From an uncultured cyanobacterium (lineage in GTDB: Bacteria > Cyanobacteriota > Cyanobacteriia > Pseudanabaenales > Pseudanabaenaceae), in NCBI GenBank assembly GCA_963703315.1, contig OY969811.1, positions 1,280,001 to 1,344,000 on the forward strand: 64,000 bases of DNA. The letters run 5' to 3'. The notes under the pieces were generated by a model. It saw nothing but the letters and a program-made list of their open reading frames with translations. It had not been told where the DNA came from and made no database searches. Made by a program: the position numbers and the translations under genes. Each line of letters starts with the position of its first letter. The stretch's first letter is position 1. Positions 1 to 64,000 of the stretch are shown in pieces.

Positions 1-1422
1 CCTCTCTTCAATGCGATCGAGCAGAAGTTCCATCCGACTAGGCTTATTGAGTTGATAGACCAGAAAATCTTTTGCTTGTTGGGCTAAGGCTCCTAAAGTA
101 TTACCACGCCCTTTTGTTAGCACAATGCTTTTCACAAAGGGCTGAGCAGCCGTAGTGAAGTTGTATTCTGGGTCGAGAATTCTGGCAATGCCATCAAGAG
201 TGGTAAGGGATTTGAGAAGATAGGTCATCTGGGGTGGTAAACGGAATGGCTGTTTCTCAAAGATGGCAACGACCTCTGACTTAATCTGCTCAAACTCATA
301 GATATTGACAGGTCTTTCGGTAAAGCGATCTAAGACAAACTTTAACATCCGTTTGACAGGACTCATATCGGCGATCGGTTCAATAAAACCCATGCTCATC
401 AAAGTATCAACAACTTCATTAGTATCTTTACGCAGTACCGCAAAGAAGGTTTTGACCATCTGATCCTTTGCCATCGTTTTCACTTCCGCCATCATGCCGT
501 AATCATAAAAAATGAGGCTACCACTAGGGCTAACTGCCAAATTGCCGGGGTGAGGATCGGCATGGAAGAAGCCATCCTGAAGAAGCTGTTTGAGATAGCA
601 ACAGATGCCTAATTGATTAATTTCCCTAGGATTTAATCCGCAAGCTTCAAGGGCTTGGCGATCGTCGATTTTAATTCCTGGTACATATTCCAAGGTCAAA
701 ACCATCGAAGTGGAATATTCCCAGTAGATTTTTGGAACAACAATGCGAGGATAGCCTTCAAAATTTTTGCGAAAGCGATCGGCATTATTCCCTTCGATTA
801 CATAATCAATTTCTTGATAGAGAATGGTAAAAAACTCGTTATAAATTCCTTCTAAATTATATTTGCGTGTCCAAGAGAAATAGCGATGAAAGACTCTTAA
901 AAGTTTACCAACTGCTAGTAAATCTAGATCAAATAGTCTTTTTAACCCAGGACGTTGCACCTTAACGACGACATCTTCACCTGTGTACAAAGTTGCCCAA
1001 TGTACTTGTCCGAGGCTCGCCGCCGCCAGTGGAATTTCATCAAAATCTCGATAGATGTTATACAGCGATTTGCCAAGTTCAAGTTCAATAATTTGTCGAG
1101 CTTCTTTGGCACTAAAGGCTGGTACTTTGTCTTGGAGTTGAGCTAGTGAACTAATGTATTCGGGCGGTAAAAGATCAACACGAGTAGAGAGCGATTGACC
1201 AATTTTAATGAAGGTGGGTCCCAGTTCCAGCATATTGCGGACTAGCCATTCGGCTCTCTTGCTGCGGGTCTGGGATGTGTTGTTTTGCCAAAATCGATCC
1301 CACCAGATAAAAAACAGAAATGTGAAAGCAGCCAAAAATACTTCACGTTGACGGGCAAGTGAAGAGTTTTTATTTCTTTGCCAGCGTAGCTTTCTGGGTG
1401 GTAATTGGGCGATCGCAGACAT
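1..1422 (-). CDS. ABC1/AarF/UbiB family atypical protein kinase (3' end runs off window)
   Basis: Not in ORF track because it is truncated. Manual translation from ATG at 1422 (MSAIAQLPPRKLRWQ...) gives ABC1 motifs LGPTFIKIGQSLSTRVDLLP, AAASLGQVH, VKVQRP, DGFFHADPHPGN and YDYGM. Confidence 0.9.
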   Translation of the reverse strand, partial: MSAIAQLPPRKLRWQRNKNSSLARQREVFLAAFTFLFFIWWDRFWQNNTSQTRSKRAEWLVRNMLELGPTFIKIGQSLSTRVDLLPPEYISSLAQLQDKVPAFSAKEARQIIELELGKSLYNIYRDFDEIPLAAASLGQVHWATLYTGEDVVVKVQRPGLKRLFDLDLLAVGKLLRVFHRYFSWTRKYNLEGIYNEFFTILYQEIDYVIEGNNADRFRKNFEGYPRIVVPKIYWEYSTSMVLTLEYVPGIKIDDRQALEACGLNPREINQLGICCYLKQLLQDGFFHADPHPGNLAVSPSGSLIFYDYGMMAEVKTMAKDQMVKTFFAVLRKDTNEVVDTLMSMGFIEPIADMSPVKRMLKFVLDRFTERPVNIYEFEQIKSEVVAIFEKQPFRLPPQMTYLLKSLTTLDGIARILDPEYNFTTAAQPFVKSIVLTKGRGNTLGALAQQAKDFLVYQLNKPSRMELLLDRIEER

Positions 1423-1498
1423 ATTTTGTCAATGGTGACTATGCTAATTAGCATTGCTGTGTTTATATTACCCAATTAACGCTTAATACCAAAACTAA

Positions 1499-1547
1499 AA
1501 ATGAAAAGAGAGAGGCAGCGCGAAGCGCTGCCTCTCTCTTTTCATTT
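1499..1547. repeat. Perfect 23-bp-stem hairpin with C-GAA-G loop
   Basis: aaatgaaaagagagaggcagcgc-gaa-gcgctgcctctctcttttcattt, between divergent genes. Confidence 0.9.
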
Positions 1548-1696
1548 CGTAGTTAGCGATCGCTATACAACAAAATTGACAAGACTTTGCTATGGTTATT
1601 TTGGTTGGCGATCGCCAGAATATGCCAAATGCCAAGCCCTAAAAGTGAAACTTTGGCGCAAACTTTATACCTGTATCATTCCTATGAGGTAATCCA

Positions 1697-2395
1697 ATGG
1701 GTGAAATCACCAGAGATGAAATTCGCGAACGTTTAGGCAATATCGATCAAATTCGCGATATCATTTTCGGCGCACATTTGCGCGAGTACAATAGCCGCTT
1801 AGACAAAGCAGAAGCTGATATTTCGGGAATTCAGCAAGATGTCCGCGATCGCCTTAACGACTTAAAGTTAACTTTAGCTAATGAGTTACGCACCGCCGTT
1901 GAGTCCATCGACAAGCGTCTAAAAACGATTAGTACCTCAGCCCAAGAAGAAGCTGCTGACCTGCGTCAACAGTTTGATCGCATTAATCGTAAGTTTACTA
2001 ATAGTATCGAAACCCTAGATGAGACTGTGGAAGCGCAAAGAATTGCTTTGCGCGATGAACTTGCTCAAACTAGAGATAGTCTGCAAAATGATAACCGTGA
2101 ACTGCGATCGCTAGTTTTAGAAGAACTAGATCGGCATTTCTCGATTTTGCGTGAAGACAAGCTCTCCAAGGATGATTTAGCGGAATTGCTATTTGAGTTA
2201 GGTATGAGACTCAAGGGGTCAGAGTTTGTGCCTGAGCTACGTGAAGCTGCTGAAGAACACGTGGAAGAAAAGTATGAGCGAGTTAATATCCTTGAATCTG
2301 AGCCGCCAAAACTTGAGCGGTCTTCTTCGTTGAGTTCAGATACAACGGCAACAAGTGCTGCAAAAAGTTCATCGCGCACTAAGGCTAAACCATAA
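1697..2395 (+). CDS. Coiled-coil hypothetical protein
   Basis: 232-aa ORF, gaggt SD-like site upstream, heptad-rich helical sequence with N-terminal IDQIRDIIFG motif. Confidence 0.75.
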   Translation: MGEITRDEIRERLGNIDQIRDIIFGAHLREYNSRLDKAEADISGIQQDVRDRLNDLKLTLANELRTAVESIDKRLKTISTSAQEEAADLRQQFDRINRKFTNSIETLDETVEAQRIALRDELAQTRDSLQNDNRELRSLVLEELDRHFSILREDKLSKDDLAELLFELGMRLKGSEFVPELREAAEEHVEEKYERVNILESEPPKLERSSSLSSDTTATSAAKSSSRTKAKP

Positions 2396-2460
2396 CATCT
2401 TTGTATTCTAAAGATGTTATGGTCATCATCTACTCGCACTCTTGATGATTTACAACCACA

Positions 2461-2650
2461 AACCTGTAGGGGTAGAGCATTTTCGCCAATGTTTCATACT
2501 TTCCGCACCTCATCTCAAAACGCAAATGCTCTACCCTTTTCACTCATCGATAAATTGTCCCTGCGTTGCGAGATTGGGGCATAGCATTCCCAAAGTAAAA
2601 TAATCTAAAAATTTATGGGTTTCTTTGGGAATGCTATGCCCCTACAGGTT
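2461..2650. repeat. GTAG-REP/REPIN-like composite element (two inverted doublets)
   Basis: Outer IR aacctgtaggggtagagcatt / aatgctatgcccctacaggtt (19/21); inner doublets at 2466-2538 and 2576-2645. Confidence 0.8.
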
Positions 2651-2711
2651 GATCATTGAGAGCGCGAATAATTCCTGTACAGGTTTTGGTCTACTTAGCA
2701 ATTTGATCCAG

Positions 2712-4139
2712 ATGGCGAAAGCGAAAACTCGATATGTTTGTAATAACTGTGGGGCAGACTTTCCGCAAATGTATGGAAAATGCCCTGACTGCTCTAGTTG
2801 GGGAACCTTACAAGAAGAAATTATTGCTAGTGTTCCTGCAAATAGTACCAACGCGATCGCCACATTTTCCCATCTTGGTACAGCCAAATCTTCGGGCAAA
2901 GCGAAAGCGCGAGAATCCTTAACCCTTTCGCAAATTACCGACAATCAACAGGCGCGATCGCCCTCTGGTTATGAAGAACTGGATCGGGTGTTAGGTGGTG
3001 GGATCGTTGCAGGATCGTTAGTACTGATCGGTGGTGAACCAGGGATTGGGAAAAGTACGCTCTTGCTGGGCATGGCGCAAAAATTGATGACGCGCTATCC
3101 GACTCTCTATGTTTGTGCCGAGGAGTCCGCGCAACAGGTAAAACTGCGATCGCAACGGTTAGGCATCTTAGAAGAGAATTCTGATGATTTATATTTATTG
3201 GCAGAAACCGATCTGGAAACAGTACTGCGAGAATTACAGTCACTCCGCCCGAAAGTTGCTGTCATTGATAGTATTCAAGCGCTCTATTTCTCCAACTTAA
3301 ATGCTGCCCCTGGTTCCGTCTCGCAAGTGAGAGAATGTACGGCGGCGCTGATGCGTGTCGCCAAGCGCGAGCATATCTCGCTATTTATTGTTGGTCATGT
3401 GACTAAGGAAGGGGCGATCGCTGGACCAAAGGTGTTAGAACACATGGTCGATACGGTTTTGTATTTTGAAGGCGATCGCTTTGCCACCCATCGGCTCTTG
3501 CGATCGGTCAAAAATCGCTTTGGAGCAACGCAGGAAATCGGTGTATTTGAAATGATTGATCGCGGCTTGCGCGAAGTTTCTAACCCTTCCGAATTATTTC
3601 TCGGTAATCGTGATGAATCTGTCCCTGGAACCGCCACAATCGTTGCCTGTGAAGGAACGCGCCCGATTGTCGTAGAGTTGCAAGCCCTCGTCAGTCCCAC
3701 CAGTTATTCTTCACCCCGCCGTACTACCACAGGCATCGAAACCAATCGCTTTCTGCAAATTCTCGCCGTTCTCGAAAAACGGATTGGCATTCCCCTATCC
3801 AAGCTTGATGCTTATGTTGCCTCGGCAGGGGGCTTAAATGTGGCGGAACCTGCGGTGGATCTGGGGGTGGCGATCGCGGTGGCGGCGAGTTTTCGCGATC
3901 GCACAGTCGATCCGCGTACAGTGCTAATTGGTGAAGTGGGTTTAGGTGGACAGGTGCGCCCTGTTCCCCAGTTGGATTTGCGATTAAAAGAAGCCGCGAA
4001 ATTAGGCTTTAAACGGGCGATAATTCCCAGTATGCAAGTGATGCAAAATTATGGAATGGAAGTAGTACCTGTCACTAAAGTGCTAGATGCGATCGTGGCG
4101 GCGCTACCCCGTACTAAATTTGAGGAACCTAGCTCATGA
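2712..4139 (+). CDS. radA: DNA repair protein RadA/Sms
   Basis: CxxC...CxxC zinc finger, Walker A GEPGIGKST, KNRFG motif, Lon-like C-terminus. True start is probably ATG 2712 (MAKAKTRY); the ORF-track extension to 2625 lies in the REP repeat. Confidence 0.97.
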   Translation: MAKAKTRYVCNNCGADFPQMYGKCPDCSSWGTLQEEIIASVPANSTNAIATFSHLGTAKSSGKAKARESLTLSQITDNQQARSPSGYEELDRVLGGGIVAGSLVLIGGEPGIGKSTLLLGMAQKLMTRYPTLYVCAEESAQQVKLRSQRLGILEENSDDLYLLAETDLETVLRELQSLRPKVAVIDSIQALYFSNLNAAPGSVSQVRECTAALMRVAKREHISLFIVGHVTKEGAIAGPKVLEHMVDTVLYFEGDRFATHRLLRSVKNRFGATQEIGVFEMIDRGLREVSNPSELFLGNRDESVPGTATIVACEGTRPIVVELQALVSPTSYSSPRRTTTGIETNRFLQILAVLEKRIGIPLSKLDAYVASAGGLNVAEPAVDLGVAIAVAASFRDRTVDPRTVLIGEVGLGGQVRPVPQLDLRLKEAAKLGFKRAIIPSMQVMQNYGMEVVPVTKVLDAIVAALPRTKFEEPSS

Positions 4140-7100
4140 GCGCTAATAATAATATACAAAATATAAACATTAAAAAATGGCAGTTCTGGATTGATCGCGG
4201 TGGTACATTTACCGATATTGTCGCGCAAGATCCCAAGGGGGAGATCGTCTTGCATAAATTACTTTCTGATAATCCTGATCGCTATACCGATGCACCAATC
4301 CAAGGCATCCGCGATATTTTAGGTATTTCTCAAAGTGAAGCAATTCCCATTGAGCAAATAGCCGCCATTAAAATGGGAACAACAGTGGCAACCAATGCTC
4401 TTTTAGAACGCAAAGGCGATCGCACCGTTCTGGTGATTACCAAGGGCTTTCGAGATGCTTTAAGAATTGGCTATCAGCATCGTCCCAATATTTTTGCGCG
4501 TCATATTGTTCTGCCCGAAATGCTCTATGAACAAGTAATTGAAGTAGAAGAGAGATATAGCGCTCATGGAGAAGTTCTTATTCCCTTAAATGAGAAATTG
4601 GCTGTCAGAGAATTACAAAAAGCCTATAATCTGGGAATTAGGGCTTGCGCGATCGCCTTAATGCATAGTTATCGCTATCCACACCATGAGCAGCGTTTAG
4701 CCAAGATTGCCAAGCAAATTGGCTTTACACAGGTTTCCGTATCCCACGAAATTAGTTCCTTAATTAAATTTATTAGTCGTGGTGATACTACTGTTGTTGA
4801 TGCCTATCTATCCCCAATTCTCAAACGTTATGTAGATCGCGTTAGTACGGAACTAGGAGAAGTATCACTCAGTGATACTTCTCCTAAATTAATGTTCATG
4901 CAATCTAATGGTGGACTGACGGAAGCAAAATCTTTTCAAGGCAAAAATAGTATTCTCTCAGGTCCCGCAGGGGGTATTGTCGGGGCTGTGCAAACTAGTT
5001 TGCAAGCAGGTTTTGAGAAAATCATTAGCTTCGATATGGGAGGCACTTCAACCGATGTTGCCCATTATGCTGGCAGCTATGAGCGATCGCTATCCACAGA
5101 AGTCGCAGGGGTGAGGCTGAGTACACCGATGATGGCAATCCATACGGTAGCGGCGGGTGGTGGTTCGTTACTATTTTTTGATGGCGCTAGATATCGCGTG
5201 GGACCTGAATCGGCGGGAGCTTTTCCCGGTCCTGCTTGCTATCGCAATGGTGGAGAGCTAGCCGTAACAGATTGCAATGTGATGTTAGGGAAGTTGCAGC
5301 CTGATTTCTTCCCTAAAGTATTTGGAAAGGATGGAAATCTGCCCCTTGATCGCGAAATAGTAGTTCAGAAATTTACGGAATTAGCTCAAACCATTAGCCA
5401 AGCCACAGGACAGCCAGTTTTACCTGAAGTAGTCGCTCAAGGCTTTCTAGAAATTGCCGTTGAAAAAATGGCGATGGCAATCAAAAAGATATCGGTACAG
5501 CGTGGCTATGATGTATCAGAATATGTGCTGTGTTGCTTTGGTGGTGCGGGTGGGCAACACGCCTGTGCGATCGCTGATGTCTTAGGGATGACCCAAATTT
5601 TTATTCATCCCTACGCAGGAGTACTATCTGCCTATGGGATTGGTTTAGCAGATATTCGCACAATTCGCGATCGCTCGGTTGAGTCAGAACTCAATTTAGA
5701 ATTACTAGAAGAGTTAGAAACGATTGCCAAATTACTAAGCGAAGATGGTCAGACTGAGATTTTGCAAGGAAATGCTGATGGTGAATTACAGATCGAAACC
5801 AGTTTGCGATTGCGCTATGTTGGCACTGATTCTGCCCTCACCGTGACGCTTCCCAATCCCTTAAGCTTCCATTCACAGTCAATCTTAGAGTTTTTGCAAA
5901 CCAGTTTTGAAACTTTACATAAGGAAAGATATGGCTTTATTTTTGCCGATAAAGTCCTGATCGTGGAAGCGATCGCCATAGAAACAATTGTTTCAAAGAA
6001 AAAAGAAAGGAGCCAACAGCTAACAGCTAATAGCCAAAAGCTGCTAACAGCTAAACAAACACTCAATGTCTATATGTCTAACGAATGGCGTGAGACTCCT
6101 GTATTTCGGCGGGAAGATTTGCGGGTAGGCGATCGCATTCAGGGGGCGGCGTTGATTATTGATGCGACGGGAACTAATGCGATCGAGCCTAATTGGGAAG
6201 CAGAATTGATGGAGGATAATTCTTTGATCTTGCGGAGATTCCCCCCAGCCCCCCTTAATAAGGGGGGAGAAGAGGTTCTTCAAATCCCCCTTATTAAGGG
6301 GGATTTAGGGGGATCTCGTCCTGATCCGATTAAATTGGAAATATTTAATAATCTCTTTCAATCTATCGCTGAGCAGATGGGATTTACGCTGCAAAATACT
6401 AGTGCTAGCGTGAATATTCGTGAGCGTTTAGATTTTTCCTGTGCAATCTTCGATCACGCAGGGGAACTAGTTGCTAATGCACCACATATTCCTGTGCATC
6501 TTGGCTCGATGGGTGAAAGTGTGAAAGCTTTAATAGGCGATCGCGGCAATGACATCCATGTAGGAGATGTTTTCGCGACCAATAATCCCTACAATGGCGG
6601 GACGCATTTACCTGATATCACGGTGATTACGCCTGTTTTTATTGAGACAAGTAATCAGCCAACTTTTTATGTTGCCTCACGCGGACATCATGCCGATATT
6701 GGCGGGATTACCCCCGGCTCAATGCCTTCTCACAGCACTAGCATTGAAGAAGAAGGGATTCTCTTTAATAATTTTCAGCTTGTCAAAAACGGCAAATTCT
6801 GTGAATCTGAAACCCTTGTTTTACTTACTTCCAGTCCATATCCAGCCCGTAATCCTGCTCAAAATATGGCAGACTTACAAGCCCAAATTGCCGCAAATGA
6901 ATGTGGTGCAAAGGAATTGCAACGGATGGTAGCCCATTACGGAGTAACCACCGTGCAAGCCTATATGGGCTATGTGCGCGATAATGCTGAATTAGCGATT
7001 CGGAAAGCGATCGCTCAGCTATCCCAAACTTGGAATCAGGAAACTGAGCGCAAATTTATCTATCCTATTGATAATGGCAGCCAGATTGCCGTATCGGTAA

Positions 7101-7864
7101 GTTTAAATCCGAGCGATCGCACCGCTAAAATTGACTTTACAGGAACTTCCGCCCAACTCACGAATAACTTTAATGCTCCCCTCGCAGTCTGTAAAGCAGT
7201 CGTATTGTACGTTTTTCGCACGCTCGTTGATGATGAGATTCCTTTAAATGCTGGTTGTCTCGTACCGTTAGAAATCATTGTGCCTGACAGTTCGCTGCTC
7301 AATCCTACTTATCCTGCGGCGGTAGTGGCGGGCAATGTGGAGACATCACAGGCGATCGCCAATGCTTTGTATGGTGCGCTAGGAGTTATGGCAGCATCCC
7401 AAGGCACGATGAATAATTTCACCTTTGGTAGCGATCGCTATCAATATTACGAAACGATTTGTGGTGGATCAGGTGCGGGTATTGACTTTGACGGCACTAG
7501 TGCCATTCAAACGCAGATGACTAATTCGCGACTGACCGATCCTGAGATTCTAGAATGGCGATTTCCTGTACTTTTAGAAGACTTTGCAATTCGGGCGAAT
7601 AGCGGTGGTGATGGCAAACACAAAGGCGGAAATGGGGTGATCCGTCGGATTAAGTTTCTGGAACCAATGACCGCCGCCATTTTATCCAGTAGTCGAGTAA
7701 TTCCACCTTTCGGATTGAATGGTGGCGCATTGGGGATGGTGGGACGTAATTATGTAATCAGAAATGATGGCGCGATCGCTGAATTACCAAGTACCGCCAC
7801 AGTCCAAATGGAAGCTGGCGATACCTTTGTGATTGAAACTCCGGGTGGCGGCGGCTATGGATAA
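4136..7864 (+). CDS. 5-oxoprolinase (ATP-hydrolysing), fused hydantoinase A/B
   Basis: [33 protein letters not shown] and TPGGGGYG motifs; ATGA overlap with the radA stop. Confidence 0.95.
6011..6055 (+). repeat. In-frame heptamer tandem repeat (AGCYAAN)
   Basis: agccaac agctaac agctaat agccaaa agctgct aac agctaaa. Confidence 0.7.
6236..6316. repeat. 81-bp in-frame palindromic dispersed repeat inside the oxoprolinase gene
   Basis: ccccccttaataagggggg ... cccccttattaaggggg-atttagggggatct; encodes [27 protein letters not shown]. Confidence 0.8.
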
Positions 7865-7894
7865 AGTAAGGGCAACATGAGTTGCCCTTACTTT
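7863..7894. terminator. REP-like hairpin, probable bidirectional terminator
   Basis: aaagtaagggcaac-atga-gttgcccttacttt between convergent stop codons. Confidence 0.7.
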
Positions 7895-9568
7895 TTAATT
7901 GTCTTGGCGCACAATTCGATTCTCGATTTTTACCTGTAACGGAGAACTGGTACTGATATATTCAGCGATCGCATCAGACAATAAATAACCCGTCTCCAGC
8001 AAGTTTTTTCCTTCAGCAAAAGCACTATAGCCATCACCACCAGAAGCGAGAAAATTATTCGTGGCTACTCGATACATCGTTTGGGGATTCAATAATTGGA
8101 AGTTACCTGATTCGTCTTTAACTTCTACTTTGGTGACGCGCTTCCCTACTGGTAATTTTAGATCCCATACAAAGCGGATTCCTGCCACTTGTGGAAATCT
8201 TCCTTCTTCTTGTTCAGCAGCACTGACACCATGTTCTAAAGCTGCTTTTAGTTGTTTACCAGTTAACTCGACTCTGGTAATGGTGTTACCAAATGGAAGT
8301 ACTTCGAGGACATTGCCCATCGTAATATCACCCATAGGCAAACCATTGCGAATCCCACCAGCATTAATGATCACAGCCTGAACGCGATCGCCTTTGGTCT
8401 TTGCCAGAATTCCATCCGCAATCAAATTTCCTATACTGGTTTCGCTAGTTCGTAATTTAATGCGATCGCCATCAAGAGGAGTTAAGGATTTACCAATAAT
8501 TTTCTGACGTAATGCCTCAATTGGTGCAGAGTATGCCTTGAGCTTTGTCTCAAATTCTCGATTGGGAGTAATACTTGCATCAATGGTATGGGGTTTTCCT
8601 GCCCAAGTAATCAACTTGCCACCACGATCAAAGCTCACCGATAAGTCCCCTAAATATTTACCCCATTCCCAATCTGTAACTACTAAAACAGGTTCCTTTG
8701 TACCATTCTTTTCCACTAATGGATAGGGATAATTGGCATTGGGAATATTGCCAACAGGGGTATGGCTATGAGCGCCAACGATGATATCGATATCAGGAAC
8801 CTGTTGCGCCAATGTCACATCATTCTCAAAGCCAATGTGAGTCAGGGCAATAATTTTATTAATGCCTTGCTGCTTGAGATCTCGAACCGATGTTCTTGCC
8901 GCCGCGATCGGGTCAGTAAACTTTACTCCTTCACCAACGCTGGATAAAATTGCGGTGTCTGGAGTTGTCAAACCAAAGATGCCAATCTTTTCGCCTTTGA
9001 CATCGAGAATCTGCCAAGGACGAATTTTGCCGTAAAGTGGCGATGTCGGTGCGATATCCAAGTTAGCGGAAATAAGTGGAAACTTCGCTTTGTCTAAGAA
9101 ATCAGCAAGCACCTGTTGACCGCGATCAAACTCATGATTGCCAATCGTACCTGCATCGTAGGCAAGAGCATTATAAAAATCAAGATCCGCTTGTCCGAGA
9201 TATTGATTGAAATAGAGGGTTCCCTGAAAGATATCCCCTGCATCCAATAGCAATAAGGGTTCCTGATTAGTTCTGCTCTCAGCCCGAATTTGGTCAACCA
9301 AGGTACGGCGGCGGGCAATCCCACCCAGCAAGCGATCGCCAGATTTCACAGGTTCTAAATGAGCATGATGATCATTGGTGTGCAGAATCCGAAGGGAGAA
9401 GCGACTTTCTTGGGCGATGCTTTGTAAGACTTGCGGTGTAGCGATCGCAATTACAAAAGTAATACTAAATACGAGCAAGATATACAGCGATCGCCTTAAA
9501 GATTTTGTTAGATACTTTTGTTTTTTAGCGTAATCGGCGATCGCCTTCAAAATATTCATCACTTTCAT
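7895..9568 (-). CDS. Bifunctional metallophosphatase/5'-nucleotidase (UshA-like), exported
   Basis: LHTNDHH, LDAGD, GNHEFD, HSHT and NAGGIR motifs; N-terminal hydrophobic segment. Confidence 0.93.
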   Translation of the reverse strand: MKVMNILKAIADYAKKQKYLTKSLRRSLYILLVFSITFVIAIATPQVLQSIAQESRFSLRILHTNDHHAHLEPVKSGDRLLGGIARRRTLVDQIRAESRTNQEPLLLLDAGDIFQGTLYFNQYLGQADLDFYNALAYDAGTIGNHEFDRGQQVLADFLDKAKFPLISANLDIAPTSPLYGKIRPWQILDVKGEKIGIFGLTTPDTAILSSVGEGVKFTDPIAAARTSVRDLKQQGINKIIALTHIGFENDVTLAQQVPDIDIIVGAHSHTPVGNIPNANYPYPLVEKNGTKEPVLVVTDWEWGKYLGDLSVSFDRGGKLITWAGKPHTIDASITPNREFETKLKAYSAPIEALRQKIIGKSLTPLDGDRIKLRTSETSIGNLIADGILAKTKGDRVQAVIINAGGIRNGLPMGDITMGNVLEVLPFGNTITRVELTGKQLKAALEHGVSAAEQEEGRFPQVAGIRFVWDLKLPVGKRVTKVEVKDESGNFQLLNPQTMYRVATNNFLASGGDGYSAFAEGKNLLETGYLLSDAIAEYISTSSPLQVKIENRIVRQDN

Positions 9569-9593
9569 TAAGTACCTCAGTATTATTAAAAGC

Positions 9594-9635
9594 CAGTTTT
9601 AAAACCTGTGGCGTACGCCACAGGTTTTAAAACTG
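9594..9635. repeat. 42-bp perfect palindrome, degenerate member of the 12247/18906 MITE family
   Basis: cagttttaaaacctgtggcgtacgccacaggttttaaaactg; shares aaaacctgtggcg...cgccacaggtttt and an upstream taagta..attaaaa with that family. Confidence 0.8.
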
Positions 9636-9642
9636 ACTTATT

Positions 9643-10338
9643 CTATGGTTGATTATTAAATTCACTAGTAGTTACAATTTCTTGCGATCGCAGATCAACT
9701 TCCGTAGCTTTGAGATTTTTTGAAGATTGATACAATATGTCTAAGCGGTTGTTCTTAATCGCAGAAACACCGTTAAATTGATCAACTTGATCGATCAATA
9801 CTTTAAATCGCAACCCTGACGCATCAGAGATGGCGATACTTTTTTGATCAGCATCATTAATTCGTTGATCATTATTGGTATCTTTGTCCACAACTAGATA
9901 GAGATAAGCAATGGTGGGTAGAGGCTTTTCGGTCAGATTACGCTCATTTAGATTGGGTAAAGCCGTCATTGATAAGATTAAGCCTTCATTTTTTGGTCTC
10001 AGCCAATAAGACACCTTTTGATTTGGATTATAAAAAATGTAATTTTGAACAGAATTAGACTCCTTAGAGCTGGCTCTATAGTCATACTCTTGGAGCAGAG
10101 AAAGAGGAGCCTTGATGATATCTGTTCCCGAAATCTGCTCAAAATTTCCAATTACTGTCTTGCTTTTGACTGCATCATCTTTTACATTGACGATATTCCT
10201 GACTTCCTGTGTGCGCGTGACTTGTCGAAATGTAGACCAAGCTCCCAAAGCCAATCCAGCAGTAGATAGAAGTCCAGCAATCAAAATAATTACAGCGTTA
10301 ACGCGCCAAATGTAACTGAAGAATTGACGTGATTTCAT
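9643..10338 (-). CDS. Hypothetical membrane-anchored protein
   Basis: 231-aa ORF, one N-terminal TM helix, DTNNDQRINDAD Ca-binding-like loop. Confidence 0.75.
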   Translation of the reverse strand: MKSRQFFSYIWRVNAVIILIAGLLSTAGLALGAWSTFRQVTRTQEVRNIVNVKDDAVKSKTVIGNFEQISGTDIIKAPLSLLQEYDYRASSKESNSVQNYIFYNPNQKVSYWLRPKNEGLILSMTALPNLNERNLTEKPLPTIAYLYLVVDKDTNNDQRINDADQKSIAISDASGLRFKVLIDQVDQFNGVSAIKNNRLDILYQSSKNLKATEVDLRSQEIVTTSEFNNQP

Positions 10339-10351
10339 ATTTTTGCTTATT

Positions 10352-10466
10352 TATAGCTATAGCCATTTTAGTTAAGACATAAAACCCAAAAGAGAGTTGC
10401 GGCGCTACGCGCCGCAACTCTCTTTTGGGTTTTGGTTTTGTCCTAACATAACTGGCTACCGCTATA
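10352..10466. mobile_element. IS630-type MITE with central triloop hairpin
   Basis: Ends tatagctatagcca...tggctaccgctata match the TIRs of the IS630 at 27325-28280 (28/33 and 23/27 nt); 25-bp stem at 10381-10433 with loop tac (GTA on minus strand). Confidence 0.85.
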
Positions 10467-10508
10467 CAATGGTTATTTAGGGATTGACCTTGTAATTTTT
10501 CTAAAAAC

Positions 10509-11012
10509 TTAGGGAGCGACATAACCTTGAATATTTTCAGGACGTAGAGGACGCATGATTTGATTAGCGCGAACCACCTGTTGATCGGTTCCTTGGACGA
10601 CGATTAAATATTTACCTTCATTAAGACGATTGCGGAGTGGAACTGAGTCACCACTGGTTGCCACACCAATACCACCACCAACAAATAGGCTACCCATTGC
10701 GCCGCCAAATGCACCTAGCAAACCACCAATAAAGTGATTGCCGATGCTGCCAGCCCAAGCAAAGGTATGTAAATCCGTGACGAGGCTAAAGCCAATTCCT
10801 GCAAAGAAGCCAAAGGGAACGAGCCAATAGGACATCAAGTAAGCTTGCTTGCGCCCTTGCACAATCGGATCGATAAAGCCAAATTCTTCGGCACTTTTAT
10901 AACCCTTACCTAAAATGGAGATCGCCTCCATCGGAAATTTTGCTGATTCTAGTCGCGTATAGACTTCTTCTGCCTTCATGCGATCGCTCCAAACACTAAC
11001 CAAATAATTCAT
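10509..11012 (-). CDS. Hypothetical membrane protein with two Gly-rich TM helices
   Basis: 167-aa ORF with glycine-rich hydrophobic hairpin. Confidence 0.75.
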   Translation of the reverse strand: MNYLVSVWSDRMKAEEVYTRLESAKFPMEAISILGKGYKSAEEFGFIDPIVQGRKQAYLMSYWLVPFGFFAGIGFSLVTDLHTFAWAGSIGNHFIGGLLGAFGGAMGSLFVGGGIGVATSGDSVPLRNRLNEGKYLIVVQGTDQQVVRANQIMRPLRPENIQGYVAP

Positions 11013-11078
11013 ATTGTCCTAAAAATGCTTAATAACTTCTAGCCAATATCCTATAGTGCAAAGCGATCTAAATTACCC

Positions 11079-11117
11079 AAAAGAGATTTGAAGCGCTTTG
11101 CGCTTCAAATCTCTTTT
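11079..11117. repeat. Triloop hairpin, possible terminator, overlapping the EVE stop codon
   Basis: aaaagagatttgaagcgc-ttt-gcgcttcaaatctctttt. Confidence 0.85.
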
Positions 11118-11523
11118 AGATATTGGCAAGCTGTAAAATTTTTTGCCAATGCGCCTCTGATACAGGCACAACGGACAAGCGACTAATGCGAATTAGGTCA
11201 AAGCCTTCAAAGTCTGGATCTTGTTTGATTTGAGCCAGATTCACAGGCTGAGGTAGCGATCGCACGGCTTTTACATCAACGACGGCGCGTTTAGGATCAT
11301 CTAACTTTGGGTCAAGATATGGCAAAGTAATTACTTCCGCAATACCCATAGCTCGACGCTCATCGCCTGTGTGATAGATCAACGCTAAATCCTTGGGTTG
11401 CATTGTGCGGATATGCTTCAGGGCTAAGTTGTTATTCACACCATCCCAAATCGTGTGGCGATCGCGTTCTAGATCAGCGTAAGCATAGACATGGGGTTCA
11501 CTTTTGAGTAGCCAGTAAGCCAT
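11116..11523 (-). CDS. EVE domain protein
   Basis: MAYWLLKSEP, WDGV, YHTG and RLSVVPV motifs. Confidence 0.95.
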   Translation of the reverse strand: MAYWLLKSEPHVYAYADLERDRHTIWDGVNNNLALKHIRTMQPKDLALIYHTGDERRAMGIAEVITLPYLDPKLDDPKRAVVDVKAVRSLPQPVNLAQIKQDPDFEGFDLIRISRLSVVPVSEAHWQKILQLANI

Positions 11524-11555
11524 TGTTTAGTTTGTTGAAAATATATACATAATAA

Positions 11556-11924
11556 TTAAAGCTGAATAATTTGATTGAGGCGATCGCACGCTTGAGCAAA
11601 CAAATCATTATTCAATTTTCCTAAGGGATGTGGTTTTGCACCACGTAATCGCCAATCAAAGGATTTGGGCTGATGACAGAGAACATAACTGGTTTTATCA
11701 GCTTTACGTCCTGAAGCTTTGCCCACTGAGACTGCAAAAGGGTTGTCGGCATTATATGCGGCAGTTGTCATCGGTAATCCAATTACAAGCGCCGTTCTGT
11801 CATTAAAAATACGCGGCGACAGCACTAAAAAAGGATGAATATCTTTCATTTCTTGTCCGACTTGTGGATTGCAATCGATCCAGATAACATCTTGGCGATC
11901 AGGTATCCATAAGCTTTTTACCAT
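11556..11924 (-). CDS. mazF: PemK/MazF family toxin (endoribonuclease)
   Basis: IPDRQDVIWIDCNPQVGQEM..HPFLVLSP..FN and SFDWRLR motifs. Confidence 0.9.
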   Translation of the reverse strand: MVKSLWIPDRQDVIWIDCNPQVGQEMKDIHPFLVLSPRIFNDRTALVIGLPMTTAAYNADNPFAVSVGKASGRKADKTSYVLCHQPKSFDWRLRGAKPHPLGKLNNDLFAQACDRLNQIIQL

Positions 11925-12172
11925 TGTTCTGCGCCGAGTCTTTGCGATGTTGCCATAACTTCGCCACCATGTCGGACTGGATCAAATTTGGCTAGGCGTT
12001 CTTCTAGGCTTAATGGTGCATTAATTATGGGCGTGATCACAACTACACCATCAATAACGGACAGCTTCACTCTTTGATTTGCGTGGAGATGGGCAGCACG
12101 GGCAATCGGGGCGGGAAGTCGGACTCCTAAGTTATTACCCCATGTTTTGATATCAAGAGTTACTTCAGTCAT
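11918..12172 (-). CDS. mazE: AbrB/MazE family antitoxin
   Basis: KTWGNNLGVRLP AbrB-type N-terminus; overlaps the toxin start. Confidence 0.9.
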   Translation of the reverse strand: MTEVTLDIKTWGNNLGVRLPAPIARAAHLHANQRVKLSVIDGVVVITPIINAPLSLEERLAKFDPVRHGGEVMATSQRLGAEQW

Positions 12173-12190
12173 GACAATATTTTATAAGCC

Positions 12191-12217
12191 AAACGTTTAA
12201 ACACTAGTATAAACATT
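12191..12217 (-). promoter_or_regulatory. Putative TA promoter/operator
   Basis: Minus strand reads gtttatac-tagt-gtttaaac with a TATACT -10-like hexamer just upstream of mazE. Confidence 0.35.
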
Positions 12218-12246
12218 ATCACTTGCGGCTAATTAGCTTGATCTAA

Positions 12247-12354
12247 CTAAGTATCTGGACATAATTAAAAACTAGAGCAAAAACTGTGGCGCACGCTGCG
12301 CGTGCGCCACAGTTTTTTGGGTTTTATATTTAATTTTTTAGTCCATCTACTTAG
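12247..12354. mobile_element. MITE (taagta...tactta family) with triloop hairpin
   Basis: Imperfect TIR ctaagtatctggac...gtccatctacttag; stem aaaactgtggcgcacgc-tgc-gcgtgcgccacagtttt; homologous to 18906-19010. Confidence 0.8.
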
Positions 12355-12659
12355 CTATTTAGCGATCGCCTTTTTTGGCTCCTGAGAAAAGATATTAGAA
12401 TGAACAAAATTACAATTTCTGTCGCCTATAATCAGTAATGCCCCAAGAATGCCCCACTTAGAAAACGAATAGCTGTAGCCATTGCTTGGCGATCGCTACA
12501 TTAACTACATAAAATAGGCGCTCACACAATACAACTGTCACGAAAAAGCTTAATCTAGAATTAACAATGTGTAGGGGCAAGTTGTGAAGCATTGAGTGCT
12601 TTATCGATAAACTCAAAAATCCCATAATTTCAACATACTTTTTTGATAGCAATAATTCG

Positions 12660-15600
12660 ATGGAAGTGAGTCGCGTGAATACAAGTCAGTCTAATCAATC
12701 TGGAACTGCTAATCTGATCGAGGGACCCTCTTGGCTAGTCGAAGAGCGTGATGCCTGTGGGGTGGGATTTATTGCCGATAAGGAAGGTCGTGCTAGTCAT
12801 AAAATTATTAGCAATGCTCTTAAGGCGTTGACTTGTGTTGAGCATCGTGGCGGATGTAGTGCTGACCAAGACTCAGGAGATGGCGCTGGTTTATTGACGG
12901 CAATTCCTTGGGCGCTATTGCAAAAGGAAATTCCTGAAATTGATCCAGAGCATACGGCGATCGGAATGTTTTTCTTGCCACAGGACAGCGATCTCGTCGC
13001 GAAATGTCGGGACATCACCGCCAGAATTGCCGCAGAAGAGGGGTTGAAGCTTTTAAAATGGCGAGTTGTACCTGTAAATCCAGAGGTGTTAGGAATTCAG
13101 GCTCGCGAAAACCAGCCGCAAATTGAACAAGCGGCTTTTATTGCCGATGCGGATCATCAAAATATTGATCAGATTGAACGGGCTATTTATATTACCCGCC
13201 GTCGGATTAAGCTAGAAATCGAAAAGATGTTTCCTAATGGCGGCAGTAACTTTTATATTGCCTCGCTATCGAATACCACGATTATTTATAAAGGCATGGT
13301 GCGATCGGCGGTTCTCGATGCCTTTTATGATGATTTAAAAAATCCTGATTACATCTCGGCTTACGCAATTTATCACCGTCGCTTCAGTACTAATACTCTC
13401 CCGAAATGGCCGCTTGCTCAGCCGATGCGCTTCCTCGGTCACAATGGTGAAATTAATACTTTGCAGGGGAATACCAATTGGTTTCTCGCCAGACAGGGCG
13501 ATCTCTCTCACCCCAATTGGATTGATGCCAAAGGCGATCGCATTAAGGATTTGTTGCCTGTGCTAAAGGCAAATGAGAGCGATTCAGCAACTTTAGATCA
13601 CGTTTTTGAGTTGCTAATTGAGACAGGACATAGCCCTCTCGAAGCAATTATGATCCTTGTGCCAGAGGCTTATGAAAATCAACCAGATTTAAGCGATCGC
13701 CCCGAAATTATTGATTTCTACGAATATTACAGTGGCTTGCAAGAGGCATGGGATGGCCCAGCGCTGCTTGCCTTTAGCGATGGCAAAATTGTCGGTGCAG
13801 CGCTCGATCGCAATGGTTTACGCCCTGCTCGTTATGTGATTACTAACGATGGCTTGGTGATCGTCAGTTCCGAAGCAGGAACCGTCGATATTCCTGAAGC
13901 TGATATTGTCGAAAAAGGTCGTCTTGGTCCTGGACAAACGATCGCCGTTGATTTGCAGACCCATGAGATTTTACACAACTGGGACATCAAGCAACGGGTG
14001 GCAACCGCCCATCCATACGGGGAATGGATTAAAAAATATCGCAAGAATTTGGAAGTAAAGCCTTTTGCGGAAGCCACAATCCTCGATGAACAAACCGTGC
14101 TTACCCACCAAACTGCTTTCGGCTATACCCTCGAAGATGTGGAAATGGTGATTGAGGCAATGGCTCAAGATGGTAAAGAGCCAGTCTTCTGTATGGGTGA
14201 TGACGCGCCTTTAGCATTTCTATCGCAGCGTCCCCATCTGCTCTATGACTACTTCAAGCAACGCTTTGCACAGGTGACCAATCCACCGATCGATCCTCTG
14301 CGCGAAGGAACGGTGATGTCTTTGGCGATGTATTTGGGTGAGAGAGCGAATTTATTGCTGCCTACTCCTGAAGCAGCAAATCAAATTAAGATTAGTAGTC
14401 CTGTAATCAATGAAGAAGAGCTAACTGCATTACAGAAGCTCGGTTTTGAGTCTACTACCTTAGAAATGCTGTTCCCTGTGAATGCAGGGGCAAATGGCTT
14501 GCAAGCGGCGATCGCAAAAATCAGTGATGCGGCAGTTACTGCGGTGCGTGGCGGTGCAAAATTAGTGATTTTGAGCGATCGCCATCTCAACGCTGAGAAT
14601 GCTTATATCCCACCTCTTTTAGCCGTAGGTGCAGTTCATCATCGACTCTGTGCAGAAGGAATTCGCATGAAAGCTTCGATCATTGTAGATACGGCTCAAT
14701 GTTGGAGTACCCATCATTTCGCTTGCTTGATTGGTTATGGCGCTAGTGCCATCTGTCCTTACATGGCATTAGAAACTACCCGTCAATGGTGGGGTAAAGC
14801 GAAGACCCAAACCCAGATGCAGAGTGGGAAGATCAAAAATCTCTCTATTACCCAAGTTCAAGATAGCTATCGTCAAGCTGTTGAAGGTGGACTATTAAAG
14901 ATTCTCTCGAAGATGGGGATTTCTCTACTATCTAGCTATAACGGCGCACAGATTTTTGAAGCGATCGGTATTGGTGCAGAAGTTATTGAGACTTCCTTTA
15001 AGGGAACTGTTTCCCGCGTTGGTGGTGTTAATTTTGCAGACATTGCTTCTGAACTATTGAGCTTCCATTCTCAAGCTTTCCCTGAATTACAAGTTAAAAA
15101 GCTAGAGAACTATGGCTTTGTGCAGTATCGCCCCACAGGGGAATACCACATGAACAGCCCCGAAATGGCGAAAGCCTTGCACAAAGCTGTTGCTGGTGAA
15201 GGCTACGACCATTATGAAGTCTATCGCACCCAATTGCAAAACCGTACTCCCACCGCATTACGTGACCTTCTCGAATTTAAGAGCGATCGCCCCAGCATTT
15301 CCATTGATGAAGTCGAACCAGTTTCCGAAATTCTGAGTCGTTTCTGTACGGGAGCGATGTCCCTCGGAGCCTTGAGTCGTGAAGCCCATGAAGTTCTGGC
15401 GATCGCCATGAATCGTGTTGGCGGTAAATCTAACTGTGGTGAAGGTGGCGAAGATCCGATTCGCTATTTACCGATCAATGATGTGGATGACAATGGAATT
15501 TCGGCAAGCTTCCCCCATCTCAAAGGCTTGAAGAATGGCGACACAGCGAACTCAGCAATCAAACAAATTGCATCGGGACGTTTTGGGGTTACGCCTTCCT

Positions 15601-17291
15601 ATTTAGTTAGCTCCAATCAACTGGAAATTAAAGTTGCTCAAGGCGCAAAACCGGGAGAAGGTGGACAGTTACCAGGACCTAAGGTCAGCAGCTATATTGC
15701 CATGTTGCGTAACTCTAAACCGGGAGTATCGCTGATTTCGCCACCGCCGCACCATGATATCTATTCCATCGAAGACCTCGCCCAGTTGATTTATGATTTA
15801 CACCAAATCAATCCCACTGCCAAAGTCTCCGTCAAACTCGTTTCAGAAATTGGCATCGGTACGATCGCGGCGGGTGTTGCCAAAGCCAACGCGGACATCA
15901 TCCAAATCTCTGGTTATGATGGCGGCACTGGCGCATCGCCTTTGAGTTCGATCAAGCACGCTGGCTCACCTTGGGAACTTGGTTTAGCGGAAGTGCATAC
16001 ATCGCTAATGATTAACAAACTACGCGATCGCGTCCTATTACGGGTCGATGGCGGCTTCAAAACTGGTTGGGATGTGGCGATCGCCGCCCTACTTGGCGGT
16101 GAAGAGTACGGCTTTGGAACCGCCGCCATGATTGCCGAAGGCTGCATCATGGCTCGCGTCTGCCACACGAATAAGTGTCCTGTGGGTGTGACTTCTCAAT
16201 TAGAACAGTTCCGCAAGCGCTTTCCTGGTACGCCCGAACACGTTGTCAACTTCCTCTACTTCGTTGCTGAAGAAGTCCGTCAAATCCTAGCCAAGCTCGG
16301 TTACAAGTCTCTTAAAGAGATCATTGGACGCTCTGATTTATTAGCCCAACGTCAAGACCTCAAGCTTGCCAAACTCGACCTCAATCAAGTAAATCTTGAT
16401 TGCTTGATTAAACTTCCTGACACCAAAAGCGATCGCACTTGGTTAGAGCATTCACCAACTTCCCATAGCAATGGTGCAGTTCTTGATGATCAGATTTTGG
16501 CAGATGTCGAAGTTCAGAAGGCGATCGCCAATCAAACTGATCTGCGTAAGACTTACAAAATTGTCAATACTGATCGCTCCGTACCTACCCGTGTATCAGG
16601 GGCGATCGCCAAGCAATACGGTAACTCTGGACTTGCGAGCCATCTCAATCTGGAATTTGTCGGTGCGGCAGGTCAGAGCTTTGGTGCATTCAACATCAAC
16701 GGCTTAAATCTCTCCCTCATTGGTGAAGCCAACGACTACATTGGCAAGGGCATGAATGGTGGCACAATCAGCATTAAACCCAGTGCCAACGTCACCTTCA
16801 ATCCCGCCGATAACTCCATTGTGGGTAATACCTGTCTCTATGGCGCAACGGGTGGCTATCTATTCGTGCATGGACGCGCTGGTGAACGCTTCGGTGTCCG
16901 TAACTCTGGCGCAAAAGCAGTTGTCGAAGGCACAGGTGATCATTGCTGCGAATACATGACAGGCGGTGTCATCGTTGTCCTTGGAACCACAGGTCGCAAC
17001 ATCGGTGCAGGTATGACAGGCGGCATCGCTTACTTCCTCGATATCGATCGCAAGTTCTCAGAGCGTCTCAGTCAAGAAACTCTCAAAGTCCAACGGGTCA
17101 GCACTGCCGCAGGTGAAAATCAACTTAAAGAATTAATTCAATCTAGCTATGAGAATACTGGTAGTTCGAGAGCAAAGGAAATTCTCGATAATTGGTCGAG
17201 CTATTTACCTCAGTTCTGGCAAGTCGTGCCACCTTCAGAACAAAATAGCCCTGAAGCGATCGATGCAGTCCCTGTAGCTGCAACAGTCTAG
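12660..17291 (+). CDS. glsF: Ferredoxin-dependent glutamate synthase (Fd-GOGAT)
   Basis: ERDACGVGF Ntn-glutaminase start, [31 protein letters not shown]e-S motif; no small-subunit gene adjacent. Confidence 0.97.
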
Positions 17292-17311
17292 TTTCTGGCA
17301 TTGCCACAGTC

Positions 17312-17364
17312 AAAACCTAAGAGAGAGTTGCACGGCGAAGCCGTGCAACTCTCTCTTAGGTTTT
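17312..17364. terminator. 25-bp-stem C-GAA-G hairpin between convergent genes
   Basis: aaaacctaagagagagttgcacggc-gaa-gccgtgcaactctctcttaggtttt; supplies the last codons and stop of the 17356 gene. Confidence 0.8.
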
Positions 17365-18690
17365 AATTTGAGATGCAACTTTAACCTCTTGCCAATTTAG
17401 TCCAATCATACTAGCTACAAATAGAGTATAACCAGGTTCCTCAAGCTGCGAGAAAACTAAACCAAACACAAATACAGTTAACATAAGATACTTGGAAAGA
17501 TCTGTTACACAAACATATTTCCAGACCACAAAAGCCATATAAAAATAAGCCCCTAATCCCAAATATCCTAAGTCCCCCCAGATTCCTGCCCAACCAAACA
17601 GAGGCGAAAATAGACTGGATTGATCACCTAACCAACTTGCAGCTACGGCTTGCCAAATCTCCTTGCTGACAGGATGCATAGTTGCTCCTAGTGGAGCTAA
17701 TAAACTCCAGTAAGTTTCTAGCATCCATCCACCCAATCGACCAACTGTATGCCCAGGTCCTAACCCCAATAACCAGTTGAGTGGAGAGTGAAAATGCTGT
17801 GGAACCAAGCGAAAGGTAGCAAACTTTAAGCGAGTTGCTTCACCATCTGCACCATAAATCTCTGGTCTAATCCAAACTGTATAGGGTTGAAGAGCTTCAA
17901 TATTATAGATTGCCCATAAAAATACAGCCCCACATAAAGCCCCGATAATCAAGTACATTAATGTTTTTCTAATATCTTTGACATTGACAAGATAAAGAAT
18001 TACATAGCCAACTATAAATGATAGTAATACTTGTTTTGTGTCTGAAATAAGAATGTGATTAAAACAACAGAAAGCGATCGCAATCCGAAACCAAAGTGGT
18101 TTATCCTTGGCACTAACAAAGTAATAAACTGCAAAAGTCATTGCCACGGAACCGCCGAGAACATGACCAGCACCTTGACCGATAAAAATTCCTTTGACAT
18201 TATCTTCAAGCCCAATTAGTTTATCCATCCGAAAGACATACTTTTGGATATAGGCAAACACCATATTAATCATGGCAGCTTGTAAAATCCATTTACGAAA
18301 GCGTTGATAGCTTTCTGTATTCATCGGTATGCTAACAATCGTTAAGATTAGAATAAAAGGCTCTGCTAGTAATAAATAATCAAGAACTGTATTAATTACT
18401 CCTGCATCATTGAGTAAAGCGCTAGCAAATACAACGATTAAAAATAGAAATAGACTTAGTAAAATATTTTTTGAAAGAGCAATTTGTTGGTGATCTTTAC
18501 TACGAGATTTAACTAACACTGACCAACAAGCATAAGGAATTGCTGCAAAATGCAAAAAATTGATTGGTGAGGGGATCTTCAAGGCGGTAAAAACTCTTGG
18601 GAACAGAGCAGTGCCTAGCCCAAATAATGTCAAATTTGAGTTTGTAATATACCCTTTTGCTCTGGGTTTTGATTCTAACGCTGTTCTCAT
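17356..18690 (-). CDS. Polytopic membrane protein, putative Wzy-like polysaccharide polymerase/ligase
   Basis: About 10-12 hydrophobic segments, late soluble loop with LLGLGPG motif; last gene of the polysaccharide run. Confidence 0.65.
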   Translation of the reverse strand: MRTALESKPRAKGYITNSNLTLFGLGTALFPRVFTALKIPSPINFLHFAAIPYACWSVLVKSRSKDHQQIALSKNILLSLFLFLIVVFASALLNDAGVINTVLDYLLLAEPFILILTIVSIPMNTESYQRFRKWILQAAMINMVFAYIQKYVFRMDKLIGLEDNVKGIFIGQGAGHVLGGSVAMTFAVYYFVSAKDKPLWFRIAIAFCCFNHILISDTKQVLLSFIVGYVILYLVNVKDIRKTLMYLIIGALCGAVFLWAIYNIEALQPYTVWIRPEIYGADGEATRLKFATFRLVPQHFHSPLNWLLGLGPGHTVGRLGGWMLETYWSLLAPLGATMHPVSKEIWQAVAASWLGDQSSLFSPLFGWAGIWGDLGYLGLGAYFYMAFVVWKYVCVTDLSKYLMLTVFVFGLVFSQLEEPGYTLFVASMIGLNWQEVKVASQIKT

Positions 18691-18737
18691 TTACTAATCC
18701 AACTTTAGGTATACAGTCTGTTTGGCTTAAAGTAGTA

Positions 18738-18788
18738 CAGAGAAATTTTTAAAAGTGCGGCTTCGCCGCACTTTTAAAAATTTCTCTG
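18738..18788. repeat. 24-bp-stem triloop hairpin (GAA on minus strand)
   Basis: cagagaaatttttaaaagtgcggc-ttc-gccgcacttttaaaaatttctctg; flank ggctt.aagtagtaca shared with 37501-37577. Confidence 0.85.
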
Positions 18789-18905
18789 GTGTTCTGAGAA
18801 TCTTACAGATAGCAATCCTACAGTGCTTTACTTGATCAAAGTCTGCTGTAAGTTTTTTTAGGAACTTTAACATCTTGTGAGAGTGGGTAAATCTTACAAT
18901 CTACT

Positions 18906-19010
18906 TAAGTAGTTGGGCATAATTAAAAAAACAAATCCAAAACCTGTGGCGCACGCGCAGCGTGCGCCACAGGTTTTGGGGTTTTATATTTAATTGCGCC
19001 CAGCTACTTA
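18906..19010. mobile_element. MITE (taagta...tactta family) with triloop hairpin
   Basis: TIR taagtagttgggcataatta / taattgcgcccagctactta; loop gca; right end coincides with the TAA stop of the 19008 gene. Confidence 0.85.
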
Positions 19011-20051
19011 CCAATTATCAACTCGCATATAATTTTTGGGAATATATCGACCTAAACTATGATACTGATCTCTCCAAGTTAAGTAACCTTGAAGATGAGA
19101 TGGAAGTTGCTGATCGAATTCTCTAATTTGTTGACTAGACAAAGGAGAGCGATCGCAGTAAAAGGGATTTTTAGGACGATAGCTAAAATAATGAAAGAAA
19201 ATCGCTGAGCGATCGCTTTTTGATGGTGGTTTACCACGATGGTAAAACTTAGATGTATCCGTAAAAACGACTGTCCCAGTTTTACCAACACAAGAAGTTA
19301 GGTAATCCGCAGGATTGTTAGTTTTGAGTAATTGCTCTAATTCCGAGTTGGTTAATCCTTTATATTGTGGAAGAGTCTCAATCAGAAATTTATTGACATC
19401 TGACTTAACGCACTGAAAAGGACCTCCGAATTCATCAACATCATTCAAGTAGACGGCAATCTTGACCATCTTCCAGTCTTCTTTGTCACGATGCCATATA
19501 CGTGGTCCAGCATCTCTACCATCGGCAACACTATAGTAAAACGATAGCGCACCATAGCCTACGGGTAAGCCCAAATAGGACTCCACAATCTTGATGAGTT
19601 TCTCTGAAAGACCCCAGCGAATGATTTCTGGATGGGCTAGCAATTGATCGGCATTTGCCATCAATGTATGTTTACCAGCGTGACTAGGCGATCGCGACTG
19701 TTGGGCAAGCTCATCGGTAATAGGCTGGGCTGCTTCTAAAAGCTTTTTGCTATCAGGGATAGCAAGCGCCTCTAGCGATGTAATGCAAACGCCATGTTGC
19801 TCAAGTTGATCAACTATATTCTGTTCATTAGCGTCAAGCTTGGGTAAATGCTCTTGGTGTTGACGGAGCAGATTTTGATATCGAGGTAAAAGAATTGACT
19901 GCTCAAACCAATTGATACTATGAAATTGACAAGCTATATCAGATGGAAGACTTAGTACTTTATTAATCACGCGATTAGCTAAATAATAAAGTGGATATAG
20001 GTTGTCGGAGCTTAGATAGCGCAGTTGGTATAAACTTTTCATACGTACCAC
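19008..20051 (-). CDS. Fe(II)/2-oxoglutarate dioxygenase-like protein
   Basis: WHRD (HxD), YLNDVD..GGPF, FYHRG distal His, later Arg. Confidence 0.8.
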   Translation of the reverse strand: MVRMKSLYQLRYLSSDNLYPLYYLANRVINKVLSLPSDIACQFHSINWFEQSILLPRYQNLLRQHQEHLPKLDANEQNIVDQLEQHGVCITSLEALAIPDSKKLLEAAQPITDELAQQSRSPSHAGKHTLMANADQLLAHPEIIRWGLSEKLIKIVESYLGLPVGYGALSFYYSVADGRDAGPRIWHRDKEDWKMVKIAVYLNDVDEFGGPFQCVKSDVNKFLIETLPQYKGLTNSELEQLLKTNNPADYLTSCVGKTGTVVFTDTSKFYHRGKPPSKSDRSAIFFHYFSYRPKNPFYCDRSPLSSQQIREFDQQLPSHLQGYLTWRDQYHSLGRYIPKNYMRVDNW

Positions 20052-20159
20052 TAGTTACTTATTTTTTACTAAGATGTTTCGTAAAAATAACTTAGGTGAT
20101 TAAGTTATTGCCTTTAGCCCAACTTAATGCGTTTAGCAATAATGAAAATATCTTTTTTA

Positions 20160-20262
20160 TGCCCATTCACAAAAGTGTGACAACACTTTTATGAATTAAA
20201 TACCCAAGCCCGTAAGGGTTTGCAAAACTAAAATTGGCATAGCCAATTTTATAGATGAAAAT
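20160..20262. repeat. Degenerate multi-hairpin dispersed repeat, homologous to 39165-39265
   Basis: attcacaaaagtgtgacaacacttttatgaatta ... aaaattggcatagccaatttt. Confidence 0.7.
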
Positions 20263-20352
20263 ACAGATAGCATACTATAACAATAATCGTTTCTATATGG
20301 CAATCCTAACATTTGTGAGATTATATTGCGATTTAAGTTTATTTCTCCCAAC

Positions 20353-21516
20353 TTAAGGATTAATAGCAGTCTCGTAAATCTCTAGGAGTCTCTTGCAATT
20401 GTCATTAGCTGTATATTTACGATCAAATTCTGACCTTGCGGCCGATCGCATTTGCTTTAATTCCTGAGGATGATCTAGCAACCACTTAATTTTGTCGGCA
20501 AGATCATTAGAGTCACTAGGACGAAAAAGTAAACCATTATATCCATGCTCAATCAGTTCGGCGATCGCGCCAATATTTGAGGCAACCACTGGTGTACCCT
20601 TTGCAAAAGCCTCGATCGCTACTCGTCCAAAAGTCTCATACCACTCAGAGGGAAATATGAGAAAAGCCGCCTTGCCAACGATGTCATACACTTCCTCGAA
20701 GGGTCTGCGTCCTAGCCATTCAATTTCGGGCATTTCCTTAGCGGCTTCTGTGACAAGTCCAGACATAGGACCATCACCTAATATTTTTAGAGGGATTTTT
20801 TTATCTAGTTTCCGCCATGCATCTAGCATGATCCCCAAGCCTTTTTCGACGGATAAACGCCCGACAAATAACCCATAGCCACCTTCGCCTTGATCGACTT
20901 GCGGAGCAGGATGGAGAAAGTTCGTTTTGAAGGCGATCTTTTCCCTAGGTATGCCACCTTGGACGAACTTGTCTACAGAGAATTGGCTATAGACAATAAA
21001 TACATCTACCGCTTTAGTCCAAGTACCGATTAGGGAATGGAAGGTAGTAGTCGCTGCGGTCATCGCACTAGCACTACGACTACCACGATAACAACTATGG
21101 ATGATGGCTGGTATTGGTACTTTGCCCAAGCAATCTTCGCAAACGCGCCCTTCTCGGAAAAAGAGCGCATTGGGGCATAGCAAACGGTAATTGTGCAGGG
21201 TTTGGACTACTGCGACCCCTTCATCCTTGGCAGCATAGTATGCCGATGGGGAAATTAACGGGAAGGTGTTATGGAAGTGAGCAACTTGAGGCTTGGTTTT
21301 GCGAATCAGCGATCGTAAATCTCGATAAACCTGTCCATTCCATAAAGTTTTTTTAGCCAAAATTAACGGATTGGTAGTTGCAATCTCATCATTGTTGAGG
21401 GTATAGCGAAACACCTCATGTCCATGAGCTTCTAGCAAAGCACTTTCAGTAGCAAAGATTTGCTCTTCACCACCAGGTTGCTGATAGTAGTTATGGACTG
21501 TTAGAACCCGCATCAA
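20353..21516 (-). CDS. GT4 glycosyltransferase
   Basis: GGEE, TLHNYR, VGRLSVEKG, ETFGRVAIEA (Ex7E). Confidence 0.93.
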   Translation of the reverse strand: MMRVLTVHNYYQQPGGEEQIFATESALLEAHGHEVFRYTLNNDEIATTNPLILAKKTLWNGQVYRDLRSLIRKTKPQVAHFHNTFPLISPSAYYAAKDEGVAVVQTLHNYRLLCPNALFFREGRVCEDCLGKVPIPAIIHSCYRGSRSASAMTAATTTFHSLIGTWTKAVDVFIVYSQFSVDKFVQGGIPREKIAFKTNFLHPAPQVDQGEGGYGLFVGRLSVEKGLGIMLDAWRKLDKKIPLKILGDGPMSGLVTEAAKEMPEIEWLGRRPFEEVYDIVGKAAFLIFPSEWYETFGRVAIEAFAKGTPVVASNIGAIAELIEHGYNGLLFRPSDSNDLADKIKWLLDHPQELKQMRSAARSEFDRKYTANDNCKRLLEIYETAINP

Positions 21517-22750
21517 TTTCTCCTGTTTGTGCTAGAACTTTCTCATAAATATTAACAAGGAACTTGCCTTTGGTTTCCCAGTTAAATAGTTGATTTACTC
21601 TTTGACGACCTGATAGCCCCATGCGCGATCGCAGTTGAGGATCATCGGCTAGGCTTTTCATAGCCTGCGCTAATCCTGTCACTGCTTGCTGAGGATCGAT
21701 AGCAGGAATCTTAAATCCTGTTTCCTGAGTTACCTGCACCGACGGACCACCTAGATCTAGACAAATCACTGGTCGCCCTAAGGCCATAGCTTCCAAGCAA
21801 ACAAAACCGCCTGATTCATGCAAACTAGGATGCACTAAAGCCAGACAAGTTCCCAGCTTTTGTAATAACTCATCACGGGGCATCTCGGATAAAAACTTAA
21901 CTTGGTTGGCAATACCAAGCTCGGCGGCTAGTTGCTGTAGACGCTCTTGTTCTGCGCCATTGCCAATCAGCCAATATTCGGCTTCTTTTGGTAAATTTGC
22001 CTCCGCAAAAGCTCGTAACCCTAAGTGAAATCCTTTCCAGTGCAGAAATCTACCAACACTAATAAATCGCAAAGGTGCAGCATCTGCTAAGGGAAACTGT
22101 TCTAAATAAGTCACTTCTTCGGGTAGCAGCCCAACTTGTGATAGGACTTCTACATTTTTAGCTCCCATCTGAACCATGCGTTCAGCAGTCTCGGCTGTTG
22201 TTGCCCAATTAAGGATACTCCGTCGAACCGTCATCCTTGTAAATGGATCACGTTCACCCACCCAACGCGACAAACTTCGTAAAAATTCATAAATTTTGCC
22301 GCGTCTACTAAAGTTTTGGCTAAAGGCTTTAGGAGCCGATTCGCCCCCACCAACTGGGCCTAAAATAAATGGAATCGGTAATAAGGACAGAAAACTGGGA
22401 GTGGAATATTTGACGAAGGTGACATGATGCACCAGATCAAACCCAATCTCACGGTGCAATTTGCGAGCAATAAAATAGGCTTGAATTTGCCAGAGATAGT
22501 AATGAACTTGAAAGGCTCCCTGTCCCATTTTCCAGCCATCACCCCACACTGGAAGCGTAAAATAAATAAAATGGAGATTGGGAACTGGATTGCGTGCTAG
22601 CTCGGCTTCGATCGCCTCACGTCCATCATCGGGTCTGGTTAACACCCAAACTTCATGATATCTTGCCACTTCACGGGCAGTATTCCAGCCAACCCCCAAT
22701 TCTGTACCACGTCCCGGTTCACAAGCATAGGCAGACATCAGGATTTTCAT
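21491..22750 (-). CDS. GT4 glycosyltransferase
   Basis: SAYACEPGRGTE, VGRFLHWKG, ESGGFVCLEA. Confidence 0.93.
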   Translation of the reverse strand: MKILMSAYACEPGRGTELGVGWNTAREVARYHEVWVLTRPDDGREAIEAELARNPVPNLHFIYFTLPVWGDGWKMGQGAFQVHYYLWQIQAYFIARKLHREIGFDLVHHVTFVKYSTPSFLSLLPIPFILGPVGGGESAPKAFSQNFSRRGKIYEFLRSLSRWVGERDPFTRMTVRRSILNWATTAETAERMVQMGAKNVEVLSQVGLLPEEVTYLEQFPLADAAPLRFISVGRFLHWKGFHLGLRAFAEANLPKEAEYWLIGNGAEQERLQQLAAELGIANQVKFLSEMPRDELLQKLGTCLALVHPSLHESGGFVCLEAMALGRPVICLDLGGPSVQVTQETGFKIPAIDPQQAVTGLAQAMKSLADDPQLRSRMGLSGRQRVNQLFNWETKGKFLVNIYEKVLAQTGEIDAGSNSP

Positions 22751-22752
22751 GG

Positions 22753-23907
22753 TTACCCTACCTCCTTTTTGTTAGAAGGAGTAGCTAAAATCGATTGACA
22801 GAAATCTAAGTACTGTTGGCTAATCTTCAAATAATCAAAATCCTGCGATCGCTGTTTTGCTTGTTCTCGATAATGCTGCTTTAAGTCTGGTTGTGTCAAT
22901 ATTTTTAACATTCCTTGAGCCAAGGCATCAGGATTACCCGTCGGCACAACTGCACCATACTTACCATAATCCACAATGTCTTTCATACCCCCAGGGGCAT
23001 CGGTGACAAGCACGGCGGCTCCGCAACCCATTGCCTCTTCCAAAGCGATCGGGCAGCCTTCCCAAGCTGAAGCTAATACAAACAAATCACAATTTGCCAT
23101 ATAGCGATAGGGATTAGCATCATATCCCGGCATCCATACTGAGTCTTCCACACCTAAATTCTTACATAGATCTTCTAGCTCAGTTCTTAAAGGACCTTCT
23201 CCTAAAATCAAAAGTCTAGCTGGAGTTACTTTCACCACCTGAGCAAAGGCATGGATTAAACCATCCAGTTGCTTCTGCTTAGCTAATCGCGCTGCTGTGA
23301 CAATTACGGGAATATCTGAGTTTTGGAACCAAGGATGTGTAATTGGCTCTTTCCCAAGTTCCTCTACACGAGGCGCATTAATCGGATTCAAAATTACCTG
23401 CATAGGAATTTTAGCTGCAATCTTGAGAGTCTCCACTAAATCAGTAATCGTATCTTTAGACACTCCCACCAACCCATCACCAAAGGGATAGGTATACCGC
23501 ATCAGAATTGGTAAAAATCGCAGACGAAGTTTGTCCCAATGTTCAACACTCGCTTCTAGACTAATAATATTATGTTCTCCAAGAATTACCTTAGTTTTAG
23601 TCCCTGACAAATATTTAGCCCAGACTGCCACGATATTAAAATACCAAGGCATCGGTAAAAGCACATCAGGCTGGTATTTCTTTAAGTAATTGATAGTGGG
23701 AAATAGGGAAAAAGCTGTTCTCTTTACATTCAGAGATACAATTGGAATATCTGGGAATCTAGATATTTCCTCCTCACTAGCATCAAGAATAACCAAATGA
23801 CAATCTATTCCTAGCTTCTGCCATCCTCGGATTAGTGCAGTACAGAGATTGGTAAATGTGCCTCCACTAATGTCATGAGTCAATATTGCAACTTTTGGTG
23901 TACTCAT
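22753..23907 (-). CDS. GT4 glycosyltransferase
   Basis: ARLAKQK, EGCPIALEEA. Confidence 0.93.
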   Translation of the reverse strand: MSTPKVAILTHDISGGTFTNLCTALIRGWQKLGIDCHLVILDASEEEISRFPDIPIVSLNVKRTAFSLFPTINYLKKYQPDVLLPMPWYFNIVAVWAKYLSGTKTKVILGEHNIISLEASVEHWDKLRLRFLPILMRYTYPFGDGLVGVSKDTITDLVETLKIAAKIPMQVILNPINAPRVEELGKEPITHPWFQNSDIPVIVTAARLAKQKQLDGLIHAFAQVVKVTPARLLILGEGPLRTELEDLCKNLGVEDSVWMPGYDANPYRYMANCDLFVLASAWEGCPIALEEAMGCGAAVLVTDAPGGMKDIVDYGKYGAVVPTGNPDALAQGMLKILTQPDLKQHYREQAKQRSQDFDYLKISQQYLDFCQSILATPSNKKEVG

Positions 23908-23932
23908 TTTGCTTTTTCGGTTTATTTTAACA

Positions 23933-25126
23933 TCACGAGTTGAGTACGAGTTCAGTAATCTTTGCCAAGCACTCAGCCGCCGCCGTTGGCGTGTACTGAG
24001 CCATAATCTGCTTCGAGCGATCGCCCATAGCAGAAATTAAGCTTGGCTCATCCAAAAACTTTTGCATGAGGTCAGCCAGCTTTTTGGGATCATCTGGGGT
24101 AAACACATAGCCATTTTCATCATCAACAACTAGTTCCGAAGTCCCTGCACCTTTAGAGCAAAGGATGGGCTTACCCAGCAGCATCGCCTCTAATGTAACC
24201 ACTCCCCAAGTATCTTCTAAAGTTGGGAAGACAAACACATCAGCATGATCAAAATAAGTTCTAATCTGATCAAAGGGGATTCTCCCTAACCACTGAACGC
24301 GATCGCTTAAATGATGTTCTTTACAGAAAATCTCCAATTCTTGCTGCTGTAAACCATCACCTACCACCTGTAAAGTGTAGCCCTCATAGCCTCTAGACTG
24401 CAATATCGCACAAGCCTGTAATAACAGAGGTAACCCTTTGCGGGGGATCACATGACCCACAAATAAAAATACTGGGCGTTGTTGTGCAATTGAGGCTTCT
24501 TGAACTTCAGAACTACTTGGCAATGTGCGCTCATCGGGAATCTCGTATGGTTGCACAAACACTCGATCTTTCTTTGCCTTTAGTATCTCGATTAAATAAT
24601 CGCTACCAGCATGACTGTTAGTAACATAAGCATCAGCCATCCATACCATTAGCCTCCGAATCAACAGCCTTAATGCTGAATTTCGATAATCTACTCCTGG
24701 CGAACTCCCTTCATAAGCAATGATCACCCGCCACCAAAATAGAGGCTTAAATAGTAAAGCCAAAATTGTCCATACGCCAAAAGAACTAGCAAAAATCACT
24801 TGAGGCTTAAGACTAAATAAGTGATTAATGATTCTTGGAGATAGATAAGTGAAGTTATCTCCATAGCTCGACTCATCCTTATTGATCTCAATTACTCGAA
24901 ATTTGCCAACGACTTCAACTTGAAGCTTTCCTTCTATCCCTTTGGCAAACCCTGGGAATAAACCTGTAAATACAGTTGTTTTTGGGAATAGCTGGGTAAA
25001 TTCACTCAAAGCAGGTTGCCAATAGAACCACGCTACTGGCAATAGCCATGCTACACGAAGATTATTTGAATTTTGCATTTTGACTGAGTTATGTAGAATT
25101 TGAGCGAAGGGATTAGTGTTGGTCAA
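23933..25126 (-). CDS. GT4 glycosyltransferase
   Basis: VGHVIPRKG, DTWGVVTLEA; start may be the internal ATG (MQNSNN). Confidence 0.9.
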   Translation of the reverse strand: MTNTNPFAQILHNSVKMQNSNNLRVAWLLPVAWFYWQPALSEFTQLFPKTTVFTGLFPGFAKGIEGKLQVEVVGKFRVIEINKDESSYGDNFTYLSPRIINHLFSLKPQVIFASSFGVWTILALLFKPLFWWRVIIAYEGSSPGVDYRNSALRLLIRRLMVWMADAYVTNSHAGSDYLIEILKAKKDRVFVQPYEIPDERTLPSSSEVQEASIAQQRPVFLFVGHVIPRKGLPLLLQACAILQSRGYEGYTLQVVGDGLQQQELEIFCKEHHLSDRVQWLGRIPFDQIRTYFDHADVFVFPTLEDTWGVVTLEAMLLGKPILCSKGAGTSELVVDDENGYVFTPDDPKKLADLMQKFLDEPSLISAMGDRSKQIMAQYTPTAAAECLAKITELVLNS

Positions 25127-25427
25127 GATTAAAATATGTTAGTGTAACGAACTTCTTGCCACTTGCAAAATGCAATTTTGCAATACTTTTGCTGTAAGAC
25201 TTAAAAAAACACACTAACCACAGGAAAGAATTAGGCAATTAGTCTATTAGGCTGGATATGAGGTGATATTTCTACCACCCTATTTTCTAACTTAAATAAA
25301 ATTGAGAAATTCTGGACAAAATTGGAAAATCATGTTGATAAGATTATTGGTCAATGTGAAAGTTCATGGGATGCCGTCAGCTAATCTTTTTGCCATTTGT
25401 TGTAACTATCCCTTTCTTTGCTATAGT

Positions 25428-26552
25428 TCACAACGCCAAAATCTCTAAGTATCGACTTGTAATAGATTTAATCGTAAATTGCTCCAACCACTTAGAATCA
25501 ACAGATTTAATTTCTCCTGACAACACTCTTAAGATTCCTTCTGCCAGCGCTTGTGTATCACCTACTGGCACCAAATCTCCATACTTACCGTAGTCAAGAA
25601 TTTCCTCTGGACCACTCTTGCAATTTGTAGAAATCACTGGGACACCAGTCGCCATTGCTTCAATTAGCACGTTGCCCAATCCTTCCCAAACAGATGACAG
25701 TACAAACACTGCTGCTTTGGACATGTAGGCGTAAGGGTTGTCTACAAATCCGGGTAGTGCGACATCTTCCTCCAAATTTAACTGCCTAACAAGTGTTTCC
25801 AATTCGAGTTGCTGGGAACCCGTGCCAAGAATCATCAGTCGAGCAGGTTTGAGTTTGCGTACTCGGGCAAAGGCTTGAATCAGCATTGGAAAGTCTTTCT
25901 GCGCCTCTAATCTGCCCACTGCCAAGATGACAGGTATCTGTTTTTGCTGAAGCCAAGGATGTTCAACTGGTTCCTTTGCCTTAGTTATTAATTCAGGCGT
26001 GATAATCGGATTGTAGATTGTATGTAACTTGGCGGAACTATTTCCAATAAGCACTTCTAAATCCTGAGATACACCTTTAGAAACACCTACCACTTTATCG
26101 GCAAAGGGATACAGAAAACGCACTAAAGTCTTTGGATTTGATGGGGTGAGACCCAAGAAATAAGCCAAATGCTTGAGCGAAGGCTGCACTCTTGGTAACG
26201 CTAATAAAGCCCCGTGTTCCCTAACTACAACTTTGGTGTGGACTTGTGAATACAATTTAGCCAAAATAGCGATCTCAGTGTTGTAATGAAAGCTTGCAAT
26301 GAGAGCCTGGGGCTTTTCCTGTTGCAAGTATTTTGCTAGGGTTGAAATACTGTTACGTAATCTTGGGTTCCCTAAATCAACAACTTTTACTCCTTCTGGC
26401 AAGTGTTTTAGAAAGGGACCCGTATTCTTAGAAAGGACAATATCCACCTCAAGATTTAGCTCAATCAATCCTCTTGCTAAGTTAATTACGCCTCGTTGAA
26501 CACCTCCTTCATCAAAGTTATCTAGGAATAAACTGATATCTGCTCTTCTCAT
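25428..26552 (-). CDS. GT4 glycosyltransferase
   Basis: VGRLEAQKD, EGLGNVLIEA. Confidence 0.93.
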   Translation of the reverse strand: MRRADISLFLDNFDEGGVQRGVINLARGLIELNLEVDIVLSKNTGPFLKHLPEGVKVVDLGNPRLRNSISTLAKYLQQEKPQALIASFHYNTEIAILAKLYSQVHTKVVVREHGALLALPRVQPSLKHLAYFLGLTPSNPKTLVRFLYPFADKVVGVSKGVSQDLEVLIGNSSAKLHTIYNPIITPELITKAKEPVEHPWLQQKQIPVILAVGRLEAQKDFPMLIQAFARVRKLKPARLMILGTGSQQLELETLVRQLNLEEDVALPGFVDNPYAYMSKAAVFVLSSVWEGLGNVLIEAMATGVPVISTNCKSGPEEILDYGKYGDLVPVGDTQALAEGILRVLSGEIKSVDSKWLEQFTIKSITSRYLEILAL

Positions 26553-27324
26553 TATCTGGACCTCAGGTACTAATAAGATCTCTATTTGGTTAACATATCA
26601 GTTCCGTAAACACCTTTCAGTAAGAGATTCATAGTCAAAACTGTTTACTATGGGAACTTCTATTTTCCTAATCTGGTTAGCGTCAAGAATTTTCCGCCAC
26701 TGGCTAAACATAATTTTAGAGTGCCATCGTAGGCAACGGTTCCAGAAAGCCAATTTTCGGGCAGCGAAAAAGTAAAGACACTAACAAAATATCGTTTTAA
26801 ATCAATATATGAGACATTGATCTAAGGTTTATCGTATTATTTAATAATATACACTAAAAATTACAAGAAATGTTGACCGTAGGAAGAATTTAAAAATATC
26901 CAGTAAAATAGGACTTACGCATTGACAAAATAGTAAAGATATGATGATTGTAAAGCAAGCGTTTATCTGATGGTGTTGGAGTGAGAGAACAGTCAAAACC
27001 CTCAACAGCTAAGTGTAATTGCAACCTCTACACTTTATATTTGCTGGCTGAACCAAAGTATGTGAGTTGTCTGCGCCTAGCGGAGATCATGTCAGAGTTG
27101 AGTCACGACAGTGTGAACCGTTTTTTATTGCGGGAAAATTACACACCCCAAGACTTGTTTGACGAGGTGAAAGGGGAACTTATTTTTGAAGGAGGAACAG
27201 CGAGTATTGATGATAGTGTCGTGGATAAGCCTTACCGTGACCTCAAAAGAACAGAGTTATTGGGATACTTTTGGTCAGGGAAACACAAACGAACCGTTAA
27301 GGGTCTCAACCTGATTACCTTGTA

Positions 27325-28280
27325 TAGCTATAGCCAGTCAAGTTAGGACGCAGCAAGGGCAAGAACGGAGTCAATAGCATCATGAAGATTAGCTGAATCA
27401 CGTAGGAGTTTGCGGATGCGAGATTTCAGCCAAGCCCAACATTTCTCAATGCGATTAAGGTCTGGAGAATATGGAGGTAGATAGACGACCTTACATCCTG
27501 CTGCTACTATCAAATCCTGAATGCGTCCACCATGATGAAAAGTAGCATTATCGATAATTACCCATTGCCCAGCCTTGAGCGTTGGAATCAAGCAAGATTC
27601 TAACCAGATTTCAAATACGTTGCGGTTGCAACAGCCTTTAATTGTAAAGGGGGCAATTAGTTGTCCATCTCGATATCCCGCAATCATATTAATACGTCCT
27701 TGGCGACGACCTGCTTTGAGTCCATGAATTCGCTCACCTTTTGCAGACCATCCATATCCATAATTATCACGTTCATCCATACCTGATTCATCAACGTAAA
27801 CTAAGTGGGATGCTTTTGGATCGCCTAAGGCTGTGCGAAACTCATTACGTTTTTCTTCATCTCGTTCCCGATAACCATAAGTTTTTTTTTACGGGTAAAT
27901 CCTATCTGTTTTAACGCTCGTGATATAGACCTTTGACTGATATTTCCCCATAATTCTGCCATCTCTGCTTGGGTCTTATCCTCATGCTCTTTGACAAATT
28001 CTCGAAACTTTTCCCAGTCGCTAATTTTGGGCTTCTGACTAGACGATGCTCTTGCCTTCACGGTTATATCTCCTGTTTCTTCCCGTCTCTCAAACCACAA
28101 GTTGATTGTGTTTCGACTAATCCCGAACAATTGACTGGCTTCATTTTTCTTCAGTCCATCCATTTCGATTGCTTGCATTACCTTTTGACGCAAATCGTAA
28201 CTATATGGTTTTGGCATTGTTGTTGCTCAGATGTCTCGGTTTCTTTCTATTTTATGTCCTAACCTAGCTGGCTATAGCTA
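27325..28280 (-). mobile_element. IS630/Tc1 family element (ISY100-like), 956 bp, TA duplication
   Basis: TIR tagctatagccag..gttaggac at both ends; TA at 27323-24 and 28281-82. Confidence 0.93.
27343..28217 (-). CDS. IS630 transposase, two ORFs joined by a -1 frameshift at A9 (27882-27890)
   Basis: OrfA HTH (MPKPYSYDLRQKV); shifted frame reads KKTYGYRERDEE...VYVDESG, then IIDNATFH and LPPYSPDLNRIE. Confidence 0.9.
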
Positions 28281-29019
28281 TATTACACCGATATAGCAGG
28301 AAACGCATATCCAGTGAACTTTCGGATTTATGATAAACAGGAGGGCAAGACTAAAAACGACTATTTTTTAGAGATGATGAGACAAATCCGAGACTGGGGT
28401 CTGAAGCCGAATTGGGTGACGGGTGATAGTTGGTATGCAAGTCTTGAGAATCTGAAATTCCTCAGAAACGAGGGGGTAGGTTTTCTAGTTGGAGTTGCCA
28501 ACAATCGTAAAGTTTCTCAAGAACAAGGCAAAGAAGTTCAGATACAAACCTTGGAGATTACTGATAGTGGGTTAGTGGTCTATCTCAAAGAATTCGGCTG
28601 GGTCAAGGTGTTTCGTCAGGACTTCAAAAACGAAGCTCGATATTACATCCTTCACCTCCAAGATTTAGAAGCACTCAAACAACTCACTCGCATAGAGTTC
28701 AAACAAGTCCATGACAGACATTGGCAAATTGAATGTTTCCACAGGGTTATCAAGCAAGTTTGTAATATTGAGCGCTTTCAGGTCAGGGATACACAAGCGA
28801 TTCGTAATCATTTCTTTTGCTCCCTCCGTGCTTTTGCCAAGTTACAAAAGATGCGAATTGATGGCTTAATCGATAATTTGTATCAGGTATCGAGGGATTT
28901 ATTTATACCTGTCATTCGTCAATTTATCTTGGAAAATCTCACACAATCTGTCTCAGTTTGACTTCATATCTCGCTATTTCTGTCAATGCGTAAGTCCTAT
29001 AAAATTAGGGTGTAATTAT

Positions 29020-29943
29020 CTAATGAAATATCTTTTGAGCCAACCAATCTAAATCTCTTTTCAGTTCCCTAAATAATGCTGCTATCCATTGTTGTTTTTT
29101 TAATGGAAATAAGTATTGATAAGGATGAAAAATTCTAGCCCCTTTTTTGGTATTAAGATGTCTAAATATGGGAACTAAAGAAATATCATTGCGGGTTGGA
29201 TTTAATGGATTAGGATTGAGCCTGATTTTCACTAAGTTAATCGCTCTCTGTAAAGCATTAGTAGCCTGAAAAACTGGATCGCCATCTACCCACCAAGCTT
29301 GGAAAGGATGATTAGTGCAGAATGGGATGTTAAATATTTGAGCATACATAGGGATTCGGTACTCAATAAATCCAAGTTCTGGTTGCTCTATCTGAGAGTA
29401 AGCTTCTAAAAATATCTTTGGTAAACATACGACAATAAAAATACAACCCATCGGCTCTTGCTGATAGTTATAGGTCTTATTTACATATTCCAAAAATTTA
29501 AGATACTGCTCCCTGTGTTCAGGAACTTTAGGAGTAACCCATAACCAATCATTCTCAACTTCTTTGATTGGTCTTAGCCCAGATAGCAATATTTGATCTT
29601 GCTTCAGCATTGAAAAAAGCTGTTCAATATTGCCAAAAACTAGCATATCCCACTGTACGATTACCACGGTATCCCAAGATAAATATTGACCTCTCTCTCG
29701 ATACCAATGCGTTAGCATCAAATCACCTTGAAGCCACTTCCATTGAGAATCTTTCTCCTCAGGAAAAGCGTAAAAATCGTCCAAGAGTTTATCTAACTGA
29801 AGTTTATAGTCATTTACTGTAGATAAATTACCACCATATACACCATAAATAGGGATGTTAGGATTATTCTGTCGCAACAGATTTAGACGGTTTTTACAAA
29901 TATCTACTTCTTTATAAAACCAAAACAAAATAGCTATTTTCAT
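29020..29943 (-). CDS. Hypothetical protein, possible GT-A fold glycosyltransferase
   Basis: 307-aa ORF in the polysaccharide run; hydrophobic N-terminal strand and VIVQWDML motif; no firm family. Confidence 0.55.
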   Translation of the reverse strand: MKIAILFWFYKEVDICKNRLNLLRQNNPNIPIYGVYGGNLSTVNDYKLQLDKLLDDFYAFPEEKDSQWKWLQGDLMLTHWYRERGQYLSWDTVVIVQWDMLVFGNIEQLFSMLKQDQILLSGLRPIKEVENDWLWVTPKVPEHREQYLKFLEYVNKTYNYQQEPMGCIFIVVCLPKIFLEAYSQIEQPELGFIEYRIPMYAQIFNIPFCTNHPFQAWWVDGDPVFQATNALQRAINLVKIRLNPNPLNPTRNDISLVPIFRHLNTKKGARIFHPYQYLFPLKKQQWIAALFRELKRDLDWLAQKIFH

Positions 29944-29979
29944 ACTTTACCTAAAAGAGGAAATGCGGCAAAAATGTCT

Positions 29980-30900
29980 CTATGCTTTATAGCTATCCCT
30001 TCTCATATCGTAATCAGGACCTTTACCTCTAATATAATTTGCTACATATCTTACATAGTGCATTGCATTAGATATATAGCATTCCTTTTGGCTACCTAGA
30101 ATCGTGATATTTGAATTTGATGTTCTTCTATGTGTGGGAACCTTGCCTGCATAAAGGGGAGTCAATTCACTAGGATAATAGTGAGCAGTTAGAGATTTGC
30201 GACTGAATCGTGGATCACGATTGTTGTAAGCTCCATGAATAGTGTAGGGATGCCAGAAAAGTACATCACCCTTTTTGAGTGGAAAACTGCGATATTCGTA
30301 ATTACCCTCATTAATTAAATTGTTGATCTGTTTTACAAAGGTGTCATGGTCGGAAAAATTTGAAGCACTTTTCCGTTCAATCACTCTACCCTTGTGACTA
30401 CCAGGAAGAACAAAAAAGCAGCCTGCATCTTCATGGATGTCTTCCAATGAATACCAAGCGGCAACCATTTTTCCAGGTGGTTCTGAGTCTAGATAGTAGT
30501 GATCTTGATGTTCGACAGTCCCTGTTGATTTGTCAAAAAACATATTTTGCATCATTACATAACTAGATGCTTCTGACAGTACATTAAGGACCGCAGTAAT
30601 GTTTTCATCAACTAGGCATTCTTCCACAGATTGTGAAAATTGCTTCCAAAGTTTCAAGCTTGCAGGATTTAATATTGAGTTCTCTATAAATCCCTCTTGA
30701 GTCAGCTTTGGTCTTGTAGGAATGTGAGTATCCTGACTAAAAAAAACAAAAGAGTTGGAATGCTTGATTATCTCGTAAGAATCAAGAAGATATTGGATTT
30801 TAGAATGGTTCAACAAATTTTCGACTATTACATAACCATAGGAATCATAGTATTCCTTGATCTCATTTTTCTCACTTACGGGAAACTTGTTAAGGGGCAT
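29980..30900 (-). CDS. Phytanoyl-CoA dioxygenase (PhyH) family protein
   Basis: EHQDHYY (HxD), LPGSH, GDVLFWHPYTIHG. Confidence 0.88.
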   Translation of the reverse strand: MPLNKFPVSEKNEIKEYYDSYGYVIVENLLNHSKIQYLLDSYEIIKHSNSFVFFSQDTHIPTRPKLTQEGFIENSILNPASLKLWKQFSQSVEECLVDENITAVLNVLSEASSYVMMQNMFFDKSTGTVEHQDHYYLDSEPPGKMVAAWYSLEDIHEDAGCFFVLPGSHKGRVIERKSASNFSDHDTFVKQINNLINEGNYEYRSFPLKKGDVLFWHPYTIHGAYNNRDPRFSRKSLTAHYYPSELTPLYAGKVPTHRRTSNSNITILGSQKECYISNAMHYVRYVANYIRGKGPDYDMRRDSYKA

Positions 30901-31064
30901 ATCTAACCTCCAATATGTTTTTGTAAAAGCAATCTTAATTGTAAGTAATTTTAATTTTAGTGCAATATATTTATTTTTAGATTTATAATTTATTGAAGTA
31001 TAAATTACTAACTCATATTAATTTACATAATACTTTAATATTCATTAATATCAAGGGTTAGTGA

Positions 31065-32180
31065 CTAAATAATTTTATTAATACCAAGAATATTAATATA
31101 TTTGGAAGTAGCTGTCTCTAAGCCAAATTGATCAAGCCAATATGAATCAACTGGTTTGGGATTACCAGCTAAAACTTGTAAAATTGAGTTTGCAAGGGCT
31201 TCACTATCTTCCACTGGAGTTAAGTAGCCATATTTACCTTCTGCTAAAATTTCCGATGGTCCACTTTCGCAGTCGGTAGATACAACAGGGGTTCCTAGTG
31301 CCATTGCTTCAATCAAGACGGTGGGTAAACCTTCCCAAGCTGATGAGAGGGCAAATACTGCCGATCGCGCCATGTAGGAATATGGATTTTGGGTATACCC
31401 TGGTAAATCTACATCCTCTTGGAGACCCAATTCTTGGATTAGTGCTTCTAGTTCAGGGCGATCGGGTCCCCAACCTAAAATTACAAGACGTGCAGGTCTA
31501 ACTTGGCGTACTTTCGCAAAAGCACGAATTAAGTTTGGAAAATCTTTTTGGGCTTCTAGTTTACCTACTCCTAAGATTACAGGTATATCTGACAAGTTAA
31601 ACCAAGGATGCTCTAAAGGTTCTTTGGCACTCGTTAGCATCTCATCGTTAATGACGGGATTATAAATTGTCTGAATGCTTTCCAATGGTAGAGAAGCTGT
31701 ACGGGCAAGATCTTGAGCAACTCCTTCAGAAACAGCGACGATCCCATCAGCCCAAGGATATAAAAACCGTGCGAAGAGCGGAGCCAATTTCCCTTTCAGT
31801 TTAGTGGCATTTCGTGCAGTTTTAGAAAGTTGATTATGTTCAGCAACCACCAGTTGCAATGGAACTCCAGCAATACGTTTAGATAATAATGCAATTTCAT
31901 TAAGATAATGATCGGCTGCTAGCAAAGCATTAGGACGTTCTTGTTTGATGTAGCGAACTAGTCCTGGTAAACTCATATACAAATTGGGAGCTTTGAGATT
32001 AATAATCCGAGTTTCTGTAGGCATTCTCCATAAATGCGTTGTCTCTTCTCGATTTAGGATTAAGTCAATATCAACACCAAGTTTGACAAAGCTATGGGCA
32101 AGACGGGCGGTAATACGTTCAATTCCACCACCACCAAAAGAACCAATAAAAAAAGCTACGCGAGGATTGGTATTTGTCAT
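31065..32180 (-). CDS. GT4 glycosyltransferase
   Basis: GGGGIER, VGKLEAQKD, EGLPTVLIEA. Confidence 0.93.
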   Translation of the reverse strand: MTNTNPRVAFFIGSFGGGGIERITARLAHSFVKLGVDIDLILNREETTHLWRMPTETRIINLKAPNLYMSLPGLVRYIKQERPNALLAADHYLNEIALLSKRIAGVPLQLVVAEHNQLSKTARNATKLKGKLAPLFARFLYPWADGIVAVSEGVAQDLARTASLPLESIQTIYNPVINDEMLTSAKEPLEHPWFNLSDIPVILGVGKLEAQKDFPNLIRAFAKVRQVRPARLVILGWGPDRPELEALIQELGLQEDVDLPGYTQNPYSYMARSAVFALSSAWEGLPTVLIEAMALGTPVVSTDCESGPSEILAEGKYGYLTPVEDSEALANSILQVLAGNPKPVDSYWLDQFGLETATSKYINILGINKII

Positions 32181-32251
32181 TGTATCTCAAGGGGAATTTA
32201 AAGATAGTTTGTTTGTTTAGAATTTACACTCAAATAGAGCAAAGTCCTTTT

Positions 32252-32292
32252 TTGAAAAGCGGTGCGCGGCTTTGCCGCGCACCGCTTTTCAA
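32252..32292. repeat. Triloop hairpin directly after the stop of the 1110-aa gene
   Basis: ttgaaaagcggtgcgcggc-ttt-gccgcgcaccgcttttcaa. Confidence 0.85.
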
Positions 32293-35200
32293 TCACTGGG
32301 AAGGGAGTAGCTGTTGGGTTTGCAAAATTTCTTTTAATGGAACTTCTTTAGGTAGAACTTCTGATTTTAGAGATGTTCCGTTAGGAAATACTGAGCTTAA
32401 TTTGACTTTTAGAGGTTCACCTTTGATTTGGACATTCATTTGCTTGCCATCCCAAGCCCAGTCAATAAGGTTGCCTTCAATCAATTGACCTTTGACACTG
32501 ATTGATTTGCTCAACCAATCCTTAGGAATTCCTGCACCAATAATTAAAGTGGATGGAGTGGTGGAACGATCAACGCAAGTCAACATATCTAGCTGAAGCA
32601 GGAGCATCTCCGCAGATGTCCAATAATGGGGAGTGAGTTGGGTGGCGCTAACTCGTCCTCGCAGCCTTTGCCATTGGGAAAAGCTATTGGGTAATGCGTT
32701 ATCACTTAGCTCATTGCGATCGCCTGACCAAGTATATAGACCAGAAGATGCTTGATTTTGCCAAGTCCATTTGAGTGCTTGCCATACCCACTCTGGCTGA
32801 TCGAGCAGCACCCATTGATGAGCCTCAGCAATATTTGCTTGGATGGATGGAGATGCTGGGGTAAAGGCTCCAGACTTATCTTTTAAACCTGCCCAACGTT
32901 TTTGGAAAACTTGAGTGAGGGCAACGCGATCGCCTTCAGCAATACCACTGGGCCAGAGTCCATCGGTAAAGGCAGAAAATTCAGGTAGTTTGATTTTTGA
33001 CTTTGGCTGTTGATTGGCTTGCGTAGATATAGGATTATCTTTTTGCCAAACTGCTTTTAAATTTTCGGCTTGCGATCGCCATAGCTTCGCAGACTCTGGT
33101 TGCTTGAGGCGATCGGCTAAAGTAGCCGCATCAAGCAAAGCGCGATAACTAATTACATTAGCCGAGGGATCAAGATTAATGGTATTTGGAGTATTTTCCA
33201 TTTTTCCTGAAGAAAGATCAACCCTTATTAATTCAGAGTTCTCACTGAAAGGTGACTTAGCAGCATTTAGGATCGGATACCCCGGACGATTGGTCGCTAA
33301 CATATCACCGATCAATTTGGCTTTGCGCTGAATATGTGACCATAACCAGCGATCGTAGTCGGGCTGATTGAGGGCGATCGCGACTTCTTTGAGCGCCCAG
33401 ATACCTAGGGCAGGAATATCGGCTTCAGGAAGGGTGCTGTTAATGAAATCATTTTCAGCAAAATAGGGGGATAGTTGCCTAGCTAAATCCAGTTGTCCTG
33501 CACGAGCTAAAGCTACCAGTTGGTAAGCGCCATCACGGAAGCGCGATAGAGGATAGCTAACGGGATCGCTAGGGTAGGTGCGATTGCCAGCGATTCCCAT
33601 CGTGAGGTGTGCGATTTGGGCTTTTAAGCTGTCTACAAATTGTGGATCTGGTAAATCTAGGACTAGATTTGATGTGAGTGTAGTCGATGGTGTCTCTATA
33701 TCAGCGATCGCCTGACTATCTTCGATGAGAAGATTTGCCTGATCACTAGGGTTAAGCTCAATGCGAGCATAGCTCCATCCATGCGGATCTTTCCATTGCG
33801 AACGGTCGGATTGCTCACGACTCCATCCTGATGTACTTTCACTGCCTAAATAGACCTTTGCCTGTTTGGGAAGATCTTTAATTGACCAGCGATCGCTAAT
33901 CAACAAACGATTTCCATTCCAATCGAGGGAGGGAATGGCTGCGCCTGCGGGACCAACACTGCGAATTGCGACAACTAGGCGATCGTCACCACTAGTTAAA
34001 GATTTGAGATTTAGTTGCCAATTTCCTGCTTTGGGCAATGACCAAGAGGCTTCGTAGTACTTAGTTTTCGTGAGTATTTTCGGCGCTTTCTGAGGAGAAA
34101 AATCGGTAAATTGTTGCTGAATTTCATTCAGAGGAATGCGATCGCTTGTCGTTTTGATATTGCCTTGGCGATCGACCACCCAAATCGAAACCCCAAAACT
34201 ACCTGCCTGTGGACTAAAACTACCACCGATATCATGAAAAGATTTATTGGTGGTAGAGCTTGTAGGATTGGCTAATACGACATGACCCGTATTACGCAAT
34301 CCAAAATCGGCAGGACGTAGCTTTATTTGGGCTTCCACTTGCTGTTGGGGTGTACCATAGTTCCAGAGATTAGCAGCGATCGCTGTGAACTGAGTCCGAT
34401 TATTGATCCCCGCACTGACAATCAGAATTACTGCAAGAATGAGACTAATTATCCGTAAACGGGTTAAAAAACTAAAAGCAACTACAGTCAGTAATAGAGG
34501 GATGAAATGCAGAGAATAGATAAATGTCTCATCAGCACCATAGATGCTATGCATTCCAATCTGAGCTAATAGAGTCAGTCCGAGTACAATCCGTAACTTG
34601 TTATGCTGCTTGATTGTCACAAATGCCCACAAGCCCAAGCCCAATAAGGCAGTCCAACTGACAATAGCAGCGATTCCCCACACACTACCTGATGCTGGAG
34701 CTAGGAGACTAGCTTCAATTTTTACCCAGTCAGGGCGAATTGGAAAATCCACAAACTGAGTGGCGGGCATGACCATTGTCTGATAGAAGAAAGCACTCAG
34801 GAAGGAGAGAGTGCCACCACTTGCCGCCGCAATAAACTTCTTTTCACCAATAAAAGTCCCTGGCTGAAAAGGAAACCCAGAATTGGTAAATACAATCCGT
34901 TGCAAAATCCATAATCCTGTCGCCAATAGTAAAGAACCGACAAAAATCTGGATTGCTTTTTTCCAGCGATTATTTACCAACGTAGCCAAAATGCCCACCA
35001 TCGAATTAGTGATGGTAATACTCACAGTGATGACATTAATGGCAATATACCAAGCACCCGTAAAGGGACGAAATTGAGCCAACGTCACAAAAGCCAAGCC
35101 TAAAATGAAGGTCAGAGAGGCGAGGGGAAATGACTCAGGAATAATCAGCCAAAAAATTGAAGCTGCACTCACAGCCCCCACTAGACTCAATAAAGCTGAA

Positions 35201-35625
35201 TCTAGTCGATAGCAACCCATGATTCTAAATAAGGCGTAAAGCGAACCAATCCAAAGTGTAGAGATACCAACTGCTACGAGTCTAGCTGCGGCAAGAGGAT
35301 CAAGGTGGAAAAGCTTACCAGTAAGAAAGACTAAGGGAAAAACGATGAGAGGAAATAGAGGGTGTTTATTATTGCGTCCAAAATCGCTATTGAGGCTGGT
35401 GATATTACCAAAAACAGTGGGGATATCCCCGCCAAACCAGACATCTTGAGCATACAAATCCGTGAAAATAGGTGCAGGAAGCTGATAAGTACCAATATAG
35501 GTAGCAATGGCGATCGCGATCGCTAAACCCACTGCTATCAAAATATCAACTCGATACTGGCGAATATACTTAGCCAATGGTGAAGCAAAGTTAAAATTAA
35601 TTGCTTTTAGTCTATTCATTTTCAC
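32293..35625 (-). CDS. Fusion protein: N-terminal polytopic (GT-C-like) domain plus C-terminal six-hairpin glycosidase-like domain
   Basis: About 11 hydrophobic segments in aa 1-420 with DVWFGGD..RNNKHPLFPL first loop; soluble C-terminus with YPLSRFRDGAY..ALARAG and PHYWTSAE motifs. Confidence 0.6.
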   Translation of the reverse strand: MKMNRLKAINFNFASPLAKYIRQYRVDILIAVGLAIAIAIATYIGTYQLPAPIFTDLYAQDVWFGGDIPTVFGNITSLNSDFGRNNKHPLFPLIVFPLVFLTGKLFHLDPLAAARLVAVGISTLWIGSLYALFRIMGCYRLDSALLSLVGAVSAASIFWLIIPESFPLASLTFILGLAFVTLAQFRPFTGAWYIAINVITVSITITNSMVGILATLVNNRWKKAIQIFVGSLLLATGLWILQRIVFTNSGFPFQPGTFIGEKKFIAAASGGTLSFLSAFFYQTMVMPATQFVDFPIRPDWVKIEASLLAPASGSVWGIAAIVSWTALLGLGLWAFVTIKQHNKLRIVLGLTLLAQIGMHSIYGADETFIYSLHFIPLLLTVVAFSFLTRLRIISLILAVILIVSAGINNRTQFTAIAANLWNYGTPQQQVEAQIKLRPADFGLRNTGHVVLANPTSSTTNKSFHDIGGSFSPQAGSFGVSIWVVDRQGNIKTTSDRIPLNEIQQQFTDFSPQKAPKILTKTKYYEASWSLPKAGNWQLNLKSLTSGDDRLVVAIRSVGPAGAAIPSLDWNGNRLLISDRWSIKDLPKQAKVYLGSESTSGWSREQSDRSQWKDPHGWSYARIELNPSDQANLLIEDSQAIADIETPSTTLTSNLVLDLPDPQFVDSLKAQIAHLTMGIAGNRTYPSDPVSYPLSRFRDGAYQLVALARAGQLDLARQLSPYFAENDFINSTLPEADIPALGIWALKEVAIALNQPDYDRWLWSHIQRKAKLIGDMLATNRPGYPILNAAKSPFSENSELIRVDLSSGKMENTPNTINLDPSANVISYRALLDAATLADRLKQPESAKLWRSQAENLKAVWQKDNPISTQANQQPKSKIKLPEFSAFTDGLWPSGIAEGDRVALTQVFQKRWAGLKDKSGAFTPASPSIQANIAEAHQWVLLDQPEWVWQALKWTWQNQASSGLYTWSGDRNELSDNALPNSFSQWQRLRGRVSATQLTPHYWTSAEMLLLQLDMLTCVDRSTTPSTLIIGAGIPKDWLSKSISVKGQLIEGNLIDWAWDGKQMNVQIKGEPLKVKLSSVFPNGTSLKSEVLPKEVPLKEILQTQQLLPSQ

Positions 35626-35630
35626 CTAAT

Positions 35631-36233
35631 CTACTCTCGCATCCTAATCTTTTTAGCAGGGATACCACCAACAATGGAATAAGGCTCTACGTTTTTAGTG
35701 ACAACTGCTCCAGCCCCAATTACTGAACCTGTACCAATCGTGCAGCCATCTAAAATTGTTGCTCCTGCCCCAATCCAGACATCATCTTCAATAACAATTC
35801 CTTTCAGGCTAGGAGTTTGTTGTCTAAAGGGAATATTGCGATCTTGTAATCCATAATTAACAGGCACAATCGTAACCTGTGGTCCAATTAAGCAACCATT
35901 ACCAATAATTAAATCACCATGTCCATAGAGAATTGTGAATGAATTCACAAAAGATGAATGACCTATTTGAATTGTCCCACCATAGGTACGGAGAAGTGCA
36001 AATGAACTAATTAAAGTATTATCACCAATAATAATCTTTGATTTGTCGTGATTAGCGGGATCAGCTTCTAACGCTGCATATTTACCAATATTGACATTTT
36101 TGCCAATAAAAATCCTCTTTTTATTACCCCTTATGTCAGCTAATATGCTGACATCTGAAGACTTGCCAAGTGAGCCGAATTTAGATTTCTGATATCGCCA
36201 AATCATCCATTTGAAAATCAATTTAGGTTTCAT
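35631..36233 (-). CDS. Hexapeptide-repeat (LbH) acyltransferase
   Basis: IEDDVWIGAGATILDGCTIGTGSVIGAGAVV...GIPAK. Confidence 0.92.
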   Translation of the reverse strand: MKPKLIFKWMIWRYQKSKFGSLGKSSDVSILADIRGNKKRIFIGKNVNIGKYAALEADPANHDKSKIIIGDNTLISSFALLRTYGGTIQIGHSSFVNSFTILYGHGDLIIGNGCLIGPQVTIVPVNYGLQDRNIPFRQQTPSLKGIVIEDDVWIGAGATILDGCTIGTGSVIGAGAVVTKNVEPYSIVGGIPAKKIRMRE

Positions 36234-36285
36234 AAAATCATTGAATATATATGAATATTATTTAAATAGATGATTAAGCTAAATT

Positions 36286-37461
36286 TCAGACAAATTGCTT
36301 TAACCATTTAATCCTTCTAAAAACCAAGGATAATCCAATTGAGCAACATAAGATTAGTAAAAAATTAATAATAATACCTAATAATGGCGCTTCAACAAAA
36401 AGATGGTCAAATCTAAAAGCTCCTTTAAATATAAAGAAAACGTGAAATCCATAGATCCCCAGAGAATATCTTGAGATAAACTTAATCAGTCTAGGTACTT
36501 GATACTTTGATAAAATACCAAGATACAAAAGCAACCAAGAAGCAAAAAGTAAAGAAAGTCTCATGTAATGATCTAGAGGTGCTTGATCTACTTGGATTAA
36601 AATGCGATTACTGGTTAAAATCCATTCTAAAAGAAAAAATGTTAATCCCAAAGTAAATAAAGCAACTAGTTTAGTTTTTAGCCATTGAGTAAGTTCATTT
36701 AACTTTCCATCTTGATATTCTTGTACAGTAATTGCAGATGCAAAAATATAAGGTAAGAAGTTGAGAGGATGATAGTCCCAATGAATAATATTGGTGATAA
36801 CTTTGAAATAAGGGCTTTGAAAATTTGTATAATTAGCGATCGCCTCAATAGCTGAAGCTAAAAATAGAAGAGCAGATGAAATAAATAGTAAAAGATAACT
36901 AATTTTCGATCTTGTCGAACTAGCTTCTTGTTTGCTAAGTAAGGAATTAAAAATTGCTGCAAGCGTAGTTAAGAAGATTAACGAGAAAAAGAAGAAATAC
37001 GGTGTGCTATTACCACTAACTATAAATTCTAGGAAAGACTTTACTGATGAGATAGATTGCTTTATCGATTCAAATTTCCCTATAAATAAAATATCAAAAG
37101 CAGTAATCGCTGTAACCCAAAACAGGTAAAGAGATAAAAGTTTTGGCAGGCGATTGCGAATAAAATAATTAATTCCTGAATTTGTGCTTTTGTAGTAGAA
37201 GAGAAAAAGAGAAATCTGGAAAAAGACTGGTACAGCAAGAGCGCCAAACATTCCGCTTAATATGTACTGGCTTAAAGCGTAAGTCCAACTATTTTCTACT
37301 AGTATTTCTGGAATATTAAAAATCTTGGTTTTATATGCAACTATAGCGATCGCAAAGATTGACCGTAAGAAATCAAATCCTTCAAATGTTTGTGCTTTTG
37401 AGGAAGTGGGATTATTATCAAGCGAAGTTAATGAGGCTTTCATGATAACTGAATCTTGCAT
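36286..37461 (-). CDS. Acyltransferase family 3 (OafA-like) membrane protein
   Basis: GFDFLRS, AVPVFFQIS, RLPKL, SLGIYGFH; multiple TM segments. Confidence 0.85.
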   Translation of the reverse strand: MQDSVIMKASLTSLDNNPTSSKAQTFEGFDFLRSIFAIAIVAYKTKIFNIPEILVENSWTYALSQYILSGMFGALAVPVFFQISLFLFYYKSTNSGINYFIRNRLPKLLSLYLFWVTAITAFDILFIGKFESIKQSISSVKSFLEFIVSGNSTPYFFFFSLIFLTTLAAIFNSLLSKQEASSTRSKISYLLLFISSALLFLASAIEAIANYTNFQSPYFKVITNIIHWDYHPLNFLPYIFASAITVQEYQDGKLNELTQWLKTKLVALFTLGLTFFLLEWILTSNRILIQVDQAPLDHYMRLSLLFASWLLLYLGILSKYQVPRLIKFISRYSLGIYGFHVFFIFKGAFRFDHLFVEAPLLGIIINFLLILCCSIGLSLVFRRIKWLKQFV

Positions 37462-37522
37462 TTTCTAAGAAATAAAAATATAGGTTGAGTATTACTATCC
37501 AGTCTATTGAGGCTTTAAGTAG

Positions 37523-37577
37523 TACAAATAGATTTTTGAAAGCGCCGCTTCACGGCGCTTTCAAAAATCTATTTGTA
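37523..37577. repeat. 25-bp-stem hairpin, same family as 18738
   Basis: tacaaatagatttttgaaagcgccg-cttca-cggcgctttcaaaaatctatttgta. Confidence 0.85.
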
Positions 37578-37635
37578 TTTTAATTCATTACAACGCATTG
37601 TATATCTAGTTACTATATATGTATTGACTAGAATT

Positions 37636-39117
37636 TTAAACTGGTAAATTATTATACTTATGACTGGATTTTAAAATAAAATAATCTTGGATAAGATGTG
37701 GGGCAGTTAAATATACAAGAGTTAGCAACCCAAATAGCCGATGGAAGCTAAAGGGAAAAATTTCATAAGTAGGCATACAAATAATTAGAAATACTCCTAA
37801 ATATACTAACGAAGAATGCTCAGATTTACGTGTTACAAGCGACCATAAAGCAATTGGTATAGCAAGCACATAGTGATGCTCCCATACAGAAGGTGAAAGT
37901 AAAAGACTCAGAGCGATCGCGTCAATTGAATGTCCATAAAACCTAAAAATATTATCCAACCAAAGCTTTTCACTCTCATTAATGTTTTTGATGATCTTGG
38001 AATAAATCTTTTCGCGCTGAATAAATCTAAATATAAACCAGACAAAAATTAAGATGTTTAATAAGGCAACCACTATAGGTACAATACTAAAAAAAATATC
38101 TACTTGAAATAATTTATTTGGTATTTTAGCAAGATTAAAAATTAGACTCCATATTGAATTGTTTCTATAATTACTTGGCTTTTCAGGATTTCTAAAATAC
38201 AATAAAAACTGATCCCATAACGTCAAATCATGCAAAAAATTTGTTTGAATTATAAAAATAGTTATAAATCCGACAGATACGCCTAAAATAGCCTTCCATT
38301 TTTTTGTAGATAACCAAGGAAGTAATAGTATCAAAGTATATAGTTTGATATGACCACCTAAAGCCACTGCTAGCCCAGCAATAAAAGGGGTGCGATTAAT
38401 TAAAAGAATACCTAATAAAAATGAGTTAAGAATCCACAAATTCACTTGATCAAATGTCAAAGTTCTTGCAAGAGGGTAATTAAACACAAAAAGTGCTGAA
38501 ATAATTAATGATGCTGGAAGGGCTTTGATTTTTAGGTGTTGAGCGAGAAACAACGTTAGATAGTAAGCTAAGATGATTTGCAAAAACTGAGCGCACTGAT
38601 AAAAATATGATACAACTGTCCAAGATTTAATATCATCGGCAAAAGCAAATAAGGGATTATAAGCTGTGATTTGATGTGTCCAAAAAAGAGCTTGAGCTAA
38701 TAGTGGTGGATACAAATAACAATTGGGATCGCCAGCATAAGGATTTAATCCATTAAGAATTGCTCTAGCAGCATTTTCATAACACATGAAATCACTGCTT
38801 TTTACGTGAAAACTTTCAACTTGGATAAACAAGAGTTCTAAGAAAACTAATACTGGTAAGATGATAGGAACTAATGTTACTAAGTTTCTTTTCGGATTTT
38901 GGCAGATCTTTAAGTATGCTTTGGTTACAAGAAGGATAGTAGTAAAGAATCCAAATAGCTCAAAAGGCTGACTTTCAATTGTGTTAGGTGCAGTTCCGTC
39001 GTATGTAGACTCAACAATTGGTAATTTCAGTTGCCAAATTATAAGCGGTAATATAATTGCTACTAGTAATGATATGAAATAAGTAAAATAAACACCTATA
39101 GATTTTTTTCTATTCAC
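37636..39117 (-). CDS. GT87/DUF2029-like GT-C glycosyltransferase (lipid-linked sugar donor)
   Basis: SDF..Y..AA....G.NPY, YLYPPLLA, DQVN, IKLY and SPSVWEHHY motifs; polytopic. Confidence 0.85.
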   Translation of the reverse strand: MNRKKSIGVYFTYFISLLVAIILPLIIWQLKLPIVESTYDGTAPNTIESQPFELFGFFTTILLVTKAYLKICQNPKRNLVTLVPIILPVLVFLELLFIQVESFHVKSSDFMCYENAARAILNGLNPYAGDPNCYLYPPLLAQALFWTHQITAYNPLFAFADDIKSWTVVSYFYQCAQFLQIILAYYLTLFLAQHLKIKALPASLIISALFVFNYPLARTLTFDQVNLWILNSFLLGILLINRTPFIAGLAVALGGHIKLYTLILLLPWLSTKKWKAILGVSVGFITIFIIQTNFLHDLTLWDQFLLYFRNPEKPSNYRNNSIWSLIFNLAKIPNKLFQVDIFFSIVPIVVALLNILIFVWFIFRFIQREKIYSKIIKNINESEKLWLDNIFRFYGHSIDAIALSLLLSPSVWEHHYVLAIPIALWSLVTRKSEHSSLVYLGVFLIICMPTYEIFPFSFHRLFGLLTLVYLTAPHLIQDYFILKSSHKYNNLPV

Positions 39118-39164
39118 AATCTATTGCTGATCAATTTTTATATATAAACTGAATATCCATGTGG

Positions 39165-39265
39165 TACCAATTCACGAAAGTGCGACAACATTTTCGTGAA
39201 TTAAAAACTAAATTTAGCAAGGTTTTTTAAAAATAAAAATGGCGCAGCTATTTTTATTTTTGGTA
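39165..39265. repeat. Multi-hairpin MITE-like repeat
   Basis: taccaa...ttggta ends; aattcacgaaagtgcgacaacattttcgtgaatt hairpin; homologous to 20160. Confidence 0.75.
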
Positions 39266-39269
39266 TTAC

Positions 39270-39317
39270 GCATTTTATCGTAGGGGCAGTTCATGAATCG
39301 CTCCTACGATAAAATGC
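39270..39317. repeat. GTAG-REP palindrome
   Basis: gcattttatcgtaggggcagttcatgaatcgctcctacgataaaatgc, followed by tgcgtaagtcct (IS701-like end motif). Confidence 0.8.
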
Positions 39318-39355
39318 TGTTTTCAAAGTGTTTTGCGTAAGTCCTTGCTATTTAT

Positions 39356-40240
39356 TTAATTACGACGCGCAATACACATTAGCGACAGACCAGCTTCAGG
39401 GGAGTAGGGGTTTATGCCTGACAATAGCTGTCCTAGTCGATACCTCCAATGAGGTGGTTTGCCAAGTCTCCCATTTAGAACCTCAGCACCAACCGTATGA
39501 TTGTGTGGATAAAGTTTGACTTTAAAATCCATTGACTCCAAAATTTTGAGAAACAGCGCAGGCGTAACACCATCTCCCGGTTTATGGTGTGTTTCAGTAG
39601 CTAAAGCACTAAGGCGTTCTTCTTTAGGAGTATGGAGCTTGGTTATAAACAGTTGGTAAATCAACAGTCGAACTTTATAGAAAAGCATAGCTACGCCTCT
39701 ATAGTTCCAAGCTGTAAGCTGTGGATCATGATCAATGATCAGCAGTCCTCCAGGTCGGACAATACGGGCAGCTTCTTCTAGGGCTTTAGACATATCATCG
39801 CAGTGATGAAGCGTAGCATTGACCGCAACAATATCTGCAAAGCCAGAAACTAATGGCAAATTTTGTGCATCAGCTAGAAGAGGAGTATAGCCAATTTCCT
39901 TAGCCATTTCCAAAGCTCCTCGACTGACATCAACGCCAATTAAAACTTTGGGCTGACCACCTAGTACTGAATATAGATTGCCAGGACCACAGCCAATGTC
40001 AACGACTATTTTGTCGTCCCATCCGCCTTCTGTAGCAGCAATCCATCTGTCCTTAAATGCATCACTCCGATGACAGGCTTCAAAATATGTTTTTGCCCAT
40101 TCAGGATGTCCAAAGTAATAACTGTTTGCTAACAGATAAGGACTAGGATTAGGAATTTCACATTCTGGAATACTTGAGGAAAAGTTTACTGCATCATTGG
40201 ATGATACATATTCTCTCAAAGTGCTAGATATTATGTCCAA
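39356..40240 (-). CDS. Class I SAM-dependent methyltransferase
   Basis: VVDIGCGPG, GVDVS, NATLHH, VRPGG. Confidence 0.92.
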   Translation of the reverse strand: MDIISSTLREYVSSNDAVNFSSSIPECEIPNPSPYLLANSYYFGHPEWAKTYFEACHRSDAFKDRWIAATEGGWDDKIVVDIGCGPGNLYSVLGGQPKVLIGVDVSRGALEMAKEIGYTPLLADAQNLPLVSGFADIVAVNATLHHCDDMSKALEEAARIVRPGGLLIIDHDPQLTAWNYRGVAMLFYKVRLLIYQLFITKLHTPKEERLSALATETHHKPGDGVTPALFLKILESMDFKVKLYPHNHTVGAEVLNGRLGKPPHWRYRLGQLLSGINPYSPEAGLSLMCIARRN

Positions 40241-40442
40241 AATTAAAATTACCTCCTATAAAACCAAGAAATTTAAATTAGAAATTCGGTATTCTGGTTT
40301 AAAATATTTTTACTTAATGAATTAAAATATTTATAAATACATTTTACATGAATATATATTATACCTGAATAATATATATTCATGTTGTGAAAAATCTTTG
40401 ATTTAAAAATTCTTTACTATTCTCAATAATGTTTAATATTAA

Positions 40443-40781
40443 TTAGGACATTTTCCCCAAGGCGATCGCTGAAATACCACTTAACATTAGTCCAATTCCA
40501 AACCACTGAACTGTTGCTACTTTTTCTCCTAATAAAAAAGCTCCTGTCATTGTCGTTGCTAAAACCGTTAACCCAATGATGACTGGATACGCTACCGAGA
40601 GATTAAATTTACCTAGAACTACAATGTAAAATACTGTACTTAAACCATAAGCAACTAACCCTCCCAATAAATAGAAATTCAATGGATTTTGACCAGAACC
40701 TAACTTAAGAAGTGCTTGGGCTATAGTATTCAGTCCTACGGTAATTAAGATCAGTATTGATGAAATCAGAAAACTTTGCAT
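40443..40781 (-). CDS. SMR/EamA (ArnE/F-like) small membrane transporter, putative lipid-sugar flippase
   Basis: 112 aa, 4 TM helices, AQALLK, LSVAYP, LLGEKV. Confidence 0.85.
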   Translation of the reverse strand: MQSFLISSILILITVGLNTIAQALLKLGSGQNPLNFYLLGGLVAYGLSTVFYIVVLGKFNLSVAYPVIIGLTVLATTMTGAFLLGEKVATVQWFGIGLMLSGISAIALGKMS

Positions 40782-40812
40782 AATTTACTAAAAAGGTACA
40801 GTCTATTACAGT

Positions 40813-41334
40813 CTATTTTTTATTGTGAATTGAATCTTTGAAATCCCAAAGTTCAAGTTTTTTAGGATAGGGTATCTGGACATATTTCCCTAATAACTTT
40901 TCCCACCATCGCGGCGGATGTGGTAAAGAGGCAACTTGAATACTCCGACAACCTGATATCCAAGCACCAAAAACATCCGTATGCCGACTATCACCAATTA
41001 CAACAACTTGTTTGGATGTTAGTTGCATTTGTTGCATTGCCTTACGAAATGAACTCGGAAATGGTTTTTTCGCTGGACTAATGGCAGGTATGTCTAAGTG
41101 GTGAGACCAATATTCCACACGATAACGCCTTTTACCATTCGACAAAAAGAAAAATTTAATTCCTAAATCCTTTGCTTGTGCAATCCAATCTTCGGCATGG
41201 GGAGATAGGTAGCGATCGTCTTCAGAAACAATGGTGTTATCGAGATCGAGGATTACTCCTTGAATTCCCGCAGATGTTAGACGATCAAGATCAATAGAAG
41301 CTAAAGTATCAGCTTTGCTAGGCAAAGAAGTCAT
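40813..41334 (-). CDS. YqeG-like HAD-IIIA phosphatase
   Basis: ILDLDNTI, LSN, KKP, IGDSRHTDV. Confidence 0.9.
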   Translation of the reverse strand: MTSLPSKADTLASIDLDRLTSAGIQGVILDLDNTIVSEDDRYLSPHAEDWIAQAKDLGIKFFFLSNGKRRYRVEYWSHHLDIPAISPAKKPFPSSFRKAMQQMQLTSKQVVVIGDSRHTDVFGAWISGCRSIQVASLPHPPRWWEKLLGKYVQIPYPKKLELWDFKDSIHNKK

Positions 41335-41395
41335 TTGTTAACCTTTTGATTATTTATATTTGGTTAATGTTTAATCAAAATTGTGCAAATAATGT

Positions 41396-41447
41396 CGCAA
41401 AACAAATGTAGTGGCAATTCATGAATTGCCACTACATTTGTTTTGCG
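41396..41447. repeat. 52-bp perfect GTAG-REP-type palindrome
   Basis: cgcaaaacaaatgtagtggcaattca|tgaattgccactacatttgttttgcg. Confidence 0.9.
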
Positions 41448-41458
41448 TAAATCTTAAT

Positions 41459-42472
41459 TTAAGTAATAAACCCATATTTTTTTAAAATTAAAATACCAAA
41501 CGTTGTGGCAACCCAAGTCAGTACGGTTAATAAGATTGGTTGATCGTTTAACAATACTTCTTCTGGACGCTCAGTTTGCCCGCCTACCTCAGTATCAGCA
41601 CTGCGACGGGCAATCTCTTGGGGATCACTCAACAATTGATAACGAAAAACTCCATACATGACAAAAGGTAATGTGACTAGCATCCAAGATGTGGAAGCAC
41701 CGCGCACAATTGGACCAGAACTCCAAAGCGCATAGGTAATGATCGTCCCGTTAGTTGCTACGTTTTCCATGCGATTTAACAAAGATAGCGAGTAGCGATG
41801 GAGGACGGCGCGGGATTTTTTGCCTCTTAGCTCTGATAGTCTCAGTTCCGCTTTACGCTTCTCAATGCCTAAAAATAGCGCAAGCATGGCGGTACAAAGT
41901 ATAAACCATGAAGATAGAACGATCCCCGTCGCCGCCGCACCAGCACAGGCTCTAAGAATGAAGCCGATCGCAATGGCAACGACATCTAAAATGACAGTAC
42001 GTTTGAGGCGGAGATTATATAAAACTTGGAGAATGGCATAACTGAGGATTGCTAATCCTAATCCTGAGTCGCGCCACCAACTAATCGTCAAGGTTGATCC
42101 CAAAAGGATGATTGCCATCGCGATCGCTGTAGGAACGGCAACTACTCCAGAAGCGATCGGACGTTTTGACTTGACTGGATGTTGGCGATCGGACTTCACA
42201 TCAAGAATGTCATTAATCAAATAAAAGCTACTGGAAGTAGCACAGAAAAGGGCAAAAGCTAGTAAGCCGCCAAATAAAGATCTGGTTGTGATTTCAAAGG
42301 CAAAAAGTGGAGCTGCAAATACAACTAGGTTCTTAGTCCACTGTTTCGGTCGCAGTGCTTTTAAATGAGCAGAAAATACTTTGAAACTCGATGGTTTAGT
42401 TGATTTTTGGGGTTGACTGATAATTGGGTTATCATCAACCTCCAGATTTTGCTCTTCTTTTTCGATCGCCAT
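41459..42472 (-). CDS. Decaprenyl/polyprenyl-phosphate phosphoribosyltransferase (UbiA family, DPPR synthase-like)
   Basis: LRPKQWTKN, YLINDILD..SDRQHPVK..RPIASG, KRKAEL, YGVFRY, ERPEEV. Confidence 0.9.
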   Translation of the reverse strand: MAIEKEEQNLEVDDNPIISQPQKSTKPSSFKVFSAHLKALRPKQWTKNLVVFAAPLFAFEITTRSLFGGLLAFALFCATSSSFYLINDILDVKSDRQHPVKSKRPIASGVVAVPTAIAMAIILLGSTLTISWWRDSGLGLAILSYAILQVLYNLRLKRTVILDVVAIAIGFILRACAGAAATGIVLSSWFILCTAMLALFLGIEKRKAELRLSELRGKKSRAVLHRYSLSLLNRMENVATNGTIITYALWSSGPIVRGASTSWMLVTLPFVMYGVFRYQLLSDPQEIARRSADTEVGGQTERPEEVLLNDQPILLTVLTWVATTFGILILKKYGFIT

Positions 42473-42506
42473 AGTTTTTGAAGAAATAATTCTATAAATT
42501 TAAAGA

Positions 42507-43748
42507 TTAACTATTTAAACCTGCGATGTCTTCGTATAAAGATAAGTATCGATTAGCCTGCACCTCATTGGCAAACTCTCGTAAACTTTTGGCTCTGGCA
42601 TGAGCCTGCAATTTTTGATGACGATCTTTGTCTTCGAGTACCCAAATAATCCCTTGAGCCAGATCGGTAATTTCAAAGGGAGTTACTAGATAGCCATTTT
42701 GCTGATGATCGACAATATCTCTCACTCCAGTATTACTAAATGCAACCACAGGCGTACCACAAGCCATAGACTCAGAAGCAGTTTGCCCAAAGGCTTCTTG
42801 AATGGATGGCACAATCGTCACATCGGCGGCTGAATAAACTAGTGATAGAGAAAGATCATCTTTGAAATATCCCAAATAATGGGTTTTAAATCCCAAATCG
42901 ATTTCTTTCTCTGGTTTAGATGCGCCAAAAACAACTAGCTCTACGCGATCGCCCCAACCATGTTGAGCAATTTGCTGAAGCGCAGGCTGCAATAGGTGAA
43001 ATCCTTTTCTGGGATCAGAAGTGGGATTAACTGCTCCAAACAGAATTAGCTGCTTATCCTGTGGCAGATTTAGCAACTGACGGGCTATGGATTTATCAAT
43101 TGGTTTATATGTCTCGGTGTCTAGCCCTAAAGGAATTGTTTCTACTCTGGTATTTTGGAAAATTGAGCTAGATTTAGCACAATCTGCCATCCATGAAGAA
43201 GTTGCCACAATAGTTAGGTTGAGATTTTGCCAAGCCTTTATTTTTCTTTGCAAAACCCAGTTAGAGAGATCATTAGGGCGATCGCTACCCAGTTGGGGAC
43301 AGCTACCACAAGATACTTTGTATTTTTCGCATTCTTGGGTATAGACGCAGCCACCCGTAAAGGGCCACATATCATGGAGAGTCCAAACTAGGGGCTTTCT
43401 AAATTTAGGCAATGTCTCAATTTGCAGATAGCCATTACAAACCCAATGTAAATTAATGATATCTGGCTTGATCTGAGCAACCCTTGAGGCAAGGACATCA
43501 GGAAACCATTGAGGAGAGAAAGTGTCGTATTTGTGTTTTGGATAAAGCCGCAGTAGTAGTCCCGACATTGGGGGACCTAATTTAGTCAAGAGTGATTTGT
43601 CAGCCGTGACAGTGCGATCGCTACTAAATTTAGCGCGTACTAGCATTTGCGAAGAGCATCCTATGGACTGCAATCCTTGACTCAATCGATAAGCAGCCCT
43701 TGCGCCTCCATTGTCAATATCAGAGGTACTCAGATGTAAAACTTTCAT
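42507..43748 (-). CDS. GT4 glycosyltransferase (WcaC-like)
   Basis: GGARAAYRL, WTLHDMWPFTGGC, EAFGQTASE. Confidence 0.93.
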   Translation of the reverse strand: MKVLHLSTSDIDNGGARAAYRLSQGLQSIGCSSQMLVRAKFSSDRTVTADKSLLTKLGPPMSGLLLRLYPKHKYDTFSPQWFPDVLASRVAQIKPDIINLHWVCNGYLQIETLPKFRKPLVWTLHDMWPFTGGCVYTQECEKYKVSCGSCPQLGSDRPNDLSNWVLQRKIKAWQNLNLTIVATSSWMADCAKSSSIFQNTRVETIPLGLDTETYKPIDKSIARQLLNLPQDKQLILFGAVNPTSDPRKGFHLLQPALQQIAQHGWGDRVELVVFGASKPEKEIDLGFKTHYLGYFKDDLSLSLVYSAADVTIVPSIQEAFGQTASESMACGTPVVAFSNTGVRDIVDHQQNGYLVTPFEITDLAQGIIWVLEDKDRHQKLQAHARAKSLREFANEVQANRYLSLYEDIAGLNS

Positions 43749-43778
43749 ATTTATTAGGGTTTAGTAAAGCGTTATTGC

Positions 43779-44909
43779 TTAGCTAGTTTTTTTAGTCTGC
43801 AATAATCCCTTACGTTCCATCTCCTTCAAAGATTCCTGTAACACCTCTGGTTTAAGTGGCTCTTGATGCAGATACCAATCGAGATACTGCGAGAGTCCAT
43901 CCTTAAGGGAAGTTGGTTCCCATTTGCCTAACTGTGTTTCGTAGTGACTCATGTCGGCAACAGCATGACGAATATCACCGATGCGGAAACGTCCTGAGAT
44001 TTTATAGTCAGCTTTTTTATTGAGAAGCTGGGCGATCGTTTCGACAACATCAATCAGAGTTACAGCTAGTCCACTGCCAACATTGATTGTCGTATTCAAA
44101 GTCTGGTCAGCGGTCATAGATTTAACCACAGCATCAGCAATATCGCCGACAAACACAAAATCTCTCGTCACTAAGCCATCTTCAAAAAGCTCCAATGGCG
44201 TTCCTTGAGAAATGGCATTGGTGAAAATACCAATAATGCCAGTATAGGGATTGCCTAGCTCTTGTTTAGGTCCATACACATTCTGGAACCGTAATGTCAC
44301 CAAGTCGATCGCCTGACTCTCGCAGTAAACTTCTAATAGCTGCTCTTGCCAAAGCTTAGTTAAACCATACACAGAAGTAGGCTTAGTAAGATAGGTTTCG
44401 CGCATGGGCAAGGGATTTAAAATTTCACCCTCAGGGCTACATACTTCCCAAATACCGCTTTGGAGGTTCTCTAGATTTCTGCCCTTAGGATAGAGAACTG
44501 ACTTCCCATCGGTGTAAGCGCCATCACCATAGACAGCACGACTGGAAGATAGAACCACACGGCGAGGCTTATGCTGGAGAGAGGAAATTAGCTCTAATAA
44601 TTTTGCTGTACCGTTGGCATTGTCCTGTACATAGCGACTAATCTCGTACATTGACTGCCCCGTGCCAGTTTGGGCTACTAAATGCACAACAACATCCGTA
44701 CCTTCGATAATCTCTTTGTAATTAGCAATATCCTGAATATCGGCTCTAATACATTGAGCGCGAGCTTTTAACTCTGGCGCGAAATCCTGCGATTTGGTAT
44801 GTACCTGTGGATCGAGAGAGTCAAGCACAATTACTTCAAATTCAGTGGGGATTTTTTCAATCAACCACTTGCCAATAAACCCTGCACCACCAGTAATGAG
44901 AACTTTCAT
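43779..44909 (-). CDS. NAD-dependent epimerase/dehydratase
   Basis: TGGAGFIG, YGLTK, RFQNVYG. Confidence 0.92.
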   Translation of the reverse strand: MKVLITGGAGFIGKWLIEKIPTEFEVIVLDSLDPQVHTKSQDFAPELKARAQCIRADIQDIANYKEIIEGTDVVVHLVAQTGTGQSMYEISRYVQDNANGTAKLLELISSLQHKPRRVVLSSSRAVYGDGAYTDGKSVLYPKGRNLENLQSGIWEVCSPEGEILNPLPMRETYLTKPTSVYGLTKLWQEQLLEVYCESQAIDLVTLRFQNVYGPKQELGNPYTGIIGIFTNAISQGTPLELFEDGLVTRDFVFVGDIADAVVKSMTADQTLNTTINVGSGLAVTLIDVVETIAQLLNKKADYKISGRFRIGDIRHAVADMSHYETQLGKWEPTSLKDGLSQYLDWYLHQEPLKPEVLQESLKEMERKGLLQTKKTS

Positions 44910-44979
44910 AGATATAATTTTTGCTAGTTAATATTGGTTTTTACGAGAATAGGCGGTGTATTGTACCGCCTATCTAAAA

Positions 44980-45897
44980 TTAGTATTTTTTAAATTTAAA
45001 ACTACTCATCGCTAACTCATCTAGTTGTTTATGCTTGATTCGCAAAAACACCTTTCTGAGAAAATAGTAGGGAAAGAAAACGGAAATTTTTGCCTGTTCT
45101 AGCAGAAATGGAACAGTTTTTTCTTGATCCTTAGGCTCCTCAGCTTTAAGGGAATAATCATCCAAAATATTTCCTACTGGGATGCGAAAGCCCCGACGAT
45201 AGACATTCATATAGTTGGAGCCATGCACGACTTCAATCCACAGAGGCTTACAGAAAATCTTTTTCGCAGATTTACATACCTCATAGAGTTCTTTGTGAGG
45301 TCTGCATAGACAGGTATTAAAGGATTCAGGATTGTATTTTTCGATCAAGCTGATGAAATGATTGGCAAGCTCAAAATCAAAGTAGAGCTTCCCTTCAGCT
45401 AGCTGGTAGCCAAAGAAAAAGTTTAATGTCTCTCCATCTTTCGGCTCAAAGTGTTCTTGGATACACTGCACATAGTCTTTGTGAATCGCATCGTCATTAT
45501 CCAGCCAAGTTGTAATCAGGTATTCACAATCACTGGGAATATATTCACGGACAACAGTTCTGACCTCATCAGGAAATGCGCCGTATGGCAGGGGACAATC
45601 TAAATAGACAGGAACAAAGTTTTCCCATGCCTTAGCATAGTCGGCAATTTTTTGCTTGAAAGGCTCTGGGGTATCGACATCAAAAAAAACTAGCCATTTG
45701 AAATTTTGATTAGACTGCTTCGAGACGGATGGAAAACAGTATTGATCAAATAGATTAAATCTCCTTTCAAGCCATGCGGGTTCACATCCTGGTCTGAGTT
45801 CTGGAAAACTTCTAACATTAAACTTGGTTAGAAAAAAATGATTAAACTGTCCCACTTTATTTTGTCCAGCGATTTTTTCAAGATTATGATCAATCAT
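44980..45897 (-). CDS. Putative glycosyltransferase (rhamnosyltransferase-like)
   Basis: LTKFN, RRFNLF..YCFPSV..Q.NQNF.W, TTWLDNDD. Confidence 0.75.
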   Translation of the reverse strand: MIDHNLEKIAGQNKVGQFNHFFLTKFNVRSFPELRPGCEPAWLERRFNLFDQYCFPSVSKQSNQNFKWLVFFDVDTPEPFKQKIADYAKAWENFVPVYLDCPLPYGAFPDEVRTVVREYIPSDCEYLITTWLDNDDAIHKDYVQCIQEHFEPKDGETLNFFFGYQLAEGKLYFDFELANHFISLIEKYNPESFNTCLCRPHKELYEVCKSAKKIFCKPLWIEVVHGSNYMNVYRRGFRIPVGNILDDYSLKAEEPKDQEKTVPFLLEQAKISVFFPYYFLRKVFLRIKHKQLDELAMSSFKFKKY

Positions 45898-46979
45898 CGG
45901 CTAATTCCTGTAATTTCTACTACTTGCCCTGTTTTCGCACTTGAGTAGGCTGCATCTACAATCTGCATATTGATTGCTCCTTCAATACCGCTAGAGATAG
46001 GTGTGTGTTTAGTTTTAATACAGTCAAAAAAATGCGCCATCTGGCGATCGTACATAGATTGGGGGAAATGAGCCTTGCGCGGAAATTTAAAATTTGATTT
46101 TACCTCCACGATTTCTTCTTGTTTCTTGAATTTAGATAGTACACGATTAAAGAGGGAGTGATCTGAACTTTTTGCTTTTTTGCTATTTGGTAGTAGCAAT
46201 CGCGTAGGAAATATCTGTCCAAAACCCTTTTTACCATAAAGCTGTGTCCCTGCAAGGGGGCTATCAACATAGGGTTGACACCAGCCTGATTCAATGTAGG
46301 AGGTTGTGCCATTATCCCAGTTAATGATAATTACACCTGTATCATCGACATCGAAATTTTGATCACAATCTTTATAATATGTGCCGATTTTGGCAAATAC
46401 GCTTACAGGCTGCGGATCGCCAATCAAGAATCTAGTTGTATCGATCGCATGAATACCAACATCAGCGATCGCCCCACCTCCCGCCAATTGCTGATCAGTA
46501 AACCAGCCTTCAGGTCCCCAATGAGTATGCACGCCATAGCCCTTAGTGCGAACAATTTGACCAAGCTGTTCAGCCTGCGATCGCAACCATAAAACCTCTT
46601 CATCAAACCGCCAACAATGGGCGACGACTAAAACAGTTTGCGATCGCAGGCTTGCCTCGATTACTTCAGCACTTTCAATGGCATTAAGCGCCATTGGTTT
46701 CTCTACCATTACGGGAATTTTGGCATTGAGGGCAGCGATCGCCTGTGGGGCGTGTAAGAAATTAGGAGTACCGATCACTAAAGCATCAAATTTGGCTTCA
46801 GCAAGGGCTTCTTCGATGGTTACATATTGATAGGGGATCGAAAATTTTTGAGTGAAGTCAGTGGCTTTATCTAAAAATTTTTCAATTACTGCAACTACTT
46901 CCCCACCTTGATTTTTGACAGCTTGAGCATGAACATGAGCGATATGTCCCGCCCCTGCAATTGCTACTTTGAGAGTCAT
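45894..46979 (-). CDS. Gfo/Idh/MocA oxidoreductase
   Basis: GAGHIA, EKPMA, GGGAIADVGIH. Confidence 0.92.
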   Translation of the reverse strand: MTLKVAIAGAGHIAHVHAQAVKNQGGEVVAVIEKFLDKATDFTQKFSIPYQYVTIEEALAEAKFDALVIGTPNFLHAPQAIAALNAKIPVMVEKPMALNAIESAEVIEASLRSQTVLVVAHCWRFDEEVLWLRSQAEQLGQIVRTKGYGVHTHWGPEGWFTDQQLAGGGAIADVGIHAIDTTRFLIGDPQPVSVFAKIGTYYKDCDQNFDVDDTGVIIINWDNGTTSYIESGWCQPYVDSPLAGTQLYGKKGFGQIFPTRLLLPNSKKAKSSDHSLFNRVLSKFKKQEEIVEVKSNFKFPRKAHFPQSMYDRQMAHFFDCIKTKHTPISSGIEGAINMQIVDAAYSSAKTGQVVEITGISR

Positions 46980-47105
46980 AATATTTCCTTTTTTACTTGA
47001 GAGGTTGTCCTATTGGACATTGGCAAATATTAAAAAATGAGGTTAATCTTAAAAAATAGAAAAAAGTAGAGATTTTTAATTTCCCTCTGGATTAATTTAA
47101 ACTCT

Positions 47106-48212
47106 CTACTTTTTCAGTAACGGCTCAAACTGTTTTAATTGCGATAACCACTCTATGGAAAGACGACAGCCTTCATCAAAGGTAACAACTGGGGCATAGC
47201 CTAAGATTTTCTCGGCTTTGGTAAAAGGAAGCTTATATTGAGATTGCTGCAATTCTGCCATCATTTCATTAACAACGGCTTGTGGTTTTGGCGCGATTTT
47301 CTGGACTGCTTCGACTTCTACTACAGGTTGTGTTTTCTTTCGTTTGGGAATTACATTTTTGAGGTTATCTTTGAGGTCTTCAGGCACTGAGGCGAGAAGT
47401 TTCTGGACAAATTGAGAGTTAGTAATTGCACTGATTAACTCCTGTTTGCGGCTACGCGGAAACTCAGGAATTGGCAGGGTGGGAATCTGGGTGGGATCAA
47501 CGCCAAAGGCTTCCGCAAAAGGACGATAAAAATCAAACCATGTGATCTCTTCGCGATCGCCTACAAAAAATGCTTCCCCATCTGCCTCTGGCGTGGTCAG
47601 CCCTAGTTGGATGCCATGAATGAGATTGTCAATATAGACACTATTACAAACGCCTTTACCCTCATTGATAAAGTAGGCTGTGCCTTGAGAAAGCTGACTT
47701 GCCAAATCTGACACCCAACGCGATCGCGGACCAAAGACCACCCCAGGGCGAAAAATCACTACCTCAACAGAGCCACTTTTCCGTAGTTTCAGGAGCTTGC
47801 GTTCAGCATCAATTTTTGCGGAATGGGCGGCGAATTGCTGTTTTTCGACTAGAGGACTAGCTTCGGTAGTACCGATCGCAGGCGCAGAACGGTGGACAAT
47901 CATCGAACTTAAGTAGACAATACGCTTCACGCCTGCTTTCTGAGCCGCTTTATAGGCAGGTTCTACACTACCGCGTATTAATCCGGGGCTACCCAAGACG
48001 GAGTGAATTACAACATCGCAACCTCTAAAGGCATCTGCTAATTGGGATTGATCAAAGGCACTGGCAATCTGATAGTTTGAGTTTTTTAAGGTTAGGCGAT
48101 CGGCACTAGTTGCAGATCTTACAATTGGGCATATTTCATGACCTTGAGCATGAAATATCTCGGCGGCTCGATTACCAACAAAGCCACTAGCTCCCACAAT
48201 CCCAATTTTCAT
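47106..48212 (-). CDS. Atypical SDR / NAD-dependent epimerase-like protein
   Basis: GASGFVG; likely start MKIGIVG at 48212; catalytic YxxxK appears as HSAK with no Tyr. Confidence 0.85.
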   Translation of the reverse strand: MKIGIVGASGFVGNRAAEIFHAQGHEICPIVRSATSADRLTLKNSNYQIASAFDQSQLADAFRGCDVVIHSVLGSPGLIRGSVEPAYKAAQKAGVKRIVYLSSMIVHRSAPAIGTTEASPLVEKQQFAAHSAKIDAERKLLKLRKSGSVEVVIFRPGVVFGPRSRWVSDLASQLSQGTAYFINEGKGVCNSVYIDNLIHGIQLGLTTPEADGEAFFVGDREEITWFDFYRPFAEAFGVDPTQIPTLPIPEFPRSRKQELISAITNSQFVQKLLASVPEDLKDNLKNVIPKRKKTQPVVEVEAVQKIAPKPQAVVNEMMAELQQSQYKLPFTKAEKILGYAPVVTFDEGCRLSIEWLSQLKQFEPLLKK

Positions 48213-48341
48213 ATTTTGCCTGAAAGTAAGTTTACAAAAGCATATAAGGAAGCACCACAAAAAATCCTTATTTTCCTGCACTTCCCTTATGCTTCAAATT
48301 AGCATCTCTATACATGGCTATAGTCAAGTACCTGATGATGC

Positions 48342-49976
48342 CTAGATCAAAGTTTTAACATGGTCTGCCAGTCTCAGAGATAGAGCAAGAATCGTGAGTG
48401 TGGGGTTAGAATATCCTGCGGTTGGGAAGACAGAACTGCCTGCTACAAATAAATTAGAGATGCCATGTACTTTGCAGTTAGCATCTACGACTCCTTGCTT
48501 GGGATCGTTATTGATGCGCGTAGAACCAATATGGTGATGCATGGCTAAGTTTTCAAATTTCCAATCTTCTCGCTTCTTGGCAAACTGCAATTTACCTAGT
48601 CCCGCCTTGTCAAACTCCTCAGCCCAAATTTCTTGTACTCGCACTGCATTTTGAATGTCAATTGGATTCAATTTCCAATGCACCTCCACCTTGTTTTGTC
48701 CTAACAAATCTCGCTCTGTCCCCAAGGTGACTCGGTTATTAGGATCAGGCGCTTGTTCAATTTGATAGAAAATCTCAAACTTTGAGAACCTCAGTTTTTC
48801 GTAGGGCAAATAAGACCAATCCCCACGACGGAAACTGGGAATTTTGCGGATCGCTGCCCAGAATCCTGCTGCCACAAGATAATCAGTACCACTTAAAGCT
48901 GTGACCAAATTTTTGGTGATGTCTGACAATGATTGGCGATCGCGTATTGCCGATAGAACCGATCGCAACGCTAAGGTTGCCTCTCTCTGACGCTCTTGGG
49001 GTCTGGGAAATAGCTGAGCGCCATTATTGAGGATATGCTCACGCCGCATCAAATCTTCGGATAGACGTACTCTTGCCATCACAGGAACGCCTTTGGTGCG
49101 GTAGATGTCGTAAAGGGCTGTTTGCTCTAACAGTTTATGGTTATAGGGGATCAGTGAACAGCTTAGGATGGGACGATCCATAAAATATCGACCGACAACA
49201 TCATTTTGGTTTCCTAAGCCCGATGTTTGCTGCTTATTTGATGCCAACAATAAGCGGGCATTTTCAAATCCACCCGTTGCCAAAATAAATATCTTGGCAC
49301 TTAACCAAACTTGTTTATCTTTTGATGCAGCAATCCGTAAACGGGTGACGGTTTGATTACTGTCATCGGTCACAATTTCAACGACGGTGGCATAAATGAT
49401 CGTTGTGATGTTAGGAGTCTGCTTAATTTGCTGTGGATATTCCTCTGTAAATGGATAGCGCAACCCATATTGACTCATCGATGTGCCAATGCGATCGCTT
49501 TTAAAAGGTAACTGCACCGCCCGACGATCTTCCCAATCCTCTGGCTTATAAGAATATGGTCCAATTTGACAAACCTGATGCGCTCGTTCGTAAAAAGGAT
49601 CAAGGTGAGACCTATTAAAAGGCCAGCCACTATAAGGCAACCAATCTCTCTTTTCAAAATCAATCTCATCTAAGGGAAGACAGCGAAATCCATATTCCTT
49701 ATAACCATTCTGTCCTTCCCAAGTATGGGAAGTTCCCCCAACCTGACGCAGCCTTGTATTACTAATTACGGAATAAGGATCACCAATAGCAGTTCCTTCA
49801 CTGAGGGTTTGAATCTCTGGATCAAATTCAAACCCACCACTTTCTAGTAAAGCAACTTGAAAATTTTGATTAGCAAACTCACGAGCGATCGTAAGTCCTG
49901 CTGGTCCAGCACCAATAATACAAACATGGGTTTCTAGATTTTCATCAGGAGGCAGAGATCTTGCATCAATAATCAT
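48342..49976 (-). CDS. GMC family FAD oxidoreductase
   Basis: IGAGPAG, HHIGSTR, GVVDANCKVHG, NPTLTI. Confidence 0.92.
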   Translation of the reverse strand: MIIDARSLPPDENLETHVCIIGAGPAGLTIAREFANQNFQVALLESGGFEFDPEIQTLSEGTAIGDPYSVISNTRLRQVGGTSHTWEGQNGYKEYGFRCLPLDEIDFEKRDWLPYSGWPFNRSHLDPFYERAHQVCQIGPYSYKPEDWEDRRAVQLPFKSDRIGTSMSQYGLRYPFTEEYPQQIKQTPNITTIIYATVVEIVTDDSNQTVTRLRIAASKDKQVWLSAKIFILATGGFENARLLLASNKQQTSGLGNQNDVVGRYFMDRPILSCSLIPYNHKLLEQTALYDIYRTKGVPVMARVRLSEDLMRREHILNNGAQLFPRPQERQREATLALRSVLSAIRDRQSLSDITKNLVTALSGTDYLVAAGFWAAIRKIPSFRRGDWSYLPYEKLRFSKFEIFYQIEQAPDPNNRVTLGTERDLLGQNKVEVHWKLNPIDIQNAVRVQEIWAEEFDKAGLGKLQFAKKREDWKFENLAMHHHIGSTRINNDPKQGVVDANCKVHGISNLFVAGSSVFPTAGYSNPTLTILALSLRLADHVKTLI

Positions 49977-50065
49977 TAGTGGTGTTTAGTAGTACAAGTT
50001 TTACAATTTCAGGTCAGCAAAGATATTTTTGCATTAACAATTGCTAATGTAAAAATAACCTTAAT

Positions 50066-50120
50066 TAAAGACTAAGTAAGAGTGGCGGTACTTCGCGCCG
50101 CCACTCTTACTTAGTCTTTA
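50066..50120. repeat. 23-bp-stem hairpin (degenerate GAA triloop on minus strand)
   Basis: taaagactaagtaagagtggcgg-tacttcgcg-ccgccactcttacttagtcttta. Confidence 0.85.
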
Positions 50121-50122
50121 TA

Positions 50123-51928
50123 TTAATCATCTTGATAATCGTGCTTTTGTCCTTCTATCACAATTTCCTGATAACTACCAGATCTGACAATTTGACCATT
50201 ACTCATTTCATAAATGCGATCGCAATGCTCAACTGTTGTTAAGCGGTGGGCAATGACGATCATCGTTTTGGTGCGTCCCAATTCTCTTAATGCTTCACCA
50301 ATTAAACTTTCAGTTTCATTGTCTAAGGCAGAGGTCGCCTCATCTAATACTAGGATTTCGCGCTCATAGTAAAGCGCACGAGCAATCCCAATTCTCTGAC
50401 GTTGACCTCCCGATAGTCTTACCCCATTTTCACCGACAAAGGTATGTACACCTTCAGGTAACTGTTCGATTAACTCTGAAAGCTGGGCAGTTTTAATTGC
50501 TTTATCTAGCTTTTGCTTATCAATTTGATCATCGGGCAAGCCAAAGGCAATATTTCTTTCGATAGTGTCATCCATCAAGAAAATTGACTGGGGAATATAG
50601 CCAATCAAATTTTGCCAAGCGCGGAGATCGCTGTACACAGATAAACCATCAACTTGAATATCTCCAGACTGAGGTATCAATAAGCCCAAAAACACATCAC
50701 TAAGAGTGGTCTTACCTGCGCCCGACTTGCCAATTAAAGCGATCGATTCTCCCTTACGAATTGTCAAAGAAACATCTGCTAAAGCTTGTCTAGCTGCCCC
50801 TGGGTAAGAATAATTAAGCTTATCAATCACCAGTTTGTCTGTAAAAGGATGAACTTGATTATTGTTTGCGGCATCTGCTTTATTACCAGACATACCTAAA
50901 TATTTTAGGGACTCTGGAGTTTCTAATTCCTTCAAATCTAAGTAAAGGCGATCAAGAGTTGGTTTATTGTTTCGCAGTACTCCCATGCAAGTTAACAATT
51001 GACTAGCCGATGGAATAATTCGTACTGAGGCGATCGCGAAAATACCTAAAACAGAAACCAGACTATCAGAGCGTTCGACAATAATTAATGATAGCGATAC
51101 AAAACCAACTACAAATGTGATTAACAATGTTTCGATCACAATGCGCGGTAGTTGCTGAAAAGAATGAAATAGACTAGCTGCTCTTGCATATTTATTAGAC
51201 TGAGCAAGTAGCTGATTTTCAAAAAAACTTTCGCAGCCAATTAATTTTGTAGTTTTCAATCCCCCGATCGCATGATTAACCACTCGAATTGTTTCTGTAT
51301 TTGCCTCTACACCTGCTTTTCCCCAACTCGCAACTTTATGTCTAAAATAATGAAATGGAACAACTACAATTAGCAATAACCCGAATATACTTACTGTTGC
51401 CAATAAATCTGTTTTTGCCATTAATAACAAAAGCACAACTAGAACAAATAAGTTAGCGATCGAGTTGAGAAGTGGAATCGCGATCGAGTAGGTAAAATTC
51501 GCTGATTCACCACTAATATTTTGGATGACATGAGCAGAATTCGTCTTTAAGTAAAATGTATAGGGAAGTGATAAATAGGTACATAACATTCTTAAACGTA
51601 GTAATACCTGTTGAGAATAGCAGAACTTTAAGACATAGTTTTGTATTTGATAATAGAGGAATGACTTAAAATAAAAAAGTATAACAACAGCCAAACCTAA
51701 TAAAGCAATAAATTGGTTGATACTACTTAACTTTAGATATCCATAAAGATTAGATAGCCAGACATTACCTTGGATTGTTTCTGGCTTTACCGCTAAACCA
51801 ATAAATGGACCAATTAGTCCAATTCCTACAGCATCTAACAGAGAGATAGTTATAAAAAGAGTTACAATCAGTAAAAGTTTGGTTTTTTTAGCAGATATAA
51901 CAAACAGAAATTTTGATAAGTAATCCAT
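50123..51928 (-). CDS. ABC transporter, fused permease/ATPase (HepA/MsbA/PglK-like)
   Basis: N-terminal TM domain; GKSGAGKT, LSGGQRQR, DEATSALD. Confidence 0.92.
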   Translation of the reverse strand: MDYLSKFLFVISAKKTKLLLIVTLFITISLLDAVGIGLIGPFIGLAVKPETIQGNVWLSNLYGYLKLSSINQFIALLGLAVVILFYFKSFLYYQIQNYVLKFCYSQQVLLRLRMLCTYLSLPYTFYLKTNSAHVIQNISGESANFTYSIAIPLLNSIANLFVLVVLLLLMAKTDLLATVSIFGLLLIVVVPFHYFRHKVASWGKAGVEANTETIRVVNHAIGGLKTTKLIGCESFFENQLLAQSNKYARAASLFHSFQQLPRIVIETLLITFVVGFVSLSLIIVERSDSLVSVLGIFAIASVRIIPSASQLLTCMGVLRNNKPTLDRLYLDLKELETPESLKYLGMSGNKADAANNNQVHPFTDKLVIDKLNYSYPGAARQALADVSLTIRKGESIALIGKSGAGKTTLSDVFLGLLIPQSGDIQVDGLSVYSDLRAWQNLIGYIPQSIFLMDDTIERNIAFGLPDDQIDKQKLDKAIKTAQLSELIEQLPEGVHTFVGENGVRLSGGQRQRIGIARALYYEREILVLDEATSALDNETESLIGEALRELGRTKTMIVIAHRLTTVEHCDRIYEMSNGQIVRSGSYQEIVIEGQKHDYQDD

Positions 51929-52167
51929 TAAACAACATATCCCTAATGATAGATTTCTTTAGCAAAGACTGGGTTTTTGAAGACAAATAAAGACTATTGT
52001 ACAAGAAAAATCTAGTGTTTACCCTTAATCAAAGGACTAAATGAAAGTATTAGGTAAGAAATTTGAGATAAACCTCAAATTCGTCTTTGCACTTACCACA
52101 GCTAATTAAAACCTAGTAATTTCATGTGATTAGGATTTGTAGTAATTATTACTCACCGAATAGCTAT

Positions 52168-52262
52168 TATAGTGCTTTTCAAGCAAGCGAGGTACATAGG
52201 ATTGTTTCCCCGCCGAAGGCGGGGAAACAATCTTGTACTTCACTAGACTGAAAAGCACTATA
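52168..52262. mobile_element. MITE with TATAG ends and C-GAA-G hairpin
   Basis: Perfect 14-bp TIR tatagtgcttttca / tgaaaagcactata; gattgtttccccgcc-gaa-ggcggggaaacaatc. Confidence 0.85.
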
Positions 52263-52275
52263 TTGTTCCTGAAGA

Positions 52276-52932
52276 TTAAAATAGAACTGCTTTTCGCAAG
52301 TAAAAAGCTTCTGCGTAGCTATTTGGTGCGTTTGATTGAACACCACGCAACCTCAAGAGTGATATAAAAGTTTCTTCGGTAAACCATTGTTTATTGGCTT
52401 GAGTTGCAAAATATTGCATCAAATGAGTGATTTTTTGCTGACACATCACTTTGTCTAAATGCACAAAAAAGTTAGGATTACCTAGATCTCCGTCATATTT
52501 TGGAATTTCATATTCTAGGATCAGGTGATTCCGAAAAGCATTCCAAGTTAAATCAGAAATCAATCGGTGATCTTGGTGTAAGTCTTTGTGATAATGAGTT
52601 AGAACTAAGTCTGGGGATACATCCTTACTTAACTGATCAAAAAATTCTTTGATCTCCATACCAATATAAGGAAAAAAGCGATCGCGAAACCCCTTAATTA
52701 CGATGGTTTTGTGTTCCACGTCTTTTAAAAAAGCATGGGCACTGGTCAAAGCCTCTTCCTGACGCTTATCGGTTGCACCAAAAACGACCCAGTAAATACT
52801 GATATCTGGATAAGTTTCAATCAGTTTGAGAATTGTCCCACCACAACCAATTTCAATATCATCACTGTGGGCACCTAGACAAAGGACTTTGTGAATTGGA
52901 TTTTGATGATTATTATTTAACAGATTAATCAT
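52276..52932 (-). CDS. PIG-L/LmbE family deacetylase
   Basis: AHSDDIEIGCGGT, DLHQDH. Confidence 0.92.
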   Translation of the reverse strand: MINLLNNNHQNPIHKVLCLGAHSDDIEIGCGGTILKLIETYPDISIYWVVFGATDKRQEEALTSAHAFLKDVEHKTIVIKGFRDRFFPYIGMEIKEFFDQLSKDVSPDLVLTHYHKDLHQDHRLISDLTWNAFRNHLILEYEIPKYDGDLGNPNFFVHLDKVMCQQKITHLMQYFATQANKQWFTEETFISLLRLRGVQSNAPNSYAEAFYLRKAVLF

Positions 52933-53100
52933 AGAGATTCCGCAAACAGGTGGCAGCTAGTTAAGGGGAGCAACTCAGATTCTCATAGCTAAAAAGTGAA
53001 GTTTTTGAAAGAAATCGAATTTTACCAGATTTTCCATAGTAGCGTTCCTACTTTCTAACACTTTGGGCTGTTAGTTGTCTCAGTCGCACATCGAGTCTCT

Positions 53101-53877
53101 TTACGGTATTTTCGATATCAATTTATGCCCCAAAATATATTTGCCTTTTGGGATAATTTTACTGAGCAGTCTCCACCACATGGCTTTCCGTCGTGCGTGG
53201 GCAAATTCCTTGCGCACCTTAATTTCACTAAATTCAAAATACTCATAAGCAATTCCTTTCTTTCGATTATCATCACTTGTACGATCGCACCGCAGCTTAA
53301 TTCTTTCGAGGGTTAAGCTTGGCGAAAGATACTTGTAATGAAACAATGCATAAGCTGATGGACTCCACTGAACATTCCCAGTCGGATTGCAGTGATGCGC
53401 TCCTGGAGTGTAATTAATATTTTCAATTTTGGTTCGCTTAAAGCATATAGACTTGCTAAACCAGTCATTTGGATACTTGTCTGTAATCTTATCAGGATTG
53501 CCATTGCTGCCAACCATATCAAAACCTTGAGTCCGTAAAATCGTTACTCCAGAATCATTTAGACTTTCTAGTTCCGCTTGGTCAATCTGCAAGAATTCAT
53601 CTACATCGCAGACAATTACCCAGTCGGCTTGACTACTTTTCCACTTCTCATTCTTCATATCTGAAAGGAGTTGATCAACATAACCATTTGAAAAAATGGG
53701 AATGACTTCACAACCAAGATTTTTAGAAATGGATGCCGTGTCATCCGTGGACTCATTATCGAAAATTGTGATATTACAACTGGGGAAGCAGTTCCGATAG
53801 TGACGAATAAAATAGGGAACTAAATGAGATTCGTTATGAGCCATTGAAAAGACATGGATTTTCATTGTATATGTCAC
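53101..53877 (-). CDS. GT2-like glycosyltransferase
   Basis: HNE, FDNESTD, VCDVDEF. Confidence 0.8.
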   Translation of the reverse strand: MTYTMKIHVFSMAHNESHLVPYFIRHYRNCFPSCNITIFDNESTDDTASISKNLGCEVIPIFSNGYVDQLLSDMKNEKWKSSQADWVIVCDVDEFLQIDQAELESLNDSGVTILRTQGFDMVGSNGNPDKITDKYPNDWFSKSICFKRTKIENINYTPGAHHCNPTGNVQWSPSAYALFHYKYLSPSLTLERIKLRCDRTSDDNRKKGIAYEYFEFSEIKVRKEFAHARRKAMWWRLLSKIIPKGKYILGHKLISKIP

Positions 53878-53983
53878 CAGATTGTGGAGTATTGCGACAA
53901 TTTTGTTTAATTTTGCGGTTTTTTAAAGATAAAGAATCAAATCTTTTAGATAGAATGTTGCATAAAACTCTTACTTTTAAATT

Positions 53984-54958
53984 CTACTTTAAAGTAGAAA
54001 CCTCTTGATTTTTAGAGAAGATCTTAGAGAGTAAGGCAAGTTTTTTCATGAAAACCCTATAAAGGTTCTCAATCAGCCGATAATTTACATGGGGATTGAT
54101 CGCCCTCAACAAACCATAAATTCTTATACTTGTGTTAATAGGAACTTGTCCTGACAACATAAGTCTTGTCCAATACTCTATGATTGGGATATATACTGTC
54201 TCCCAGAAATTTTTAGGTGGTTCAATATTAGATAGCAAATAGTGAATGACTACCAGTCTTCCTTCAAGGACTAATGCATTCTTTACTACTTTGCCGAGTG
54301 AATTTGCATGTGTTCTACCAAAAGTTAAAGGCTCAGCAACATAAGCGAGATCTGAAGTGAGAAAGATTTTTGACCAGAGCAACCAATCTGCTTCATAAGG
54401 CAATTGTGTGTCAAACTTGCCAGCGTTGACAAAAACAGATCGCCTTGCCATCCCTGAGAATCTAATTATGTTGAGAAAAAGCATATGCTTACACATTTCT
54501 CGACCACTTGCAACAAAATCATTATCCCAAAGACCTGGGTGGAGATGATCCATCAGATCTTTGGATAGATACAGGCGCTTACCCTGCTCATCAATTTCCC
54601 AAGATTGAGAATAGGCAAAGCCTACAGAAGGGTGATTATCCAGTTTTTCAACAAGCCTCTCCAAGAGTCGAGGATCACAACTGTCATCAGAAGCAGCGAC
54701 CATCACATATTCACCCTGTGTACAGTCTAAGCCTTCGTTCCAACGTTTCAAGGGGGAATCGTTTTCAGCACAATATTTCACAGAAACTCTAGGATCTTTT
54801 GTGTATCGCTGAATTACATCAACACTGTTATCCGTCGAGCCATTCTCAATAATGAGCAATTCAAAGTCTTGATAGGTTTGGTCTAGGAAACTTTGAATGC
54901 GTTCATCTAGATACTGAGAGTAGTTATAGTTAACAACAACAACACTAACCTTTGGCAT
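53984..54958 (-). CDS. GT2 glycosyltransferase
   Basis: VSVVVVNYN, ENGSTD, ASDD. Confidence 0.9.
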   Translation of the reverse strand: MPKVSVVVVNYNYSQYLDERIQSFLDQTYQDFELLIIENGSTDNSVDVIQRYTKDPRVSVKYCAENDSPLKRWNEGLDCTQGEYVMVAASDDSCDPRLLERLVEKLDNHPSVGFAYSQSWEIDEQGKRLYLSKDLMDHLHPGLWDNDFVASGREMCKHMLFLNIIRFSGMARRSVFVNAGKFDTQLPYEADWLLWSKIFLTSDLAYVAEPLTFGRTHANSLGKVVKNALVLEGRLVVIHYLLSNIEPPKNFWETVYIPIIEYWTRLMLSGQVPINTSIRIYGLLRAINPHVNYRLIENLYRVFMKKLALLSKIFSKNQEVSTLK

Positions 54959-55008
54959 TGCCGACCTCTTAAAAAAATCAAGCTTTGGAAGTAATAATAT
55001 TGGTAGTA

Positions 55009-55827
55009 TTAGGCAGCATGAGGTTTGGAGTTCCCATTGTTTTTTGTATAGCGCTTATCCCAAACAGCCCAAGAGGTATTACCAGTAGCATACATTTGAT
55101 CGAACATGGTCTTTTCTTTAAAAGTATCCATACAAGCCCAAAATCCTTGATTTTTGTATGCGACTAGTTCATTCTTTTGGATCAGTCGTTGGAATGGCTC
55201 AATTACTAGTTCCTCTCCGTCGTGAATGTAATCAAAAATAGACTGCTTGAAAGCAAAAAAACCACCGTTAATCCACATCCCAGAATTGCCAACAGGTTTA
55301 ATGCTCTCTACGAGTTCATCTTTATTCCATGAAACAACATGAAAAGATTGAGATGGCTCTACAGCTAAAAAGCTAGCAACTTTATCATGCTTGCGAAAGT
55401 TGTCAAGATACAAATCAAGATTGAGGTCAGTAAGACCATCTGAATAGTTTGCCAAGAATGTATCTTCTCCTGTCAAGAAATCCTTAACAGCTACTAAACG
55501 TTGTCCAAGATTGGAATTTAGTCCAGTATCAACAAACGTAATTTCCCAATCTTCAATATCACTAGTATGTAGCTCAACATTCTTGCCACCTTTAGATATG
55601 GTGAAGTTGTTTGACATACACTCGTTATAGTTCAGGAAATATTTTTTAATATAATCTCCTCGGTAACCAAGGCATAGAATAAATTCTTTATGTCCAAAAT
55701 GAGCATAGTAGCGCATTAAATGCCAAATAATAGGACGATAGCCAATCTCGACCATTGGCTTTGGAATGGTTTCAGAATATTCTTTTAACCTAGTACCAAG
55801 ACCACCACAGAATAATACAACTTTCAT
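55009..55827 (-). CDS. rfbF: Glucose-1-phosphate cytidylyltransferase-like
   Basis: CGGLGTRL.E, PKPMVEIG, INGGFF, GFWACMDT. Confidence 0.88.
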   Translation of the reverse strand: MKVVLFCGGLGTRLKEYSETIPKPMVEIGYRPIIWHLMRYYAHFGHKEFILCLGYRGDYIKKYFLNYNECMSNNFTISKGGKNVELHTSDIEDWEITFVDTGLNSNLGQRLVAVKDFLTGEDTFLANYSDGLTDLNLDLYLDNFRKHDKVASFLAVEPSQSFHVVSWNKDELVESIKPVGNSGMWINGGFFAFKQSIFDYIHDGEELVIEPFQRLIQKNELVAYKNQGFWACMDTFKEKTMFDQMYATGNTSWAVWDKRYTKNNGNSKPHAA

Positions 55828-55863
55828 GATTACACTTGTTTAGTTGGTTAGTTAATCTTCTAT

Positions 55864-56123
55864 CAGTAATTCGGACATTTTTTTAACGAGGCTATAAGGC
55901 TTGTAGGGCAGTATTTTGATTTAATTAGCTGTTGGCTCAAAAGCTAACGGTAATTTAAATAAAGACCAAAATACTAGCCCTATATGGGAGCATTGATACA
56001 AGGTTTTGAAACTTTCCGAAGTATTGCACTAAAAAATGAGGAAATTATGAAGCTTAAAAAAACAAAGGTTTACAGAAATTATGACTACCTACCTATTAAT
56101 CGCAGAAAATGTCCGAAATATTG
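55864..56123. mobile_element. Candidate 260-bp MITE
   Basis: IR cagtaattcggacatttt / aaaatgtccgaaatattg (16/18) bounding non-coding DNA. Confidence 0.5.
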
Positions 56124-56181
56124 TTCTATAATTTTGCATTAATTTGCATTAAAATTTAAATTAATTTTCAACTATTAATAA

Positions 56182-57537
56182 CTATTTACCATTAGCAATC
56201 TTTTTGTTACATTCTTGCAATAATCCAGTTTGCAATAAAGCGATCGCAGCTTTCGCTATCAATTGAAATTTGATTTTAGATCTTATAGATATGTCTAATA
56301 AGGTATGATTGCCATCAGAAAAATTAAGTACCCATAGTAGTGCCATTTCATGAACTTTTTTATCTTGTACACCACCTAAGCTTCCATAAAGTCCGCGTTT
56401 ACCTAACTGAGGTTCACATTTCGGATTTATGTTTAGGTATGTTTTATTGTTTTCTAAAATTTCCACAATATTGAGATAAGCCGTCCAAGATTCTTCTAGG
56501 CAAGTAGGTTTAACAAACTCTAAGTTATCAGCTGACGTATGGTATTCAGGATAACGACCAAAAGGGGTTCTCCCTAGTCTGCCGATTGGAAGGTTAAAGC
56601 CAGGTGAACAGTACTGCCTTTCATCATATCCATAGGGAGAAAACTCTTCAATAGTGTAGTGTGTGTTTAAATGATGTAAGACATGGGTAACAACTTGATC
56701 AATTTCTGCATTACCTTGGCGACTTTGTTTATAGGTCATACTGCCACTGTCCCCAACTCCTGATATCACTAATCCATGCTTTATTTGATGAGTTTTACTC
56801 TCATTTAAACTAAGCCAAGTAATTGAGCCAATTGTTCCAGGTATAAAGAGAAAGCGATAAGAATATCGCCTTGTCAAAGAGCTAATATATTGAGCTAGAA
56901 ATGTTGCTAAAGCCATACCTGAAAGATTGTCATTACATAAAGATGGGTGGCAAACATGACATGAAAATATAACCTCTTCATCAGTTTCTCCAGACAGGTA
57001 ATATTCTCCATAGGTTAGATAGCCATCTTGAAGCGAAGAATCAATATAGACTTCGTATTCTCCCTCTTCAAGATTTTGAAGATCGTTATGACTGAGGCAA
57101 AAGCCCCAAGTCTCATGATAGTAAGAAGTTCGGTAGGGAATCCAATGAGGATGTTCTGGAAGTGTAAACAAATGTTTACTTAAATCTGCCAAAGACATCG
57201 TTTGATGAGTTGGGATACTGTAGTTCACTACATGAAGGTTTGATTTCTGAAAATCAATAACTTTCTGTCCATATTTATCTTTTACATAAGCATCTTTAAC
57301 ATTCCACTCCTTGGGAACTTCCCAATCAAATACTTTCGTTCCTGTAGGCACTTCATGGATTTCCAACGGAATGTGCTTTTGTAGTATATGTAGTGATTGA
57401 CGAACTCCGTCACCAGTTATACTGCGACAAATTGGATATAGCTCTTCAATGAGATCATACATTTTTAAGCCAATTTGTTGTGTATTTATTTGGATTTCCG
57501 AGTTGTTAAGCATATTTACTACTTTAGATAATTTCAA
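56182..57537 (-). CDS. DUF4910 family (aminopeptidase-like fold, C-terminal wHTH) polysaccharide biosynthesis protein
   Basis: YPICRSITGDGVR, FDWEVPKEW, HVCHPSLCNDNLSG, CEPQLGKRGLY; start may be ATG 57513. Confidence 0.88.
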   Translation of the reverse strand: MKLSKVVNMLNNSEIQINTQQIGLKMYDLIEELYPICRSITGDGVRQSLHILQKHIPLEIHEVPTGTKVFDWEVPKEWNVKDAYVKDKYGQKVIDFQKSNLHVVNYSIPTHQTMSLADLSKHLFTLPEHPHWIPYRTSYYHETWGFCLSHNDLQNLEEGEYEVYIDSSLQDGYLTYGEYYLSGETDEEVIFSCHVCHPSLCNDNLSGMALATFLAQYISSLTRRYSYRFLFIPGTIGSITWLSLNESKTHQIKHGLVISGVGDSGSMTYKQSRQGNAEIDQVVTHVLHHLNTHYTIEEFSPYGYDERQYCSPGFNLPIGRLGRTPFGRYPEYHTSADNLEFVKPTCLEESWTAYLNIVEILENNKTYLNINPKCEPQLGKRGLYGSLGGVQDKKVHEMALLWVLNFSDGNHTLLDISIRSKIKFQLIAKAAIALLQTGLLQECNKKIANGK

Positions 57538-57555
57538 TTTCTACTATTTCTGATC

Positions 57556-57646
57556 TAGCATTTCACAGCTTAGTAAAGTACGGGATTGTTTCCCCGCCAA
57601 AGGCGGGGAAACAATCCTCTATACCTCATTTGCTTGAAAGATGTTA
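57556..57646. mobile_element. Degenerate copy of the 52168 MITE in reverse orientation
   Basis: gattgtttccccgcc-aaa-ggcggggaaacaatcct.t.tacctc..ttgcttgaaa aligns to the reverse complement of 52168-52262. Confidence 0.8.
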
Positions 57647-57743
57647 CTACTTTCTCAAATTTAAGACTTACACAAAAACACCTTAAAAAACTTGTTTTAT
57701 CGCAGGAAAAATTTTTCAACTTTTCCTGCAATTCTTTTTTCTG

Positions 57744-58289
57744 TTACTGAGTAATCATTGCTGGAATATAGTCTTTGTATTGCTGATCACGCTCAGATAT
57801 AACACTAATTTCTTCTAACCATTGAATCTTAAATATTGGATCATTCCAGCGAAATCCAATAGCACAATTCGGGCTGTAGAAATCGGACATCTGATAAAAG
57901 ATTTCGGTGTTATCTTCCAATGTTTGAAAGCCATGAGCAAAACCTTTTGGAATGTATAGAGCTTTACTATTTTCAGCAGTAAGGGTAATAGCTATCCACT
58001 GTAAATAGGTTGTAGAATCTAAACGGAGATCTATAATAACGTCATAGATTGACCCTCTCGTGCAACGTACAAGTTTTGTCTCTGATGATGGAGGGAGTTG
58101 TAAATGCATTCCTCGTAGTGTTCCTTTTTTTTTATTAAAAGAAATACTACATTGCACTAAGTTGGAATCAAGGTTTCGAGCTTGAAACTCTTTCTGACAC
58201 CAAGTACGTGCAAAATATCCGCGATCATCCTTCAGTTTTTCTGGCTCAACAATGTAAGCACCTTCTAGATCAGTTTGTGTGAATAGCAT
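57744..58289 (-). CDS. rfbC: NDP-4-keto-6-deoxyhexose 3,5-epimerase
   Basis: DDRGYFAR, GTLRGMH, KLVRC, PKGFAHGF. Confidence 0.93.
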   Translation of the reverse strand: MLFTQTDLEGAYIVEPEKLKDDRGYFARTWCQKEFQARNLDSNLVQCSISFNKKKGTLRGMHLQLPPSSETKLVRCTRGSIYDVIIDLRLDSTTYLQWIAITLTAENSKALYIPKGFAHGFQTLEDNTEIFYQMSDFYSPNCAIGFRWNDPIFKIQWLEEISVISERDQQYKDYIPAMITQ

Positions 58290-58296
58290 CTATATT

Positions 58297-59577
58297 TTAG
58301 GAGTAAATTTGGATTTCAGGGATTGGTACAACAAATTGACCACCCCAGTCACGAATCATACTCATTTGTTCGATGATTTCGTCTTTAAAGTTCCAAGGCA
58401 AAATTAGTACATAGTCTGGCTTGGTTTCTTGAATCTTGCTAGGTGCATAAATGGGAATATGCGTTCCTGGTAAAAACTTGCCATGCTTGTAGGGATTGCG
58501 ATCTACTGTATAGTCCAGAAAATCTGTACGAATGCCGCAGTAATTGAGTAATGTGTTACCTTTACCGGGTGCGCCATAACCGACGACAGTTTTTCCTTCA
58601 CGCTTAGCTTTGATTAAAAAGTCGAGTAATTTTCTCTTGGTTTCTCGGACTTGTTCATCAAAGTTGGTATAGCGTTCAATGGAAGCAAAGCCAGCTAATT
58701 TTTCACGCTCTCTCAATTCCACTGCGCGATCGCTAATTGGTTTTGATAGGTCATCGACATGACGAGCATAAACTCGCAAAGAGCCACCATGAGTTGGTAA
58801 CTCCTCCACATCAAACATTGTTAAACCATGCGCTGCAAAAATCTTTTCAAGGGTTGTGAAGGTGTGATAGCAGAAATGCTCATGATAAATTGTGTCAAAT
58901 TGATTGGATGCCATCAACTTTACTAGATGTTGAATTTCGCCAGTAGCAACACCTTGGGGCTTAAGCAAAATCTTGATCCCTGCTACAAAATCGTTCAAAT
59001 CTGGTACATGAGCAAGCACATTATTCGCGGCAATCAAATCGGCTTGCTTGCCCTGCTCAACTAGTTTACGCGCACATTCTTGTCCAAAGAATTCATTTAA
59101 AGTGGGAACACCTTTAGCGATCGCGACCTTGGCGATGTTAGCCGCAGGTTCAACCCCAAGCACAGGAATATTTTTTTCAACAAAGTATTGCAGCAGATAG
59201 CCATCATTGCTAGCAAGCTCAATCACCTGACTATTTTCATTGAGATGGAATCGCTCAACTACCTGATCAGTATATGCTTTGCATTGTTTCAGCCAAGTAT
59301 CTGCATAGGAAGAGAAATAGGCATATTCCGTAAATATATGCTCTGGACTAACATAAGCCTCCAATTGAGCTAAAAAACAATTTTCGCAAACTCGAACGTG
59401 TAATGGATAAAAAGCTTCCATCTGATTAAGTTGTTCTGAGCTTAAAAAACTCTCACACAATGGAGACATTCCCAGATCAACTAAGGTATGCTTCAATCCA
59501 GATCCACAAAACTGACATTTAGGTGTTTTAGTGATTTCTCGATCAACTACGATCGCAGTCTCAGCTTGTTGACTCAT
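58297..59577 (-). CDS. NDP-hexose C-methyltransferase
   Basis: CQFC...CENC Zn site, ELASNDGYLL, IYHEH, GYGAPGKGNTLLNYCG. Confidence 0.92.
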   Translation of the reverse strand: MSQQAETAIVVDREITKTPKCQFCGSGLKHTLVDLGMSPLCESFLSSEQLNQMEAFYPLHVRVCENCFLAQLEAYVSPEHIFTEYAYFSSYADTWLKQCKAYTDQVVERFHLNENSQVIELASNDGYLLQYFVEKNIPVLGVEPAANIAKVAIAKGVPTLNEFFGQECARKLVEQGKQADLIAANNVLAHVPDLNDFVAGIKILLKPQGVATGEIQHLVKLMASNQFDTIYHEHFCYHTFTTLEKIFAAHGLTMFDVEELPTHGGSLRVYARHVDDLSKPISDRAVELREREKLAGFASIERYTNFDEQVRETKRKLLDFLIKAKREGKTVVGYGAPGKGNTLLNYCGIRTDFLDYTVDRNPYKHGKFLPGTHIPIYAPSKIQETKPDYVLILPWNFKDEIIEQMSMIRDWGGQFVVPIPEIQIYS

Positions 59578-59613
59578 TAGTTACCTCACAAAAAAATTAC
59601 TAAAAAATTACTA

Positions 59614-59688
59614 TATAGCTGTCGCTAGTCTTGTTAGGACGCAAAACCAGAAGACGAGTTGCGGCGCAAAGCGCCGCAACTCGTCTTC
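59614..59688. mobile_element. Truncated IS630-type MITE: one TIR plus triloop hairpin
   Basis: tatagctgtcgctagtcttgttaggacgca matches an IS630 end 25/30; gaagacgagttgcggcgc-aaa-gcgccgcaactcgtcttc. Confidence 0.8.
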
Positions 59689-59697
59689 ATTGAAAAA

Positions 59698-60768
59698 TCA
59701 ACTAAGCGACATGAAGTTATCAATATCAGCTTTAGTAACCGCTTGCATATCCTCACCTGCTTGATAGGACTTATTCCATAGGATAATTTGCTTTAAGGAA
59801 TCTTCTAGAGACAAGCTTGGTTCCCATCCTAGTTTCAGCCGAGCTTTTGAACAATCTAAACTCAGAGAGTTCGCTTCATGGGGCTGATGTGCTTTATCCT
59901 GTTCCCACGAAGCACCTTCTCCCCATAGAGAAATTAGCTGTTCGACTAACCAACCTACTGGTTTGATCGATGATTCATAAGGTCCAAAATTCCAAGCATC
60001 AGCAAAGGCGGAACCATTTTCGTAAAGACGCTCTGCGAGGGTTAGATAACCATTGAGCGCATCTAGTACGTGTTGCCAAGGGCGAGTCGCGTAGGGATTG
60101 CGAATCAAGACAGGCTGTTTATTGAGGATTGACTTAGTAATATCGGCAACTAAGCCATCAGGTGTCCAATCACCACCACCGATGACGTTGCCTGCCCGTG
60201 CAGTAGCGATCGCCACACTATGATCAGCATATTCACTAGGATGGAAAAAGGAGTTGCGATAGGAAGCTGTTACTAATTCAGAACAAGCTTTACTGCTACT
60301 GTAGGGATCATAACCACCTAAAGGGTCATTTTCGCGATAGCCCCAGACCCATTCTCGATTCTCATAACATTTGTCCGTAGTCACATTCACGACTACGCGC
60401 ACACCGCCAACCTGACGAATTGCTTCCAATAGATTGACAGTACCCATGACGTTAGTACTGTAATTAGATACAGGATCAATATAGGAAGAACGTACCACCG
60501 ATTGAGCCGCCATGTGAATGACTATTTCTGGCTTAAAATCAGCAATGACTTTTTGGAGATATTCGCGATCGCAAATATCTCCAATTACAGATTCCATTCT
60601 TTCTGCTACACGCGCAACTTCAAATAAACTAGGATCTGTTGGAGGCTGTAAAGCATAACCTAATAAATTAACTCCAATAGATTGCAGCCACAAGGACAGC
60701 CAACTACCTTTAAAACCAGTATGTCCTGTCAGTAATACTCGTTTGCCATGCCAAAAAGCGGTATTCAT
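59698..60768 (-). CDS. rfbG: CDP-glucose 4,6-dehydratase
   Basis: TGHTGFKGSWL, TTDKCY, DPYSSSK, ARAGNVIGGGDW, RPWQHV. Confidence 0.96.
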   Translation of the reverse strand: MNTAFWHGKRVLLTGHTGFKGSWLSLWLQSIGVNLLGYALQPPTDPSLFEVARVAERMESVIGDICDREYLQKVIADFKPEIVIHMAAQSVVRSSYIDPVSNYSTNVMGTVNLLEAIRQVGGVRVVVNVTTDKCYENREWVWGYRENDPLGGYDPYSSSKACSELVTASYRNSFFHPSEYADHSVAIATARAGNVIGGGDWTPDGLVADITKSILNKQPVLIRNPYATRPWQHVLDALNGYLTLAERLYENGSAFADAWNFGPYESSIKPVGWLVEQLISLWGEGASWEQDKAHQPHEANSLSLDCSKARLKLGWEPSLSLEDSLKQIILWNKSYQAGEDMQAVTKADIDNFMSLS

Positions 60769-60870
60769 GGATTTTTCACCTTCTATTTAGGCTTTAAGGG
60801 ATGCGTAAGTTTTAAAATTTAAATTTTTAAAATTTGATCTGTGTTTTGTTTTAGCGCAAAGCGCTGTAAC

Positions 60871-61299
60871 TCATACTACAAAGTGAAAATCTCTAATGCC
60901 ACTATAGTCAATTGTGCGTGCATTTTTGCGAGTAAACTCACTAACTGAAGGATTTCCATCAGGGTTGATTGCTCCAGTTGTATATTGCCAAAGGTCACGA
61001 GGAGCATTCAAAACTCGAAAAGTCCGATCCTCATTTTTATGGATATGATACCAATTACTCTTCTGACATTGATCACACCAAAAGGCTTCTACCCATTCTC
61101 CCTCTAAGGGAACGGCTGCTCGATTTGCCACTAATCTTAAAGCATTCTGCCGAGGTATCCCTCTTTGCTGCAATTGTTCGGGGCGATCGGCAAACAATGG
61201 ATATTTCTGACTGACACTATCAAGATAACATCCATGTATTGGGCAATAGATAGCCCTTCGTTTTGATCTTTTTCGATTTCGGTCACACCTCTTCTGCAA
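60871..61299 (-). CDS. Small basic Cys/His-rich hypothetical protein, first gene of the polysaccharide run
   Basis: TTG start preceded by strong SD aggagg; RNRKRSKRR, CPIHGC and CDQC motifs. Confidence 0.8.
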   Translation of the reverse strand: MQKRCDRNRKRSKRRAIYCPIHGCYLDSVSQKYPLFADRPEQLQQRGIPRQNALRLVANRAAVPLEGEWVEAFWCDQCQKSNWYHIHKNEDRTFRVLNAPRDLWQYTTGAINPDGNPSVSEFTRKNARTIDYSGIRDFHFVV

Positions 61300-61802
61300 T
61301 TTAACCTCCTACTACCACTAAAGTAAAAAACAAAAATGGGAAGATTATGTTGACAGGACTGAGATCTGTAAAGACCATCAAAGCCCTTGCCTAAACGAAT
61401 AAGATATTTAGTTGTAATTTTAGCAACCTATAATTTTATAAGCTACATCAATAGCTGTATACATCATATATAAGTTAGCAAACAAGGGTAAAAGTTATAA
61501 CAAAGTTATCTAAACTTTTAGGATTATCATTATTCTTGCATAATGGTGGTACAAATCAAACAACCTAGCTCTGTGTAATTTAAAATTAAAGATGCCCCAC
61601 CTATATCAAAAAGCTGTGTTTCGGAAAAAACTTTTCTTGTGTCCTAAATATCAAATTAACTAAGTCAAGACTTTGCTCTATCACTATTTCTACAATCTCC
61701 AGATTTTAATTTTGGGAATTTTTAGGCTAGTGGCTAGTAAGTTAGTAAAATTAAGCATATTATTAAAAATATTTTTTCATGCTTAGCCATTTGAGAAATC
61801 AT

Positions 61803-61817
61803 TCATAATGATTATGA
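61803..61817. promoter_or_regulatory. 7-1-7 inverted repeat, Fur/PerR-box-like
   Basis: TCATAAT-G-ATTATGA, overlapping a larger IR ttgagaaatcat...atgatttctcaa (61791-61825). Confidence 0.45.
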
Positions 61818-61829
61818 TTTCTCAATCTA

Positions 61830-61859
61830 TTGACATTGCAAAACCATAAGAATTATAAT
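61830..61859 (+). promoter_or_regulatory. Consensus sigma70-type promoter
   Basis: TTGACA (61830-35), 18-nt spacer, TATAAT (61854-59), upstream of the WecB/TagA gene. Confidence 0.6.
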
Positions 61860-62192
61860 CGTCTGGAAATATAAACATTTAAAAACTCGATTAGTTTTAG
61901 ATGCTTTGCACTCACCACAATAGTTGTGTCTTATAAATCGTTTGAAGTTTTATGTAATGATAATCAGTAACTATTTCTTAGATTGCAAGCTATCTTTCTT
62001 AGCAACACTTTAGGTTTATATATTTATCTATTTAAGTGATTTCCATAGGTTTAAGTAGTTTCCAAAGTAAAAAATATACCTAAGAAGTATAGGATTCTAT
62101 CTATTGGTCATTGTCTTTCTAGATGCAAACACTCTCTTTCTACACTCCTCAGCTAGAAGAGCAACTTGTTATTTAATTTTTAGAATTTTCAT

Positions 62193-62984
62193 TTGAGCGA
62201 TAGAAGTTATATGGATAATTTTGAAATGCCTACTCAAAACTTGATTGGCACTCCAGTCTGCACTTTATCCTTCGATGAGCAAATAGATTTAATGATATCT
62301 TGGGCAAAAAACTACCAAAGTAAGGTGGTGTGTGTATCTAATGTCCATATGTTGATTGAAGCGTGGCAAAATTCTCACTTTGCTGATGTGTTGCACAGGG
62401 CTGATCTAGTTACACCAGATGGTATGCCATTAGTTTGGATGCTGAAATTGCTAGGAGCAAAGCGATCGCAGAGGGTGGCAGGCATGGATATTTTTCGGGC
62501 TGTTTGTGCACAAGCAGTAACTACCAAAATAAGCATATTTCTCTTGGGATCAAAGCCTGAAGTACTTGATCAGATTTGTCAGAGATTGCAGGAAGAATAT
62601 CCTATGTTGAAGGTGGCTGGAGTCGAATCTCCTCCTTTTGCTCCACTTGGTACTGCCGCAGATATGAATATTGTGCAGAAGATTAACGACAGTGGGGCAG
62701 GGATAGTATTTGTTGCTTTGGGTTGCCCAAAACAAGAACTATGGATGTCATTGTATAAAGACAAAGTGCAGGCGGTCATGGTGGGAGTAGGAGCTGTGTT
62801 TGCTGTTTATGGTGGTGTACTAAAGCCAACGCCTAAGTTTATCCAAAACATTGGTTTTGAGTGGCTATTTCGACTTGTACAAGAGCCTAAACGTCTTTGG
62901 AAACGTTACTTTACGACTATTCCAGTTTTTATATATCTAGCACTGAAGCAGCTTTACTCTAAGGACAAACAGCTATTGAAATAG
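62193..62984 (+). CDS. WecB/TagA/CpsF family glycosyltransferase (GT26)
   Basis: PDGMPLVW, RVAGMD, VALGCPKQE, EWLFRLVQEPKRLWKRY. Confidence 0.95.
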   Translation: MSDRSYMDNFEMPTQNLIGTPVCTLSFDEQIDLMISWAKNYQSKVVCVSNVHMLIEAWQNSHFADVLHRADLVTPDGMPLVWMLKLLGAKRSQRVAGMDIFRAVCAQAVTTKISIFLLGSKPEVLDQICQRLQEEYPMLKVAGVESPPFAPLGTAADMNIVQKINDSGAGIVFVALGCPKQELWMSLYKDKVQAVMVGVGAVFAVYGGVLKPTPKFIQNIGFEWLFRLVQEPKRLWKRYFTTIPVFIYLALKQLYSKDKQLLK

Positions 62985-63231
62985 CTCTTAAGGTATGTAT
63001 ATCTTGACTTACTAATCTGGTTACCATAAATTAAGGTTATCTCAATACATAAAAATCTAATAAATTAGAGGTTTTCTCATTACATTGTCTAACTCAAAGC
63101 CTGTTTAGCTATGAATTAGACTAGCTTAATAGGCTTTAAGCATTTGCAATACAGAGTAGGGATTAGCCTATAATCGTTAAAAAATTAGGCTTAGCAAGAT
63201 CACTCAATCAGTATATGCACGGAAATAAAAG

Positions 63232-64000
63232 ATGCAAAGCGAACAGTATCCTCAAATATTGCCCCAAAAGAGTTCAATTAAGCGTGTCTTAGGAAATAAC
63301 TTAGCAAATCCATCTCCTGTCGATGAAGAAGGAGGACTAAAGTTTGGGTCGATATTACAATCACTAAAGCGGCGCTTACCTGTAATTATTGGAGTGACTA
63401 CCATAGTCACTGCCCTAGCTGTATACAAAGCTGCAACTAGTAAACCGACTTACCAAGCTGGTTTTGAGATTTTGGCCAAGCCAATCACTGAAGAAACAAG
63501 GGTGATTTCTGCTGTCACTGCCAATAGAACTGAAGAAGTAAAAGAAAAAGGTAAAGTTGAACCTACGACACTAAAACTTTTAAAAAGTCCTAGAATACTT
63601 ACGCCAATTGTTAATCAATTAAAAGTCAAGTATCCAGATGTTAGTTATGACAGCCTCGCAGGTACTTTAGTGGTCACAGCTCTCCCAGATGCTCAGATTC
63701 TAAGTGTTGGCTATGAAGATAAAGACTCCGCAAAAGTCAAAGCAATTCTAGACTTAGTTTCTAAGGCATATCTGGACTACAGTTTAGAAGAGCGTCTTGC
63801 GGATGTACAGCAAGGGATTGATTTTGTTGAGGCTCAGCTACCAGAGGTACAGAAAAGGGCAGGAAAGCTTCAGGATCAATTACAAAGTTTTCGTCAGGAG
63901 TATAACCTCATTGATCCAGAGTCAAGTAGCAGACAACTAGCAGCCCAAACTAGTACTATTAGCCAACAGAGATTAGAGAATCAGGTCAAGCTAGATGAAG
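63232..64000 (+). CDS. GumC/Wzc polysaccharide co-polymerase / chain-length regulator (truncated at window end)
   Basis: Manual translation MQSEQYPQ...LKRRLPVIIGVTTIVTALAVY..PTYQAGFEIL..LKSPRIL..YLDYSLEER..FVEAQLP. Confidence 0.88.
   Translation, partial: MQSEQYPQILPQKSSIKRVLGNNLANPSPVDEEGGLKFGSILQSLKRRLPVIIGVTTIVTALAVYKAATSKPTYQAGFEILAKPITEETRVISAVTANRTEEVKEKGKVEPTTLKLLKSPRILTPIVNQLKVKYPDVSYDSLAGTLVVTALPDAQILSVGYEDKDSAKVKAILDLVSKAYLDYSLEERLADVQQGIDFVEAQLPEVQKRAGKLQDQLQSFRQEYNLIDPESSSRQLAAQTSTISQQRLENQVKLDE

Follow-up and report, generated by a model that had tools for sequence, protein, structure and literature searches.

A UbiA-family protein, a YqeG-family phosphatase, and a four-TM SMR protein are encoded by consecutive genes in the 64,000-nucleotide stretch of cyanobacterial DNA analyzed here (the window). 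Judged by their distribution, these genes form the conserved core of a module that probably adds periplasmic ribofuranose side chains, which may be acetylated, to the polysaccharide of the surrounding locus. A 1110-amino acid fusion protein is a recurrent partner of this core and a new part of the system.

The UbiA-YqeG-SMR core

Positions 32293–42472 contain eight consecutive open reading frames (ORFs), all on the minus strand; the ORF listing and matches to Pfam and NCBIfam bear out this arrangement and the names assigned in the preliminary description. Their shared orientation is nothing special, as they are part of one long minus-strand locus: that strand carries 26 of the 27 long ORFs over 17356–61299 (IS pieces and overlapping frames left out).

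The first gene (41459–42472, minus strand, 337 amino acids) encodes the UbiA protein, which scores 261 bits against the NCBIfam model for decaprenyl-phosphate phosphoribosyltransferase (NF008978; cut-off 207) and resembles Mycobacterium tuberculosis DPPR synthase (PDB 8j8j, E 7e-43). It retains the loop II motif NDxxDxxxD (N87, D88, D91, D95) and the loop IV motif RxxE (within K205-R-x-x-E; R206, E209) described for PPPRS enzymes (PMC11127046). Models for quinone, chlorophyll, and heme prenyltransferases give at most 47 bits, so that the protein does not group with the quinone and chlorophyll enzymes. The DPPR-synthase-like identity proposed earlier is thus upheld; by sequence the protein belongs to the PPPRS/DPPR-synthase family and is predicted to use PRPP.

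The second gene (40813–41334, minus strand, 173 amino acids) encodes an HAD IIIA phosphatase that matches the YqeG model TIGR01668 with 178.8 bits (cut-off 89.1) and contains intact HAD motifs (D30-x-D32 and G114-D-x-x-x-T-D). YqeG has been described as PgpP, which in Bacillus, cyanobacteria, and chloroplasts acts as a phosphatidylglycerophosphate phosphatase; its family dephosphorylates lipid headgroups, with a diacyl phospholipid as substrate (PMC11804483). The window protein shares this family and its motifs with PgpP but belongs to a separate paralogous clade that occurs exclusively next to PPPRS. In an even sample of the phylum, the clade occurred in 8 of 301 genomes, each time within ~1.2 kb of PPPRS, and the genome analyzed here encodes a second YqeG-family paralogue apart from the locus (G000:C1:744980-745516). 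By analogy, the predicted role of the window protein is that of 5′-phosphatase for lipid-linked ribose-5-phosphate. At three loci of the same UbiA clade (L018, L036, and L037), YqeG is missing and a different HAD protein takes its place, as expected if the needed function is that of a 5′-phosphatase. What is new here is the type of phosphatase: a second copy within the PgpP/YqeG family of lipid-headgroup phosphatases.

The third gene (40443–40781, minus strand, 112 amino acids) encodes an EmrE/ArnE-like SMR protein, a predicted flippase with four hydrophobic segments that exceeds the Pfam cut-off for PF00893 (32.2 versus 23.7). Its best NCBIfam model is ArnE (E 8e-9), but the protein reaches the cut-off of neither ArnE (35.6 versus 92) nor ArnF (22.1 versus 99); its apparent likeness to these transporters is only a resemblance.

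Among 40 distinct loci containing the YqeG clade, UbiA was found in 39 and SMR in 36. The preliminary description had read all eight genes as one cassette encoding a complete make, dephosphorylate, flip, and transfer path. Conservation across cyanobacteria upholds UbiA, the phosphatase, and SMR together with a GT-C-type neighbor; it does not extend to the eight-gene block or to the role given to GT87, and the closest relatives lack both the methyltransferase and GT87. The three core genes could serve as a marker of cyanobacteria whose polysaccharides likely carry ribofuranose (~3% of sampled genomes).

Identity of the donated sugar

The genome, a single contig that is 99.67% complete, was searched with a DprE1 profile built from seven cyanobacterial DprE1 proteins and evaluated with leave-one-out controls. 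The best DprE1 score genome-wide was 36 bits, compared with 440–652 in the controls, and the best DprE2 score was 98, compared with 155–363; no DprE1 was found in the 64-kb window or at any of the 40 distinct YqeG-clade loci. DprE1/E2, not recognized earlier in the window, were not found genome-wide either, and ribofuranose rather than arabinose is the likeliest product. Other cyanobacteria have DprE1 beside the same UbiA clade, and another cyanobacterial subclade has a PPPRS-linked SDR in 5 of 5 genomes, which was found in none of the 18 genomes of the window type. Cyanobacteria offer three product flavors side by side (YqeG without an epimerase, DprE1/E2, and SDR) as a natural comparison set.

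In Citrobacter youngae O2, one GalE-like SDR (ORF13) suffices to convert Ribf to Xylf (PMC11127046). Two extended SDRs (43779–44909 and 47106–48281) together with GMC and Gfo/Idh/MocA genes lie 1.3–7.5 kb upstream of the module and are syntenic in G340, G331, G362, and G310, and partly in L086. One of these enzymes, unrelated to DprE1/E2, might epimerize the ribose of the same donor before export, yielding xylofuranose or arabinofuranose. We consider this unlikely: the oxidoreductases lie inside the fetched stretch of only 5 of 44 YqeG loci, those of close relatives, and reach no more than 44 bits against profiles built from the PPPRS-linked SDRs of cyanobacteria, where members score ~700.

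The fusion protein and the variable genes

The 1110-amino acid fusion, the last of the eight products, matches no Pfam or NCBIfam model. Its first 430 residues (34336–35625, minus strand) form a DUF6080-like membrane domain modeled with a pLDDT of 91. The 22 top Foldseek rows are all GT-C enzymes (TM ~0.55), with modest E-values led by Pmt4 (3e-4) and ArnT (6e-4), the only two rows at or below 1e-3; the predicted fold is GT-C-like, as in ArnT, Pmt, and AftD. Conserved residues include W63-F-x-x-D67 after helix 1, R84-x-x-x-H88-P89, and E366. PF19558 (DUF6080) does not match the window protein itself; it matches 6 of 44 fusion homologues (best E 2.6e-8) and 11–18% of members among the Atlas neighbors of the fusion. 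Our literature search found no paper naming DUF6080, for which this locus provides a proposal of function.

In the window's family, the fusion was matched in 8 of 71 genomes; seven have PPPRS within ~10 kb, and in the eighth the locus is interrupted by a contig end. PPPRS is not a constant neighbor of the fusion: at well-flanked metagenome and genome loci it lies beside 8 of 17 fusions of the intact type and 7 of 10 of the degenerate type. A DUF6080-type neighbor was present at 23 of 40 YqeG loci, a count inflated by the many loci fetched with the fusion itself; among the 18 fetched with UbiA it was present at six (three at 40–43% identity, three distant), and the others have PMT_2-type or unnamed membrane proteins in its place.

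Residues 430–1110 (32293–34338, minus strand; pLDDT 87) were modeled as a β-sandwich, an (α/α)6 barrel, and a β domain. This six-hairpin glycosidase-like part is the least-known component of the locus, and its 680 residues were overlooked in the preliminary description. The β-sandwich and barrel architecture is shared with GH94, GH15, GH78, GH95, and GH63 (Foldseek E 5e-10 to 1e-6), from which the domain differs in its 9–14% identity, its fusion to a GT-C, and the degenerate motifs of its lineage. No Pfam model of these named families was matched above cut-off by the window protein; weak matches occur among the 44 homologues (GH15 in six, rhamnosidase in four), and the family profile finds no PDB sequence better than E 0.1. 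GT-C/glycosidase-like fusions are widespread, and their hydrolase-like family is unnamed. Stand-alone homologues are ~40% identical. The positive-inside rule, applied to the KQHNKLR and TRLR loops, and the twin-arginine-like start of one stand-alone homologue (L129) point to a periplasmic location.

All 10 true stand-alone rows share W695, the GGFG loop, and WWE968, which were lost jointly in the window lineage. Because these motifs are lost, the domain is most likely an acceptor-binding module, by analogy with the CBM of Citrobacter ORF12. R697, D698, D726, D736, H1000-Y-W, and E1006 are nonetheless retained, and by fold the domain is closest to GH94 phosphorylases, in which phosphate takes the place of a base residue. 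Conceivably the domain is active here too, as a hydrolase, phosphorylase, or transglycosylase, in which case the fusion would not only add the side chain but also remove or relocate it; the joint disappearance of the three motifs makes this improbable. More speculatively, and with a low probability, DUF6080 may be an unrecognized pentofuranosyl GT-C family and the fused domain an unrecognized α-D-pentofuranosidase family. Intact-type fusions would then write and erase periplasmic ribofuranose side chains, the eraser would have become a binding module coupled to an acetyltransferase in this cyanobacterial lineage, and UbiA-PgpP-SMR would provide the missing genes behind the ribofuranose pendants that have been reported for Nostoc exopolysaccharide. 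Of the degenerate-type fusions, 11 of 16 have a hexapeptide gene at their locus; of the intact type, 0 of 30 do.

Four genes separate SMR from the fusion: those for a SAM methyltransferase (39356–40240, 294 amino acids), a GT87-family GT-C (37636–39117, 493 amino acids; PF09594, 51.1 versus a cut-off of 25), an AT3 membrane O-acyltransferase (36286–37461, 391 amino acids), and a hexapeptide (left-handed β-helix) O-acetyltransferase (35631–36233, 200 amino acids) that ends 5 bp from the fusion gene. All are on the minus strand; the methyltransferase (PF08241, Methyltransf_11), AT3 (PF01757, Acyl_transf_3), and hexapeptide (PF00132) proteins also exceed their Pfam cut-offs. In the closest relatives (G340, G331, and G310) the order is UbiA-YqeG-SMR-AT3-hexapeptide-fusion, and both the methyltransferase and GT87 are absent. 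An orthologue of the methyltransferase was found at 0 of the 40 YqeG-clade loci, and its gene has no DNA match in the four nearest loci; it is a passenger outside the conserved module, which weakens the suggestion that a cassette gene methylates the sugar. AT3 shares 41–43% identity with the proteins in the same slot of these relatives, whose neighboring genes are 68–95% identical, and its GC content is 0.315; the slot is thus kept in the relatives but with an exchanged allele.

GT87 is likewise a passenger, a variable second transferase within a low-GC insert (0.314; ORF mean 0.432, 5th percentile 0.352). As a competing possibility, GT87, or both GT-Cs on separate acceptors, could be the ribosyltransferase for the same donor, with the fusion using another lipid-linked sugar. 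The position of GT87 between SMR and the fusion, its Pfam score, and the roughly half of well-flanked intact-type fusions that have no PPPRS in the fetched DNA are consistent with this idea. Its presence at 1 of 40 loci, within the insert, and the finding that the fusion is the sole GT-C-type gene in the examined stretch of four module-bearing loci (G340, G331, G310, and G312) make it quite improbable, and the earlier proposal of GT87 as the dedicated transferase is weak.

Proposed pathway and comparison with known systems

In the pathway we favor, UbiA would transfer the ribose-5-phosphate moiety of PRPP onto undecaprenyl phosphate, consistent with its family membership. The PgpP/YqeG paralogue would then take off the 5-phosphate by the chemistry its family applies to phosphatidylglycerophosphate, and an SMR dimer would flip polyprenyl-phospho-ribofuranose outward, a step for which direct demonstration is lacking in any such system (PMC11127046). 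Finally, the DUF6080-like GT-C, with D67 as candidate catalytic residue, is predicted from its fold to attach ribose as an α-ribofuranose side chain to the polysaccharide that the surrounding locus produces. O-acetylation of the ribose or of the acceptor would likely fall to the hexapeptide and AT3 enzymes, and the methyltransferase and GT87 are probably later, variable additions. That the family acts on a diacyl phospholipid could suggest a ribose-headed membrane lipid (e.g., on phosphatidic acid) as the end product instead, but the constant SMR and GT-C-type neighbors, the polysaccharide-locus setting, and the interchange with DprE1/E2 within a single UbiA clade fit a prenyl-phosphate donor and make such a lipid highly unlikely. 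D-Ribofuranose pendant groups have been reported on a Nostoc released polysaccharide (PMC5635763), and the predicted ribofuranose module provides candidate genes for such pendants.

The principle of this pathway is already known, because an epimerase-free make, dephosphorylate, flip, and transfer route to α-ribofuranose was shown biochemically in Citrobacter (Kelly 2024, PMC11127046); the novelty implied by the preliminary description was overstated, and the ribose route alone is of modest significance. The C. youngae O1/O2 system consists of ORF15 (PRP-PPPRS), the ORF14 flippase, the GT136 enzyme ORF12, and the epimerase ORF13 (PMC11127046). Like it, the window locus has a PRPP-using UbiA-family synthase, an HAD-superfamily phosphatase, a four-helix EmrE/ArnE-like transporter, a GT-C extended at its C terminus by a soluble domain, a polysaccharide-locus setting, and no DprE1/E2. 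Three features of a three-component pentofuranose system (Kelly 2024) are clustered here: a 5′-phosphatase candidate, a four-helix flippase candidate, and GT-C candidates (GT87 and the GT-C-fold domain of the fusion). The supplement text of that paper contains neither the string "cyano" nor "Nostoc"; nosturonic acid appears in the legend of Fig. S11.

The mycobacterial DPA pathway comprises Rv3806c, Rv3807c, DprE1/DprE2, Rv3789, and the Aft/Emb GT-Cs. The window UbiA is homologous to Rv3806c (8j8j), and the transferase domain of the fusion resembles AftD, AftB, and Emb as well as ArnT in fold. In contrast, DprE1/DprE2 were not found in the genome, the phosphatase is an HAD protein rather than of the Rv3807c type, and the product is likely a side-chain decoration rather than an arabinan polymer.

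Two parts are new: the PgpP/YqeG-type phosphatase and the recurrent DUF6080-like/six-hairpin fusion. Whereas Citrobacter uses a fused PRP domain, the window phosphatase is a separate protein of a different HAD family; it would represent a third way of achieving dephosphorylation, taken over from phospholipid synthesis. Compared with ORF12, the GT-C is DUF6080-like and a 680-amino acid six-hairpin domain replaces the 150-amino acid Ig-like CBM; attached acetyltransferase genes and a cyanobacterial host further distinguish the window locus from the Citrobacter system.

Core and variable genes of the locus

All eight minus-strand open reading frames of the preliminary description were confirmed at the limits it gave, within a polysaccharide locus of ~45 kb that contains many GT4 and GT2 genes, nucleotide-sugar enzymes, and an ABC exporter. 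The UbiA protein (41459..42472) proved to be DPPR-synthase-like (PPPRS), as claimed: it scores 261 on the NCBIfam decaprenyl-phosphate phosphoribosyltransferase model (cut-off 207), matches PDB 8j8j (E 7e-43), and retains the expected residues of loops II and IV. YqeG (40813..41334) exceeds the TIGR01668 cut-off; SMR (40443..40781) passes PF00893, and its resemblance to ArnE falls below the cut-off.

Merging of duplicates reduced 44 loci of the YqeG clade to 40 distinct ones. UbiA is present in 39 of these, SMR in 36, the hexapeptide acetyltransferase (35631..36233) in 11, the AT3 acyltransferase (36286..37461) in 9, and GT87 (37636..39117) in 1; neither the window's methyltransferase (39356..40240) nor DprE1 occurs in any of the 40. 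A DUF6080-type GT-C protein is encoded in 23 (15 as the full fusion), a count inflated by locus fetching; it is found in 6 of the 18 YqeG loci that were fetched with UbiA. Others of these 18 encode PMT_2-type or unnamed multi-helix proteins. In the nearest relatives (genomes G340, G331, and G310), the gene order is UbiA-YqeG-SMR-AT3-hexapeptide-fusion. DNA identity to G340 and G331 is 85–90% and is interrupted from ~36300 to ~40440, a break that includes GT87 and AT3, whose GC content is 31% against a mean of 43%. The gene order, identity break, and low GC content indicate a variable slot in which GT87 and the methyltransferase are mere passengers. Thus, the expected neighbourhood conservation holds for UbiA, YqeG, and SMR but not for GT87 or the methyltransferase, and the cassette of eight genes is not sustained.

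A different small methyltransferase, unrelated to that of the window, adjoins UbiA or YqeG at L005:11004-11639, L014:11612-12286, L018:10993-11694, and L034:10617-11255; SMR is missing from three of these four loci, which are candidate O-methyl-ribose systems. Elsewhere in the window's polysaccharide locus, two plus-strand pieces of one transposase-like gene (26981-27346 and 28314-28961) are split by a second element on the minus strand (27343-28217), both of which we take to be IS-like; G340 encodes a membrane protein of roughly 730–800 amino acids at this slot. Three open reading frames without a Pfam match, 444 (17356-18690), 347 (19008-20051), and 307 (29020-29943) amino acids in length, show 46–92% conservation across related polysaccharide loci. 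The 444-amino acid gene directly follows the fusion in many of them.

Epimerases and the predicted pentose

Seven cyanobacterial FAD enzymes adjoining UbiA homologues were identified as DprE1; the one tested matches PDB DprE1 (E 1e-98) and its partner matches DprE2 (E 1e-33). In the window genome, a single contig with 99.67% completeness, neither enzyme was found: the seven-protein DprE1 profile reached at most 36 bits, compared with 440–652 for left-out members, and the DprE2 profile reached 98, compared with 155–363. The absence of DprE1/E2 described for the window therefore extends genome-wide. In 14 genomes of the window's family, the DprE1 search returned just partial, weak FAD-domain matches.

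An even sample of 301 genomes from the phylum contains PPPRS homologues in 43, DprE1 in 11, and the window's YqeG clade in 8, always within ~1.2 kb of PPPRS; a ninth match (35%) lacks PPPRS. DprE1 occurs in only one of these eight genomes (G080), on a separate 12.8-kb contig (C3, locus L041) beside its own fused HAD-PPPRS. The nearest plasmid matches of this DprE1/E2 contig are proteobacterial (57% Burkholderia), and it may reflect either transfer or assembly contamination. DprE1/E2 loci also lie within the window's UbiA clade (L037, L038, L040, and L155), which suggests turnover of epimerases, by gain and by loss, next to one and the same synthase. At L155, on the 1.2-Mb plasmid pA of Kovacikia minuta (NZ_CP083583.1), a PPPRS 69% identical to that of the window is followed directly by DprE1 and DprE2, and these genes adjoin transposase-like genes. 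L148 (G211:C1:3472527-3473882) places DprE1/DprE2 within a sugar locus in a genome without a PPPRS match at E 1e-20.

The main rival to a ribose donor is an epimerase of the type of ORF13, a Citrobacter youngae protein, among the SDRs upstream of UbiA; in Citrobacter, a single SDR is enough to turn the donor into xylofuranose (PMC11127046). A third flavour of locus (PPPRS, SMR, and SDR) forms a branch of its own, and its SDR is present in 5/5 such genomes versus 0/18 of the window's type, although the genomes in this and the DprE1/E2 comparisons are related rather than independent. In a cyanobacterial PPPRS branch distinct from the window's, at L044:9289-13484, L045, L046, L146, and L147 (G229, G155, G295, G301, and G366), PPPRS is found together with SMR, a small conserved protein, and either one or two extended SDRs; these are candidate xylofuranose (ORF13-like) or other-epimer systems.

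We favor a model in which UbiA would convert PRPP to undecaprenyl-P-Rib-5-P, YqeG would dephosphorylate this to undecaprenyl-P-Ribf, SMR would flip the product, and the DUF6080-like GT-C would attach ribose as a side chain to the locus's polysaccharide, perhaps with added O-acetylation. A pentofuranose donor pathway is very likely; the complete model, with ribose as the sugar, is probable.

YqeG belongs to the PgpP family, common in cyanobacteria, which removes the terminal phosphate from phosphatidylglycerophosphate (PMC11804483). A second family member in the window genome (C1:744980-745516), in an unrelated setting, is probably the housekeeping copy. The pathway needs an enzyme that takes the terminal phosphate off a membrane lipid's polyol head, so a PgpP paralogue recruited as its phosphatase would be a coherent solution. 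Among loci of the same UbiA clade without YqeG, a different HAD lies nearby in L018, L036, and L037, and no HAD was seen in the fetched DNA of L038, L040, and L093.

The GT-C/glycosidase-like fusion

The 1110-amino acid fusion joins a DUF6080-like, predicted GT-C domain (residues 1–430; 34336..35625) to a six-hairpin glycosidase-like domain (residues 430–1110; 32293..34338). Its closest named homologues among the matches listed are from Pseudanabaena (89%). Fusions of this kind are common: of 7998 candidates, 479 proteins match at E ≤ 0.001, and the best 120 of them are nearly all full length. Each half also occurs as a separate protein. The structure model has a pLDDT of 87 for the full fusion and 91 for residues 1–430 alone. 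The top 22 Foldseek rows for the latter are GT-C enzymes (TM about 0.45–0.57); matches include Pmt4 (E 3e-4), ArnT with undecaprenyl-P (E 6e-4), ALG12, AftD, AftB, and OST. The modelled structure of residues 430–1110 matches GH94, GH15, GH78, GH95, and GH63, and its Atlas neighbours are MGH1-like.

Among 71 genomes of the window's family, 8 have a fusion match and 14 have PPPRS; the two lie within ~10 kb in seven of the eight fusion genomes, and the eighth ends at a contig end. Distant fusions adjoin fused HAD-PPPRS genes or DprE1/E2 (L089, L091, L098, L105-107, L111, and L116). Stand-alone glycosidase-like proteins and many fusions share the motifs YPLAW-x-RDG, ENDFFGGFG-x-EAD, and YTWWEG-x-EE. 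Six-hairpin glycosidases have a TxWE motif, by which E968 may be the general base. In a cyanobacterial lineage that includes the window's fusion, W695 is replaced by R, GGFG by NSTL, and E968 by G. The hexapeptide acetyltransferase accompanies 11/16 of these degenerate-type fusions versus 0/30 intact-type fusions. In the fetched DNA, PPPRS was not seen in about half of the well-flanked intact-type loci and was found near 0/8 stand-alone glycosidase-like proteins. One stand-alone six-hairpin homologue, which begins with a twin-arginine-like sequence, has a DUF4185 protein 2.3 kb away (L129:9824-11911 and 14227-16350); DUF4185 is a family of D-arabinan-degrading enzymes, and this is a single case.

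Comparison with characterized systems

The pathway proposed in the preliminary description is of a known kind, since α-ribofuranose side chains were shown to be added in Citrobacter youngae by a GT-C enzyme (GT136) that works with a fused HAD-UbiA protein and an EmrE/ArnE-like transporter of four helices, a putative flippase; arabinofuranose is marked by DprE1/E2 (PMC11127046). Cultured cyanobacteria that carry the module described here include Pseudanabaena sp. PCC 6802 and Nostoc spongiaeforme FACHB-130. A term search of that paper's supplement text found neither "cyano" nor "Nostoc"; its Fig. S11 legend defines nosturonic acid. Released glycans of Nostoc are reported to carry D-ribofuranose and nosturonic acid pendants (PMC5635763). 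What matters here is not the pathway itself, but its GT-C/glycosidase-like fusion, the probable recruitment of PgpP, and a possible connection with ribose in cyanobacterial EPS. The GT-C domain of the fusion has a near-invariant W-F-x-x-D after its first helix, at the place of the essential D31 of Citrobacter ORF12 (AWU66543.1; PMC11127046). ORF12 carries a CBM, whereas the window's fusion has a degenerate glycosidase-like domain; the simplest reading is that this domain is a glycosidase turned binding module that plays the same part.
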